DNA of 64,000 nucleotides from Lepidodermella squamata (Eukaryota > Animalia > Gastrotricha), in contig JBLDXI010000073.1 in assembly GCA_047495785.1 (NCBI GenBank), positions 62,001 through 126,000 on the forward strand. The letters are read 5' to 3'. Shown here one piece after another: positions 1 through 64,000 of this stretch. How positions within the stretch are numbered: the first letter of the stretch is position 1; each line of letters begins with the position of its first letter. Under the pieces are notes generated by a model. The model searched no databases. It saw nothing but the letters and a program-made list of their open reading frames with translations, and was not told where the DNA came from. The position numbers and the translations under genes were made by a program.

Positions 1-21
1 CAGTCATATGACCCATTGTTA

Positions 22-169
22 CATAGAGCGAAGTAGGACCGCGGAACTGCTAGGGATTGCAAAAATCGACATAAGGGTCCCCCCTTTGGTCTTTGACTGA
101 GCTCACCTTGCGGACCTCATGAACTGGTAGGGATGATCCCTACCATCCCTAGCGGTACTTCGCTCTCTG
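22..169. mobile_element. Small non-autonomous DNA transposon (hAT-like MITE, 148 bp)
   Basis: Terminal inverted repeats CATAGAGCGAAGTA ... TACTTCGCTCTCTG, flanked by the 8-bp direct repeat CATTGTTA (14-21 and 170-177). Confidence 0.8.
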
Positions 170-248
170 CATTGTTAACCCCGCTTTTGATAGGATTTTT
201 TTGGCGGTTCATATTTCAGTACTTTTTCGGTAATAATGCGCACATTTT

Positions 249-936
249 CAGGCCCGCCTACGTTACGGCTCTGCGCGCGCTCCTATTGGCCAGCTCATTT
301 TGAACTGTAATCAAAGGGCACTCTATGAATTTCACGTCGGCTTTTACATCAAAGTGAAGTAAATTGAATTCTCTATCGATTGAATATAGATTTGTTGCGA
401 TTGAAATTTGAGAATTAAACATTTTACGTGCATATCTTTTACTTGGTGTTGCGCTCGCGTGAGGTCACCCGCCCTAATTTTTCAGTGCGCGTAAAACTTT
501 TTCCCTTTCAATTTTTCGAGCGAGAACCCTATATTCAATCGATAGAGGATTCAATTCTCTTCATTTTGGCATAAAAACCGACACAAAAAATTCAAGTTAC
601 TCTTTGACAACTGCGCGCGCGGTAAAATTAGCGATTAATAACAGTGCGCACGACTTGGGCGAGTGAGCGTGCCTTGTAAATGTGTCCTGAAGTTAGCCAT
701 GTTTGCTTATTTTTCGTACCTACCATGCACATTTTATATCGATAGATGAGGATTTTTTCGGTTGAAATTATGTTTTATAAATCTGATAAAATATATGCGA
801 AATGCGCAACTTTTTTGGGTTAAAATTGATTTAGTTGTGCACGCGCGCACTTACGGCGCGCATGTGTTGCGTAACAGTGTGCGCGAAATGGCCGGCCAAT
901 AGGAGCGCGCGCAGAGCCGTAACGTAGGCGGGCCTG
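249..936. mobile_element. MITE-like element with ~45-bp TIRs and an internal inverted repeat
   Basis: CAGGCCCGCCTACGTTACGGCTCTGCGCGCGCTCCTATTGGCC at 249, with its reverse complement ending at 936. A second imperfect inverted pair lies at ~337-390 / ~528-582. No clear TSD. Confidence 0.75.
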
Positions 937-1629
937 TGCTAATAATGCCGGAAAAGTACCGAAATTTGCCGCGTAATTAAACCCCCATATACGGTGCGAT
1001 GAAACCACCATTTGCCACTATACTAAGTATCCCTGTTTCAATATTGTTGAAAAAGTTGTTGATCAAGCTCGAGTGGTCCAGGACAGAAAACCCGAAACCT
1101 TTATATGAATTTATATGAAAAAGATAATAGATAACTAACATGTTCCGCTATTCTCAAGTTTACTGTAGTCCCATAAAGGCGATTGCATGTCAACGAGACT
1201 GTTGTCGTCCCATCGATAAGTCGCCACCAACCCGGACCAGACCGTTTCAGAGCTTACAATCAGCCCCGCGGCCTGGGCTAGATCAGCTTGCGAAGATATA
1301 ACGGCCAGGCGGCCGCCCGCATTCCTACAAGCCTCCATAGCCGGGCGGAAGTACGAAATCGCGGAAATGATTTCGCTGCTGGCGTCGCCTCCTTCATACA
1401 GGCTGCGTAGTTCTCCGCAAAGTTGGTCGAGTTCGCATAGATGGCCACCTTAGCAAATCAAATTAAATTAGGTAGCATTGAGTATACTCAAGCTGCCCAC
1501 CCTAGTTGAACCTTCGGGACAGGTGTCGTAGCACTTCTTGCCGTTTGAAGACTCGCACTGGACAGCAAACTGGAAAAACAAAGATATCCACAGTGTAAAT
1601 AAGAAGTTCATTGAAGGTCGTTGAAATAT

Positions 1630-1800
1630 ATGCTTATTTCTAATTTAGGTGGTGCTGTTTATTGATGCGGTGCGATGCGGTGATTGGGTCCGATGCTACT
1701 CGCAATTCGATGACAAATTCACTGATTGCCGCGAATTACCCACTGGTTGCTTTCGATTATTACGTGAATATCAAGTTGAAAGCTTGCAATATCAAACGGT
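1630..1800 (+). pseudogene. Orphan exon-1 fragment of the lectin family, antisense within the long intron of copy 1
   Basis: VLFIDAVRCGDWVRCYSQFDDKFTDCRELPTGC is most similar to exon 1 of copy 4 (16578-16740), including the start of the intron. The upstream ATG is out of frame and no exon 2 follows. Confidence 0.8.
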
Positions 1801-1966
1801 TTTTCTTGTGTACCATTCCAGCGCCGGGGTATTTTCGATGTACTTACCAAACAATTCGACCCCCAGATTAATAAATTTTCTTGAAGTTCATTGGATTCTA
1901 AGATCATTGGTCAATGTCCCGAATCTTTCTGACGCATCGTTATTACGTAATTGCTAAAAGACGCGA

Positions 1967-2104
1967 ACTCACCTGTGAGTATGCGGCGTTTTCCTGCAAA
2001 TTTGTGTACTCACCAATGAGTATATGGCATCAGGCTCTTTTAATGACTTCTCACATATGAGCATACAGCCTTAAAGCTCAAAATTACTATACTCACCTAT
2101 GAGT
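1967..2104. repeat. Four regularly spaced palindromic motifs ACTCA-N4-TGAGT (fifth copy at 2460)
   Basis: Motif starts at 1967, 2008, 2049 (TCTCA..TGAGC variant) and 2091, spaced 41, 41 and 42 bp with dissimilar spacers. Confidence 0.65.
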
Positions 2105-5100
2105 ATTTAGCGCTAGCTTGGAAACATTACAAAACAAAATTGTGCAGCAATCCTGTGGTTTTAAGGTTTTTCTGTTGAAAAGACACTACCAGAGATTTTA
2201 GAATGTTTTCTCCTTGAAAGCGTCATCTCTAAAAATTAGCTGATCTACCGAAAAAATACTTTGAAAGATTGCGTAACTCGAGAGGGGCGAAATCGATAAT
2301 CGATAATCAGTTATTTCTCCGGGGAGGAATGAGTATTAGGTGATTTTGACTTCAGATTTGAGTTCTACAGGTGTTACTTGGTCTTGGTGATGCACCGACG
2401 GATATTTTAGAAGCACAGGTCTCGTGCAAAAAAATCGCAAAAAAGCAACACACCCGCACACTCACATATGAGTTTATGGAGATATCCAGCGAATTTGAGG
2501 CTACTCTAATGTGATTATATGGCTATATTCTGCTATTTTCGGCCGGTAAAGTGTTAAACAAAAATTACCATTTTTGAGAAAGTAAAAATATTCCTTTCGT
2601 ATTTAGAGTTTCACCCATTCTGTTAGAAACATCAATTAATCCAAGTAGATTCAGCCCCTATCATGCAATGGTTCATACCGTTGCAAAGGTCCTCTCCTTA
2701 AGAATTCGGTTATGTAACATTGAAGGCCATCCGACATAAAGGTAAGGTGTGATACGATACCAACGGGAAGAGACTCTGAATTTTCCCCATTCAATGGGCG
2801 CATGCGTATAAAAGGCTCGTTTAAAACCTCAATTTGCGATTTTTTGTCGCGATTTTTGAAAGACTTTGCGACCACGATTTTCGAACGGTTTTTTCCGTCC
2901 AGAAGGATTTTAATGGAGAGTTGCTAGCAGTGTCGAGTCCATGCAGTTTTAGCCATAAACGCGTGACAGGGTTTGAGAATTACAATGCTATCCCCCAATT
3001 GCAGCAACAGAAGCAATTACCGTACTGCCCGAAAAAAGCCAGCCTCAAATAAATGTCAGAGGTTAGAGGTCGTTCGAAATAATATATGTCAGGTCTATTG
3101 CAGGGACAATACTGAAGATCACTAATGAGGTCATTATAGCCATTCTGAATGGAGATGAATTTCTACTTTTGGCTTATAGAAAGGTCAGTGACCAATTTTT
3201 TGGGTCAAAATACGTAGGATCTCAGGAAAATTTATGCCATTTTGGTACCCAGGCAAGTTACTAGTTGGTTCGAATAAATAAATGTCAGTCCCTTTCAAAT
3301 GTAAGGGGTTCATCAGCGTTTGAAAAAAAAAAACAAATGTCATGGCTTTTGTTCCGGGCAGTACGGTAAATATACATAGAATTGACGTCAAAAATATAGG
3401 TCGAGTAGCTTTGACAATTCGATATTTGTACGGTATGACATCCGTAAATCGTTCATATCTGAACTCGCCGCACTCGATTTACTCATCCCAACTCGCCTCC
3501 GGCCAGCTCCGTTCAGATATAAACTTTTTACTCATGTTATACCATACAAATATAAAATATCTCACTCAAAGCCGAAATGCGAAAATAGCGACGACTTACC
3601 CATGATAAGCAGTTAGCTTTATTCCTGTAGACGCCGGTCGAGAATTCGCTTGTTTCATTAGCAATGCAGCCATTGCTGCTCAGCCTACAGCCGGAGAATT
3701 CACGCGTAACGGCATTGAAACAACGAATGTGCGGCTTGATAGAATCAGCAGCGTCGCCTTCGAAAAAATTCGTAAACAACTGTGAGATGAATGATTCAAT
3801 TCAATAAACTAGCAGTAAACAAAGTATCCTGAAAGGAAAATTCGTGCTACGTTTCTTAGCCTTGGAACTCACCGCTGAATCTCCGAAGGCAGGCCTCTAA
3901 ACCCGAGAATTCCGTATTCGGCAATTTTGTCTACAATAAGGAATTAGACACACTGGTAAGCGAATTCATATAAATATTACCCCACTGGGACACGAAAACT
4001 CGATTGGCACGCAGGTGATCAAAGTCTGAGCTGCACCAATGCAGGCGTTGAATTTTCGAGCCTTGGAAGGAAATGGTTCTAAATCGGGAAAAAATAAATA
4101 ATCGGAGCACTCACGGGGAAAGAACTATAGTCTTTAGCGCAGCTATCTAGATTTCCTCTGAATGGAAAGACTCCATTGTAAGAGCCACCGACCTAGAGAA
4201 TTTTAGATAAATTACTGAAAATTATGAATAAAATTAAAACCATTATTTCATTAGTTTTTCCGCAACCAGGCGAGCCTGGTCGGCATGTCGCAGCGTAAGT
4301 ATCGAATCTGTAGCACAATCTCGCGGTCTGTTGAATCACAAATCAGTTAAATGAACGATTGAATTAGGAAAACAAACCGCTCTCATACAAGACGTTTGAT
4401 CCGCGATAGTTGAGCCAACCTGGCACATTTAAAAGTGTTAAAGGAAACATTATTAGGCAGGGATTAAACCTGATATTCACGCAGTAGATAGCACCCGTTA
4501 GGTAATTCGCGGCAATTGGTGAATGAATCGTCGAATTGCGAGAAACAACGGGCCCAATCGCCACATCGCACCACGCCGCTGACGGCGATCAACGCGGCCA
4601 AAATAGAAATCGGCAAGTTCATGATTTTGCCAGATGAGAACAAGTAATAATTTCGTTTTTGTAATACGTGCTTTAATCTAAAAATGATACGCAAAATGTG
4701 GCTGTTTGAATGTTTAGACAATGCTTGAGCAATTTTACTATGCCGAGCAATTTTGCCTGAATAATATCAAATAGAGATAATAGATCAGCAATATCGGATG
4801 AAACGTTTTCAACTTGTTGAAAATAAGTGAGAGATAAAATGGAAAAAGTGAATGGCTTTGAAAAAATCACAATTCATAAAACGTAGTACGTGATCGAGAT
4901 CGCGTGTGATTGTAGCATCTGGCCTCGCGTGATTGATGTTGTTTTCACTTTTCCTGAATCGCGAGCATCTTTTAATAATATTTTCCAACACTTAGGGGAT
5001 GTGATCGAAGCAAAAATTATTATTCGCCTGAATTTTGATATAATTTACCCAATATGATCAAATATTTGCTGTTTTCGGTCAAAATTAATTTGAAAATTTA

Positions 5101-5144
5101 CATTGGGGCAAATTTTAAATAAAAACCAAGCAAAATCAAATTGG

Positions 5145-5430
5145 CTTAGTGGAACCATCGAATCCACAAAATCGCTATTGGCTGGACTAAAAATGGCTGA
5201 AGGACGCGATTGGTTAGATTTTCCAGCATCTTAGCGTGTTATTTCTTGAACAGAAAGAATATCCTGAATCTCCCGGGTTCGATTCGCGGTGGCCGAGCAT
5301 CATTTTTTCTGAGATTTTTCACTTTTCAAGAAATAACATGCCAAGATGATGGAAAATCTAGCCAATCGCGTCCTTCAACCATTTTTAGTCCAGCCAATAG
5401 CGATTTTGTGGATTCGATGGTTCCACTAAG
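5145..5430. mobile_element. Foldback MITE with ~105-bp inverted arms
   Basis: CTTAGTGGAACCATCGAATCCACAAAATCGCTATTGGCTGGACTAAAAATGG... and its near-perfect reverse complement ending ...GGTTCCACTAAG. TSD ambiguous. Confidence 0.8.
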
Positions 5431-7260
5431 GATTGCCCTGCTTTTCACTTATTGACCTCATTCTTGACATTATTCTAATAAATGTGGCTAAAAATAGCTT
5501 TAAATCGACGAAAAATACCATAAATCAAAGAAAATCTATGTCTTGCTCGAGGCAGGATTTTATTAAAATATGGCTGTTATCGCAAACCTAATCAAGTTTT
5601 AAGCTGAAATATCTTGTGCAACAATGAAAATGCTGATTCATCGCTTTTTCAGGTATAAGTTTTCAGCAGCACTTACGAGGACAGCAATAGTGCCATAATT
5701 TTTTCCAGGGTTGGGGCTGTTCAAACAATACAGTATGTTTAAACATACTGTTTAAACAGGTCCGAAAAATCTGAAAAAACAGGGTTTATACAGGTCGAAC
5801 AGTGTTTTAACTACGATCTAACATAAATGGTATATCGGAGCATAAAAATATAGATCAGGTTTCCCTAACATTTGCTTATGACGTAGCTGATGGTAGATAT
5901 AAGCTCTGAGCTCTGAAGAAACAATCGAAAATGGCTGGGTAAATATCAATCAGTCAGCTTATCGATCACCAATAACCGATAATCGATAACCGATAATCGG
6001 TGTCGAATGCTATAAAGCTGATGTCACCAGCTTGTTCGGCAAAAGTTACCCTAGAAGCCAAATTTTCAAGCCTCTGTCTATCATAATAACGAAGATATCG
6101 CGAAATCAGTTTATGCTTCCGGTAGGGTATAATTGGGCGGTTTCGTGAAGTTGAGTAGAAGTCAATTTTACTGATTTACTGGCCACGAAGATAAAGCCCA
6201 AAAAGAAGAAGAAGACATACAACGGTTGATCGGGCATTGCTCAGTTTTTAAAAAAATGCTCCTCAGAGAAGCTTTAGCTGGAGAGATCAAGGTACGGAGT
6301 GGAATGGTGTCGAATGAAACGTCGAATTCAAGACGAAGTCTAATGTGGATGCCGAAAGCATTTGTGAACACTTTGAAAAAGCAACTTGAATGAGGTTGAA
6401 GAAGGACCCGCATCTAGAAATGAGCACTTATGTCAATGAATGCACTTATGAAATGTCAATCAAGCGTGTATGTAGCCATCATGATGATGCAACCGGCAAG
6501 CACCTTTCCAAGAAGGCGAATGCTGCTCCTGGAGTCAACCGTCAGGTCGTGATAGCAGCATAACCGATTGCCTCTCAGTTCTTACCGGCAATCCACTGAA
6601 ATCCGCTTCTAAAAATGCTGCTTAATCCACGCTTAATTCAGCACAATTTACATAACTTTTCTATCCATCATAGTTTTTGAGAAATTACATTGGGAACGCA
6701 ACAACGACGCGGCGTTAAGTTACCAAAAGCTAACAACACCCGTTTCTAATGTAAACAAATAATTTTAAAAAATATGGGATTTTGATAATTTTGCACGTTC
6801 AAATTTCTTTTATGAATTAATTTAATTTTTTGGTGAATAACGTTCATGAAAAACGCGAAATTTGAATTTTTCGTCGTTCACTTATCGGATGGGGGCCTGC
6901 TATTAAGCCTCCTTAGCAACAAGCCGGAATAACATATTAGTGTTTTTTTGAGACGAGCCTTTTGTCATCGGTCATGGAATGGAATTTTACGATGAAAATT
7001 CAATTTCCCGCGAGCACATGAAATAGGCCCTTTGTGTTCGGACTTGGCGTTTTCTATGTTCAACGACCGAAAGTGCGTGATGGGAGTTGAAAACCCAACT
7101 TGTTGATGCTGTTCCACGAAAACAAGTCCTATTACAGACGAAAAGAAAGGAACGCGCGCGACTGGAAGTTCATACGCTCGTAATTAAAATTCCAAGCAAT
7201 TGCTCGTTTGAACAACTCGAACCTGTAAATTGCTATCGGTCATTGTCGAAAACTACAAAA

Positions 7261-10089
7261 ATGAATTTTTCTCTATTTTTAATTGTGTTGGCGTTCTTAG
7301 CTGGAATCGATTTTGCACTCTGCGGGCAATGGGCTCGTTGTTTCTCTCAATTCGACGACAAATTCGTTGATTGCCGCGAGCTACCAAATGGTTGTCATCG
7401 ATTGAGCGAATATCAAGCGAGTTTCCCATGATTCTTGCCACGAATTTCCAATAATTGTCCTACGACAGGTTGGGAATGGCTGGGTAGATAAAACGACCTG
7501 TCTACGTGCGGTTAATTTCCTGCTCAATGATTTATTTCGGTTCACTATTTTGATTTTTTTTCAGGCAGCTAGACTGTGTTACAAATTTGCTACTAACGCA
7601 GCGACATGCCGGCCTGGCATTCCTGGGTGTGGGAAAACAACAGAAATAATGGTAATTCAAATACGAATTTAAAAGGGAATTTTACCGTTTATATTTTCGT
7701 CAAGATAATAAATTCAATTTTAAAAAATTGTAATTTTCAGTCTTAGAAATTCCTTCATCATTATCATGAAGACATTAGTTCAAACATTTTTTGGAATGAT
7801 TCGATCTATTCAGTTTTGCATACTTGTTTCTGTATGAAAATTATGAACTTGATTAAATTAAAGCCTTAATTGAAAATTTTATTAAAATTCTGTAATTTCT
7901 GACCAATTTTAGATTGGAGGTCCCTACAACGGCGCCCTCCCGTTCAAGACAAATCTCGTTGCTTGCGATAAAGATTTCAATTTATTGATGGTAAACATTA
8001 ATGAATTTATCTCATCCATATTAATTACGTTATACTTTGTCAATTTTAGAACAAAAAATTTATCGCGTGCCTCGATCCTGCTCAACAGCCTGTTACCTGT
8101 GTTCCTGCTGGATTTTCATGCCCAAGTAATTCGGTGAGTGCAAATTTTTCGATCTATTTAGCATCAATCGATTGAATTTAAAATCAGACCAAATCACCAA
8201 CAACACCGACCAGCTTAGAAGCTTGCCTGCAAAAATCAAGCGGTAGGTGAACAACTCGAGTGTAGCTTGAACATATGAAAATGTCCGAATCAATTCCAGC
8301 TGACCGCGCGGACGCAGTCAAGCCCCACGTCCGCTGTTTCAATGCTGCTACTCGTGAATTCACCACATGCCGGTTGAATACAACCCGATGCTTCGCTAAT
8401 GAAACTGATGAATTTTCGAGCGGTGTTTACAGAAGCAAGGCTAACTGCCTATCATGGGTATCATTTTCGAACTTTTTTTAAAAAATGAAAAAAAATCGTG
8501 TTCCGAAATATGAAAATTCGACACTTTGGCGGCAAATTTTATATCGCGCAATAATTGATTTCTCGTTAATTATCCTTTCAGAATGCCGTACAATGCGATA
8601 ATTCAAATGGGAAAAAGTGCTACAACATTTGTCCCGTCGGAGCGACCATGGTAAGTTGCTTGATTTCAATCTATTGCTATTCATATTGACGATTCACGGA
8701 TTAGGTTAAAGTGTACTGTATATCTACTAATTTTCGGTGGTCACTAATTTTCGGTTTTGGAGATTTCGGACCTGTACTTTTAATTTCGGTGGATTTGAAT
8801 TCGGTTTGAGAGTAGATCCTGAGAAAAAAATTCGAAATTAGTCACTTAAAAATGGATTTCAGTGCTTCAATTTCGTGTTTTTACACGCTATGCGGAGATA
8901 ATCACTGCTTTAGCAGCGTCAATATCTGCTGCTTCCAATATCCTTACTACCTAAAATTGCAGGTAACACAATTTTGGCACATTTTACCCTACTTTACCAT
9001 GATAAAGCTGTATTGTAGAAAAGAACTATAAATTGGCCGAATTTATTTTCGGTGATTTTGAATTCGGTGTTTCCTCAAAAACACCGAATTCAAAGATCAA
9101 ACCGAAAATTAGTGACCACCGAAAAATAGTAGATATACAGTATTCAAACTCGACGAAATTTGCGGAAAATTACGCAGCCTGTTCGAATGACTTGAACCGA
9201 TATTTTCTATCGCCGCTAGGCTCTGGCTACTTCCGTCTCCAATTACTGGCGTGTAGAAGCCAAGGCGGACGCTTGGCGACCTTATCAACTCCGGCTGACG
9301 TGATTGCGGCCGAAAGTATTCTAGGCTCGAACGCAGCGTTCATCTGACTAATTGCTGATTTTAGATGGGACGATGGCACTCTCGTCGACATCAACTCGGA
9401 TTTTTGGGAAGCCGAGAATCCAAGTAGCACCGGCTCATGTAAGTCATTCGAGCTAAAAATTTCCTTCCTCCTCGATATATGTTTTGAAATAATATCAAAT
9501 TAACGCATTTTCGATGTTTTAATAAACTAAACTAAACAGGCATGGCCATGTCAGATTCCGGCTTTGTCGATGCTTGGTGCGGCACTGCGAGGAATGGTGT
9601 GTGTGCTGGCGCTGTAAGTTGAGCTAGCGCTTGATTGAACCATACCTCCTAAACTAACAATGTTTGTAGACTTTGGCGGAACTTGAAGTGACGGCAACGA
9701 CCGGCAACAGAACGAAGACGGCAGCTGAATGTCAGCGTCTGAACAAAAGTTTGGCTATAATCAAGGATCATGCAACCTTCGAAGCTGCTCGAGCATTAGT
9801 CAATGGGACAGGCCTTCGACCCTTCATCGGCGCCCAGCGTGTCAATCTCGCCGAGTACTCCTGGATAACAGGGGAGCCGTTTCAGAACAGCTCGTTCTTC
9901 TATTTTCAAAATTCTCCTACCGCCAGCGTGCATTGTAAGTTCTATAATGCGTTTATAGTACTATACTAAGATTTACCTCGACATTCGTTGTTAAACACAG
10001 GTGCAACCTTCTATGTAAACAGACCTCAACGAACGACGTGCGCGGGCGGTTTTATATACCCTGCTCTTTGCGAGCGTACTACATTGTGA
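7261..10089 (+). pseudogene. Cys-module / C-type lectin family, copy 2 (subfamily A); MITE in exon and in-frame stop
   Basis: ATG 7261 with signal peptide; 12 exons colinear with copy 3, ending CERTTL* at 10089. Exon 9 (VKVYSNSTKF) is split by a 425-bp insertion, and TGA at 9345-9347 replaces the conserved Gly of F/Y-I/L-G-L. Confidence 0.8.
8716..9140. mobile_element. Tc1/mariner-type MITE (TA target duplication) inserted in a coding exon
   Basis: TA|CTGTATATCTACTAATTTTCGGTGGTCACTAATTTTCGG ... CCGAAAATTAGTGACCACCGAAAAATAGTAGATATACAG|TA. Removing it restores GTT AAA GTG TAT TCA AAC (VKVYSN), matching VKTYSN in copy 3. Confidence 0.92.
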
Positions 10090-11512
10090 ATCGTCTAGTT
10101 TCAAAGCAAACACCTTCTTAGAAGACTATCACTCTTGACACGATCACCCTCGAAACAATTATTTCTTTCCGTCAAATGAACGGTCTCAACTACCTCGTTA
10201 TACGTTAATAAAGAGCAACAAATAAAATTGACTCTCGACAAGGTGTGTTTTTTTAAATCACCCTGGAATTTCGGGAAGCTCAGGTGTAGGCACCGGATGG
10301 CATATGTTTCGATGTAAACACCAGATGTTTTCGGGCAATGAAGCCTTCTATATAGCTCCAAATTCTCATTTAACGATGAGCTTCGGAAATGGGCGACCCG
10401 AAAATTATCTATGTAAAAAGGCTTCTCGAAAAAGAGTGCTGGTTATAAAACGACTTGTAGCCAGTCCCCGTGTGAGAGGCTCTGCTGGCTAGATTTTGGT
10501 ACTTGGCATTTACGAAGAATTTTGCGAGCGTCTTCTGACGTTGGGCGAATTACCACAGACGAAGTTGACGCAGTCTGCCATATCAAGACCTGCTGCTAGC
10601 AAGAAGCGTTCGCCATAGCGTTTGAAGGCATCCTCAAAGGAGTCGACTCATTTCCGTTTCGAAGGCAGTTGGCTTGAATTTCCAACAGTTTTGCAACGGA
10701 GGAGAGCGCAAGGCAGCGAAGGGCAGTGGCTCCATGGGCAAACATCGACTCCGGGAATGTTTTATGGAATGTTTTATTGTCTGATTTTTAGCCTGATTTC
10801 CTGTCATTGTTCCGATGATTAAATGAAATTATATTGAAAAATTTGATAGGCATAAATTTTTTTGAATAAGGGAGTGGTATTTATTTTTCAGTTTCGCTTC
10901 GACGAACAGTGAAAAAGGCGGCAATTATCGTGGTTCGAACCTTGATCGGAAAATAAAGAAGTTCGATGTCGGTTCCGTTAAAATTGATTAATACGCTAAA
11001 TAAATTCCTGAACATAGCCTATTAGGAAAATAAATTCTCCCGTTTCTAGATTTTTAGTTGTATTTTCCTCAATTTATAAAGTAATCCGACGCCTTACTTA
11101 GAATTTTGAAGGCCACAACGTGAACTCGAAAAAACGCTAAGAATAAAACGAATCTGTTAAATATCGAAAGCAGCAAATTCTTCATTTTGCTGTGTTACTC
11201 ACTCAACATCATCTGTTGTCACAAAATCATTTGTAATTACCATCAATTTCCGTCATTTAACATTCGATTGGTGTAGTGTAAAAGTGGCTACGTTGTCCAA
11301 CCCATTTAACGCCGGTCTGATATGGCTGGAAACATTTGATACAAGTTTTGTTTATCTCATAACGCCTATTCAGTTCCGCGTGTCCTAACGTTTTTGCTCG
11401 CGATTAAAATAGAAATATTGTTGAACATTTGCTTTTTTTTATTAACCATAAAATAAGCATTAAACTAAGATTTCCAATCGATAATAAGGCTAACGTTTAT
11501 TTACTGGCTAAA

Positions 11513-14018
11513 ATGATCATTCTAATTTCGATTCTGATGGTGCTTTTGATTGACGGGGTGTGCTGCGACGACTGGGTTCGTTGCTACTCGCAATTCGACG
11601 ACAGATTCACTGATTGCCGCAAATCACCCAACGGCTGTTACCAATTACGAGAATACCAAGTAAAAACTGATAACTTACTTGTTCAGAAATTATAATTTTA
11701 ATTGCCTATAGTTCGGGAGCAAACTGCCAGACCAAACTACTTGCTTACAGGCGGTAAATTTGTCCTGATTATCCTGATTTTTACAAGTAATTTCAAACCG
11801 CAGACGGCGAGATTGTGTTACAAGCTATCGACCTACGTAGCGACTTGCCGAACGGGCAGTCCCGGATGTGGGAAAACAACTGAAATAATGGTTAGTTAAC
11901 TCATTTCATTTGAAAATTGTTCTCTCTTAAATTGAAATAATCAATTTCGAGATTTTCAAATTTTAATTTTAATTTTGATTTTTGTTTTCATGTTCTGAAA
12001 ATTAAAAAATAAACATCAGAAAAATTTCAAGACAAAGTGGGCTTGGGAATAAGGTGGCTAATCTGTTAGAGATGCTCGAGATGACATGTTGTGTTTGTTT
12101 AAACATTCCAGGTAGGAAACTCGTACAATGGATTGATCCCGCTGAGGCTGAATATGGCGAGTTGTTCCGCAGATCTCAATTCATTTCCAGTATATATTTG
12201 CCTAATCACGATACCTGTGGATGAAATATATTTTCAAATTACAGAATTTGAAATTCGACGCGTGTGTTGATTTGGCCCAGCAATTTTTAACCTGTGTTCC
12301 TAACAATTCTTCATGTCCGACTAATACGGTAATTATTAAAGTAATAATCATTTTGCAATTATAATTTTCCACAATTTATCAGACAAAATCTTCGGTAGGA
12401 ATCTCGAGCTTGGACGCCTGTCTCCGAAAATTCAGTGGTGAGGTTTTCGTTACATTTACTTAGTGACGGGCATTTCTTCGTACAGGAAAATTCCTGTGTT
12501 ATAATTTGAATTTTTTTCATTTTCAGCCGAAAATGCTGACTCAGTGAAGCCCCACATTCGTTGTTTCAATGCTGTCACTCGTGAATTTACTGCCTGCCGT
12601 TTGAGCACATCTCGTTGCCTAGCTAATGAAACCGACGAATTTTCCAGTGGTGTCTACAGGAACAAGCCAAACTGCTTAGCTTGGGTAAGAACCGATTGCG
12701 CGAATTGCGATCGATTGATGTCAGATTTTTTATTCGCAAATTGCGAAGCTTAGATACCACTGAGATTTGTTTATATTTCATGGAGCAAACCTGGCATGAT
12801 CCCAGATACATTTTTTGAATGATTTAGAATTTATGAATCGTTTTTTTTGTTTTCTATCGCCTATCGATCAATTCTTCACTTCTTTTCCAGAATGCTGCTC
12901 AGTGTGAATCACCGGACGGCAAGAGGTGCTACAACGTCTGCCCAAGCGGATCAACAATGGTAAGAAAATAATCGAAAGCTCCCTTGTTCAATGATGACCA
13001 GTAATTATGAAAATTAGGTCAAGACTTATTCAAATTCGACAAAATTTGCTGAAAACCACGCAGAATGCTTGGCTGAGTTGGCCCCAGCCGAATCGCGATA
13101 CTTTCTGATTACAGCTAAAGGCTACTTTCAAGAGCAACTAAGAGCGTGTGCGGCTGCTGGCGGGCGCCTTGCAACAATCTACTCGAAAGCTGATTACGAA
13201 GCGGCCGTTAACGCCGCAGGTGGTACAGTGGCTTACCTCGGACTAGTTGCTGATTTCAGGTGGGAAAACGGCAGTCTCGTTGACATGACGTCGCCGTTTT
13301 GGTCAGAAGATGGCTTACGGAACAATCGCCCCTGTAAGTATTAGCGGGAGTGTACGCGATTCATAACAAATTTATTCAAACGAAGGTCTGGCGCTCAGTA
13401 AAAGCGGCTTTTTCGACTGGACATGCACGGACGATCCAATGAAAGGCATTTGCGCTGGCGCTGTAAGTTTCACACAGTGCGCGAAGTAGGATCCTCAAAC
13501 TAGGGAGTATTTTCATCACCAAAGGTTTCGGGATTTCAAATTTTGGCAAACCTTTCCCCCCCGTTTTACAAATCACATCAATAACTATCCAAATCGTTCT
13601 CGCTCTTCTAGACCCTTGCGGATCTACAGCTCACCGCGGACGCGAGCGATTGGGCTACAGCTGCAAATGCTTGCAAAAGCCTTGGAAAATCGCTAGTCAC
13701 CATAATGGATCAGCAAACATTCAACGCTTCTTTGTCGCTTCTGGTCGATGACAGTGATCAGGTTTACATCGGCGCACAGCGTAATGAATCTAATCTCGAT
13801 ATGTACTCGTGGATAACTGGCGTGCCGCTTGACCGAACGCTATTAGATCTCGTGGATGAAGCTTCCGATAGCTTCCACTGTAAGACTTGAATGTTTTTCG
13901 AATATTCGAATTTAGAATTACGTCTTGATTTTTGATAGGTACGATACTATCGCTGGGGAAGGCATTCCGAGTTACCTGCGGCTATAGGGCCAGTGCCCTA
14001 TGCGAAAGAACCCAATGA
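11513..14018 (+). CDS. Cys-module / C-type lectin family, copy 3 (subfamily A, intact, 12 exons): signal peptide + five 4-Cys modules + two C-type lectin domains
   Basis: All 12 exons splice in frame with GT-AG borders, from MIILISILMVLLIDGVCCDDWVRC to ALCERTQ*. Lectin signatures ACAAAGGRLATI..AYLGL..FRWENGS and ACKSLGKSLVTI..VYIGAQ..YSWITG. Confidence 0.88.
13476..13532. mobile_element. Terminal fragment of the hAT-like element family also at 43376-43746
   Basis: CAGTGCGCGAAGTAGGATCCTCAAACTAGGGAGTATTTTC matches the reverse complement of 43707-43746. Confidence 0.65.
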
Positions 14019-14324
14019 TATATGTGATATCAGTTTTCGCCAGAACGTTTTCAGATTTATTTTGGTATGGGACTACTCCTTCTTCAATATTTATGGGTAA
14101 TCGCCTCGGATTGAGTAATGAGAAATTTCGAGGAAATTGCGTGAACTTGAATCAAGCTTTTGTGCGATCATTCCTATCTATCTTCATTCGATGATAACTC
14201 CAAGTATAATTATTTTTCTCAAGTTTTTCTGAGAATAAATCAAGTTTATGTTTGCAATTTTGTCAGTAATTCAAAAGCTGATTTTGATTTTTCGAAGTGG
14301 AACAAAATCTAATCCGAAAAAAAC

Positions 14325-14481
14325 AAAGAAATGGAAGCTACTTGCTACTAAAGATGTATAACAAGTTATCGATCCCGATGACTTGGTCGTTGTCATCATT
14401 TGTTTAGCAGTTTTCGTTGCAACCGTTGTTGTATCCTCAACTCCGGCAAAACTTTTTACAGTCTCAACTCTCGAAGTAATT
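14325..14481 (-). pseudogene. Relic of the 3' exon (Thr-rich tail / GPI signal) of a serine-protease paralog
   Basis: Aligns by eye with 19410-19560 (gatcc-gatga-ttgg-cgt-gt; gttgtatc..c-gcaaaactt; tc-actct-gaa). It has the same position and orientation relative to copy 3 as the protease tail has to copy 4. Confidence 0.6.
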
Positions 14482-14755
14482 GAAATATAATTTGAATTAA
14501 TCTGCGCGCATTTTGATATTGATTAAAATTTCTGTTTCTTCTTCATTTGACAAAGATTTGAAATTTCCTGTTCTCCGAGAATAATTCAAATTAAGATGAC
14601 TTTGCACTTTTTTCATTTCCAGATAATCGAAAAATAATTCACTGAGTTGGAATATCGAAATAAAATTTTCACTGACCTTGTTTACTGACCTGACGTGTGT
14701 TGGGTGCTTGTTATTCTTGATTTTGAATGGCGTCATCAGCTCCACGTGCCACACA

Positions 14756-15768
14756 CATAGACATAATTTAGGATAGACTGCCTACTCACGAGAAAAAAAC
14801 GGAACACCATGGGTCGCAGATGTTCAGCTGAATCATCAAAAATGCTCAAAATTTCGGTGGGAAAGTAAACAAAGAAGTTGATTTTTCTTCGATCGATTTC
14901 GTTTTATCAGCGCTGGTTCTCTCAATTTTGTTGATGGAACCAGGAAGAGAATTTTGAGAGGAACAAGATGGTTTTTTTTTCGTGAAATTTTTTCAAATTG
15001 GTCAAAATGCATTTTATAGTTTTTGAGCCTGCAAATAAAATGGAAAATCGGCAAGAAGGAAAGTGAAATTGAATCAATTGTTGACGAATCTAAATGCGGC
15101 TGGGCGTGAGCTATATTTTGAGCCCAGGTTTGACCTTCAACGAATTTTTACTGAATTTTAACAATTTTTTGAAGTTTTTCGATGGGAAAAACCATTACTT
15201 TTGCTTGTTAGCAAAACAGACACCAACAAACACGTGATTCATTCGCATGAATCTAAACCAGAAAAAAGCATGAACCTTGCGCATGAATCACATGTGTGGC
15301 CAAGATGGCCAAACCAAAAGTAATGCTGTTTCCCACCGAAAAACTTCAAAAAATTGTTAAAATTCAGTAAAAAATCATTGAAGGTCAAGCTTGGGCTCAG
15401 AAGAAAGCTAACGCCAAGCCGCGTTTAGAACCGTCGGCAACTGCTTCAATTTCCCTTTTAATCCTGTCGATTTTCGATTTTATTTGCAAGCTCAAAAACT
15501 TTAAAATTAATTTTCATCCATTACAAAAAATCCAAAAATAAAGAAAAAATAACCATCGTGTTCGTCGTAAAATTCTCTTCTAGGTACCATCAACAAACTT
15601 CAGAGAACCAGCGCTGATTTCAAAAAATCGATCGAAGAAAAATCAACTTCTTTGTTTACTTTCCCACCGAAATTTTGAGCATTTTAGATGATTCAGCTGA
15701 ACATCTGCGACCCATGGTGTTCCGCTCTTTTCTCGTGAGTAGGCAGTCTATCCTAAATTATGTCTATG
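14756..15768. mobile_element. 1-kb foldback DNA element with 8-bp TSD (hAT- or P-like)
   Basis: Termini CATAGACATAATTTAGGATAGACTGCC ... GGCAGTCTATCCTAAATTATGTCTATG, with inverted arms over most of the length. TSD GCCACACA at 14748-14755 and 15769-15776. Confidence 0.92.
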
Positions 15769-15790
15769 GCCACACATCATCAGCGTAGAG

Positions 15791-16440
15791 CAGTGGTTCT
15801 CAAACCCTGGCACGCGTGCCAATCGTGGCACTCCGAGAAAATTGATCGGCATGCGTGCCAAAACTGGCACGCAGAGGGTTTTGAGTGCGTGTGTTCCAAG
15901 AAGTAAGAAGAACCGTTCTATTCTCATTTTAAGAGGTGTTTGGACGTATTTTTGGGGAAATGCCTAAAAATTTCCTCGTTTAATTTGTTCGAATTTCAAT
16001 AACCTAAACTTCACAAATTAAAAATTAAAATTTAGCATGCTGTTTCGTCAATTTTGAGGGGTTTTGGAGCACGTATCAGCAGTAAATTTTCAAAATTTTC
16101 TCGCTTCGCTCCTTTTTTGTTTGAAATCCCAAGTCATCTGGGTAAAAAAACTTTTCAATTTCACTGGATCCAATCCACTTTTCAATCCAGGATCCAAGAT
16201 GGCACCCTGGCTTTATGAAATTTCTTCCATTCTTTTAGCTTGATAACCTATAGAAAATCAATTTAAACAACTAAACTGTCTTAACATCTTAACAAAATTA
16301 CCACACATTCCCAATTTTGCAACACAGAGAGTAGGGGGAACTATGCTTTATGGTATTAGCTGACAAATCTTGGAATGGCACGCGAGACCCATGGCGTGCC
16401 ACTTTTCTTGCACACCCTCGAAAAAGTTTGAGATCCACTG
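15791..16440. mobile_element. Non-autonomous hAT (Charlie-like) element
   Basis: CAGTGGTTCTCAAAC ... GTTTGAGATCCACTG. TSD GCGTAGAG (central TA) at 15783-15790 and 16441-16448; TGGCAC subterminal repeats. Confidence 0.9.
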
Positions 16441-16577
16441 GCGTAGAGGAGAATTTCGCTCGCGATCAGAATTTTCAGGCCATTTCATCTTTTTCATGAG
16501 GCATTATATTTGTTTCACGATTGCTGGATAATTTATAATCGCTATTTGATTTGATGGCTCTAGTGACTGGAATAAAG

Positions 16578-19114
16578 ATGATACCTCTAATTTTTGTGGC
16601 GCTGTTTATTCAAGCTGTGCGATGCGGTGATTGGGTCCGATGCTTCTCGCAATTCGACAACAAATTCACTGATTGCCGCGAATTTTCGACTGGTTGCCCT
16701 CGATTAAGCGAATATCAAGTTGAAGGCTTGCAATAATAAACGCAAACACAAATAACTATCATTTTTTTGCACAGGTTGGGACCAAATGGCCGGACCAAAC
16801 TACTTGCTTGAAAAGGGTAAGTTCGATCTTTTCATTCTATTAGATTACTTAAGCTTAATTCTGAATTTTAGACAGCTAGATTTTGCTACCAGTTATCGAC
16901 TTACGTAGCGACATGCCAAACGGGCAGTCCTGGATGTAAAAAGACGATGGAAATCATGGTTAGTTTACTGTTTCATCACACTTTTCCCGATTAGCCCCAT
17001 TTTTTGAGTTTTAAAAATGGATTTTTCTGATCGAGTGAAAATAAAATCAAAATTGATAATTATATAATGAATCATGTATTCATTTATTTATTTTATTTAA
17101 TGCTGAATAAACATTGGGATTTCTCAAAATTCTTCAAAATTCTGTCGCGATTTTTTCATTAATTTTCGTGTGACAATTTCAAAAAGAAATTCTAAAATTC
17201 TCGAAATTTCGAAATTCGAAGCTGTAAACATCAAATAACATTCATTTTTCCTGAGATGTCTTGTAACTGTCCGCGAATTGGGGATATATTCTGAAACTGA
17301 AAATGTAACAAAAAAATATAATTTTGCTAAGTTAGTTTTTAATTGTTTGAAAATCATAAGTTTGAGAAACCTGTTTAGATACATAATAGATCTTTCCAAT
17401 ATTTTAGATTGGGAAATCGTATAATGGATTGATCCCGTTGAGGCTGAATATGGCGAGTTGTTCAACAGATTTCAATGCATTCCCCGTAAAGGAATTGCCG
17501 GAACTTGTGTCCTTGAGGGTATAAAAATTCTCGTTGCAGAATGGAAAATTCGACGCATGTGTTGATTCGACGCAGCAATTTGTGACCTGCGTGCCCAGCA
17601 CTCTTTCATGTCCTAATAATTCGGTAAAAATTGCAGCAGAATAAATTGTTTCCATTAGAATTTTCTATCAATTTAGACGAAATCTACAACTTCTGTGGGA
17701 TTGTCAAGCTTGAAGACTTGTCTTCGAAAATTCAGCAGTAGGTTTACGAAAATATTTTCAAATGCTTCATTCTTCTATTCGTCCTTCAAAGGCGACAGTG
17801 CTGACCGACGAATTTTCCAGCGGTGTTTACAGGAACAGGCCGAACTGCTTATCATGGGTAATGCTTGTTAATTGTTGCCAGAAATTACGTGGAAGTTTAC
17901 CCACATCATTGATGAAAATTTTTCGATACGACAATTTTCGATCATATTTTTAACAGCATGTTGCTCAGTGTACGACGGCAAACGGCAAGAGGTGCTACAA
18001 CGTCTGTCCTAGCGGGTCAACAATGGTATGAATTTAGTAAACGCATTGGTGGCGCTCGCCAAGTAATTCTTGAATCATGTGAAGACTTATTCAAACTCGA
18101 CGAAAATCGGCTGAGTTGGCCCCAGCTGGATCTCGCTACTTTTTGACCACGACTACCGGCAACTTCCCTACTCTTTTGACAGCGTGCGCGGACGCTGGCG
18201 GGCGCCTGGCGACAATGTCATCGCAGGCTGATTTTGAGGACGCTAAAAATGCCACCGGAGCAGCACATATGTTTTCATCGGACTGGTTACTGCGTCCAGA
18301 TGGGCGAACGGCAGTCTTGTTGACACGAACTCAACTGGTATGCTCTTTACTACGTGAAAAAGTTGAAAAAGTCATAGGCGCGCCAAAACTGTGTTAGAAG
18401 ATGAGATCCTGCAATAGAGCAACCTTCAGAATTAGGCCGTACATGCTGAATTAGAGCTTTCTAGGAAATTGGGCTGTTAGGCGAAAACTTAGCCGATCTA
18501 GCTCAACTTTAGAAACGGCAAGCGAACTCACTTTTTAATTTGAATGAAAATGCTGCTGCATTATGCACGATGCACCGAGTTTTGCCTTCTCGCCGAATAT
18601 TTCCAGCTCGGCGAAATTATAACCACCTGGAAGAACGAAGGCAATGATTTTGAATTTTCACCTTGAAGGTCTGCCGTGTTTGGTTTTTGAAAGGGACTGC
18701 CGATTGCATTTTTCAAGAGCGACTAAAGAGCTTGCGATGAGACTGAATTCCAGGCGTTACGATCTCTCTTGACGGATTCCCTTCTAAATTTCTTTGCGAG
18801 GGACGGGAACATTGAGTGATCTCAAAACAAATTGCAAATTTTTAAGTTTAAACTCGAAATTGATTAAATTCTATTTGCATGCATCGTAATGATTCAGATT
18901 TCAATACGTACACTTGGATAACTGGCGTGCCCTTCAACTCGACTGTTCAATTTCGTCAATGAAGCTTCCGATCTTTATCCATGTAAGGCATGAAATTGTT
19001 CAATATGTTCGACTTATTTTCTTGTTTTTATTAGGTGTAACCCTTGGGCGGGGTAACATATTCAGAACCAGCTGCGGCGATTATCGATACAATGGCCTAT
19101 GCGATCGTATCTAA
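16578..19114 (+). pseudogene. Cys-module / C-type lectin family, copy 4 (subfamily A, decayed)
   Basis: Exons 1-6 resemble copy 3. Exon 7 has a frameshifting internal deletion at ~17805, exon 9 has lost its acceptor and FAENHAEC, and the exon 10-11 region is largely replaced. The last exon ..TSCGDYRYNGLCDRI* remains. Confidence 0.85.
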
Positions 19115-19402
19115 TAAACATCTACCAATATGTCAATGCTACATTGATATTCAGATTTATTAAACAGTTAATTTCTCTTTCAATATTTGACTCATATTCC
19201 GTGTGGTCCTCTTCTTAAATTATGGATCTAACGATAGATTCATCTGATACGCCTGATTGCTCTTAAAGCTCATTATCCCGCCATTATTTCTCTCATGTTT
19301 TCGCGAATAAATCGACACTTTACTGCTTATGAACCGCAATGCTGGAAATTGGAGATTACGAATAATTTTGATTTATTAATTGTTATGCCTGACAAAGTCT
19401 AG

Positions 19403-20906
19403 CTAATGCCAAAGAAGCAGAGAAACTAGAAATAATTGCGGAAACGCAACAAGTGAAAAATCAGTTTTAGATCCGGATGATTTGGCCGTAGTAACTGCTT
19501 GTGTTACTGCTGTTGTATCAACGCCAGCAAAACTTGTTGTTATCTCTACTCTGGAAATCGTTGTATTCTCAACAGGTAGAAGGGTAGTTGTTGGCAGCTC
19601 AGTCGAGGCCGCGGTTGTTTCTACAGGCCGAGCAGATGTGGCTTCAGTTGTAGTGCTTTCCATGACGGTTGGAGCTTGAGTCTGGATTCTCGCGACAGTC
19701 GTGCTTTCCGCTGAATTAGCCGTTGTCGTAGGAACCACTGTTGTTGATTCCATCAAAGTTTGAGCCTTCGTTTCCATTCTAGTCATTGTTGTGCTTTCAG
19801 GTGATTTTGTAGTCGAAATGGTCGTCGGGATAATTGTAGACGCTCTCGCCGTAGATTGAGCTATTCAAATATTCAATATAGCTTATACTGGGATTAAACG
19901 ATCTTATTGTAACAAAATTTCAGAAAAAGGCTAGCAGAACGTAAATTTTCGGAAATTGCTCACCTGTTGTCGAGGTTGGATTCAGCCAAGATTGGATCCA
20001 GTTGAGAACCGACCCGCAGATTCTCGTGTAGACCGCAGCTTGCGACTCGAACTTACTGCACAACGTCGCTCCAATTGAAACAATACCAACCTGGTAGTAG
20101 GACGTCAGATCATCGGGCAGAGAGCAAACGAGCGGCCCTCCAGAATCGCCGCGGCACGTATCTTCACCAGGCACATCGCCAGCACAAAATTTCTCGGTAG
20201 AAAACGGGATCGAGTTATTCAAGGACCTCAAACATCGTTGAAACGGAACAAGGTCTAGACGTAATTTCTGGAGATTTGCAGAAGGTACGGTATCCGTGCC
20301 ATCAGTCAAACCCCAGCCCATGGCTGTTACGTAACTACAACCATCGAAACCATCTGAATTAATGCTGTAATCTCGACTGCATTGGGTCGCATTTGGCAGA
20401 ACTTGGATTTGCACAGTTCTCGATATTTCGACTGGTCTAGCCAATCGAATCAGAGCTACGTCGAACTGCTTCGAAGTTCGGTTGTATTGAGGGTGGGGTA
20501 TGATAGCTTCGGACGCGATTTCTTGCCCACCTGTCTCGGATGCTAGCTTCACGTTGTGCCGGCCTAAAAAGACCTGGACTAATTTGGCGTTTTCCAGCAG
20601 GCGATTGAACTTGTTCTCGACCCTAGCAACGCAATGAGCTGCTGTTAGGACCCATCGATCTCCTATTACAGCGCCGCCGCAGAACCCTGAGACGTAATTA
20701 TTAGTTGGTAGCGTGATTTTGAGGTAGGCCAGCCATGGGAATTCGTTAGGTTTCGCTTCAACGCCGCCAACAATTGGTAGGTATTTCGGTTTGAAGGTCG
20801 TTGAAATTTTGGCTGCGGTTGTAGTCGGGAAAACGACTTTACCCGGCCTGGTTTGTGCTGAGATGCAGCTGAATAGTAGGCACGCGACTGTGAATAGAAG
20901 AATCAT
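19403..20906 (-). CDS. Trypsin-like (S1A) serine protease with Ser/Thr-rich stalk and probable GPI signal; exons 20906-19964 and 19860-19403
   Basis: Signal peptide from ATG 20906 (the ORF track start at 20918 is GTG). Motifs IVGG, TAAHC, DVALI and DTCRGDSGGP. A phase-1 GT-AG intron joins in frame to the Thr-rich ORF ending SSGSKTDFSLVAFPQLFLVSLLLWH*. Confidence 0.93.
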
Positions 20907-21636
20907 AATAAATTTCACGTTTAATACGAAAAAATTATGAATGAGTAGTAATAAGATTTCTTAAGGTATATAATACGTGTATCGTGCCTTTTTTCTTTCA
21001 AGAGCTTAAAGTTATAACGCAGGGATGATAATTTGTATCTCATTCAAACTCGTGACGTGAAAGTTAATCTGCCTATGCAATGGTGTTGTTTAGTTGTGAG
21101 AATTTTTGAAAATAATCTGAAATTAAATATCACATAACGTAATACGATCCTAGCCTCAGAGGCCCTCTAATGATATGGAAATGTGGAGAAGGGAATTTTA
21201 CGGAATATTAGGGAATATTTCCGCTTTATTTTGTTATTTATGTCCTCGCAGCAAAATTTTCCAATTTTTATTTTTGATTTTTCAATTTTAAGTATTTAGG
21301 GTAATTCTAATTTTTCCATCATAATTTGTTAAAATTTATATTTAATTTTTTTTATTTTTATTTTTCCTCTTTTTTTGGTTTCACCACTGAATCTCTAATG
21401 ATTATCGGTGCTTCATATCTGTGTAACCATTATTTATAAAAAAATTATAAACCTTGCATCGCAATATACCTTGTGTGATTGTATAAGGCTCGAAGCTGTT
21501 AAAACTGACACTTCACTTTGAGAAATATAGCAAGCGAGTGGGTAATTATCTCAGGTGAGAAAACTACGCGAGTAACATGCCAGCTTTGAAGTAATATTGC
21601 AAGCGCACTCTCATCATAAAAAATCTCAAAAATACA

Positions 21637-24600
21637 ATGAGCCTAGAATTTGCCCACACTTTACTTTTTATTATCTCTGCCATCGCTTCCGTGGATTATG
21701 CTCAATCCTGTTTGTTCCAGCCGCCCCCTGATCTCGGCTATGCCCCGACCATGGAGAAGATGTTCGCCTTCTCTCGGTGTATACTCCCTAACGGGGACAG
21801 AGCATGCCGTTTGGCTCCGAAATGCCAGGATGGTGAGATGAAATACCCGAACACCTACTTCGCCTCAGAATCTGCCTGCATGAACTACACCTCGCGAAAA
21901 TTATGCTACGACTTCGCGTCGAGTGACACCGATAACGCTAGTTACGTCGGAGATTGCGTCGACGATACTAAACCCTGTCTGAAACCTGGGAAATTCGAGA
22001 GTTTAACGCCGTTCAGTGACGAATTCTGCTCAAGCTTTTCCGTCAATGGTTGGATTCGATGTATCACCGCAAATCAAACACCGACGACTATTAGGGTCAA
22101 GAAATGCCGGCCTCTCAATTACGGATGCGGGCCTGGAGAGAAGCAGTCGCCGAATTCTTTAACGGCTAGATCTTTGGTCTTTGCAGGAGTTTTGTCAGTC
22201 GTTTCGAGCTTCTTCGAGCAGTGCCAGGCTATGACTGTGAGTTTTCATTGAATTCTGATAATTTCTGAAGCTCAATCATTTTGCAAGAGAGATCCGCCCA
22301 AATCGCAATCATTTGTCAATTTTTAAAGAATTTAAATCGTATTGGGTCCAGATTTCTGAATTGTTTGTTACATTCTTGCCTTGGATTAGCCCAAAATCAA
22401 GTGTTACAACCCGGAGTTTGCTTTCATCACCACGCCCCAAAGTGGCATGACTTGCATCGACGACTACACAGGGTGTCTGCATCCTTATCGCATCGTCGCA
22501 TCTCACATTCTGTTCCCGAACCAAGACGCTTGTGCTTCCTATGTTGTGGTAAGCTATGAATTCCTTGACGTGCTTTCTTCTCAGAATCAATCGGCTACCT
22601 TGCTAGACCCAATGGCAGCGATGTGTTACGTCTGGTATCGCGAAATGTGTACCATACGACGTCAACTCCCTGAAAACGTGCCCTGAAGCGAATTCACTAC
22701 AAGTTTGTTTAGGAAACCTTGAATAGCTCGACTTATACTTTATTTTATAATGTCCAGGTTCCAGCCAATTATCTTTTCCAGACCTATGAAATGTGTGCGG
22801 CATGGACTGAGGTTTGCTGAATCTGAATCGCTATACATTTTGAATTATCTGTCGATTTTTCAGCCGTTTGTTAGATGCTGGGATGATGTCAATAACCAAC
22901 TAGCACCAGGCGCTTCCTGCCTGCCCCAATCAATTGGATGCCCGAGCAGTTTCGTACAGGTACATCGATAGCGTCCGGCTGGAATCTCGATTTGTTGAGC
23001 TTTATTTCAGATCCCAAGCTGGACGTTTCAAACATTGCTAATGTGCCAGACTCAATATGCCCACGTAATCTACTTTAACTTGAGATTTTCCTTGAATACG
23101 TATGAAGAAATTGTTGTTAGACAAAATGGATCAAGTGCCAACCTCCGAATGCGATGGCCAAGTGCAGACCAGCTGATCCTGTGACGTATCCGAAATGTCC
23201 ACCAGGAGAATTTCAAGTTAAAACAAAAAAATTCCACATTTGAATATCGAAATGTTTCCCATTTCAAAATATCAGCAACCAAATGAAGTTTTCGCCTATC
23301 CATCAGCTGAATCCTGCTCCGCCGCTAATGTAAGTGAAACCAAACTGACCTTGTGAGGGTGACCTTTCAATTCTTTTTATTTTAGTCCGAATATGCGCTG
23401 TGTTTCGACAGTTTTTCGCTCACTGTAACGTGCCGAGCCGCTTCGGCTGGTGCATGCCCTTATCAAAATCCTCCTTTAATGGTAATTTATTAAAACCATC
23501 CGAACCTACTTTCTCTCGGGGAATTTTGTCCCATGAGAGACTCTTAATAAGGACTTCATCTATAGAAAGTCATCCCAGCTGATGGAAAGCAATTTTGGTC
23601 ATTCGAAGACTGCTCGGCCTACCCTCTGGTAAATAGATCCATTTTCCTCAAGAGGAGACCAGTTAGGAATAATTTGCTAATTGAGTATAGACCTACTTGA
23701 GGTGCGTTAACGTGATGGGATCGAACGGGGGAATTACGTCGACTCGACAATGCATCCCGTCCCTTCTCGCCATCTCGCCTTACATTGGCTGTTCAGCTCT
23801 CGTGCCCTACCTTCAATGGAAACAATCGCCTATCGACAAAATCTACGCTAATCTCACGACCTGCCTCAACGATGAAGTATAAGCTAAATTGCCAAGTTTT
23901 CTCTGAATTCAAGGAAATTCCGATGAATATTAGAGTTACGTTGCCTGCTACTCGTACGCAGCCAGTGTTTTGCAGTGCCAACCGGACAGCGTTGGTTGTA
24001 ATAGGATAGGACCCACCTGGCAGCAGCTCCCGACGACCAATTTCTTCCCTAGTCTCAGCGAATGTCTCTCATTCACTCCTGTAAGGCTATAAAGAACCGT
24101 CCATACATTTTCCGTGAAAATTTCCAATTTTTAGGCCGTGTTCAGAAGATGCACGAAACGATCAAATGGGGCGGTAACATGTCGACCGGATGTAACTGAG
24201 TGTTTCAATCCTGTTGATGAGGCTTCAAAGGAGTACCGAGTAATGATATTTTCCTAATCGAATGACTAAATGATATTCATCCTATTCCAGTCAACGGCGA
24301 CAAGTTTTACGACCATTCACTCTTGTCGGGATTCTGTCGAATTCTACTACTGCTACGACCCAGCGAACCCAACTTTGGTCAACTGCAAACCTGATGTCGA
24401 GGGATGCGGATCTTCGAAGCCTGTATGTTTTCGTTAGGATTCCTAGCTAGACTTGTTACCTTGCTTTTCCAGCTGAGAGAATTCGGCACTGGCAACGTTC
24501 GAACTTTCGCAAGCTTATCAACCTGTGCCAACTTCAATGCGGTTTGTTTTACGGCGTTTTGATGTAGCCCTGAATCACGAATCACGTAATCACGTAATCT

Positions 24601-24763
24601 GTTTTAGGGCCCGTGGCATCAATGTTTCAATCCAACCACAAATGCCACTGCTTGCAGGCCAAACAATGCCGACCTGGACTTCTTAAAACCTGGAATACCG
24701 GTTAGATGCCTGTTAAATGAATTTCCAAGTTCGCAGAGTTACTCTAATTCTAACTGTGCATAA
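21637..24763 (+). CDS. Secreted protein built of ~13 tandem 4-Cys modules (about 16 exons, phase-0 introns)
   Basis: Signal peptide, then repeats such as GWIRC..KCRPLNYGC..EQC, PFVRCW..SCLPQSIGC..FQTLLMC, SYVACY..QCQPDSVGC..FPSLSEC and EFYYCY..NCKPDVEGC..FASLSTC. Exons splice in frame with GT-AG; the exact 3' end is less certain. Confidence 0.82.
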
Positions 24764-25257
24764 TTTCTAATGGATTAAAACTTGCAACCTGTAACAACAA
24801 AGTCTTGAATTGATGTTAAAATTGCTGGAGTTTGAATGAAAATAAGTGCCTTGCTTGGTAGTATTGCTCCCATGATTTCGAGTTGCTAATTATATTACGT
24901 TTTTGAAGGATATGAAAATACCAAGTTCAAAGTTTTAGAAAGGACGCATGGAATCGTGTGACGTGTGAGGAAGTTAAATGTTAAATTCAATGACCAATAT
25001 AAATTCAACACACATGAATTGCTGAATTTGCGTGAATGCTGAACGGGCAGACAACGCGCCAAGTATATTCGTCGAAGTTTTCCATTTCGAAAGACGAATT
25101 TTTACAAATTCTAGGTTGTTAGATTAGGATGTTTATTTATTTCATGGTAGTTTCGAATAGATTAAGCAACATAATTCACGTTCTGAAATGTTTTGCGGTA
25201 GCATAAATTACTAATCGTCAATGACAGTCACGAAAGAAAAAGCATTGTTGTTGTCAT

Positions 25258-27741
25258 CTATGGCAAATTCTCGCACAAAGTCTGGGACTTCGCTTCGCAA
25301 TACGTAAAATAGGCGGTGCCGTCAGAATCCATATTTCCACCTGGATCGTGTTAAGCCACAAGTAGTTTAAACAATAGCTTCAGAATTTTACTTACAGTGA
25401 TAAATGTCTCTTGGAACGTCGTAACCAGAATACCAACTGGTAAAATAGGCTGGTGGCGAGTTAAAAATTTGACCATTCGCCGCTATCACCTCGATTGTAT
25501 TCGTCCATCCGCCTCCAACAATCGCCTGTTTAGATAAAGTACCCGTGTAGCTGTTGAAGAGATTTTTCGCGTCATCAAGCACAGCTTGCTCCCTTATGAT
25601 GGGCAGCCTGAGACCTTTAGAAGTGCAGAATGCTGCCTGGGCATCGTGATCGCCAGTATTGACGTAAAATGACAAGACATTCTGAAGAAAAGAAAACAAC
25701 ATAGTTTACGAAATAAATTAGGTGAAATTTTCAAGGAGTTACCGTCGTCGCGTCTTGGCATAGCGCCACTACTTTCGTGCTCCCGCACGTGGATTCCGTA
25801 AGGCCATGCGTAGTTACTTGCATACCTAGAAGGCTGAGGTTGAACAACAGTTGAACAGAAGTCTACGACAACTTAACATGTTCCCCCGCCCCCAGGACTC
25901 CCCGATGCCCACAGGGGTGATAAGAAATCCACGATTGCTCCATCAGACCATCGCCAAATGGAAGTGAGGCCGATATAGGCCCCGTTTCCGACGACACTCC
26001 TAGCAGCCGCAGCATCTGCTTGGTTCAAGATTGAGGCAATTCGGCCTCCGGTTTCAATGCAGTTTCCAGCGGAAATTCGGTAGATGCCCACGACCGGCGA
26101 TAAATAGTACCGAGCTAAACAAATTGCGACGATAAGCTGATATGGAAAAGGAACCAGCACCCTAGTTGAGAAGAAACATGCCTTTCTCGCAAGATGTGCC
26201 AATATGAGTAGCTGGGCAACTGCACGAACCAGCCGTCTCGTTGAAAGTTCCTCCATTTTGACAACGAGATTGACCCTACAAAACAATATGAATACCCAAG
26301 CAGAATCCTAGTCAATTAGAGAAGATGTGAGACATAAAATCAGAAACAGACCTTCAAATCAAATAAGCAGCTGGCATAATTTTCGCCGAATTTTGTAGCA
26401 TTATTGAAAAGTTTGACCTATCAGGTGTATAAATTTGTTAATTTTCAAGTAATTATTAAATCGACATACCATGTTTGAGCCCTTGGGGCAAACGTTGTAG
26501 CAAGTGGCGTTTCCTGAATTGCCGCATTGAACAGCTTGCTGATGTAGAGTTACGATATAATTATAGGTATTAGAAAAAAGCCTCACCCCTGTTTCGCAGT
26601 TCTCCTTGAAGCGATAGGTGAGCAGAGAATAGGCGGTGGTTTCATTCGCTGAGCATTTCGTCGATTCGAGTCGGCATGCCACAAAATCGCGCGTGTCTTT
26701 GTTGAAACAGCGAACGTGCGGCTTGAAATCATTTGGAACTTGCACTGTAAAACGGAAAATACAGTTTAGCTGAAACATTTATCTCCAATAACTAACTCAT
26801 CCCATTGAGGCATGACTGTAAGTTTTGGAAGCCAGGCTGCGACGTCTGAGAAAAAGCTGCGATTAAACATAAATAATATTAGGCCAAATTACATACGGTA
26901 TTAGTAGGACAGGTGGCCACCGAGGGTACGCAGGTAACGATTCCACTGCCAGTCGAGCATCGGGTGAAAGCTTGGCTCTGCAAAACCGAAGCTAAAGAAG
27001 CTAGAATAGCCATGGACAATTGCTCACCGAGAAACTGTCAATCGCCTGCTGGCACAATGCCAGATTCTGTCGCAGATAGACTGACGCGGAATTAAACCTT
27101 TTTATCTATAAAAGCGATTGGGAAAGCAGAGTAAAATTGTAAATTAAAAAATTGCGAGTCTCCAACGCAATTTTGCACCTCATGGAAATTCGATTTTGAA
27201 TTTGCCCACGTGATTTTTCAGTGAATTTTTCAATTCTAAGGATAGGTATACCCTCAAAAAAGCGATTTTCTAATAATCAAAAATAATTCTTGCTTCAAAA
27301 CTAATACCTGAGTTTCTGTGTCATTCGTTTGGATTGTAAATTACCTCAATTTCGTCGCTAGGTAGAGGAATAATGCCCGGCCGGCAGATGGGGGTCAGAG
27401 CCTTGTACTTGTAAGCCAATCGTGCGGTCTGGAATTCCAAATTTCAGTACTGGAGGTTGTTTTTTTCAACAAATAACTTGCCCCTTGCATGCACAATTGA
27501 TAGCTCGTAAACTTGGTACCTCCAATCTGAGAAATCAATTATTTGAATAATTATTGTGAAATTGAGAAACTCTAACCCGGTACTCCGTCGTTGGAGCACA
27601 ACCGGCTGTGAGCGTGCGGCAATCAACGAAGTTGCTGTCGAATTGGGAAAAACATCGGATGAAGTCATCGCCAGCTACGCCACCCACCGAAAATACGGCT
27701 AGTAGAAATAATAGCGATTCGATGGCGATTAAAGACGTCAT
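25258..27741 (-). CDS. Cys-module / EGF / C-type lectin family, copy 5 (subfamily B, apparently intact)
   Basis: ATG 27741 MTSLIAIESLLFLLAVF..DDFIRCFSQFD; five Cys modules; EGF-like exon CQNGGTFNETAGSCSCPATHIGTSCE; two lectin domains; ends TLCENLP* at 25258. Confidence 0.85.
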
Positions 27742-27833
27742 CACAAAGTGTATTCAGCTGAAAATAACTAAATTGAAAAATAACATTTGTTAATGAAAAG
27801 CTCTTGTGCGTGATGAATGGCGAATCCACGTTA

Positions 27834-27912
27834 GCTCGTGCCCTATCCGGTTGTTTACGCTACTTTTTAGTCTCGTCAAACAAACTGTGATTTTTGCTTC
27901 GGCTCGTGCCCA
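27834..27912 (-). promoter_or_regulatory. Candidate cis element GGGCACGAGC (two copies) upstream of copy 5; also upstream of copies 6 and 7
   Basis: GCTCGTGCC(C/T) at ~27834, 27902, 34243, 34311 and 45287. The proximal copy is about 90-100 bp 5' of each subfamily B ATG. Confidence 0.4.
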
Positions 27913-28364
27913 AACCTTGGCGTCCTATTACAATTGCAGTGGTATTTGTAGCAACATTTAGGGCGCTCCAGAGTCGTAAATATCTCTTCCAAAACATCAC
28001 ATGATTTCTTCACGGAAAAGCGGACGAGCGAAATGGGTACAATTTTCAAACTTGTCACCATCAATTCTTGGCAACAACAAAATTTGTGTATTTCGTTCAC
28101 GATTTTCTTATTAAACTTTGCGTGTTAAATTTTTATTTATGACAATTTTTCTTTGCGCAACGCTTTGACACCTGACCGTAGTTTAAAGCGTGCACATTCT
28201 CTACAATCTAAGTGTAGCTTCGTGCCCTTCGGGAGATCGGGAAAAGTGGTACTTTCAATTGGTCTAAAACAAGGGTATCAGCGGGCGGCGCAAGGTGGGT
28301 AAGAGCAAACCCCTTTAGACTGGAGCTCGTAGCTGGTTTCTAGGTTTGAAGGATATGCGGCTCG

Positions 28365-30035
28365 GTCGTCTTTGGGTGTGACTTTATTTGAGCTAGCCAA
28401 CTTTTACAGACCTGCTAGTTTTATGTTTCAATCATGTATGTGACTATATCACCAGACTTTTTTCCAGTTTGAGAATGCTTTTCATATCATACAGTAAGTT
28501 TCAATTCTGAAGAGTTTTTCGAAGAATTAAGATAATGAATTTACATAAATGATCGGAAATCTTTTGACGATTCATGCGGTTAATCGCCCGTATTCCGAGC
28601 CATGATTTTTGGGAATTTTTATCAGAGATAGTTCGAGGCGTTAGCTCTTGTTAACTCATTGGAATTCCATAATTGGGTGATCCTAATTCCCAGCTAATTA
28701 TGAGTACCGATCATGAGATCGGTTTTCCAGATTTATTTGATCCAAAAGTTGCGCAAATGGTATGCACGTTCGAATTTGAAATTGTTTATAGTTAATTCCG
28801 CGATTTTGTATTAGCTTTTGTTTCGCCTCATCAGGCAACACAAAACTGACGAAATTGAATCGCTGCTATCAAACTCAACTTTAAAATTGGATGTGAACTG
28901 CACGAATGATGAATACTTTACACTTTAGCCCGTTGCTTCAGGCTGCTCAAAAACGCTGCTGATATAGTAGTTCTTCTTGTAACGGAAAAAGGCCGACCCC
29001 CTACCTAATGATCTATTTTCTATTGGGGTGGTCTTTGTCCGACCTTCATATGCAGCGATGTAGAAAGGAATTCTCAGTTCTAGAACTGAGATGGAGGTCG
29101 GACAAAGACCATTATCATTCTTGGAAGAATTTCAAAAGAAAGCGTAAACATTGCTGCAGTAGATGGTGAGACGCAGTGGAGCTGAGACTGTTGAAATATT
29201 GGCAAAAGAAATGGGTGCGAATACAAAAATAACGAGCGACCAAGGCATGATTTTGTTGCATTTGGCAGTTATGAGAGGCCACTTGGACGTGGTTAAATTA
29301 CTTGGATTTGAATTCTCAGCGGATGCAAAAGTTAAGTCGAATGATGGGAAGACGCCTTTGCATGTGGCTGCTCAGAATGGGAACGCAGAAATGGTTCGAA
29401 TGTTAGCCGGAAAAATGAAAGCTGATGTTAATGATCCTGACAGAGAAAGCAATACGCATTTGTACCTCGCAGTTGAGAAAGGATACGTGGAAGTCGTACG
29501 TGATCTCGTTCAAGAATTCAGCGCAAGCGTTACAATTCCCCGAGACCGGATTGTAAAATCGCCATTGCACGCTGCTGCTCGGAATGGACATACGGAAATG
29601 ATTGTCGCAAAATTCAAAGGTAACATTAACATCCCGGATAGATACAGCCGTACGCTCTTGCAGGCTGCTGCTAAGGGTGGAAATGTGGAAATCGTTTACA
29701 AAGCTGATGTTAACTGCCACCGGCGCATATGACAAGACGACCTTGTACATTGCTGCTGCGGAAGGAAATGCGGAATGCATTAGAATTCCAGTTGGGGAAT
29801 TCAAAGCTGATGTTAATGCCCGTGATGAAAATGACATAACACCCTTGAACGCTGCTGCCGCAAGAGAAGAAGCGGAAGTCGTCAGAATCCTAGCCGGATA
29901 ATTCAAAGCTGACGTTAATATCCCTGATAAAGATTACTTATAGGACGCCCTTGTACATTGCTGCTCAGGGAGAAAATGCAGAAGTCTTTGGAATTCTAGC
30001 TATGGAATTCAATGCTGGAGTTGTTGACCTTGGTA
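28365..30035 (+). pseudogene. 5'-truncated, frameshifted duplicate of the kinase-ankyrin gene
   Basis: Colinear with 39040-41000, including introns (SLGVTLFELANFYRP, FENAFHII, ankyrin exon). Multiple stops, frameshifts and whole-repeat deletions. Confidence 0.92.
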
Positions 30036-30748
30036 AACCATGCGGCACCACTGCCACAAACAATCAAATTCCAATCCCGCCTAAGCCGCCGAATTTAATA
30101 TAATAATATAATAATTATATAATTTAATATAATTGAATATTTCCAGGATAAAAACGCAGATTTTCAGGTCAAGCAATTTGAACAGAGAAAATTTCCCAAG
30201 TTCTCAAACAATAACACAATCAATAAAAATATCAACAATACCAATACCTTAACAAGGCTCTCTAAATTCGTCTTCTATCGAATAATTCCAATTAATTTGA
30301 AGTTCCAACCTTTCGTAAAGACGTTGCCGTTTACGTGGAATTAACTCTTCTTCCTAGGTTCGCGTCTCCACATTCTCTTCCACCTCACCTCGAATAATAT
30401 GAAAGTAATTAGTAATTATTGTTCCGATGCTTTGAAGTTACTTCAGGGCAGAAGAATGCACGTATTGTAAGTGTATTCGACTCTTCTGAATTTGCATACT
30501 TGCAGAAAGGATTGACAACGTCTCAGGGATATCCGGCGAAGCTTTATATGTTTGCATTTGCATTGTTTTGAGTTTACACTCAAATTTTTATTACTCTCTT
30601 ACTCTCTATTTATTCACTTTGGAATTAGATTAAACATGTTAATGTTTTATGTTTTAAATTACACAGCATCAATTATCAATTACCAAGGACAGTCATGAAG
30701 GAAAAGTTAATAATTGGGTTTTCGAAGTCAAATAATCGTCATTGCCAT

Positions 30749-33700
30749 CTAAGGCGAATTCTCGCACAAAGCATATTGTCCTTCATCGCAAAAGTAAAAA
30801 TAGCCGATGCCGTTCTTATCCAACCCTCCACCTGCATAACGTTACAACAGTAGAATTAGTAGCTTCAAAATTGTACTTACAGTGATATCTTTCTGTTGGA
30901 ACGGCGAAATTGGGTTGCCAACTCTTAAAAAAGGCTGGCGGCGAGTTGAAAATTTGACCGTTCGACGTGACCACCTCGGTTGTATTCGACCATCTAGCGG
31001 CAGCGAACGCCTGTTTTGAAAAATTACCCGTGTAACTGTTGAAGAGATTTTTCGCGACATCGAGCACAGCTTGCTCCCTTATGATAGGAAGCCTGAGACT
31101 TTTAGAAGTGCAGAATGCCGCCTGGGCATCGTAATCGCCAGTATTGACGTAAAATGACAGAACATTCTGAAATAGGCAACACAAAGTATAGGTTTTCTAA
31201 GATCTTTTCAAGATTTACTGTCGTCGCGTCTTGGCATAGCACCAAGTCTTGATGCATCGAGCACCAATTCTCACCAAGACCTTCCGCAGTGACTATCATA
31301 CCTGAAAGGCTAGGATTAAGCAGCAGTTAAACATCAACCGAAGACAATTTTACATGGTCCATCGGCACCAGGCTTTTTCGGCATCCACAGTGGCGATAGA
31401 AAATCGACGATTACCCCATCGGACCATCGCCAAACGGAAGTAAGGCCGATTAAGGCTTCGAATCCGATGACACTACTCGCCGCCGCTACATCTGCTCCGT
31501 TCAAGATTAAGGCGACGCGGCCACCGTTTACGCTGCAGTTTGCGGCAGAAATTCGGTAGACGTGTTGGGCTGGCGATAAATAGTACCGAGCTATGAAATT
31601 TGTTTATACAATTTACAATAAATTTCGTCTTCAATAAAATAAACAAAAAATTAACGATTTTCTCATAGTTGACTCACTCGAGCTGAATCTGCAAAAAGCT
31701 CAGTTCTCAGCTCATGAAAACTTGTTAGGCCAACTAACGCCCACCGCCCACTAAAAAATAATCATTTCGAAGATCAACGAAACCTGAGGCTCCCAACCCA
31801 AGCATTTTTTATTTTCTGCTACTAAATATCACAAGCGGTTCTCTCAGTGCTTTGGATTTGATTTGATTTGATTTGATTTAGACCCTATTTTCACTGATTT
31901 AGATTTGAAATGATTGATTTACGCGGGGAAGCATTTTGATTTGATTGATTTTGATTTAGCCTTGGTAATGCAATCGAAAAACCTCTTACCGCGAAACTAA
32001 TACCTCTCCTCCTTTTCGATGAAAATTTGCTTTAGAAAGGGACGGTGATTTCAAATTCGCGTTATTTCATTCATTTCTTGACATTTCGAATGCCCTTGCC
32101 TCCTGAAAATCCCGATGTTCCGCGATTTATTGTGATTTACGGGTGTCGATGATTTGATTTGATTGATTTAGTCCTGGAAAATTGGGACAATGATTGATTT
32201 TGATTGATTGAAGGAGGTCCGTGATTTAAGCCGTAAATCAAATCAAATCAAATCAAATCCAAAGCTCTGGGTTCTCTATTATCTAGTAACGCCAGCTACA
32301 TATTGTGCTCTCTCATGGATAATGATTCATAACTCACAGGAAAGGGTTATTATCAGCTACATATTATCGGCAAATTATTTCTGATAAAATCGCCCGTAAA
32401 GAATTTATTTTGATTTGCAGATTTTTCGGGACTATAAAAAGGAATTATCCCCAACAGCATATTTTATAGAGCCATTCGCACGCTAGCTGAGTAGAAACAT
32501 GCCTTTCTCGCAAGAAGTGCCAACATGAGTAGCTGGGCAGGTGCATGAACCAGCCGTCTCGTTGAACGTTCCTCCATTATGACAACGAGATTGACCCTAC
32601 AACATAATATAGAATCGTTCATTGTTACCCAAGCAGAATTTCCGATAATTTAGAGCAAGGCTGCAAAACCTGCGAAATTTCCCGCGCACTTCCTCAAAAT
32701 TTCCCGCTAGTTTTGACCCATTTCAGCAAATTTTCCTGCGCCATTTTCGCATGTTTTGCAGCCCTGATTTAGAGCAAATTTGGGACATTCGACTGGAAAC
32801 AGACCTTGAGATCGACTAAGCAGCTGGCATAATTTTCGGCGAATTTCGTAGCATTATTGAAAAGTTTGACCTAACCAGGTGAATGAACTTCTTGAATTTT
32901 CAAGCAATTATTGAATCGACCTACCATGTTTGCTCCCTTGGGGCAATTGTTGTAGCAAGTGATATTTCCAGAATTGCCGCATTGAACAGCTTGCTGATGA
33001 AGAGTTATTCGGATTCGTGATAATTTATGATTATTCGGAGAAATTAGGGAAAGTTTTACCCCCGCTTCGCAGTTCTCCTTGAAGCGATAAGTGAGCAGAG
33101 AATACGTGGTGGTTTCATTCGTGGAACATTTCGTCGATTCAAGCCGGCAAGCAACGAAATCACGCGTGTCCTTGTTGAAACAGCGAACATGCGGCTTGAA
33201 ATCATTAGGAACTTGCACTTGAAAACGGAAAATTAAATTCAGCCGTCAACACGCAATTATATCCGATAACTAACTCATCCCATTGAGGCATGACTGCAAG
33301 TTTTGGAAGCCAGGCTGGGTCGACTGTGAAAAAGCTGCTATGAAAAAGAACGGAAATGTCGCCGAATTACATACGGTATTGGTAGGGCAGGTGGCCACCG
33401 AGGGTACGCAGGTGACGATTCCAGCGCCAGTCGAGCATCGCGTGAAGCTTTGACTCTGCAAAGACGTCAATATAAGCTACGTAAAAAGCCGAGGACAATC
33501 ACTCACCGAAAAACTGTCAATTGCCTGCTGGCACGAAGCCAAATTCTGGCGTAGAAATACTGACGCAGAGTTGAACCTTTTTATCTATGAACATATCAGA
33601 ATAACCAAAACGTAGAATTCAATATTGAATTTAATATAGATTTTTACTTTATCAATGTGATTTGTAAGTGAAAAATAATCAGGCTTGATATTTGGGGATG

Positions 33701-34145
33701 AATCCTCAAAAATAAAGATGTTCCTCCGAATCATAAATTACCTCAATTTCGTCACTAGGTAGAGGAATAATGCCAGGCCGGCAAATGGGCGTCAGAGCCT
33801 TGTACTTGTAAGCCAGCCTTGCTGTCTGGAATTGCGAAATTTCAAATTTCAGAAATGTAGGTTTTCTCAACAAATAACTCACCCCTTGCATGCACAATTG
33901 GTAGCTCGTAAACTTGGTACCTCCAATCTGGAAGATCAATTGTTGTGATATCAAGTATTATAAAAATAAGAAGCCCCAACCCGGTACTCTGTCGTTGAAG
34001 CACAACCAGCTGTGAGCGTGCGGCAATCAACGAAGTTGTTGTCGAATTGGGAGAAGCATCGGATGAAATCTTCACCGGCCACGCCACCCACCGAAAATAT
34101 GGCGACAAGAAGTAAGAGCGATTCGAAAGTGTTGAACAATTTCAT
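30749..34145 (-). CDS. Cys-module / EGF / C-type lectin family, copy 6 (subfamily B, apparently intact)
   Basis: ATG 34145 MKLFNTFESLLLLVAIF; same exon set as copy 5; ends LCENSP* at 30749. Two MITEs lie in introns only. Confidence 0.85.
31845..32269. mobile_element. hAT-like MITE with (GATTT)n subterminal repeats
   Basis: CAGTGCTTTGGATTTGATTT ... AAATCAAATCCAAAGCTCTG; TSD GGTTCTCT at 31837-31844 and 32270-32277. Confidence 0.9.
32656..32766. mobile_element. 111-bp hAT-like MITE
   Basis: CAAGGCTGCAAAAC ... GTTTTGCAGCCCTG; TSD ATTTAGAG on both sides. Absent from the homologous intron of copy 5 (~26315). Confidence 0.88.
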
Positions 34146-36607
34146 TGCTAGACGTTAAATTCAGCTGAAAATAAAACTAAATTGAAAATAAACTTTTATT
34201 AATGAAATATTATTGTACGTGATGATTGGCAAATTCGCGTCGGCTCGTGCCCTATCAAGCTGTTTACGCCACTTGTTATTCTCGTCCAAAATCATGTGAT
34301 TTTTGCGTGGGCTCGTGCCTAAACCCTTGCGTCTTAATAATTTACGTGGTGTTAAGTAGCAGCGTTTAAGGGGTCTCGAAGTAGTAAACATCTCGTTCGA
34401 AATCGCGTGATTTCTTCACAGAGAAACGGACAACGACGTGGACACCCTTTCACAAAACCTTTAATTAAATTCTGCACTTGACAACATTTGTGTTTCTCAT
34501 TTCAGTTTTATTTTTCAAATAAGCTTAGCTTGCTGAATGTTTATTTTGGCATGAGAAGATTTTCCTTTCCGCATTGCTTTACGCAGACTATCGGCCTGTC
34601 AATATTTCCTGGTATTGGCCTGCCAGATCGTTTTGCCCAGAGGAAGACCAATACGGCCTGTCTGAAATTGCATTTAAATTGATAAAGATAAGATGATCAA
34701 AGTTTTTCAAAATTGGCCAAAGGTCCAGGTCCACCAAAAAAATGTATAAGGGGCAAATCCATGGGATTCATCGCCAATTTTACTGTAGGGTAAGGGAAAG
34801 GGTCTTGGGCTCGATGATCAACAGAAAGAAGCTGCTGATGTCACATGAAAAATGAAACTGATCACGCCTTACACTCTCGAAAATATGCGAGCAAGCTATA
34901 AGACAGGCTGTGGTGCGTTGCCGTTTGATGAAGCGAAAATGTGCTACCGCTTAGATAGAATAGAAGAATGTATGGCGAAAACTTTTTCTCCAAGACATAG
35001 ACCTCGATTTTCCAGTACAGAAAATATGGAAAATTCGTAATTTTCCTATGAATTTATCACAATTCATAATTCATCCGGGGCGCGGTTCTGAAATTTGAAT
35101 TTTTAGCCGTCGTAAAACCGAATTTCGTCATTTTTCATTCACAATTTTCGCACTACTACGGCTTTTTTGCACGATTTCACTCGTGCCTTATAGTGCGATC
35201 TCGCTATTTTTTCACTTAGCGTGAACAAGCTTGTTATAAAATAAGCAGCTAGTGAAAATGCCACATCTCTAGCCGCCTGATATTGGAGGGATAATTTCTC
35301 ACATCTCAATTCTCAAATGCTCATGCAGCTGTTCGCAACCATAATTTTTTCGGGTTTCGGGAGATCCGAGCTTGTCTAGTGGCAATTCGAGCAAGTCATT
35401 GGCAAGTCATTGGACCGGCCTTGGTTTCTTTTTTTGGCCGAAGAGCTTTATCTTGGATCTAATAGTTGATCGTATGAAACGAATTCTATGACCACTCATC
35501 CCGATACTTCTATGTTCCCGGCATCAGTCATAAAAACATCAATCAACTTGAAAAATATGGGCTGTTATGATACAAGCACAGAGTAAAACACTGAGCAATA
35601 TTGATTGCTGGCGAAGACGACGCAAAATAGCATGAATTCATTTCGATTCGGACACAAATTGTGGCAACAAAATAATGAGACAACTCTACATTTTCTATTG
35701 TTTCAGGGCGAAAGATTGAACAGGAAAAATTAAATTTAGGCAAAAAGCACAAGTCGCAGGCCGGATTTCTAAGCTTTGCCATGGAAACAGGGAACAGAGG
35801 GCTAAAAATAGTAACAAACCCCAACATTATAGCCCTATAGGTTATATGTGGAATCACTGCTTGCAAACTGCATATAATATCAGTGTCAAAAGATAGTAGC
35901 TATAATTTTCGCGTAATTTTTGGAGGATGATGTTTATTTTCAATTAATTTGAATTAATTGCAATACTGTGCATTTGACTGCAAATCAGCATAACAGGAAG
36001 CACGCGCAAGTGTCATATCTTCAGTATTTTCTATCTTTGAGCTACCGGCTACCAAGATCAAAACACGCCTAAACGGCCAGCGGCCAGGACTGAAACCGAG
36101 AGGGAAAATTCGATCGCCGCCCGATAGAGGAAACCTGGGAACAGTGCCAGATTAGCCTTAGGGAGGCTCCTGGGCTAAAAATGATTGACGGTCCCACTAT
36201 TAGTCCTCGAAAGTGGACTATTAGCTCGATTTTCTGACACCAAGAGGTAGAAAAAAATCTTGAAGCCTGTCAAACGACTATTTGAATGAAAGTTGTGACG
36301 TTTTTCTTTTCCACGAGTCAAACTAGTTGTGAAAATCGATTAAAAATTTGCGAGGATGTTTGCATGTAACATCGTGTTTTTCCGTTATTGTTGTCTGATC
36401 TCGAAGTCTTTTAATTCCAAGACTTTAAGACTTCATAAGACCGCCGAGCTAACGCAACTCAACGTATTCTTCATTGGCATTCATCAAAGCCTTTTATAGG
36501 GTTATCAAAGCCTCAAGGATATCAATATAGATGAATGTCATCAAAAGGGTTGTTATCAAAAGAAGAGTGAACATTTCGAGTCTTGATACCATAGCCGCTT
36601 GCTCTTT

Positions 36608-37269
36608 CATGATGTTGTTGGGGCCCGAGCCCGATTTCGGCCCGTAATAGCGCTGGTTCCCATTGTTCTCCGCCGTGCTCGGGCCAACACCTTGGCCGGC
36701 CCGTATGCGGTCGGGTAACAGCACTTAACCGCTCCGCGCTCAGGCCGGTCTGAAATGTGCCCGTATGCGACATTTACTGCAAATTTAACGAATTTCAACG
36801 CATCACGCTTCACCGCACACGGGCCGGCCAAGGTGTTGGCCCGAGCACGGCGGAGAACAATGGGAACCAGCGCTATTGTTCAGCGCCGTACTCGGGCCGC
36901 CGGGTTTGGGCTGGGACTTGATAAAGTCATCGGGTAGTGCGGTGGTTGTAGGATGACCCAAGCCCCAAGCCCGGCAACCCAAGCCCGGCGGCCCGATTCC
37001 AGAGGCCCGAGCCCGGCAGCCCGAGTGCGGCGCTGAACAATAGCGCTGGTTCCCATTGTTCTCCGCCGGGCTCGGGCCAACACCTTGGCCGGCCCGTGTG
37101 CGGTGGAGCGTGATTCTTTCGAATTTGTTAAATTTACAGTAATCGTCGCATACGGGCATGTTTTAAAGCGGCCCGAGCGCGGAGCGGCAAATCAATGTTA
37201 CCCGTCTGCGTACGGGTCGGCCGGAGCGCGTACGGGCCGAATTCGGACTCGGGCCCCAACAATGTTATG
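36608..37269. mobile_element. GC-rich inverted-repeat element with internal direct and inverted 60-bp units
   Basis: Terminal IR TGTTGGGGCCCGAG-CCGA-TTCGGCCCGTA at both ends. The unit AATAGCGCTGGTTCCCATTGTTCTCCGCCG-GCTCGGGCCAACACCTTGGCCGGCCCGT occurs at ~36646 and ~37039, and inverted at ~36819-36877. No TSD found. Confidence 0.65.
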
Positions 37270-37724
37270 GTTGAATCCGTCCATAGTTGGGTCCATAGTT
37301 TTATTCATCAGCGGAGTTGTTGCACTCCACAACACACTTTTGCTTAAGTAATTTGCGTGCGAAGCCGCAGCAAAATCGTGGTTATTTGTTATTTCCTTTC
37401 GTACAACACTTGGCCCATCATTAGGTCTAAATATTCTAGTAATGGACCTTTTCACAATTTTACAGCCGGCTGCAGCCATCAAAGCTCATGCGTTTATCCG
37501 GCCCTGACTGGAGTAAAAGTTTCTTAAGAAAAATGTGCCTGTACTTTCCTTCATTTTGTAGCGTGTACGAGCACTCGCCTATATATTATATAATCATTTC
37601 AATGGCATACCAATAGTATATAAAACAAATAGTGTTTTATTTATATTAGTGCCTAATGCCTGCTGTTTTTTTGTGCCCACTGCATACTGTATTTTAAATT
37701 TAATTTGTTCAACGAGGGGCAAAC

Positions 37725-40700
37725 ATGGCTGCAGGTGTCGGAAATACGTATTCATCAATGCAGGACTTCAAAGTCGAGAAGTTATTAGGAAGCGGTTATT
37801 TCGGCTCAACGATGCTTTGCAGGCGGACCTGGAACGACGTGGCGCCCTACGCTGTCAAGGCGGTCAACCTCACGCGAATTCTTGAAATTTACTCGACGGA
37901 GCCCAAATTCGCAGACAGGCTAGTGAAATTGAGCAAGGAAGAGGTAACGATTTTATCACGCTCTGCTTGCAGCCATTTGATACTATGTATTTTTGCTGTT
38001 GCAGCATGAGAAATTGGCCAAATTGTCACATCCAAATGTTGTTTCTGTATTTGGAGCTTTTATAGGTAGGCTGTGCTACCTGCTACCTTAATTCCTGATC
38101 GGCAAAAAATTGAAGAAAAGTTTGATCGTTTCTCTTCTAAAATGTTTGAAATTTGATGGAAATGTCAGTGGTTTTTAGTCGCTACTGGCTGTGGGAATTG
38201 AGCATATATCTCACCCCAGCCTCTCTCACCAGTCTTAAAAGAACAGAGAAACAACTTTAGGATTAACTTTTTCTACTTAAAAGGGAAAATCCTAATGAGG
38301 TACCAAATTTCATTTAATTCAATACCTAACCATTTTATTTGTTATGTAACTGGTTTGGGTTAGGTTGAGGTCATGGTTAGGTTAGGAATAGGGTAGGTTA
38401 GGGTCAAGTTAGAGTTGAGGGCTGGGTCTTAAACTTGGGAATTTCGAACATATTGCAATAATTTGGTACATAATAATGATGTTTGGTGATGAATTCACTA
38501 CATGCCTTATCTAAACGAAACAAAATGTAATTCCATTAACAAAACTTGACGCTTGAAGGGCTGAACTTTCCTTTTAACTTTCTTTTCTTGTAACAGAGGA
38601 AGATGCATCTGGATCTGTGGTTTATCATCTTGTTATGGAATACTGTTCGGGCGGAGATTTGGATGATTACATGATAAAGGCAAATGGCCGTCCCATTCCT
38701 CAAGTTTTGTTGTTAGAATGGTCGCTACAACTTGCGTCGGCTCTGGCTGCTCTGCATGAAAAGCGAGCGCTCCATCGAGACATCAAACCGAAAAATATTT
38801 TCTTGCAAAACGGTACTGTGAAACTCGGCGATTTTGGTTTAACGAAAATTGATGACAGGTAAGAATATCACTGAATATCAGTCTATTAGAAAGGATAAAT
38901 GTTTTAAAAAATGCCAGCGACACGTTCAGCTCTTCAAGCAGTATCCAAAGGACAGCGTACAACTTCAGGCTTGGTACCGAGCTGTACATGGCACCTGAAT
39001 TATTCGGCAATACTAAGCACTCGAACGAAAGCGATTGGTGGTCTTTAGGTGTAACTTTGTTCGAACTAGCCAACTTTTACAGGCCTGTTAGTCTTATTTC
39101 CCAGTATTGTGCTTTGTTCCACGATGTGGCTTCTTTTCAGTTCGAAAGTGCCCTGGATATCATGCAGTAAGTTCTATTCCTGAATTTCTTCGAAGAATCA
39201 CACTAATGAATTCGCAGATATGTTCGAAAGCCTTTTGATGATTCACGCGGTTATTCGTCCGAATTCCGAACCATTATTTTGGCATTTTTAATCAGAGATA
39301 GTTCGAGGCGCATCCCGCCGCTAGCTTTGCTCGACTCATTGAATGATCCGAATTCCCAGCATATCATGGGCTCAGCTAATGATAGCAGTTCGACAGAGTT
39401 GTTAGATCCAAATTCTCCAAGAATGGTACGCGAATTCCTTACTTGTGATACTTTCGATTTACTATGCCGCTTCAGCTTCTGTTTCGACTCATCAGGCAAC
39501 ACAAAAGTGACGAAATTGAATCGCTGTTATCAGACTCAACTCTAAAATTGGACGTCAATTACAAGAATGATGAAGGCCTTACGCCGTTGTTTCTGGCTGC
39601 ACAAGAGGCTCGCGCTGACATTGTAGACATTTTAGTGACGAAGTTCAAGGCTGATCCCCTATCTACGGACCTATTGGGAAGAACTCCGATGTACATCGCT
39701 GCTGATGGTGGTCGTACAAAGGCGATGAAAATTATTGGAGACTATTCAAAAGAAAGTGTCAACGTTGCGGCGGCCGATAGTAAGACACCAATATGGGCGG
39801 CAGTGGAAAACGGTCACGCTAAGGCCGTTGAAATATTGGCAAAAGAAATGGGTGCGAATGCGACAATAACGAACGAACAAGGCATGACATTGCTGCATGT
39901 TGCAGCCATGGAAGGTCACGTTGAAGTTGCGAGATTTCTGGCTGCGAATTTCATCAAGAATGTGAACACGAAAATGATCTCGGGCTACACACCCTTGCAT
40001 TTGGCAGTTATGAGAAGCCATTTTGACTTGGTGAAATTACTTGGACTTGAATTCTCAGCGGATGCAAAAGTTAAGTCGAATGATGGGAAGACGCCTTTGC
40101 ATGTGGCTGCTCAGAATGGGAACGCAGAAATAGTTCGAATGTTTGCCGGGAAAATGAAAGCTAATGTTAATGACCCTGATAGAGAAGGCAATACGCCTTT
40201 GTACCTTGCAGTCGAGAAAGGATACGTGGAAGTCGTACGTGATCTCGTTCAAGAATTCAGCGCAAAAGTTACAATTCCTCAAGACCGGTTTGTAAAATCG
40301 CCATTGCACGCAGCAGCTTGGAATGGACATGCAGAAATCTTGAAAATGATTATCGCAAAATTCAAAGGTGACATTAACATTCCGCATAAATTCGGCCGTA
40401 CGCTCTTGCAGGCTGCTGCTGAGGGTGGAAATGTGGAAATTGTTACAATTCTGGCCGGCGATTACAAAGCTGATGTCAATGCCACCGGCGAATATGACAA
40501 GACGCCCTTGCACGTTGCTGCTGCGAAGGGAAATGCGGAATGCATTAGAATTTTAGCCGGGAAATTCAAAGCTGATGTTGATGCCCGTGATAAAGATGGC
40601 AGGACGCCCTTGTTCATTGCTGCCTTAAACGGACAAGCGGAAGTCGTAAAAATCCTCGCTGGGGTATTCAAAGCTGATGTTGATGCCCCTGATGAAAATT

Positions 40701-41158
40701 GCGTAACGCCCTTGTATGCTGCAGCCGCAAGTGGAGAAGTGGAAGTCGTTAGAATCCTAGCCGGCGAATTCAAAGCTGATGTTAATGCCCGTGATGAAAG
40801 AGGCAGAACGCCCTTGTATGCTGCTGCCACAAATGGAGAAGCGGAAGTTGTTAGAATCCTAGCCGGCGAATTCAAAGCTGATGTTAATATCCCTGATATA
40901 GCTTATAGGACGCCCTTGTACATTGCTGCTCAGGAAGAAAATGCGGAAGTCGTTAGAATTCTAGCTATGGAATTCAAAGCTGGAGTTGTTGACCTTGATA
41001 AATATGGCAGAACGCCCCTGTATGTTGGTTCGTTTCCAGTGCATACGGTTATCGCTCGTATTCTTGGCGAACCGTTCATAGCAGTCAGGGAATTTGCATT
41101 GGAAGAGATTGACATGACTGCAGGGAAGTGGCATTGGTTTAAATGGGGTTACGGTTAG
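37725..41158 (+). CDS. NEK-like Ser/Thr protein kinase fused to ~14-15 ankyrin repeats (7 exons)
   Basis: Exons approx. 37725-37943, 38006-38065, 38597-38858, 38919-39086, 39141-39166, 39218-39425 and 39475-41158 splice in frame. Motifs GSGYFG, AVK, MEYCSGGDL, HRDIKPKNIFL, DFG, YMAPE and SDWWSLG, then repeated G-x-TPL-x-AA ankyrin units. Confidence 0.9.
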
Positions 41159-42491
41159 ATGGAATTGACTTGGCTTGTCAATTGAATTTCTATGCCATCA
41201 GAACAAGCGAATCTGTAAAGGCGATTCTGTAGCAATGGCGGTTGCAGCTGGCAGCTCAGAACTCAGTCAAAAAGACCATGCTGCTCTCTAATGGCCGAGT
41301 AATTGTCACTTCGCATTTACTGCTCTTCAAGACAGTTTGGGATTTAGTTTCCATTCTCGTCATTGTGGTTTTGCGTTATGCGTTAGCGATACATAGCACA
41401 GCTTTTGCTTATTTATTTTCTTTCTGCTTGTGGTAAACATCAATCTTTTCCTACAAAAAAAGACAACAATTAAATACTATAAAATAATAATAATAATTTT
41501 TTAATTTTCCTCTTCGGGACTGAAGGTCGTATACCGTTTCCGGTTTTGAAGAGGACGAAGGCAGGCGAAGAACGATCCTCATCCACCCCATAGTCGATTA
41601 AATACTAATATAGTAAAGATTAATGTAACGAGCTACGAACTATTGGCACCCAGATAGCTCAATTCCAACAAATTCCAAAAAACAAAAAACATGAATTCCG
41701 GATGGATTAAATATCGTCTCACGGTTGATTTCTGTAAATTGCGCTGGACTCAGCATGGTCGAATTACCTAGAAACCGTTGAAAAACCAATAGGTCAGAAA
41801 AATCGACTTTTTGCCCCTCCAGGCGCCTTAGTACCCCCTTAGGGGTCATCTTAGGTCATCTTGGTAATCTCTCTGGATCTCTAACCCGGACACCTGGAAG
41901 CTTCTAATATTGATTTTCAAATTCTCCGTACTCGATTAAGTAATGAAATGATCTTTTAGTGAGAACATCTTTAAACATTGAGTCGTAAGAGATCTTAATT
42001 ATTCATCTTTAGTTGAGGTTAGCTTAAGTTAAGGCTAGCGTGTCATCTTGCCCTTCAACCCCATTTCGTCAAATGACTTTATGCGGCAATGATCTCTCCT
42101 AAAGATCATTTCATCTTAATTTGGACTAATAATAATTTGGACTGAATGCTGCCAACTATAGTTTTCCGAATTTCGTTGCGTGGAGCTCTCGAGCTGTGAG
42201 CACGGTTGCTTAAATGCTTGAAGAATGACCAAGAAATCATTGACTTGGCCTTAGTATGCTTCGCTGACCGTCGACGAGAGAATAGAAAGAAGTAACAGAC
42301 CAACAAAAATTCGCCAGCGACTCTGAATATTGGCGTTTATTTATTTTCACATAATATAAGATTTTGCATCATTACGCGCTATAGCTAAAATATCATCTGA
42401 CAGACAACACTTGGCTAAATATTAGGCTGAGCCCCTAAAAGATAAGGCGAGTCACAAAATATTGATTCTGAAGCTTGCGGAGAATCGTTCT

Positions 42492-45197
42492 TCATGGCAG
42501 ATTCTCGCACAACGCATTGGCGTATGCATCGCAGATTGTAAATTGAGTATTGGCCTTTGAATCCAACACAACGCCTGTGCAAAATAAAATTAACAAGTGT
42601 CGCGGTATTGCATCAAAAAGTGGTACAACTCACAGTGAAATCTCTCGTAAAATGGGCCGTTATTCCACACTAAATAACTAGGCGGAGATGTGACAATGTC
42701 ACCGTTTGACCAAATAAACTCGTTTGTGCTGCTTATGCTGGCTCCGACGAACGCATACCGATTCAAATCACCGATGTAGTTGCGCAGGAGAGTTATCGCT
42801 TCATCTAGAACAGCTCGTGCTCTTATGATCGGCAGTCTCAAGCCTTTTCCGGCGCAAAATGCTTCTTGAACATCAAAAACACCGTCATTTATGAACAAGG
42901 ATAGGGCACCCTAAACGCAACACAAAGAGTCAAAATTTTGTAAGATCAGTGGATATACGTCAGAAGATTTACAGTTGTTGAGTTTTGGCATATTGCAAAT
43001 TCTTCCATGTAATCGCAGGCTACAATTCGGAGGCCATCCTCAGCTACTTCGATACCTACGAAACACAAAGCGGTAAACAGGAAAAGAGTCTTAGAATTTA
43101 AAAACTTCACATTGTCCGTCGCTGTCCGGTTCATTCCATTTCCACAGGGGCGAGAGAAAATCGACGAGAACACCGTCTGACCATCGGAATACAGCTGTCA
43201 GGCCAACAAAAGCCCGCGTGGTGAGATTTATGGCAGCGATTCTGTCTTCCTCGCTCAGGATGGAGGCGATGCGGCTGCTGTTAGTTGTGCAGTTTGTCGC
43301 TGCGTTTCGATATTGACTAACGATAGTAGATAGGTAGTACCGGTCTATGGGAGAAATTAAAATAATAAAATCCATCAGTGGCTGAAGTACCGGGAGACAG
43401 AGGTAAAGCACCCAACACCTCGAGAGGTCTTGGCAAGAAAACCCCCAAAAACTACAAGGGAGGCCATCAAGTTAGATAAATTAAGGGATGAATAAATCCT
43501 CCACCTCGAGGATCTTACTTTGTCCACTGAATTCTATTCAGTGCTTCCAGTTCAAAATATAAGGGTTACTGGTACAGCTTAAACGCTCCTGAATTCAATG
43601 AGGAATGAGGGGTATCGTACCCCCCCAGTTCACAAGGCCAAAGTGGAAAATCCCCAAAAAAACCACAGAGAGGACCCTTTGCCCTTTGGTCATAAAATTT
43701 GGGCCCGAAAATACCCCCTAGTTCGAGGATCCTACTTCGCGCACTGCTATGTCCCATCAATAAGCATCCTTATTTCTCTAAAGTCCCATTACAGAATTGG
43801 CTAGGGGGCTATCAGAAGGGAAAACTTGCCTTTCTCGCACAGCGTGCCAACATGTGAAGCTGGACATTTGCATGTTCCCGCCGTTTTGTTGAACGTTCCT
43901 CCATTCAGACAAGGCGATTGTTCCTGTGTGAATAGGTGATGTTAAAGCACTTGAGGCTCGATGAATTAAAGCCTACCTCGTTGAGATCAGCAAGACAGTT
44001 TCCGTAGTTATCAGCAAATTTTGTTGCATTGTTGAACAGTTTGACCTGGAACCGTAATAAGGTTATTTTTGCAGGCAAAGAGCTTGAAGGAAGCTACCAT
44101 ATTTGTTCCCTTTGGGCAATGGTTGTAGCAAGTGACATTGCCAGAGCTATCGCACTGAACAGCTTGCTGCGAGACGAATAAAACTCAATCAATAACTAAG
44201 AGGTCAGTGCAATCCCTCACAAATGATTCACAATTCTCCTTGAAGCGGTAGGTGAGAAAAGAATAGGCGGCGGTTTCGTTCGAGGCGCATCTCGTCGATT
44301 CAAGTCGGCAGGCAACGAAATCACGCGTGTCCTTGTTGAAACAGCGAACCTGTGACTTGAAATTATCAGGCACTTGCACTGAAAACAGGGAATTCAACAT
44401 TGCTCCTCTTGCGATAAGAGAAAAACCAACTCATCCCATTGAGGCACAGTTGTAAGCTTTTGAAGCCAGGCAGAGACGACTGTACAAAATTCTATAATCA
44501 GAGAGAAATGGCAGCGAAACTCATACAGTATTGGTTGGGCATGTGACTATTGAAGGTACACAGGTTACAATTCCACTTCCAGTCGAGCATCGGGTGAATG
44601 CTTGGTTCTGTAAAAGCGATAACAATTCGAAAAGGTAAACTTCAGCGGAGATCACTTACCGCAAAGGTGTCAATAGCCTTTTGGCACAGCGCCAAGTTCT
44701 GCTTAATGTAGACCGAGCCATAGTTGAACCGTTTTATCTGGAACAAAATAGAAATTCACAAGATTAAGGTCTCATTAGCAAGTAACTTGCCTCAATTTCG
44801 TCAGCAGGAAGAGGGATATTTCCTGGCCGACAGATAGGAGTCAACGCCTTGTACTTGTAGGCCAGCCGTGCTGCCTGGGATCACACATTTTTCGATGGTG
44901 ACAAGATAAAGAATGAAAAGAAATACCCCTTGTATGCACAATTGATAAGTTGTAAACTTCGAAGTTCCGATCTAACAGGGTAGGAATGATTTGAAACTGT
45001 TGTATATCGCTGTAGGAAGAACGAAGTCTTACCCGGTGCTCCATTGTCTGACTACAACCGGCTGTTAGCTTTCGGCAGTCTGTGAAACTGTTGTCGAACT
45101 GCGAGAAGCATCGGATGAAATCATCGCCGGCTACGACATCCACCGAAAATAAGGCGGAAAGAAATAAAAGGCATTCAAAAGCTTTGAATGGCAGCAT
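42492..45197 (-). CDS. Cys-module / EGF / C-type lectin family, copy 7 (subfamily B, more divergent, apparently intact)
   Basis: ATG 45197 MLPFKAFECLLFLSALF; same exon order; EGF exon CLNGGTFNKTAGTCKCPASHVGTLCE; ends LCENLP* at 42492. Confidence 0.85.
43376..43746. mobile_element. Degenerate hAT-like element in an intron of copy 7
   Basis: Imperfect TIRs CAGTGGCTGAAGTA / TACTTCGCGCACTG; right end shared with 13476-13532. No TSD recognised. Confidence 0.5.
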
Positions 45198-45600
45198 ATT
45201 AACGATAAAATGTAAGGGTATTTGATTTAAAATGAAATTTGAGAATGAAAATATCTCACACGTTAACGTGAAAAAATGTAAACAGGCTCGTGCCCGAGAG
45301 ACGCGTGTGAAAATGTCTGCAAAAACAACGCCCAGTAATCAATTCGATAAGGCTGCTTAACGGATATAACAAGCCTCAGGGTCAACCAGTTCATCAATGT
45401 CCTTTTTGAAGTGACTATTAGCGTCGCTAAAAGCAAGTCATTAATAAAATCACTCGCTATTATATAGCGAATTATAGGATAATTCGCTATTATATCTATA
45501 ACGATGACCTCGTGAGCCTTTGGTTCTGAATTCTGGCTGCATGGCACCCTCGGTAAAAGGCTATTTACTACCGTCGTTTGGCATGAAAATTGATGTCATT

Positions 45601-46082
45601 CAGAGACTTTGATTTGATTTGATTTGATTGTGATTTGATTTGATTTAGGGCATTTTTTGATGATTTGATTTACTGATGATTTGATTTAGAAAATTTCAGG
45701 ATGATTTGATTTGATTTAAATTTAGCCCACTTGATTTACTGCTGATTTATAAAAATCAGAACTCTCGGAATTCTCCTGTTACTAAACATGAGAACTCACA
45801 TTTGCCTCGAAGACAACTGCTTTCCAAAGCCTGGGGCTATTTGTGCCCTTTCATACTCATTCTGCCAAAACCAAGCTTGAAATTTGAATGAATCCCCAGA
45901 AATTTACCATGATACTCATGTTTCCCTATGCGAAAGATTTGATTTGATTTGATTTAAACGGGCCGGATGATTTGATTTCATTGATTTACTATCGACTTTT
46001 TGGGGATTTGATTTGAAATGATTGATTTACAAAGACCTGTGATTTACTGAATAAATCAAATCAAATCAAATCAAAGTCACTG
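45601..46082. mobile_element. hAT-like MITE with (GATTT)n subterminal repeats
   Basis: CAGAGACTTTGATTTGATTT ... AAATCAAATCAAAGTCACTG; TSD ATGTCATT at 45593-45600 and 46083-46090. Same design as 31845-32269 but a different interior. Confidence 0.9.
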
Positions 46083-48133
46083 ATGTCATTACATTACTTT
46101 TGTTAGCTTTGAGACTCTAAGTATGATTTCTGAAAGAATTTGTGCGGATGATCTTCAACGGACCCCCTACATCTGTAAAACGTTTTAGCGAGTTAATTCC
46201 GAAAATGAGGTCACGGCGAGCTAGTATTTAAAGGTGAGTTAAGGCGGGTAAAAACGACCCAGATGAATTGAATTATCTGAAACCAATCGAAAGGCTTCGA
46301 CTTCAGATGACATTTCTACCTTCGAGCATTTCCTTTTGTGATAAAAGGGAAATAAACCGCGACCCGAGGCGATGCACAGGTATGGGCCAAGTAATGGCGC
46401 CCAAATTGCCCCATGGAAAATTCAATTATGGGGGCGAGTTGGTCTAATTACCAGAACCTGTTGACCGTCCTACGACCACTTGAAAAGGTCAGGAGAAGTG
46501 ACAGGAAAATAAAAAAATTATGTAATCAATTTCAGATTTAATTTAACCGAGGAAGACAGAAAGGACAAGCCGTGTGCCATCGCTGTTTCCGGAAAGGCCA
46601 CTGATCTTTTGTCAACAATGTGTTTTTCGGCGATCACAACCTGTCATTTTAATCCTTTTTCAACTTCATCCTACTGGATAATTCTCTCAAAGATCTTCGA
46701 TTTTATTCATAGTTGATAAGCAATTTCTCGATTTAAAATTGTTTAAGCATGGAAGTGGAACCTTTGGAAACCTTTGGAGGCATGGAAACCAAGAAACAGG
46801 CCACAACAATAATTTCGATCACAACTATCGCCCAATGGGCTCGTTCTGAATCAGACTGACTCGGTTGCGACAGTTTGAGACTTCAAATTTCAAACAATTC
46901 TCCAGCTATAAAATCAACAATGGAGCGAAGCAGCGAGCCACAATTAGTTATTTATCAGTGGGTAGTAGCTCGCCCCGGCTTCCTGGCAGGAGCTGTAGGT
47001 TGTCTTCCACTACGAGTGCGGCCGAGCATGTTTACGACAACTTACTTAAGACAATTTGGAAATTTACTGAATTCTCCATCATCTTGTTCCAAGTTTCAGT
47101 CAATTATTGCAATCAAGAACAATCGTATATTGTATTTCAAAACCAGCCCTCAGAAGAGTGACCAGTTGGGCTACGCTCCTGCCTCAGCCAGAAATGCGCT
47201 CGCCAGCCCGCATCGTCATTCAAATTGAGCGTAGTTTTCGAACCAGCCTTGATGCTGATTAACTGTCCAAATTCGCCGATCGTTTCTTACGCGGAACAGC
47301 CGATGGTAAAATGCATCTAGACGGAGCGCTCCGATTCTGAATTTTTCTATTCACTCGTTCCAATGACGAATTCTTGAAGAGCATTTGGCTCATGAGAGGT
47401 AAAAGCTTTTTTCCGGATCATCAATTAAATTCAGGCCAGGCTTACTTTATTCATTCCACGAAATACAAATCAACCAGAATTATTTTTAGAAAGTAATTCT
47501 CTAGATAGTAGGTGATGATATTTTCTTTTTTATTAGCCGATTTATGTTCACACAAAATGTTCACCAGGTCATGTTGTGTTCACACCACGGGGGAATTTTG
47601 TTCGCAAAAAATGCTTCAATTTACTTCACCTTCCCGTGGTGTGAAAAAGCCTAAAATTATAGACTATGCGTGACAAGTGGGAGAGCGTCTTACGATTTTG
47701 AGTTCAATTCCAATTTCCATGGTATTGGAGTATTTCATCTCATTAGTGAGATTATTAGTGAAGTTAGTGATAAATGAGAGGCCCAAAATTTCATCAAAAT
47801 CCAAATTTAAAAAGCCAAAAGTCACCGGTATGTTTTAAAGAAAATCTACTATAGAAGATATAGGTTAATAGTGAAATATGGCACAGCTGTGAGACAGCTT
47901 GTGTTTCTTCACTCTATAAGATCAACTAATTCTTTAGCCATCTTAACGGTTATGGCGGTATTTCTAAGATCTAAGGTAAAACCTCTTTGAAAAGACTTGT
48001 TTTTAAACATATACCAAAAGTTTACTTCTGAAAATATATAGAGATGCATTTTTCATTAAAAAATAAATAAATAAATATTTTTCAATTCATATATTTCACA
48101 TTCGTTTTTTGATAGTTTTTGTAGCGGTGATCG

Positions 48134-51100
48134 CTAAGCAAAATTTGCCAGGCTTTCGATCAGAATTTGTTGAACAGCGCTTCGGATTGTGTCGAAATCG
48201 ACCGGGCCAGGTGGACCACGAGGGCCGGGTAGACCAATGCCGTTGCGGCCAGCAGGACCAGCAGGACCAGTAAGGCCAACGCCAGTTGGACCAGCGGGGC
48301 CAGCGGGACCAGTAAGGCCAACGCCAGTTGGACCAGGAAGGCCAACGCCAGTTGGACCAGTTGCCCCATCTCTACCAGAAGGACCAGTGGGCCCAGTATC
48401 ACCAGTTCTTCCAGGAAGACCAACACCTGGTCGACCAGCGGAACCCGTGGGACCAGTCATGCCAATACCTGTCGGGCCAGTAGGACCTGTGCCACCATCT
48501 CTGCCATCTCGGCCGGCCGGACCAGCTAGACCCGTTGCGCCTGCAATACCAGTCGCACCATTGTTACCATTTCTACCGGTCGGACCAGTCGCACCAGTCG
48601 CACCTGCGTCACCTGAGAAAAAAATCAAATTATTTGTAAAATTACAGCATCTACTAAGAGAAATTAACATCACCTTTCTGTCCTTTGTCTCCTTTCGGTG
48701 CCATATCTCCAGAAATACCCTTTTCGCCTGTAGAAATACAATAAGAAAGCCAAGCGAGAGTAAATAACAAACAAACAACAAATGATTTACAACAAATGCA
48801 CGACGACATTAAAAGATGGAAATTAGCTGGGTTGCCAGCATCAAACTCAAGAAAGACGATTATCAAACAGACCTTGCACGCCTTGGGGACCTTGCGGGCC
48901 TGAAAATCACGAATAAATTCATGCAAGCTTCAAACCTCAACTGCGAAGCTCAGAACTGTACCTTGAGAACCTAGCGGACCCTGTTCTCCAGTTGCACCAG
49001 TAACACCGGTCGCACCTGTAGCGGGGCGAAATCGGAACAAACGCCAGTTGAGAAGCTTGCTCTCGCTTCGAACCGAGCTCATTCACGTACCTTGTTGACC
49101 TGTGGCTCCTTCAGCGCCTGCATGGTTTTACAAAACAAGAGAAATTCCAGTCAATAAATCGTAACCAAGAGCCTGGATCCTAGCTTCAAAGCTCACCTGT
49201 CGCTCCAGTAGCGCCCTGCCCACCCAGTGGGCCTTCGGAACCTTGCACGCCTTGGGGACCTTGCGAACCAAGCGGACCTTGCGGGCCTGAAAATCACGAA
49301 TAAATTCATGCAAGCTTCAAACCTCAACTTCGAAGATCGCAACTGTACCTTGAGAACCTAGCGGGCCCTGATCTCCGGTTGCACCAGTCACTCCCGTCGC
49401 ACCTGCAGCGGGGCAAAACCGAAGTAGCTCAAAGTTTCGAACAAGCTCGGCTCATTCACGTACCTTGTTGACCTGTGGCTCCATCAGCGCCTGAATGGTT
49501 TCACAAAACAAGAGAAATCGTAACCAAGAGCCTGGATCCTAGCTTCAAAGCTCACCTGTCGCTCCAGTAGCGCCCTGCCCACCCAGTGGGCCTTCGGAAC
49601 CTTGCACGCCTTGGGGACCTTGCGAACCAAGCGGACCTTGCGGGCCTGAAAATCACGAATAAATTCATGCAAGCTTCAAACCTCAACTTCGAAGATCGCA
49701 ACTGTACCTTGAGAACCTAGCGGGCCCTGATCTCCGGTTGCACCAGTCACTCCCGTCGCACCTGCAGCGGGGCAAAACCGAAGTAGCTCAAAGTTTCGAA
49801 CAAGCTCGGCTCATTCACGTACCTTGTTGACCTGTGGCTCCATCAGCGCCTGAATGGTTTCACAAAACAAGAGAAATCGTAACCAAGAGCCTGGATCCTA
49901 GCTTCAAAGCTCACCTGTCGCTCCAGTAGCGCCCTGCCCACCCAGTGGGCCTTCGGAACCTTGCACGCCTTGGGGACCTTGCGAACCAAGCGGACCTTGC
50001 GGGCCTGAAAATCACGAATAAATTCATGCAAGCTTCAAACCTCAACTTCGAAGATCGCAACTGTACCTTGAGAACCTAGCGGGCCCTGATCTCCGGTTGC
50101 ACCAGTCACTCCCGTCGCACCTGCAGCGGGGCAAAACCGAAGTAGCTCAAAGTTTCGAACAAGCTCGGCTCATTCACGTACCTTGTTGACCTGTGGCTCC
50201 ATCAGCGCCTGAATGGTTTCACAAAACAAGAGAAATCGTAACCAAGAGCCTGGATCCTAGCTTCAAAGCTCACCTGTCGCTCCAGTAGCGCCCTGCCCAC
50301 CCAGTGGGCCTTCGGAACCTTGCACGCCTTGGGGACCTTGCGAACCAAGCGGACCTTGCGGGCCTGAAAATCACGAATAAATTCATGCAAGCTTCAAACC
50401 TCAACTTCGAAGATCGCAACTGTACCTTGAGAACCTAGCGGGCCCTGATCTCCGGTTGCACCAGTCACTCCCGTCGCACCTGCAGCGGGGCAAAACCGAA
50501 GTAGCTCAAAGTTTCGAACAAGCTCGGCTCATTCACGTACCTTGTTGACCTGTGGCTCCATCAGCGCCTGAATGGTTTCACAAAACAAGAGAAATCGTAA
50601 CCAAGAGCCTGGATCCTAGCTTCAAAGCTCACCTGTCGCTCCAGTAGCGCCCTGCCCACCCAGTGGGCCTTCGGAACCTTGCACGCCTTGGGGACCTTGC
50701 GAACCAAGCGGACCTTGCGGGCCTGGAAATCACGAATAAATTCATGCAAGCTTCAAACCTCAACTTCGAAGATCGCAACTGTACCTTGAGAACCTAGCGG
50801 GCCCTGATCTCCGGTTGCACCAGTCACTCCCGTCGCACCTGCAGCGGGGCAAAACCGAAGTAGCTCAAAGTTTCGAACAAGCTCGGCTCATTCACGTACC
50901 TTGTTGACCTGTGGCTCCATCAGCGCCTGAATGGTTTCACAAAACAAGAGAAATCGTAACCAAGAGCCTGGATCCTAGCTTCAAAGCTCACCTGTCGCTC
51001 CAGTAGCGCCCTGCCCACCCAGTGGGCCTTCGGAACCTTGCACGCCTTGGGGACCTTGCGAACCAAGCGGACCTTGCGGGCCTGAAAATCACGAATAAAT

Positions 51101-54100
51101 TCATGCAAGCTTCAAACCTCAACTTCGAAGATCGCAACTGTACCTTGAGAACCTAGCGGGCCCTGATCTCCGGTTGCACCAGTCACTCCCGTCGCACCTG
51201 CAGCGGGGCAAAACCGAAGTAGCTCAAAGTTTCGAACAAGCTCGGCTCATTCACGTACCTTGTTGACCTGTGGCTCCATCAGCGCCTGAATGGTTTCACA
51301 AAACAAGAGAAATCGTAACCAAGAGCCTGGATCCTAGCTTCAAAGCTCACCTGTCGCTCCAGTAGCGCCCTGCCCACCCAGTGGGCCTTCGGAACCTTGC
51401 ACGCCTTGGGGACCTTGCGAACCAAGCGGACCTTGCGGGCCTGGAAATCACGAATAAATTCATGCAAGCTTCAAACCTCAACTTCGAAGATCGCAACTGT
51501 ACCTTGAGAACCTAGCGGGCCCTGATCTCCGGTTGCACCAGTCACTCCCGTCGCACCTGCAGCGGGGCAAAACCGAAGTAGCTCAAAGTTTCGAACAAGC
51601 TCGGCTCATTCACGTACCTTGTTGACCTGTGGCTCCATCAGCGCCTGAATGGTTTCACAAAACAAGAGAAATCGTAACCAAGAGCCTGGATCCTAGCTTC
51701 AAAGCTCACCTGTCGCTCCAGTAGCGCCCTGCCCACCCAGTGGGCCTTCGGAACCTTGCACGCCTTGGGGACCTTGCGAACCAAGCGGACCTTGCGGGCC
51801 TGAAAATCACGAATAAATTCATGCAAGCTTCAAACCTCAACTTCGAAGATCGCAACTGTACCTTGAGAACCTAGCGGGCCCTGATCTCCGGTTGCACCAG
51901 TCACTCCCGTCGCACCTGCAGCGGGGCAAAACCGAAGTAGCTCAAAGTTTCGAACAAGCTCGGCTCATTCACGTACCTTGTTGACCTGTGGCTCCATCAG
52001 CGCCTGAATGGTTTCACAAAACAAGAGAAATCGTAACCAAGAGCCTGGATCCTAGCTTCAAAGCTCACCTGTCGCTCCAGTAGCGCCCTGCCCACCCAGT
52101 GGGCCTTCGGAACCTTGCACGCCTTGGGGACCTTGCGAACCAAGCGGACCTTGCGGGCCTGAAAATCACGAATAAATTCATGCAAGCTTCAAACCTCAAC
52201 TTCGAAGATCGCAACTGTACCTTGAGAACCTAGCGGGCCCTGATCTCCGGTTGCACCAGTCACTCCCGTCGCACCTGCAGCGGGGCAAAACCGAAGTAGC
52301 TCAAAGTTTCGAACAAGCTCGGCTCATTCACGTACCTTGTTGACCTGTGGCTCCATCAGCGCCTGAATGGTTTCACAAAACAAGAGAAATCGTAACCAAG
52401 AGCCTGGATCCTAGCTTCAAAGCTCACCTGTCGCTCCAGTAGCGCCCTGCCCACCCAGTGGGCCTTCGGAACCTTGCACGCCTTGGGGACCTTGCGAACC
52501 AAGCGGACCTTGCGGGCCTGAAAATCACGAATAAATTCATGCAAGCTTCAAACCTCAACTTCGAAGATCGCAACTGTACCTTGAGAACCTAGCGGGCCCT
52601 GATCTCCGGTTGCACCAGTCACTCCCGTCGCACCTGCAGCGGGGCAAAACCGAAGTAGCTCAAAGTTTCGAACAAGCTCGGCTCATTCACGTACCTTGTT
52701 GACCTGTGGCTCCATCAGCGCCTGAATGGTTTCACAAAACAAGAGAAATCGTAACCAAGAGCCTGGATCCTAGCTTCAAAGCTCACCTGTCGCTCCAGTA
52801 GCGCCCTGCCCACCCAGTGGGCCTTCGGAACCTTGCACGCCTTGGGGACCTTGCGAACCAAGCGGACCTTGCGGGCCTGGAAATCACGAATAAATTCATG
52901 CAAGCTTCAAACCTCAACTTCGAAGATCGCAACTGTACCTTGAGAACCTAGCGGGCCCTGATCTCCGGTTGCACCAGTCACTCCCGTCGCACCTGCAGCG
53001 GGGCAAAACCGAAGTAGCTCAAAGTTTCGAACAAGCTCGGCTCATTCACGTACCTTGTTGACCTGTGGCTCCATCAGCGCCTGAATGGTTTCACAAAACA
53101 AGAGAAATCGTAACCAAGAGCCTGGATCCTAGCTTCAAAGCTCACCTGTCGCTCCAGTAGCGCCCTGCCCACCCAGTGGGCCTTCGGAACCTTGCACGCC
53201 TTGGGGACCTTGCGAACCAAGCGGACCTTGCGGGCCTGAAAATCACGAATAAATTCATGCAAGCTTCAAACCTCAACTTCGAAGATCGCAACTGTACCTT
53301 GAGAACCTAGCGGGCCCTGATCTCCGGTTGCACCAGTCACTCCCGTCGCACCTGCAGCGGGGCAAAACCGAAGTAGCTCAAAGTTTCGAACAAGCTCGGC
53401 TCATTCACGTACCTTGTTGACCTGTGGCTCCATCAGCGCCTGAATGGTTTCACAAAACAAGAGAAATCGTAACCAAGAGCCTGGATCCTAGCTTCAAAGC
53501 TCACCTGTCGCTCCAGTAGCGCCCTGCCCACCCAGTGGGCCTTCGGAACCTTGCACGCCTTGGGGACCTTGCGAACCAAGCGGACCTTGCGGGCCTGGAA
53601 ATCACGAATAAATTCATGCAAGCTTCAAACCTCAACTTCGAAGATCGCAACTGTACCTTGAGAACCTAGCGGGCCCTGATCTCCGGTTGCACCAGTCACT
53701 CCCGTCGCACCTGCAGCGGGGCAAAACCGAAGTAGCTCAAAGTTTCGAACAAGCTCGGCTCATTCACGTACCTTGTTGACCTGTGGCTCCATCAGCGCCT
53801 GAATGGTTTCACAAAACAAGAGAAATCGTAACCAAGAGCCTGGATCCTAGCTTCAAAGCTCACCTGTCGCTCCAGTAGCGCCCTGCCCACCCAGTGGGCC
53901 TTCGGAACCTTGCACGCCTTGGGGACCTTGCGAACCAAGCGGACCTTGCGGGCCTGAAAATCACGAATAAATTCATGCAAGCTTCAAACCTCAACTTCGA
54001 AGATCGCAACTGTACCTTGAGAACCTAGCGGGCCCTGATCTCCGGTTGCACCAGTCACTCCCGTCGCACCTGCAGCGGGGCAAAACCGAAGTAGCTCAAA

Positions 54101-57100
54101 GTTTCGAACAAGCTCGGCTCATTCACGTACCTTGTTGACCTGTGGCTCCATCAGCGCCTGAATGGTTTCACAAAACAAGAGAAATCGTAACCAAGAGCCT
54201 GGATCCTAGCTTCAAAGCTCACCTGTCGCTCCAGTAGCGCCCTGCCCACCCAGTGGGCCTTCGGAACCTTGCACGCCTTGGGGACCTTGCGAACCAAGCG
54301 GACCTTGCGGGCCTGGAAATCACGAATAAATTCATGCAAGCTTCAAACCTCAACTTCGAAGATCGCAACTGTACCTTGAGAACCTAGCGGGCCCTGATCT
54401 CCGGTTGCACCAGTCACTCCCGTCGCACCTGCAGCGGGGCAAAACCGAAGTAGCTCAAAGTTTCGAACAAGCTCGGCTCATTCACGTACCTTGTTGACCT
54501 GTGGCTCCATCAGCGCCTGAATGGTTTCACAAAACAAGAGAAATCTTAACCAAGAGCCTGGATCCTAGCTTCAAAGCTCACCTGTCGCTCCAGTAGCGCC
54601 CTGCCCACCCAGTGGGCCTTCGGAACCTTGCACGCCTTGGGGACCTTGCGAACCAAGCGGACCTTGCGGGCCTGAAAATCACGAATAAATTCATGCAAGC
54701 TTCAAACCTCAACTTCGAAGATCGCAACTGTACCTTGAGAACCTAGCGGGCCCTGATCTCCGGTTGCACCAGTCACTCCCGTCGCACCTGCAGCGGGGCA
54801 AAACCGAAGTAGCTCAAAGTTTCGAACAAGCTCGGCTCATTCACGTACCTTGTTGACCTGTGGCTCCATCAGCGCCTGAATGGTTTCACAAAACAAGAGA
54901 AATCGTAACCAAGAGCCTGGATCCTAGCTTCAAAGCTCACCTGTCGCTCCAGTAGCGCCCTGCCCACCCAGTGGGCCTTCGGAACCTTGCACGCCTTGGG
55001 GACCTTGCGAACCAAGCGGACCTTGCGGGCCTGAAAATCACGAATAAATTCATGCAAGCTTCAAACCTCAACTTCGAAGATCGCAACTGTACCTTGAGAA
55101 CCTAGCGGGCCCTGATCTCCGGTTGCACCAGTCACTCCCGTCGCACCTGCAGCGGGGCAAAACCGAAGTAGCTCAAAGTTTCGAACAAGCTCGGCTCATT
55201 CACGTACCTTGTTGACCTGTGGCTCCATCAGCGCCTGAATGGTTTCACAAAACAAGAGAAATCGTAACCAAGAGCCTGGATCCTAGCTTCAAAGCTCACC
55301 TGTCGCTCCAGTAGCGCCCTGCCCACCCAGTGGGCCTTCGGAACCTTGCACGCCTTGGGGACCTTGCGAACCAAGCGGACCTTGCGGGCCTGGAAATCAC
55401 GAATAAATTCATGCAAGCTTCAAACCTCAACTTCGAAGATCGCAACTGTACCTTGAGAACCTAGCGGGCCCTGATCTCCGGTTGCACCAGTCACTCCCGT
55501 CGCACCTGCAGCGGGGCAAAACCGAAGTAGCTCAAAGTTTCGAACAAGCTCGGCTCATTCACGTACCTTGTTGACCTGTGGCTCCATCAGCGCCTGAATG
55601 GTTTCACAAAACAAGAGAAATCGTAACCAAGAGCCTGGATCCTAGCTTCAAAGCTCACCTGTCGCTCCAGTAGCGCCCTGCCCACCCAGTGGGCCTTCGG
55701 AACCTTGCACGCCTTGGGGACCTTGCGAACCAAGCGGACCTTGCGGGCCTGAAAATCACGAATAAATTCATGCAAGCTTCAAACCTCAACTTCGAAGATC
55801 GCAACTGTACCTTGAGAACCTAGCGGGCCCTGATCTCCGGTTGCACCAGTCACTCCCGTCGCACCTGCAGCGGGGCAAAACCGAAGTAGCTCAAAGTTTC
55901 GAACAAGCTCGACTCATTCACGTACCTTGTTGACCTGTGGCTCCATCAGCGCCTGAATGGTTTCACAAAACAAGAGAAATCGTAACCAAGAGCCTGGATC
56001 CTAGCTTCAAAGCTCACCTGTCGCTCCAGTAGCGCCCTGCCCACCCAGTGGGCCTTCGGAACCTTGCACGCCTTGGGGACCTTGCGAACCAAGCGGACCT
56101 TGCGGGCCTGGAAATCACGAATAAATTCATGCAAGCTTCAAACCTCAACTTCGAAGATCGCAACTGTACCTTGAGAACCTAGCGGGCCCTGATCTCCGGT
56201 TGCACCAGTCACTCCCGTCGCACCTGCAGCGGGGCAAAACCGAAGTAGCTCAAAGTTTCGAACAAGCTCGGCTCATTCACGTACCTTGTTGACCTGTGGC
56301 TCCATCAGCGCCTGAATGGTTTCACAAAACAAGAGAAATCGTAACCAAGAGCCTGGATCCTAGCTTCAAAGCTCACCTGTCGCTCCAGTAGCGCCCTGCC
56401 CACCCAGTGGGCCTTCGGAACCTTGCACGCCTTGGGGACCTTGCGAACCAAGCGGACCTTGCGGGCCTGAAAATCACGAATAAATTCATGCAAGCTTCAA
56501 ACCTCAACTTCGAAGATCGCAACTGTACCTTGAGAACCTAGCGGGCCCTGATCTCCGGTTGCACCAGTCACTCCCGTCGCACCTGCAGCGGGGCAAAACC
56601 GAAGTAGCTCAAAGTTTCGAACAAGCTCGGCTCATTCACGTACCTTGTTGACCTGTGGCTCCATCAGCGCCTGAATGGTTTCACAAAACAAGAGAAATCG
56701 TAACCAAGAGCCTGGATCCTAGCTTCAAAGCTCACCTGTCGCTCCAGTAGCGCCCTGCCCACCCAGTGGGCCTTCGGAACCTTGCACGCCTTGGGGACCT
56801 TGCGAACCAAGCGGACCTTGCGGGCCTGGAAATCACGAATAAATTCATGCAAGCTTCAAACCTCAACTTCGAAGATCGCAACTGTACCTTGAGAACCTAG
56901 CGGGCCCTGATCTCCGGTTGCACCAGTCACTCCCGTCGCACCTGCAGCGGGGCAAAACCGAAGTAGCTCAAAGTTTCGAACAAGCTCGGCTCATTCACGT
57001 ACCTTGTTGACCTGTGGCTCCATCAGCGCCTGAATGGTTTCACAAAACAAGAGAAATCGTAACCAAGAGCCTGGATCCTAGCTTCAAAGCTCACCTGTCG

Positions 57101-60100
57101 CTCCAGTAGCGCCCTGCCCACCCAGTGGGCCTTCGGAACCTTGCACGCCTTGGGGACCTTGCGAACCAAGCGGACCTTGCGGGCCTGAAATCACGAATAA
57201 ATTCATGCAAGCTTCAAACCTCAACTTCGAAGATCGCAACTGTACCTTGAGAACCTAGCGGGCCCTGATCTCCGGTTGCACCAGTCACTCCCGTCGCACC
57301 TGCAGCGGGGCAAAACCGAAGTAGCTCAAAGTTTCGAACAAGCTCGGCTCATTCACGTACCTTGTTGACCTGTGGCTCCATCAGCGCCTGAATGGTTTCA
57401 CAAACAAGAGAAATCGTAACCAAGAGCCTGGATCCTAGCTTCAAAGCTCACCTGTCGCTCCAGTAGCGCCCTGCCCACCCAGTGGGCCTTCGGAACCTTG
57501 CACGCCTTGGGGACCTTGCGAACCAAGCGGACCTTGCGGGCCTGGAAATCACGAATAAATTCATGCAAGCTTCAAACCTCAACTTCGAAGATCGCAACTG
57601 TACCTTGAGAACCTAGCGGGCCCTGATCTCCGGTTGCACCAGTCACTCCCGTCGCACCTGCAGCGGGGCAAAACCGAAGTAGCTCAAAGTTTCGAACAAG
57701 CTCGGCTCATTCACGTACCTTGTTGACCTGTGGCTCCATCAGCGCCTGAATGGTTTCACAAAACAAGAGAAATCGTAACCAAGAGCCTGGATCCTAGCTT
57801 CAAAGCTCACCTGTCGCTCCAGTAGCGCCCTGCCCACCCAGTGGGCCTTCGGAACCTTGCACGCCTTGGGGACCTTGCGAACCAAGCGGACCTTGCGGGC
57901 CTGAAAATCACGAATAAATTCATGCAAGCTTCAAACCTCAACTTCGAAGATCGCAACTGTACCTTGAGAACCTAGCGGGCCCTGATCTCCGGTTGCACCA
58001 GTCACTCCCGTCGCACCTGCAGCGGGGCAAAACCGAAGTAGCTCAAAGTTTCGAACAAGCTCGACTCATTCACGTACCTTGTTGACCTGTGGCTCCATCA
58101 GCGCCTGAATGGTTTCACAAAACAAGAGAAATCGTAACCAAGAGCCTGGATCCTAGCTTCAAAGCTCACCTGTCGCTCCAGTAGCGCCCTGCCCACCCAG
58201 TGGGCCTTCGGAACCTTGCACGCCTTGGGGACCTTGCGAACCAAGCGGACCTTGCGGGCCTGGAAATCACGAATAAATTCATGCAAGCTTCAAACCTCAA
58301 CTTCGAAGATCGCAACTGTACCTTGAGAACCTAGCGGGCCCTGATCTCCGGTTGCACCAGTCACTCCCGTCGCACCTGCAGCGGGGCAAAACCGAAGTAG
58401 CTCAAAGTTTCGAACAAGCTCGGCTCATTCACGTACCTTGTTGACCTGTGGCTCCATCAGCGCCTGAATGGTTTCACAAAACAAGAGAAATCGTAACCAA
58501 GAGCCTGGATCCTAGCTTCAAAGCTCACCTGTCGCTCCAGTAGCGCCCTGCCCACCCAGTGGGCCTTCGGAACCTTGCACGCCTTGGGGACCTTGCGAAC
58601 CAAGCGGACCTTGCGGGCCTGAAAATCACGAATAAATTCATGCAAGCTTCAAACCTCAACTTCGAAGATCGCAACTGTACCTTGAGAACCTAGCGGGCCC
58701 TGATCTCCGGTTGCACCAGTCACTCCCGTCGCACCTGCAGCGGGGCAAAACCGAAGTAGCTCAAAGTTTCGAACAAGCTCGGCTCATTCACGTACCTTGT
58801 TGACCTGTGGCTCCATCAGCGCCTGAATGGTTTCACAAAACAAGAGAAATCGTAACCAAGAGCCTGGATCCTAGCTTCAAAGCTCACCTGTCGCTCCAGT
58901 AGCGCCCTGCCCACCCAGTGGGCCTTCGGAACCTTGCACGCCTTGGGGACCTTGCGAACCAAGCGGACCTTGCGGGCCTGAAAATCACGAATAAATTCAT
59001 GCAAGCTTCAAACCTCAACTTCGAAGATCGCAACTGTACCTTGAGAACCTAGCGGGCCCTGATCTCCGGTTGCACCAGTCACTCCCGTCGCACCTGCAGC
59101 GGGGCAAAACCGAAGTAGCTCAAAGTTTCGAACAAGCTCGGCTCATTCACGTACCTTGTTGACCTGTGGCTCCATCAGCGCCTGAATGGTTTCACAAAAC
59201 AAGAGAAATCGTAACCAAGAGCCTGGATCCTAGCTTCAAAGCTCACCTGTCGCTCCAGTAGCGCCCTGCCCACCCAGTGGGCCTTCGGAACCTAGCACGC
59301 CTTGGGGACCTTGCGAACCAAGCGGACCTTGCGGGCCTGAAAATCACGAATAAATTCATGCAAGCTTCAAACCTCAACTTCGAAGATCGCAACTGTACCT
59401 TGAGAACCTAGCGGGCCCTGATCTCCGGTTGCACCAGTCACTCCCGTCGCACCTGCAGCGGGGCAAAACCGAAGTAGCTCAAAGTTTCGAACAAGCTCGG
59501 CTCATTCACGTACCTTGTTGACCTGTGGCTCCATCAGCGCCTGAATGGTTTCACAAAACAAGAGAAATCGTAACCAAGAGCCTGGATCCTAGCTTCAAAG
59601 CTCACCTGTCGCTCCAGTAGCGCCCTGCCCACCCAGTGGGCCTTCGGAACCTTGCACGCCTTGGGGACCTTGCGAACCAAGCGGACCTTGCGGGCCTGAA
59701 AATCACGAATAAATTCATGCAAGCTTCAAACCTCAACTTCGAAGATCGCAACTGTACCTTGAGAACCTAGCGGGCCCTGATCTCCGGTTGCACCAGTCAC
59801 TCCCGTCGCACCTGCAGCGGGGCAAAACCGAAGTAGCTCAAAGTTTCGAACAAGCTCGGCTCATTCACGTACCTTGTTGACCTGTGGCTCCATCAGCGCC
59901 TGAATGGTTTCACAAAACAAGAGAAATCGTAACCAAGAGCCTGGATCCTAGCTTCAAAGCTCACCTGTCGCTCCAGTAGCGCCCTGCCCACCCAGTGGGC
60001 CTTCGGAACCTTGCACGCCTTGGGGACCTTGCGAACCAAGCGGACCTTGCGGGCCTGAAAATCACGAATAAATTCATGCAAGCTTCAAACCTCAACTTCG

Positions 60101-63100
60101 AAGATCGCAACTGTACCTTGAGAACCTAGCGGGCCCTGATCTCCGGTTGCACCAGTCACTCCCGTCGCACCTGCAGCGGGGCAAAACCGAAGTAGCTCAA
60201 AGTTTCGAACAAGCTCGGCTCATTCACGTACCTTGTTGACCTGTGGCTCCATCAGCGCCTGAATGGTTTCACAAAACAAGAGAAATCGTAACCAAGAGCC
60301 TGGATCCTAGCTTCAAAGCTCACCTGTCGCTCCAGTAGCGCCCTGCCCACCCAGTGGGCCTTCGGAACCTTGCACGCCTTGGGGACCTTGCGAACCAAGC
60401 GGACCTTGCGGGCCTGAAAATCACGAATAAATTCATGCAAGCTTCAAACCTCAACTTCGAAGATCGCAACTGTACCTTGAGAACCTAGCGGGCCCTGATC
60501 TCCGGTTGCACCAGTCACTCCCGTCGCACCTGCAGCGGGGCAAAACCGAAGTAGCTCAAAGTTTCGAACAAGCTCGACTCATTCACGTACCTTGTTGACC
60601 TGTGGCTCCATCAGCGCCTGAATGGTTTCACAAAACAAGAGAAATCGTAACCAAGAGCCTGGATCCTAGCTTCAAAGCTCACCTGTCGCTCCAGTAGCGC
60701 CCTGCCCACCCAGTGGGCCTTCGGAACCTTGCACGCCTTGGGGACCTTGCGAACCAAGCGGACCTTGCGGGCCTGGAAATCACGAATAAATTCATGCAAG
60801 CTTCAAACCTCAACTTCGAAGATCGCAACTGTACCTTGAGAACCTAGCGGGCCCTGATCTCCGGTTGCACCAGTCACTCCCGTCGCACCTGCAGCGGGGC
60901 AAAACCGAAGTAGCTCAAAGTTTCGAACAAGCTCGGCTCATTCACGTACCTTGTTGACCTGTGGCTCCATCAGCGCCTGAATGGTTTCACAAAACAAGAG
61001 AAATCGTAACCAAGAGCCTGGATCCTAGCTTCAAAGCTCACCTGTCGCTCCAGTAGCGCCCTGCCCACCCAGTGGGCCTTCGGAACCTTGCACGCCTTGG
61101 GGACCTTGCGAACCAAGCGGACCTTGCGGGCCTGAAAATCACGAATAAATTCATGCAAGCTTCAAACCTCAACTTCGAAGATCGCAACTGTACCTTGAGA
61201 ACCTAGCGGGCCCTGATCTCCGGTTGCACCAGTCACTCCCGTCGCACCTGCAGCGGGGCAAAACCGAAGTAGCTCAAAGTTTCGAACAAGCTCGGCTCAT
61301 TCACGTACCTTGTTGACCTGTGGCTCCATCAGCGCCTGAATGGTTTCACAAAACAAGAGAAATCGTAACCAAGAGCCTGGATCCTAGCTTCAAAGCTCAC
61401 CTGTCGCTCCAGTAGCGCCCTGCCCACCCAGTGGGCCTTCGGAACCTTGCACGCCTTGGGGACCTTGCGAACCAAGCGGACCTTGCGGGCCTGAAAATCA
61501 CGAATAAATTCATGCAAGCTTCAAACCTCAACTTCGAAGATCGCAACTGTACCTTGAGAACCTAGCGGGCCCTGATCTCCGGTTGCACCAGTCACTCCCG
61601 TCGCACCTGCAGCGGGGCAAAACCGAAGTAGCTCAAAGTTTCGAACAAGCTCGGCTCATTCACGTACCTTGTTGACCTGTGGCTCCATCAGCGCCTGAAT
61701 GGTTTCACAAAACAAGAGAAATCGTAACCAAGAGCCTGGATCCTAGCTTCAAAGCTCACCTGTCGCTCCAGTAGCGCCCTGCCCACCCAGTGGGCCTTCG
61801 GAACCTTGCACGCCTTGGGGACCTTGCGAACCAAGCGGACCTTGCGGGCCTGAAAATCACGAATAAATTCATGCAAGCTTCAAACCTCAACTTCGAAGAT
61901 CGCAACTGTACCTTGAGAACCTAGCGGGCCCTGATCTCCGGTTGCACCAGTCACTCCCGTCGCACCTGCAGCGGGGCAAAACCGAAGTAGCTCAAAGTTT
62001 CGAACAAGCTCGGCTCATTCACGTACCTTGTTGACCTGTGGCTCCATCAGCGCCTGAATGGTTTCACAAAACAAGAGAAATCGTAACCAAGAGCCTGGAT
62101 CCTAGCTTCAAAGCTCACCTGTCGCTCCAGTAGCGCCCTGCCCACCCAGTGGGCCTTCGGAACCTTGCACGCCTTGGGGACCTTGCGAACCAAGCGGACC
62201 TTGCGGGCCTGGAAATCACGAATAAATTCATGCAAGCTTCAAACCTCAACTTCGAAGATCGCAACTGTACCTTGAGAACCTAGCGGGCCCTGATCTCCGG
62301 TTGCACCAGTCACTCCCGTCGCACCTGCAGCGGGGCAAAACCGAAGTAGCTCAAAGTTTCGAACAAGCTCGGCTCATTCACGTACCTTGTTGACCTGTGG
62401 CTCCATCAGCGCCTGAATGGTTTCACAAAACAAGAGAAATCGTAACCAAGAGCCTGGATCCTAGCTTCAAAGCTCACCTGTCGCTCCAGTAGCGCCCTGC
62501 CCACCCAGTGGGCCTTCGGAACCTTGCACGCCTTGGGGACCTTGCGAACCAAGCGGACCTTGCGGGCCTGAAAATCACGAATAAATTCATGCAAGCTTCA
62601 AACCTCAACTTCGAAGATCGCAACTGTACCTTGAGAACCTAGCGGGCCCTGATCTCCGGTTGCACCAGTCACTCCCGTCGCACCTGCAGCGGGGCAAAAC
62701 CGAAGTAGCTCAAAGTTTCGAACAAGCTCGGCTCATTCACGTACCTTGTTGACCTGTGGCTCCATCAGCGCCTGAATGGTTTCACAAAACAAGAGAAATC
62801 GTAACCAAGAGCCTGGATCCTAGCTTCAAAGCTCACCTGTCGCTCCAGTAGCGCCCTGCCCACCCAGTGGGCCTTCGGAACCTTGCACGCCTTGGGGACC
62901 TTGCGAACCAAGCGGACCTTGCGGGCCTGAAAATCACGAATAAATTCATGCAAGCTTCAAACCTCAACTTCGAAGATCGCAACTGTACCTTGAGAACCTA
63001 GCGGGCCCTGATCTCCGGTTGCACCAGTCACTCCCGTCGCACCTGCAGCGGGGCAAAACCGAAGTAGCTCAAAGTTTCGAACAAGCTCGGCTCATTCACG

Positions 63101-64000
63101 TACCTTGTTGACCTGTGGCTCCATCAGCGCCTGAATGGTTTCACAAAACAAGAGAAATCGTAACCAAGAGCCTGGATCCTAGCTTCAAAGCTCACCTGTC
63201 GCTCCAGTAGCGCCCTGCCCACCCAGTGGGCCTTCGGAACCTTGCACGCCTTGGGGACCTTGCGAACCAAGCGGACCTTGCGGGCCTGAAAATCACGAAT
63301 AAATTCATGCAAGCTTCAAACCTCAACTTCGAAGATCGCAACTGTACCTTGAGAACCTAGCGGGCCCTGATCTCCGGTTGCACCAGTCACTCCCGTCGCA
63401 CCTGCAGCGGGGCAAAACCGAAGTAGCTCAAAGTTTCGAACAAGCTCGGCTCATTCACGTACCTTGTTGACCTGTGGCTCCATCAGCGCCTGAATGGTTT
63501 CACAAAACAAGAGAAATCGTAACCAAGAGCCTGGATCCTAGCTTCAAAGCTCACCTGTCGCTCCAGTAGCGCCCTGCCCACCCAGTGGGCCTTCGGAACC
63601 TTGCACGCCTTGGGGACCTTGCGAACCAAGCGGACCTTGCGGGCCTGAAAATCACGAATAAATTCATGCAAGCTTCAAACCTCAACTTCGAAGATCGCAA
63701 CTGTACCTTGAGAACCTAGCGGGCCCTGATCTCCGGTTGCACCAGTCACTCCCGTCGCACCTGCAGCGGGGCAAAACCGAAGTAGCTCAAAGTTTCGAAC
63801 AAGCTCGGCTCATTCACGTACCTTGTTGACCTGTGGCTCCATCAGCGCCTGAATGGTTTCACAAAACAAGAGAAATCGTAACCAAGAGCCTGGATCCTAG
63901 CTTCAAAGCTCACCTGTCGCTCCAGTAGCGCCCTGCCCACCCAGTGGGCCTTCGGAACCTTGCACGCCTTGGGGACCTTGCGAACCAAGCGGACCTTGCG
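48134..64000 (-). CDS. Giant collagen-like protein, 3' portion (5' end outside window); at least 129 exons in window
   Basis: 42 three-exon units (last unit: 49286-49197, 49117-49091, 49015-48962), then exons 48899-48873 (GPQGPQGVQ), 48727-48674 ([18 protein letters not shown]) and 48612-48134 (GDAGATGAT...[30 protein letters not shown]). All introns are GT-AG and phase 1. Confidence 0.9.
48900..64000 (-). repeat. 359-bp tandem array (42 units, nearly identical) forming an exon-intron cassette of the collagen gene
   Basis: The 3' border of exon A recurs from 49197 to 63914, which is 41 x 359 minus two 1-bp intron deletions. Unit = 90+65+27+61+54+62 = 359. Confidence 0.97.

What the first reader, a model, noticed from the sequence alone, without database searches (positions are those of the whole stretch)
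48900..64000. The 359-bp 'satellite' is a spliced coding cassette for a giant uninterrupted collagen
Seen: on the minus strand each unit reads ttttcag|exon A 90 nt|gtgag..65 nt..ttcag|exon B 27 nt|gtacg..61 nt..tgcag|exon C 54 nt|gtaca..62 nt. Spliced, it gives [57 protein letters not shown] (57 aa, 19 triplets). The 42 units give ~2,390 aa, or ~800 perfect Gly-X-Y triplets, running in frame into unique C-terminal collagen exons, and the array is still going at the window edge. Established: fibrillar collagen helices have ~338 triplets (~300 nm), and much longer rods are known mainly from annelid cuticle collagens. Inference: a rod of at least ~0.7 micrometre, encoded by a gene that repeat-masking would hide. 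The repeated 62-aa ORF in the track is the wrong frame.
Basis: partly seen in the sequence, partly recalled or inferred. Interest (0 to 1): 0.95.

Follow-up and report, generated by a model that had tools for sequence, protein, structure and literature searches.

The report
Cassette-amplified giant collagen gene
What looks like a 359-base satellite is almost certainly the helix-coding part of an animal collagen gene, made by copying a three-exon unit about 42 times; as assembled it would give a rod about 0.7 micrometre long, but neither its expression nor the exact copy number could be shown.

Summary
On the minus strand, 49289-64000 is an array of 41 near-identical 359-bp units, followed by one diverged unit. 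Each unit carries three exons of 90, 27 and 54 nt. Every exon starts and ends after the first base of a Gly codon, and all 128 introns in the window are GT-AG. Spliced, the window gives 2,578 aa with 803 unbroken Gly-X-Y triplets. These run in frame into three unique exons, a 22-aa helical tail and a stop at 48134. No frame is open across an unspliced unit, and the repeated 62-aa ORF is out of frame.

Coding constraint is visible:
- All indels lie in introns.
- The diverged unit differs by 5 synonymous and 2 Asp-to-Glu changes.
- Paralogous copies lack or gain introns exactly at the predicted borders.
- A relative's tail shows mostly synonymous change.

Not shown:
- Splicing or expression, because no RNA run holds the locus.
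- The N-terminus, which lies beyond the window.
- Copy number. Contig depth in the one DNA run is about 16 times the flank for standard-unit contigs, fewer than the 41 or more units assembled.

The scan had already followed up a sister gene 10.9 kb further on, so this is a second member rather than a first. It has no COLFI, NC1 or C1q domain and no database relative.

The parts
49289..64000 (-). Array of 41 near-identical 359-bp cassettes: one cut by the window edge and 40 full. Each is exon A, intron 1, exon B, intron 2, exon C, intron 3. The array continues beyond the window.
   Evidence: There are 23 identical units. The variants are a T/C at the -4 position of the exon A acceptor in 14 units, an intron-2 C/T in 3 units, one intron-1 C>A, and two 1-nt intron deletions in one unit. 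There is one exon change.
49556..49645 (-). Exon A of a standard unit (90 nt, phase 1 at both ends). It equals two 45-nt exons of the paralogous cassette fused together.
   Evidence: A loose end of X1 at 49245 shows a paralog with a GTGAGT intron after 45 nt.
49464..49490 (-). Exon B of a standard unit (27 nt, phase 1 at both ends).
49349..49402 (-). Exon C of a standard unit (54 nt, phase 1 at both ends).
59294..59294 (-). The only exon variant in the array: CAA>CTA, Gln>Leu in a Y position. Gly periodicity is untouched.
57188..57544 (-). The 357-bp unit. It has two single-T deletions, both inside introns.
48900..49288 (-). Diverged last unit (387 bp from the CAG at 49289 to 48903). Exon A at 49286-49197 is identical to the standard. 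Exon B' is at 49117-49091 and exon C' at 49015-48962. From mid-intron 1 onward it matches a paralogous, high-copy cassette type.
   Evidence: In one search, X1 contigs of depth 868-949 lie on 48913-49154.
48873..48899 (-). Exon 'A-short' (27 nt). It is the first half of exon A minus 18 nt, and its donor sits at the paralog's intron position.
   Evidence: In one search, related contigs carry an in-frame 18-nt insertion behind 48888.
48674..48727 (-). Exon D (54 nt). It is Lys-rich, with 4 Lys, and carries the first helix break, where Ala replaces Gly in GDM-APK.
48134..48612 (-). Terminal exon. It holds 136 aa of collagen with six G-[IV]-G-[LM]-[PT]-G one-residue interruptions and the only Y-position prolines, and it ends GPRGPPGP. 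Then come the 22-aa tail and the TAG stop at 48136-48134.
   Evidence: (Pfam Collagen, E = 3.4e-12).
48137..48202 (-). Non-collagenous C-terminal tail [22 protein letters not shown]. It is predicted to be an amphipathic alpha-helix and is a candidate trimerisation or nucleation element.
   Evidence: In one search (AlphaFold2), the helix covers residues 56-74 of 75 with pLDDT 84-94. In one search table 3, a relative at 92% identity shows 4 synonymous changes plus A>T, F>Y and D>E.

Best explanation
This is the 3' four-fifths or more of a real protein-coding collagen gene on the minus strand of an animal genome. Its triple-helix domain is encoded by a tandem array of a 359-bp cassette of three exons (90, 27 and 54 nt) and three short introns (65, 61 and 62 nt).

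How the gene is built. Every exon begins and ends after the first base of a Gly codon. Any number of cassettes therefore splices into a seamless Gly-X-Y frame. Unequal crossing-over between cassettes can lengthen or shorten the helix by 19 triplets at a time without breaking the frame.

Where the cassette came from. The array is young or is being homogenised, since the units are more than 99.7% identical. It was derived from the four-exon cassette of the neighbouring paralogous collagen gene by precise loss of one intron.

What the product looks like (inferred). It is a secreted, strongly acidic chain (pI about 4) with no Lys, Arg or Cys in the repeat. Its composition is unusual for an animal collagen: Pro only in X (26%), no Pro in Y, and 32% Thr and 42% Gln in Y.

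How it folds (inferred). Three chains are brought into register by the helical 22-aa tail and the imino-rich [11 protein letters not shown] end, and then zip from the C-terminus towards the N-terminus into a rod. Stability would come from hydration networks, or from O-glycosylated Thr, rather than from 4-hydroxyproline.

What is shown and what is inferred. The exon-intron anatomy, the reading frame, the coding constraint and the multi-copy state in independent reads are shown. Transcription, secretion, trimer formation, the stabilising chemistry and the true length are inferred.
For: Anatomy:
- All 128 introns in the window are GT-AG.
- 129 exons give 2,578 aa with a single stop at the end and 803 unbroken triplets.
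- Exon G+C is 0.59-0.68 against 0.37-0.52 in the introns.
- No unspliced frame is open.

Constraint within the array:
- Five variant sites, including both 1-nt deletions, lie in introns.
- One lies in an exon, a Gln>Leu change in a Y position.

Constraint across older divergence:
- Between the standard and the diverged unit, the exons carry 7 substitutions and no indel. Five are synonymous and two are Asp>Glu (pN/pS 0.16, Fisher p = 0.023).
- The introns of the same two units carry 12 substitutions and 40 gap columns.

Intron borders confirmed by paralogs (loose ends of X1):
- One contig runs from exon C' straight into in-frame collagen coding sequence, exactly where intron 2 should end.
- Another leaves exon A after 45 nt into GTGAGT, exactly where exon A-short uses its donor.

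Relatives:
- An 18-nt, two-triplet in-frame insertion sits in exon A-short.
- The tail region at 92% identity shows 4 synonymous and 3 conservative changes.

Other points:
- Pfam Collagen matches the terminal exon.
- The tail is predicted as a confident helix.
- Repeat-specific contigs are 16-27 times deeper than the flanks in a DNA run. That is multi-copy but not a genome-wide satellite.
Against: - No RNA evidence of any kind. No RNA run holds the locus, and no spliced contig was seen.
- The N-terminus, signal peptide and promoter lie outside the window.
- The units are so alike that the array itself has had no time to show decay, so a very young dead array cannot be excluded from the array alone.
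- Standard-unit contig depth is about 16 times the flank, against 41 or more assembled units.
- The repeat has a low imino-acid content (9%) and only 5% charged residues, all acidic. A stable triple helix is therefore not assured without modification.
- No relative of the tail or of the whole protein turned up in 5.8 billion and 1.84 billion protein sets or in JGI metagenomes.
- There is no AATAAA within 330 nt after the stop.
Confidence: 0.75

Rival explanations
1. The gene is real, but the assembled copy number is inflated or is one long allele of a length polymorphism. The typical product would have about 15-25 cassettes, or 300-500 triplets. That is the size of a fibrillar collagen rather than a giant.
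For: In one search, contigs specific to the standard unit have depths of 569-597 against 33-38 for the unique flanks, about 16 times. The reference-like depth at 49275 is 480, about 13 times. Arrays of units more than 99.7% identical and longer than 15 kb are hard to size even with accurate long reads.
Against: The tool states that contig depth is not a copy number. The run may come from another individual. Assemblers collapse such arrays more often than they expand them. The array carries irregularly spaced singleton markers (59294, the 57544 unit, the 54674 unit) and a non-periodic T/C pattern, which argues against a simple graph loop. The paralogous cassette, assembled at 38 copies according to the earlier follow-up, also shows only about 25 times the flank depth, so depth may under-count generally.
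Confidence: 0.3
2. The array is a recently amplified but silent copy of collagen exons. This would be a pseudogene or gene-derived local satellite that happens still to be intact because it is young.
For: There is no expression evidence. Near-identity of the units means that intactness of the array is weak evidence on its own.
Against: The array is joined in frame to unique exons that show older, constraint-shaped divergence: synonymous bias, indels only in multiples of 9 nt, and a conserved tail. The single exon variant keeps the helix. Depth shows the array is confined to a few loci. A sister gene with the same logic lies next door.
Confidence: 0.1
3. The gene is expressed, but the identical phase-1 cassettes are skipped freely. 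The locus would then yield a ladder of shorter isoforms rather than one chain of about 2,600 aa or more.
For: All exons are symmetric (phase 1 at both ends), and all donors and acceptors of a given type are identical, so any donor can pair with any downstream acceptor without loss of frame.
Against: Introns of 61-65 nt favour intron definition, which pairs neighbouring sites (general knowledge of splicing). There are no data either way.
Confidence: 0.1
4. The product is not a triple helix. It would be a flexible, possibly heavily glycosylated Gly/Gln/Thr-rich polymer, such as a gel or an adhesive.
For: In the repeat there is no Y-position Pro, only 9% Pro, no Lys or Arg, and 5% acidic residues. 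In PMC11923368, an unglycosylated (Gly-Pro-Thr)10 peptide is reported to be a random coil.
Against: 803 consecutive triplets with no single Gly lost has no known explanation other than triple-helix packing. Bacterial and annelid cuticle collagens with X-position Pro and Y-position Thr do form helices (PMC8968730, PMC11766948). The C-terminal GPP-rich end plus a helix is a typical nucleation layout.
Confidence: 0.1

Closest known systems
Neighbouring giant collagen of the same genome (earlier finding s1-379544, 10.9 kb beyond the window end)
   Same: It is on the minus strand and has about 800 unbroken triplets from about 38 near-identical exon-intron cassettes. My gene's last unit and exon A-short are of that cassette type (contigs of depth 868-949 on 48913-49154).
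   Different: Its cassette has four exons and four introns, whereas this one has three: the two 45-nt exons are fused into one 90-nt exon by precise intron absence. I could not read the neighbour's sequence itself.
Annelid cuticle collagens (Nereis, Riftia, Alvinella; Gaill et al. 1991/1995 and Mann et al. 1996, as cited in PMC2443231 and PMC11766948)
   Same: The triple helix is very long, with rods up to about 2.4 micrometres by electron microscopy. Thr rather than 4-Hyp sits in the stabilising Y position. They do not form banded fibrils.
   Different: Those collagens are known from protein chemistry and partial peptide sequence only. Here the organism is unidentified and nothing says it is an annelid. 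Gln is as common as Thr in the Y position. No terminal globule is seen at the C-end.
Fibrillar collagens and the 54-bp-exon amplification model
   Same: Exon sizes are multiples of 9 nt (27, 45, 54, 90). The helix is unbroken and grew by exon duplication. Folding presumably starts at the C-terminus.
   Different: There is no COLFI C-propeptide, only a 22-aa tail. Exons split the Gly codon (phase 1) instead of starting with an intact Gly codon (my knowledge). There are 803 or more triplets against about 338. There is no Y-position Pro and no Lys for lysyl-oxidase cross-links.
Prokaryotic and viral collagen-like proteins
   Same: The composition rule is the same: Pro in X and Thr or Gln in Y (PMC8968730). 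The terminal exon's best database matches are such proteins.
   Different: Those genes have no introns, and their helices are usually short or interrupted. The longest run among the 150 best hits was 192 triplets. This gene has 128 spliceosomal-type introns.
Multi-exon coding tandem arrays: LPA kringle IV-2, and the spider flagelliform silk gene with its homogenised introns (my knowledge; silk gene homogenisation is discussed in PMC9779670 and PMC3563967)
   Same: The whole exon-plus-intron unit is amplified and kept nearly identical by unequal exchange. Protein length scales with copy number.
   Different: The protein fold is different. Here the unit is much smaller, at 359 bp with three exons.

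Membership tests
Collagen superfamily (triple-helix repeat, Pfam PF01391) | Long runs of Gly-X-Y with Gly at every third residue | tested here: met
   There are 803 consecutive triplets after splicing. Pfam Collagen matches the terminal exon at E = 3.4e-12, 46.4 bits against a cut-off of 27.2.
Collagen superfamily (triple-helix repeat, Pfam PF01391) | Actual formation of a trimeric triple helix | not testable with these tools
   This needs circular dichroism and melting, protease resistance or electron microscopy of the protein.
Fibrillar collagens | C-terminal COLFI (fibrillar collagen C-propeptide) domain | tested here: not met
   The chain ends 22 aa after the last triplet. Pfam finds only Collagen.
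Fibrillar collagens | Major helix of about 338 triplets | tested here: not met
   There are 803 or more triplets as assembled. The true number is uncertain.
Type IV / spongin short-chain collagens | C-terminal NC1 (C4) domain with conserved cysteines | tested here: not met
   There is no Cys anywhere in the 2,578 aa and no C4 hit.
Nematode cuticle collagens | Short interrupted Gly-X-Y blocks flanked by conserved Cys clusters (PMC11766948) | tested here: not met
   There is no Cys, and there is one unbroken block of 2,409 aa.
Annelid cuticle collagens | Very long helix (0.9-2.5 micrometres) with Thr-rich Y positions | tested here: inconclusive
   The length as assembled (at least 0.69 micrometre) and 32% Thr in Y fit. 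However, no full reference sequence exists to compare with, and the organism is not identified.
Annelid cuticle collagens | Comes from an annelid epidermis and is located in the cuticle | not testable with these tools
   Organism names are coded. The flanking trypsin-like ORF has no hit above 38% identity.
Collectin / C1q-type defence collagens | Globular C-terminal recognition domain (C-type lectin or C1q) after a short collagen stalk | tested here: not met
   Only a 22-aa helix follows the collagen. That helix resembles a collectin 'neck' in position only.

The most novel reading that the evidence does not exclude
An animal makes a homotrimeric collagen rod of at least 0.7 micrometre, and longer once the unseen 5' units are added, from more than 800 unbroken triplets. 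The repeat contains no Y-position proline, lysine, arginine or cysteine. This would be a hydroxyproline-independent, Thr/Gln-stabilised, polyanionic helix of 'bacterial' composition encoded by a 130-plus-exon gene. Its length would be tuned in steps of 19 triplets by unequal exchange between exon-intron cassettes. It would also be the first full gene-level description of the kind of giant rod seen by electron microscopy in annelid cuticles, and it would be invisible both to repeat-masked annotation and to tryptic proteomics.
Probability: 0.35. Interest if true: 0.8.

Novelty: new variant of a known kind. Interest (0 to 1): 0.6.

Why it matters
If it is expressed as assembled, this is among the longest uninterrupted collagen helices known from sequence. 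Human collagens reach 1,380 residues, with interruptions (PMC11923368). A 2008 survey found the longest unbroken runs only about 10% above the fibrillar size (PMC2443231).

It would let several things be tested:
- How a helix without 4-hydroxyproline in the Y position and without charge pairs stays folded.
- How a zipper of 2,400 residues propagates without misregistration.
- How structural protein length evolves in real time by cassette exchange.

There is also a practical point. The array is classed as a satellite, so repeat masking hides the gene. The repeat has no Lys or Arg, so standard tryptic proteomics would not see the protein either. Giant collagens of this kind may be systematically missed in invertebrate genomes.

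Tried and rejected
- RNA evidence. The look-up of sequencing runs listed no RNA holder. The one run labelled 'RNA-Seq', a metagenomic run (X4), gave contigs that include introns, so it is DNA-like. No spliced joint was seen.
- Organism identification. Run names are coded. The ankyrin ORF is not on record. The trypsin-like ORF has no hit above 38% identity. Rfam and tRNA scans of the window were empty. Earlier notes say only 'animal'.
- Relatives of the C-terminal exon and tail. I ran the JGI metagenome scan, phmmer against 1.84 billion representatives, the word-indexed search of 5.8 billion proteins and the ESM Atlas. All returned only generic bacterial, archaeal or viral collagen-like proteins matching the Gly-X-Y part. 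The few alignments that reached into the tail (P0140, P0174, P0232) were not convincing.
- Searching with the whole spliced protein.
- Reading beyond the window for the N-terminus. This is not possible with these tools.
- A chance satellite, or a coding ORF in another frame. Rejected: no open frame crosses a unit.
- A genome-wide satellite. Rejected: depth is only 16-40 times the flank.
- Horizontal origin from bacteria. I considered this because of the composition. There is no specific bacterial relative, and the gene has 128 introns.
- Pfam on ten further ORFs of the window gave nothing.
- Working out introns in the neighbouring 4-Cys-module gene as a splice-site control. Abandoned as too ambiguous.
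Full report
OBSERVATION. Tandem Repeats Finder reports one array at 49156-64000 with period 359, 41.4 copies and 99% matches. Read on the minus strand, each unit has the form ..ttttcag | 90 nt | gtgagc..65 nt..ttcag | 27 nt | gtacgt..61 nt..tgcag | 54 nt | gtacag..62 nt. Anchoring on the start of exon A gives 40 full units: 39 of 359 bp and one of 357 bp. There is also one unit cut by the window edge, one diverged unit of 387 bp, and a truncated exon A.

Joining all predicted exons gives 129 exons and 128 introns. Every intron is GT-AG. The coding sequence is 7,739 nt, giving 2,578 aa with a single stop at the very end. There are 803 consecutive Gly-X-Y triplets before the first irregularity.

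No frame on either strand is open across one unspliced unit; the longest open stretch is 63 codons.

GENE MODEL AT THE 3' END.
- The last unit is diverged. It has exon A (49286-49197, identical to the standard), exon B' (49117-49091) and exon C' (49015-48962).
- Exon A-short follows (48899-48873, 27 nt), then a 145-nt intron.
- Exon D follows (48727-48674). It is Lys-rich and has an Ala where a Gly should be (GDM-APK). A 61-nt intron follows it.
- The terminal exon is 48612-48134. It encodes 136 aa of collagen with six one-residue interruptions of the form G-[IV]-G-[LM]-[PT]-G. It holds the only Y-position prolines of the protein and an imino-rich end, [11 protein letters not shown].
- A 22-aa tail [22 protein letters not shown] and a TAG stop close the frame.
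- Pfam recognises Collagen in the terminal exon.
- AlphaFold2, run on a single sequence, models the tail as a confident helix (residues 56-74 of 75, pLDDT 84-94), while the collagen part is, as expected, unmodelled. Hydrophobic residues recur at a spacing of 3 to 4 (F3, I6, V10, I13/L14, L18, F21). This fits a short trimerising coiled coil, but that is inference.

IS IT CODING? Four lines of evidence say yes.

(a) Variation within the array. It falls at five intron sites: a T/C at the -4 position of the exon A acceptor in 14 units, an intron-2 C/T in 3 units, one C>A, and two 1-nt deletions. It falls at one exon site, 59294, where CAA>CTA gives Gln>Leu in a Y position.

(b) Standard versus diverged unit. 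The exons have 7 substitutions and no indel in 171 nt. Five are synonymous and two are Asp>Glu (pN/pS 0.16, Fisher p = 0.023). The introns have 12 substitutions plus 40 gap columns.

(c) Loose ends of contigs from the DNA run X1 reveal paralogous copies.
- One contig continues upstream of exon C' (from 49016) directly into in-frame collagen coding sequence. The intron is absent exactly at the predicted acceptor.
- Another contig leaves exon A at 49245 into ..CTT G|GTGAGT... This is an intron present after 45 nt, exactly where exon A-short uses its donor.
- Precise intron presence or absence at predicted borders is what real splice sites leave behind.
- It also shows that the 90-nt exon A equals two 45-nt exons fused.

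(d) Contigs from other runs (X2, X4, X5).
- They carry a closely related cassette with an 18-nt (two-triplet) in-frame insertion in exon A-short.
- A 148-nt contig at 92% identity covers the tail. By my own translation of the differences table 3, four are synonymous and three are conservative (A>T, F>Y, D>E).

WHAT IS NOT SHOWN.

No RNA. No run on record as RNA holds the stretch. No contig skips an intron, and the contigs from the other runs include introns, so they are DNA.

Copy number.
- In X1 the unique flanks have contig depths of 33-38.
- Contigs specific to the standard unit (49338-49644) have depths of 569-597, about 16 times the flank.
- Contigs of the paralogous cassette type (48913-49154) have depths of 868-949, about 25 times the flank.
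- Summed bins reach 1,000-1,350.
- This proves a multi-copy state in reads independent of the assembly graph, and it excludes a genome-wide satellite. But it is lower than the 41 or more assembled units.
- The tool warns that contig depth is not a copy number, and the run may be from another individual. I treat this as an open question, not a refutation.
- With about 16 units the helix would be about 330 triplets, which is the fibrillar size.
- In favour of the assembly, the array has irregularly placed singleton markers and a non-periodic variant pattern.

N-terminus. The array runs off the window. According to earlier notes, the next 10.9 kb separate it from a sister gene.

COMPOSITION AND LIKELY MECHANISM.
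- Per unit, the X position holds Ala 6, Pro 5, Ser 3 and Val 2, plus one each of Gly, Gln and Asp.
- The Y position holds Gln 8, Thr 6 and Leu 3, plus one each of Glu and Asp.
- The net charge is -3 per unit.
- The window-encoded product has 4 Lys, 9 Arg and no Cys, Tyr, Trp or His. Its pI is about 4 and its mass about 226 kDa.
- So Pro is 26% of X and 0% of Y. Human collagens have 33-42% Pro/Hyp in Y. The pattern matches the prokaryotic rule of Pro in X and Thr in Y (PMC8968730).
- It also recalls the Riftia cuticle collagen, where glycosylated Thr replaces Hyp (Mann 1996, cited in PMC11923368 and PMC11766948).
- My best mechanistic reading is as follows. The tail helix and the GPP-rich end register and nucleate three chains. 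The helix zips towards the N-terminus through the cassette-encoded rod. Hydration networks or Thr glycosylation supply stability.
- The four Lys of exon D beside a Gln-rich rod could be transglutaminase partners. That is pure speculation.
- All exons are in phase 1 at both ends and all cassettes are identical. Unequal exchange, or exon skipping, therefore changes length without breaking the frame.

COMPARISON WITH KNOWN SYSTEMS.
- It is a collagen by its defining repeat.
- It fails the defining C-terminal domains of fibrillar (COLFI), type IV (NC1) and C1q or collectin collagens, and it lacks the Cys pattern of nematode cuticle collagens.
- It resembles annelid cuticle collagens in length and in Thr use. 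Membership cannot be tested, because there is no reference sequence and the organism is unidentified.
- Searches with the terminal exon and tail found only generic collagen-like proteins of bacteria, archaea and viruses. The longest unbroken run among the 150 best hits was 192 triplets.
- The gene-building principle, amplification and homogenisation of a whole exon-intron unit, is known from LPA kringle IV-2 and from spider silk genes (my knowledge; PMC9779670, PMC3563967). It also echoes the classic idea that collagen genes grew by exon amplification.

EARLIER FINDINGS OF THIS SCAN.
- The same stretch was noted in another window for its composition (s1-404976). I confirm that note.
- A sister gene 10.9 kb beyond the window has a four-exon cassette. 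It was already followed up with the same verdict: a real gene, with expression and copy number untested (s1-379544).
- This report therefore adds a second member. It also adds the cassette relationship (three-exon from four-exon by intron loss, with my gene ending in one unit of the sister's type), the constraint statistics, and the depth discrepancy.
- Several other giant collagens are noted elsewhere in this genome.

VERDICT. 'Giant, at least 0.7 micrometre' is what the assembly says, but it awaits long reads and transcripts. I class it as a new variant of a known kind, with interest 0.6.

Noticed in passing
window 48913-49154 and loose ends at 49016, 49154, 49245: The last, diverged unit of this gene matches a different high-copy cassette, at about 25 times the flank depth in run X1. 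In that cassette exon A is split by a GTGAGT intron after 45 nt, and in some copies intron 2 is precisely absent. The two neighbouring collagen arrays therefore differ by exact intron presence or absence.
   Followed up: partly
window 48876-49154 and 48104-48430 (runs X2, X4, X5): Runs labelled with other organisms and metagenomes, including a biofilm metagenome, hold cassette DNA 90-99% identical to this one. It includes introns and an in-frame 18-nt insertion behind 48888. The animal or a close relative is therefore present in environmental samples.
   Followed up: partly
window 48234-48405: Inside the terminal exon there are short tandem repeats of 42, 24 and 27 nt that encode repeated GPTGVGL[PT]GPAGPAG blocks. 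Each block carries a one-residue helix interruption, G-V-G-L-x-G. This regular interruption motif also occurs in viral collagen-like hits such as P0140.
   Followed up: partly
window 39464-41158 (+) and 29163-29732 (+): There are two intron-free ankyrin-repeat ORFs of 564 and 189 aa. The larger has a 102/306-nt internal tandem periodicity. It is not on record in the protein collection.
   Followed up: partly
window 19920-20918 (-): There is a trypsin-like serine protease ORF of 332 aa (Pfam Trypsin, E = 5.5e-45). Its best hits among 5.8 billion proteins are only 32-38% identical, so the lineage of this genome is poorly represented in databases.
   Followed up: partly
window 45600-46110: There are patches of TTTGA/TGATT microsatellite ('aaatcaaatcaaatca') interspersed over about 500 bp in the region downstream of the collagen gene.
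   Followed up: no
window 49289-64000: The T/C variant just before the exon A acceptor alternates every second unit across units 14-22, giving a 718-bp higher-order repeat. Elsewhere it is irregular. This suggests that blocks of two or more cassettes were duplicated.
   Followed up: partly

Follow-up and report, generated by a model that had tools for sequence, protein, structure and literature searches.

How is a collagen triple helix to be held together when its repeat offers no proline at the Y position of the Gly-X-Y triplet and neither lysine nor arginine anywhere? The question is raised by a stretch of the genome of the gastrotrich Lepidodermella squamata (assembly GCA_047495785.1, contig JBLDXI010000073.1, positions 62,001 to 126,000; this stretch of 64,000 nucleotides is the window), and it comes together with another one, namely whether the repeat belongs to a gene at all. 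Tandem Repeats Finder reports a unit of 359 bp, repeated 41.4 times with 99% matches between 49156 and 64000, in a region with 54% GC against about 40% in the remainder of the window. The list of open reading frames holds no long frame on either strand of this region. Read-through translation of the unit was rejected, because 359 cannot be divided by 3 and because the introns contain stops. Read on the minus strand, each unit consists of three exons of 27, 54 and 90 bp and of introns of 61, 62 and 65 bp, all of them GT..AG and all in phase 1, i.e. inside a Gly codon after its first base. Introns make up 52% of the unit, every one of them has stops in at least one frame, and their GC content is 45% against 65% in the exons. 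Joined, the exons of a unit give 19 Gly-X-Y triplets, or 57 residues. The array, one representative of each exon and the sole exon variant lie as follows.

49197..64000, minus strand: array of 41 complete three-exon cassettes and a cut 90-bp exon, encoding 41 x 57 residues of unbroken Gly-X-Y
49464..49490, minus strand: representative 27-bp exon, three triplets, phase 1-1
49349..49402, minus strand: representative 54-bp exon, six triplets, Thr-rich, phase 1-1
49197..49286, minus strand: representative 90-bp exon, the last perfect one, ten triplets with all five Pro
59293..59295, minus strand: CAA>CTA, which puts Leu for Gln at a Y site, the single exon difference within the 41 perfect units

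In the window, the 41 complete units, four more small exons and a terminal exon of 479 bp encode at least 2,550 residues, including about 803 unbroken triplets (a helix of about 0.72 micrometres, if each residue takes up 0.286 nm). Since a 90-bp exon is cut by the window edge, the gene runs on in the 5' direction past 64000. A pattern scan found 42 copies each of the 27-bp and 54-bp exons, the degenerate last unit included, and 41 copies of the 90-bp exon; AG/GT flanks accompany all of them (41/41 for the 90-bp exon). Units are about 99.8% identical, introns too. The remaining differences are a C/T site in intron 1 (variant in 3/40 units), a T/C site right before the CAG acceptor of intron 2 (variant in 13/40 units, scattered as a mosaic) and two 1-bp deletions, both intronic. 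Such identity implies very recent amplification or continuing homogenisation, and it also makes intact frames weak evidence of selection. Since all exons are phase 1-1 and have lengths divisible by 9, any exon skip stays in frame and the length of the product could vary.

The composition of the unit had been described in a sequence-only reading of the window, and the exon-wise consensus translation agrees exactly with its Y-site counts, with the placement of all five Pro at X and with a net charge of -3. The 19 Y sites hold 8 Gln, 6 Thr, 3 Leu, 1 Glu and 1 Asp; the 19 X sites hold 6 Ala, 5 Pro, 3 Ser, 2 Val, 1 Gln, 1 Asp and 1 Gly. Only ten residue types occur, Gln being 9 of the 57 residues; three residues are acidic, and Lys, Arg and Cys are absent. 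The 27-bp exon encodes GAD GAT GQQ, the 54-bp exon 18 residues and the 90-bp exon 30. The alternation of a Thr-rich with a Pro/Gln-rich block every 57 residues is real in the translated exons, where nine Pro-free Thr/Ala triplets are followed by ten Pro/Gln triplets with all five Pro and no Thr. The repeat has no trypsin-type cleavage site and no substrate for lysyl oxidase or for prolyl 4-hydroxylation at Y. Hence the earlier claim that it can use neither 4-Hyp at Y nor Lys-derived cross-links holds, since neither residue is encoded there.

The repeat had been taken as the whole protein, which it is not. Towards the C-terminus the sequence becomes a more ordinary collagen, with interruptions and with Arg, Lys and Y-position Pro, and the lack of Y-position Pro and of Lys and Arg, which stands for the repeat, does not extend to the ~200 residues at the end of the gene (48134-48727). 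This end is made of the following parts.

49091..49117, minus strand: exon A (27 bp) of the last, degenerate unit, with Glu where the repeat has Asp
48962..49015, minus strand: exon B (54 bp) of this degenerate unit
48873..48899, minus strand: exon C, 27 bp, GPQ GPQ GVQ
48674..48727, minus strand: exon D, 54 bp, with Lys at four of its 18 residues
48134..48612, minus strand: terminal exon, 479 bp, with the stop codon at 48134-48136
48137..48202, minus strand: non-collagen C-terminal tail, 22 residues

The Gly register first breaks in exon D, by a change of Gly to Ala. The terminal exon has 41 triplets and six one-residue breaks of the type G-[IV]-G, with 19 Thr, 5 Pro and 1 Arg at Y sites and 17 Pro and 7 Arg at X sites; an 11-residue stretch ends its collagen run. 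Searches and folding were made with single exons. Against Pfam Collagen (cut-off 27.2 bits), the terminal exon scores 46.4 bits (E 3.4e-12) and the 90-bp exon alone is sub-threshold, with 19 bits (E 0.0012). AlphaFold2, run on the single sequence, predicts an alpha-helix of 19 residues in the tail (exon residues 139-157, pLDDT 81-95), and gives the collagen part of the exon a pLDDT below 50, as expected for one lone chain. No relative of the tail was found in Pfam or PDB. Elsewhere in the window lie animal genes for a trypsin-like protease, for which the search gave no relative above 38% identity, and for ankyrin proteins, whose product is not on record; the window has no Rfam or tRNA match.

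To which collagens is this protein related? With the terminal exon as query, every sequence search gave mainly microbial or viral collagen-like proteins, at 45-60% identity. The search of representative proteins gave 15,208 matches dominated by compositional G-X-Thr likeness, and a scan of 80 metagenome loci, the ESM Atlas and a word search likewise gave compositional microbial or viral G-X-Thr matches. Four 6-residue pieces of the tail occur in 0 of 270 retrieved proteins, so the likeness to these proteins is compositional. In the literature we found no animal collagen with Y sites dominated by Gln and Thr, in a search whose coverage left out most subscription journals.

The score of the terminal exon and the ~803 triplets place the protein among collagen triple-helix repeat proteins (PF01391). 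Collagen-like proteins of bacteria and phages are Hyp-free Gly-X-Y proteins encoded by intron-less prokaryotic or viral genes; our protein has their composition but not their gene, which here has more than 120 spliceosomal introns and animal neighbours. Bacterial contamination or gene transfer was rejected for the same introns and the same animal gene context. Fibrillar collagens, i.e. types I-III, V and XI with their homologues in invertebrates, have a C-terminal COLF1/NC1 propeptide domain and phase-0 exons of 45, 54, 99 or 108 bp, whereas the C-terminal part here ends in a 22-residue tail without Pfam match and all introns are in phase 1. Type IV and basement-membrane collagens have C-terminal C4 (NC1) domains and many interruptions; here the terminal exon has no C4 domain and the repeat is uninterrupted. 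Annelid cuticle collagen, made by the epidermis, is micrometre-long, with a terminal globule and with Hyp at X or Y or glycosylated Thr at Y. The length of at least 0.72 micrometres and the Thr at Y fit this class, but the absence of Pro at Y (0%) is unlike the published giants. Finally, nematode-type cuticle collagens have short interrupted Gly-X-Y blocks between conserved Cys clusters (PMC11766948), whereas no exon in the window encodes Cys and more than 2,500 residues are encoded.

Positional residue usage allows a closer comparison. Pro and Ala occupy 26% and 32% of the X sites of the 359-bp unit, and Thr, Gln and Pro 32%, 42% and 0% of its Y sites; one unit was amplified, so these figures have an effective sample of 19 triplets and not of 800 independent ones. 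The corresponding values in Gram-positive bacterial collagens are 31%, 23%, 48%, 18% and 3.7%, and in human fibrillar collagens 31.1%, 9.8%, 4.1%, 7.3% and 33.5%, the last one for Pro(Hyp) (Ghosh et al. 2012, Table 4, PMC3368898). Collagens of the BclA and Scl type in Gram-positive bacteria and phages, of which the bacterial ones need no Hyp (PMC8968730), share with the repeat Pro and Ala at X, Thr and Gln at Y, and scarce Pro at Y. Yet the gene described here has GT-AG introns that split Gly codons and exon lengths divisible by 9, it exceeds them 10-50 times in length, and by Pfam its terminal exon has no C-terminal domain of BclA type. At the level of sequence, the likeness is compositional and there is no sign of kinship.

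Animals offer partial parallels. The silk collagens SfC A-C of sawflies, which are used outside the body, have no Hyp, with Pro at 38-53% of X and 4-8% of Y sites (PMC3790195). As in the repeat, Pro is biased to X and rare at Y in an animal collagen; unlike the repeat, these proteins are short (60-62 triplets) and without cassettes, and the comparison is one of composition alone. What the sawfly paper says on composition deals with ordinary collagen triplets and does not point to Y sites dominated by Gln and Thr. Giant annelid collagens predicted in Alvinella, Paralvinella and Eisenia have a very long helix, as here, but Pro at 21-33% of Y sites (PMC12403961, Table 1) against 0% in the repeat. 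The repeat has Gln as its dominant Y residue. The cuticle collagen of Riftia, as cited in PMC11766948, has a stability tied to glycosylated Thr, and it resembles the repeat by Thr at Y in place of Hyp. The earlier remark that Thr at Y recalls both Riftia and BclA is apt. As residue usage is like that of bacterial and sawfly collagens and unlike that of giant annelid ones, we read the protein as a secreted polyanionic giant collagen with no Hyp at Y in its repeat.

We therefore hold, with moderate confidence, that a real gene on the minus strand, grown by amplification of cassettes, has its 3' part in the window and encodes a secreted giant collagen whose repeat would form a helix with no Hyp at Y and no need of sugars on Thr. 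Such a gene would have originated by very recent tandem amplification, or by ongoing homogenisation, of the 359-bp cassette with its three symmetric phase-1 exons. By analogy, the helix of the predicted protein is probably held together as in bacterial collagens. The three chains may associate at the C-terminus, where the predicted amphipathic helix of the tail and the only triplets with Pro at Y are found. The usual direction of collagen zipping is C-to-N (PMC11923368), and here the helix would zip from the C-terminus to the N-terminus through more than 800 triplets incapable of carrying Hyp at Y. The repeat would owe its stability to Pro, which fills 26% of X, to hydration networks of Gln and Thr (74% of Y) like those put forward for Hyp-free collagens of bacteria, and to its great length; sugars on Thr might add stability without being needed. 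The product would be a rod of at least 0.7 micrometres, strongly acidic (-3 per 57 residues per chain), most likely with a cuticle-type or extracorporeal structural role. The predicted chain would have Lys only in one 54-bp exon near the C-terminus and no lysyl-oxidase site along the repeat. Because its charges are only acidic, staggering by charge pairs, as in fibrillar collagens, is closed to the rod. Speculatively, rods would require help to assemble side by side, be it from cations, from partner proteins, from the three Leu of each unit or from cross-links through Gln.

One might object that a stable helix needs Hyp at Y, as the sequence-only reading had it. This is too strong. Recombinant Hyp-free bacterial collagens longer than about 150 residues melt at ~35-39 C, with a plateau of 36-39 C that varies little with sequence (PMC7824840), and sawfly collagens are stable as well (PMC3790195), which makes an unmodified helix a live option. 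It could nevertheless be a marginal one, since the peptide (Gly-Pro-Thr)10 is a random coil without sugar and becomes a helix when galactosylated (PMC11923368). The same shift keeps alive the main rival of our reading, in which the helix folds only with O-glycosylated Thr at Y, as in Riftia, and/or with hydroxylated Pro at X, as in the earthworm. There is material for such modifications in the six G-X-Thr triplets of each unit and in 19 of the 41 triplets of the terminal exon. The precedents are the Riftia collagen already mentioned, whose stability PMC11766948 links to glycosylated Thr, and the cuticle collagen of the earthworm, rich in 4-Hyp at X (PMC8233474). The commonest Y residue in the repeat is, however, Gln and not Thr, bacterial and sawfly collagens fold with neither Hyp nor sugar, and 4-Hyp at X has no positive correlation with melting temperature (PMC8233474). 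The sequence itself says nothing on modification. Glycosylation of Thr and hydroxylation of Pro at X are possible in the repeat; a helix that depends on them seems to us unlikely, though worth keeping in mind.

The array could also be a recent, satellite-like expansion whose predicted translation does not take place or has ceased, be it a silent or decaying copy, an assembly artefact in its length, or a locus with transcripts that skip cassettes. The near identity of the units, introns included, is what such an expansion would produce, and the in-frame skipping allowed by phase 1-1 exons would suit the last variant. The run search found no RNA run with the stretch; contigs from the two runs considered here, the environmental run X1 and the probable source run X2, retain introns and are DNA-like; and the product is absent from both protein collections searched. 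The copy number of 41 comes from one assembly. In X2, word depth is 33-38 in the flank and 570-950 in repeat contigs; the repeat contigs stand at 13-27 times flank depth (~16 times in a single contig, and not 41), and the sequence of the degenerate unit stands at about 25 times flank depth; word depth is not copy number, and these figures do not give 41 copies. They do indicate, by being raised, that the repeat is multi-copy in the reads. A simple duplication by the assembler agrees poorly with the mosaic in which the intron variants are scattered over the units. Furthermore, more than 120 pairs of splice sites and all frames are intact across the array, both 1-bp indels fall in introns, to which 52% of the unit belongs, and the array joins a unique 3' end and a stop codon in frame.

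A relative's genome in X1 is 90-99% alike. Its contig has an in-frame insertion of 18 nt at a codon boundary of exon C, which adds GVV GAQ, and both the frame and the Gly register are kept through it. Its tail has four synonymous changes and one conservative Asp>Glu change in the core of the helix; otherwise only the last two residues are changed. This small sample of differences points to coding constraint. Taken with the intact splice sites, it leaves a satellite-like expansion, in any of the forms named, improbable in our view. Quite doubtful, too, is the boldest form of our preferred reading, in which the animal has adopted a Hyp-independent 'bacterial' code for a Lys- and Arg-free, polyanionic, trypsin-immune rod encoded by an array that is still growing, with transglutaminase, and no lysyl oxidase, cross-linking the Gln of the repeat (9 per 57 residues) to the C-terminal Lys cluster of adjacent molecules.

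The repeat is real and unusual, yet a variant of known themes, namely Hyp-free composition, giant invertebrate collagens and amplification of exon cassettes. If expressed, the protein would be a natural test, in an animal, of how long a triple helix can be without any imino acid at Y or any basic residue, since a design known from short collagens of bacteria and sawflies would here reach more than 800 triplets. It bears on the old question of what substitutes for hydroxyproline in the cuticle collagens of invertebrates. The single simple unit, with its ten residue types and its period of 57 residues, should be easy to express and to melt with and without sugars. The locus also exemplifies the growth of a collagen gene by amplification of whole exon-intron cassettes. 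The ends of X2 contigs enter other collagen exons, e.g. GPQ GLT GPT, with Gln, Thr or Ile at Y, so that paralogous cassettes with the same habit at Y sites lie elsewhere in the genome.

Over the degenerate last cassette of the collagen gene (48913-49154), word depth in X2, the sequencing run that is the probable source of this DNA, reaches 868-949 versus 33-38 in the unique flanks, a depth that does not represent a copy number, and the ends of X2 contigs covering it run out into different collagen exons. Together, these two observations indicate that the degenerate cassette type is also multiplied elsewhere, probably in a paralogous array.

Short contigs from the environmental run X1, labelled metagenomic RNA-Seq, match 48104-48430 and 48876-49154 at 90-99%. 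These contigs, which cover the collagen 3' region, retain the introns, and in one of them exon C is lengthened by an 18-nt insertion that keeps the reading frame. The X1 sample contains a close relative of the window's animal.

Other features of the window are:
19403-19786, minus: Thr-rich mucin-like ORF, next after the protease ORF
19920-20918, minus: trypsin-like serine protease, single ORF with signal-like start (Pfam Trypsin, 5.5e-45)
29163-29732, plus: shorter, highly similar ankyrin-repeat paralogue, 10 kb upstream of the longer ORF
39464-41158, plus: ankyrin-repeat ORF, 564 residues
45608-45717: TTTGA-based microsatellite, immediately upstream of the 3' flanking sequence of the collagen gene
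7087-7431; 21637-22251; 26401-26778; 32871-33218; 44841-45197: ORFs sharing a small Cys-rich motif, R-C-F-x-x-x-D-x-x-F-x-x-C-R

The protease's top database relatives are only 28-38% identical, and the gene-position index held no record of the exact ankyrin-repeat ORF product. Pfam gave no match for the one Cys-rich-motif ORF tested. The motif-sharing ORFs, which include a near-duplicate pair (26401 and 32871), appear to form a local family coding for small, secreted modules rich in Cys.
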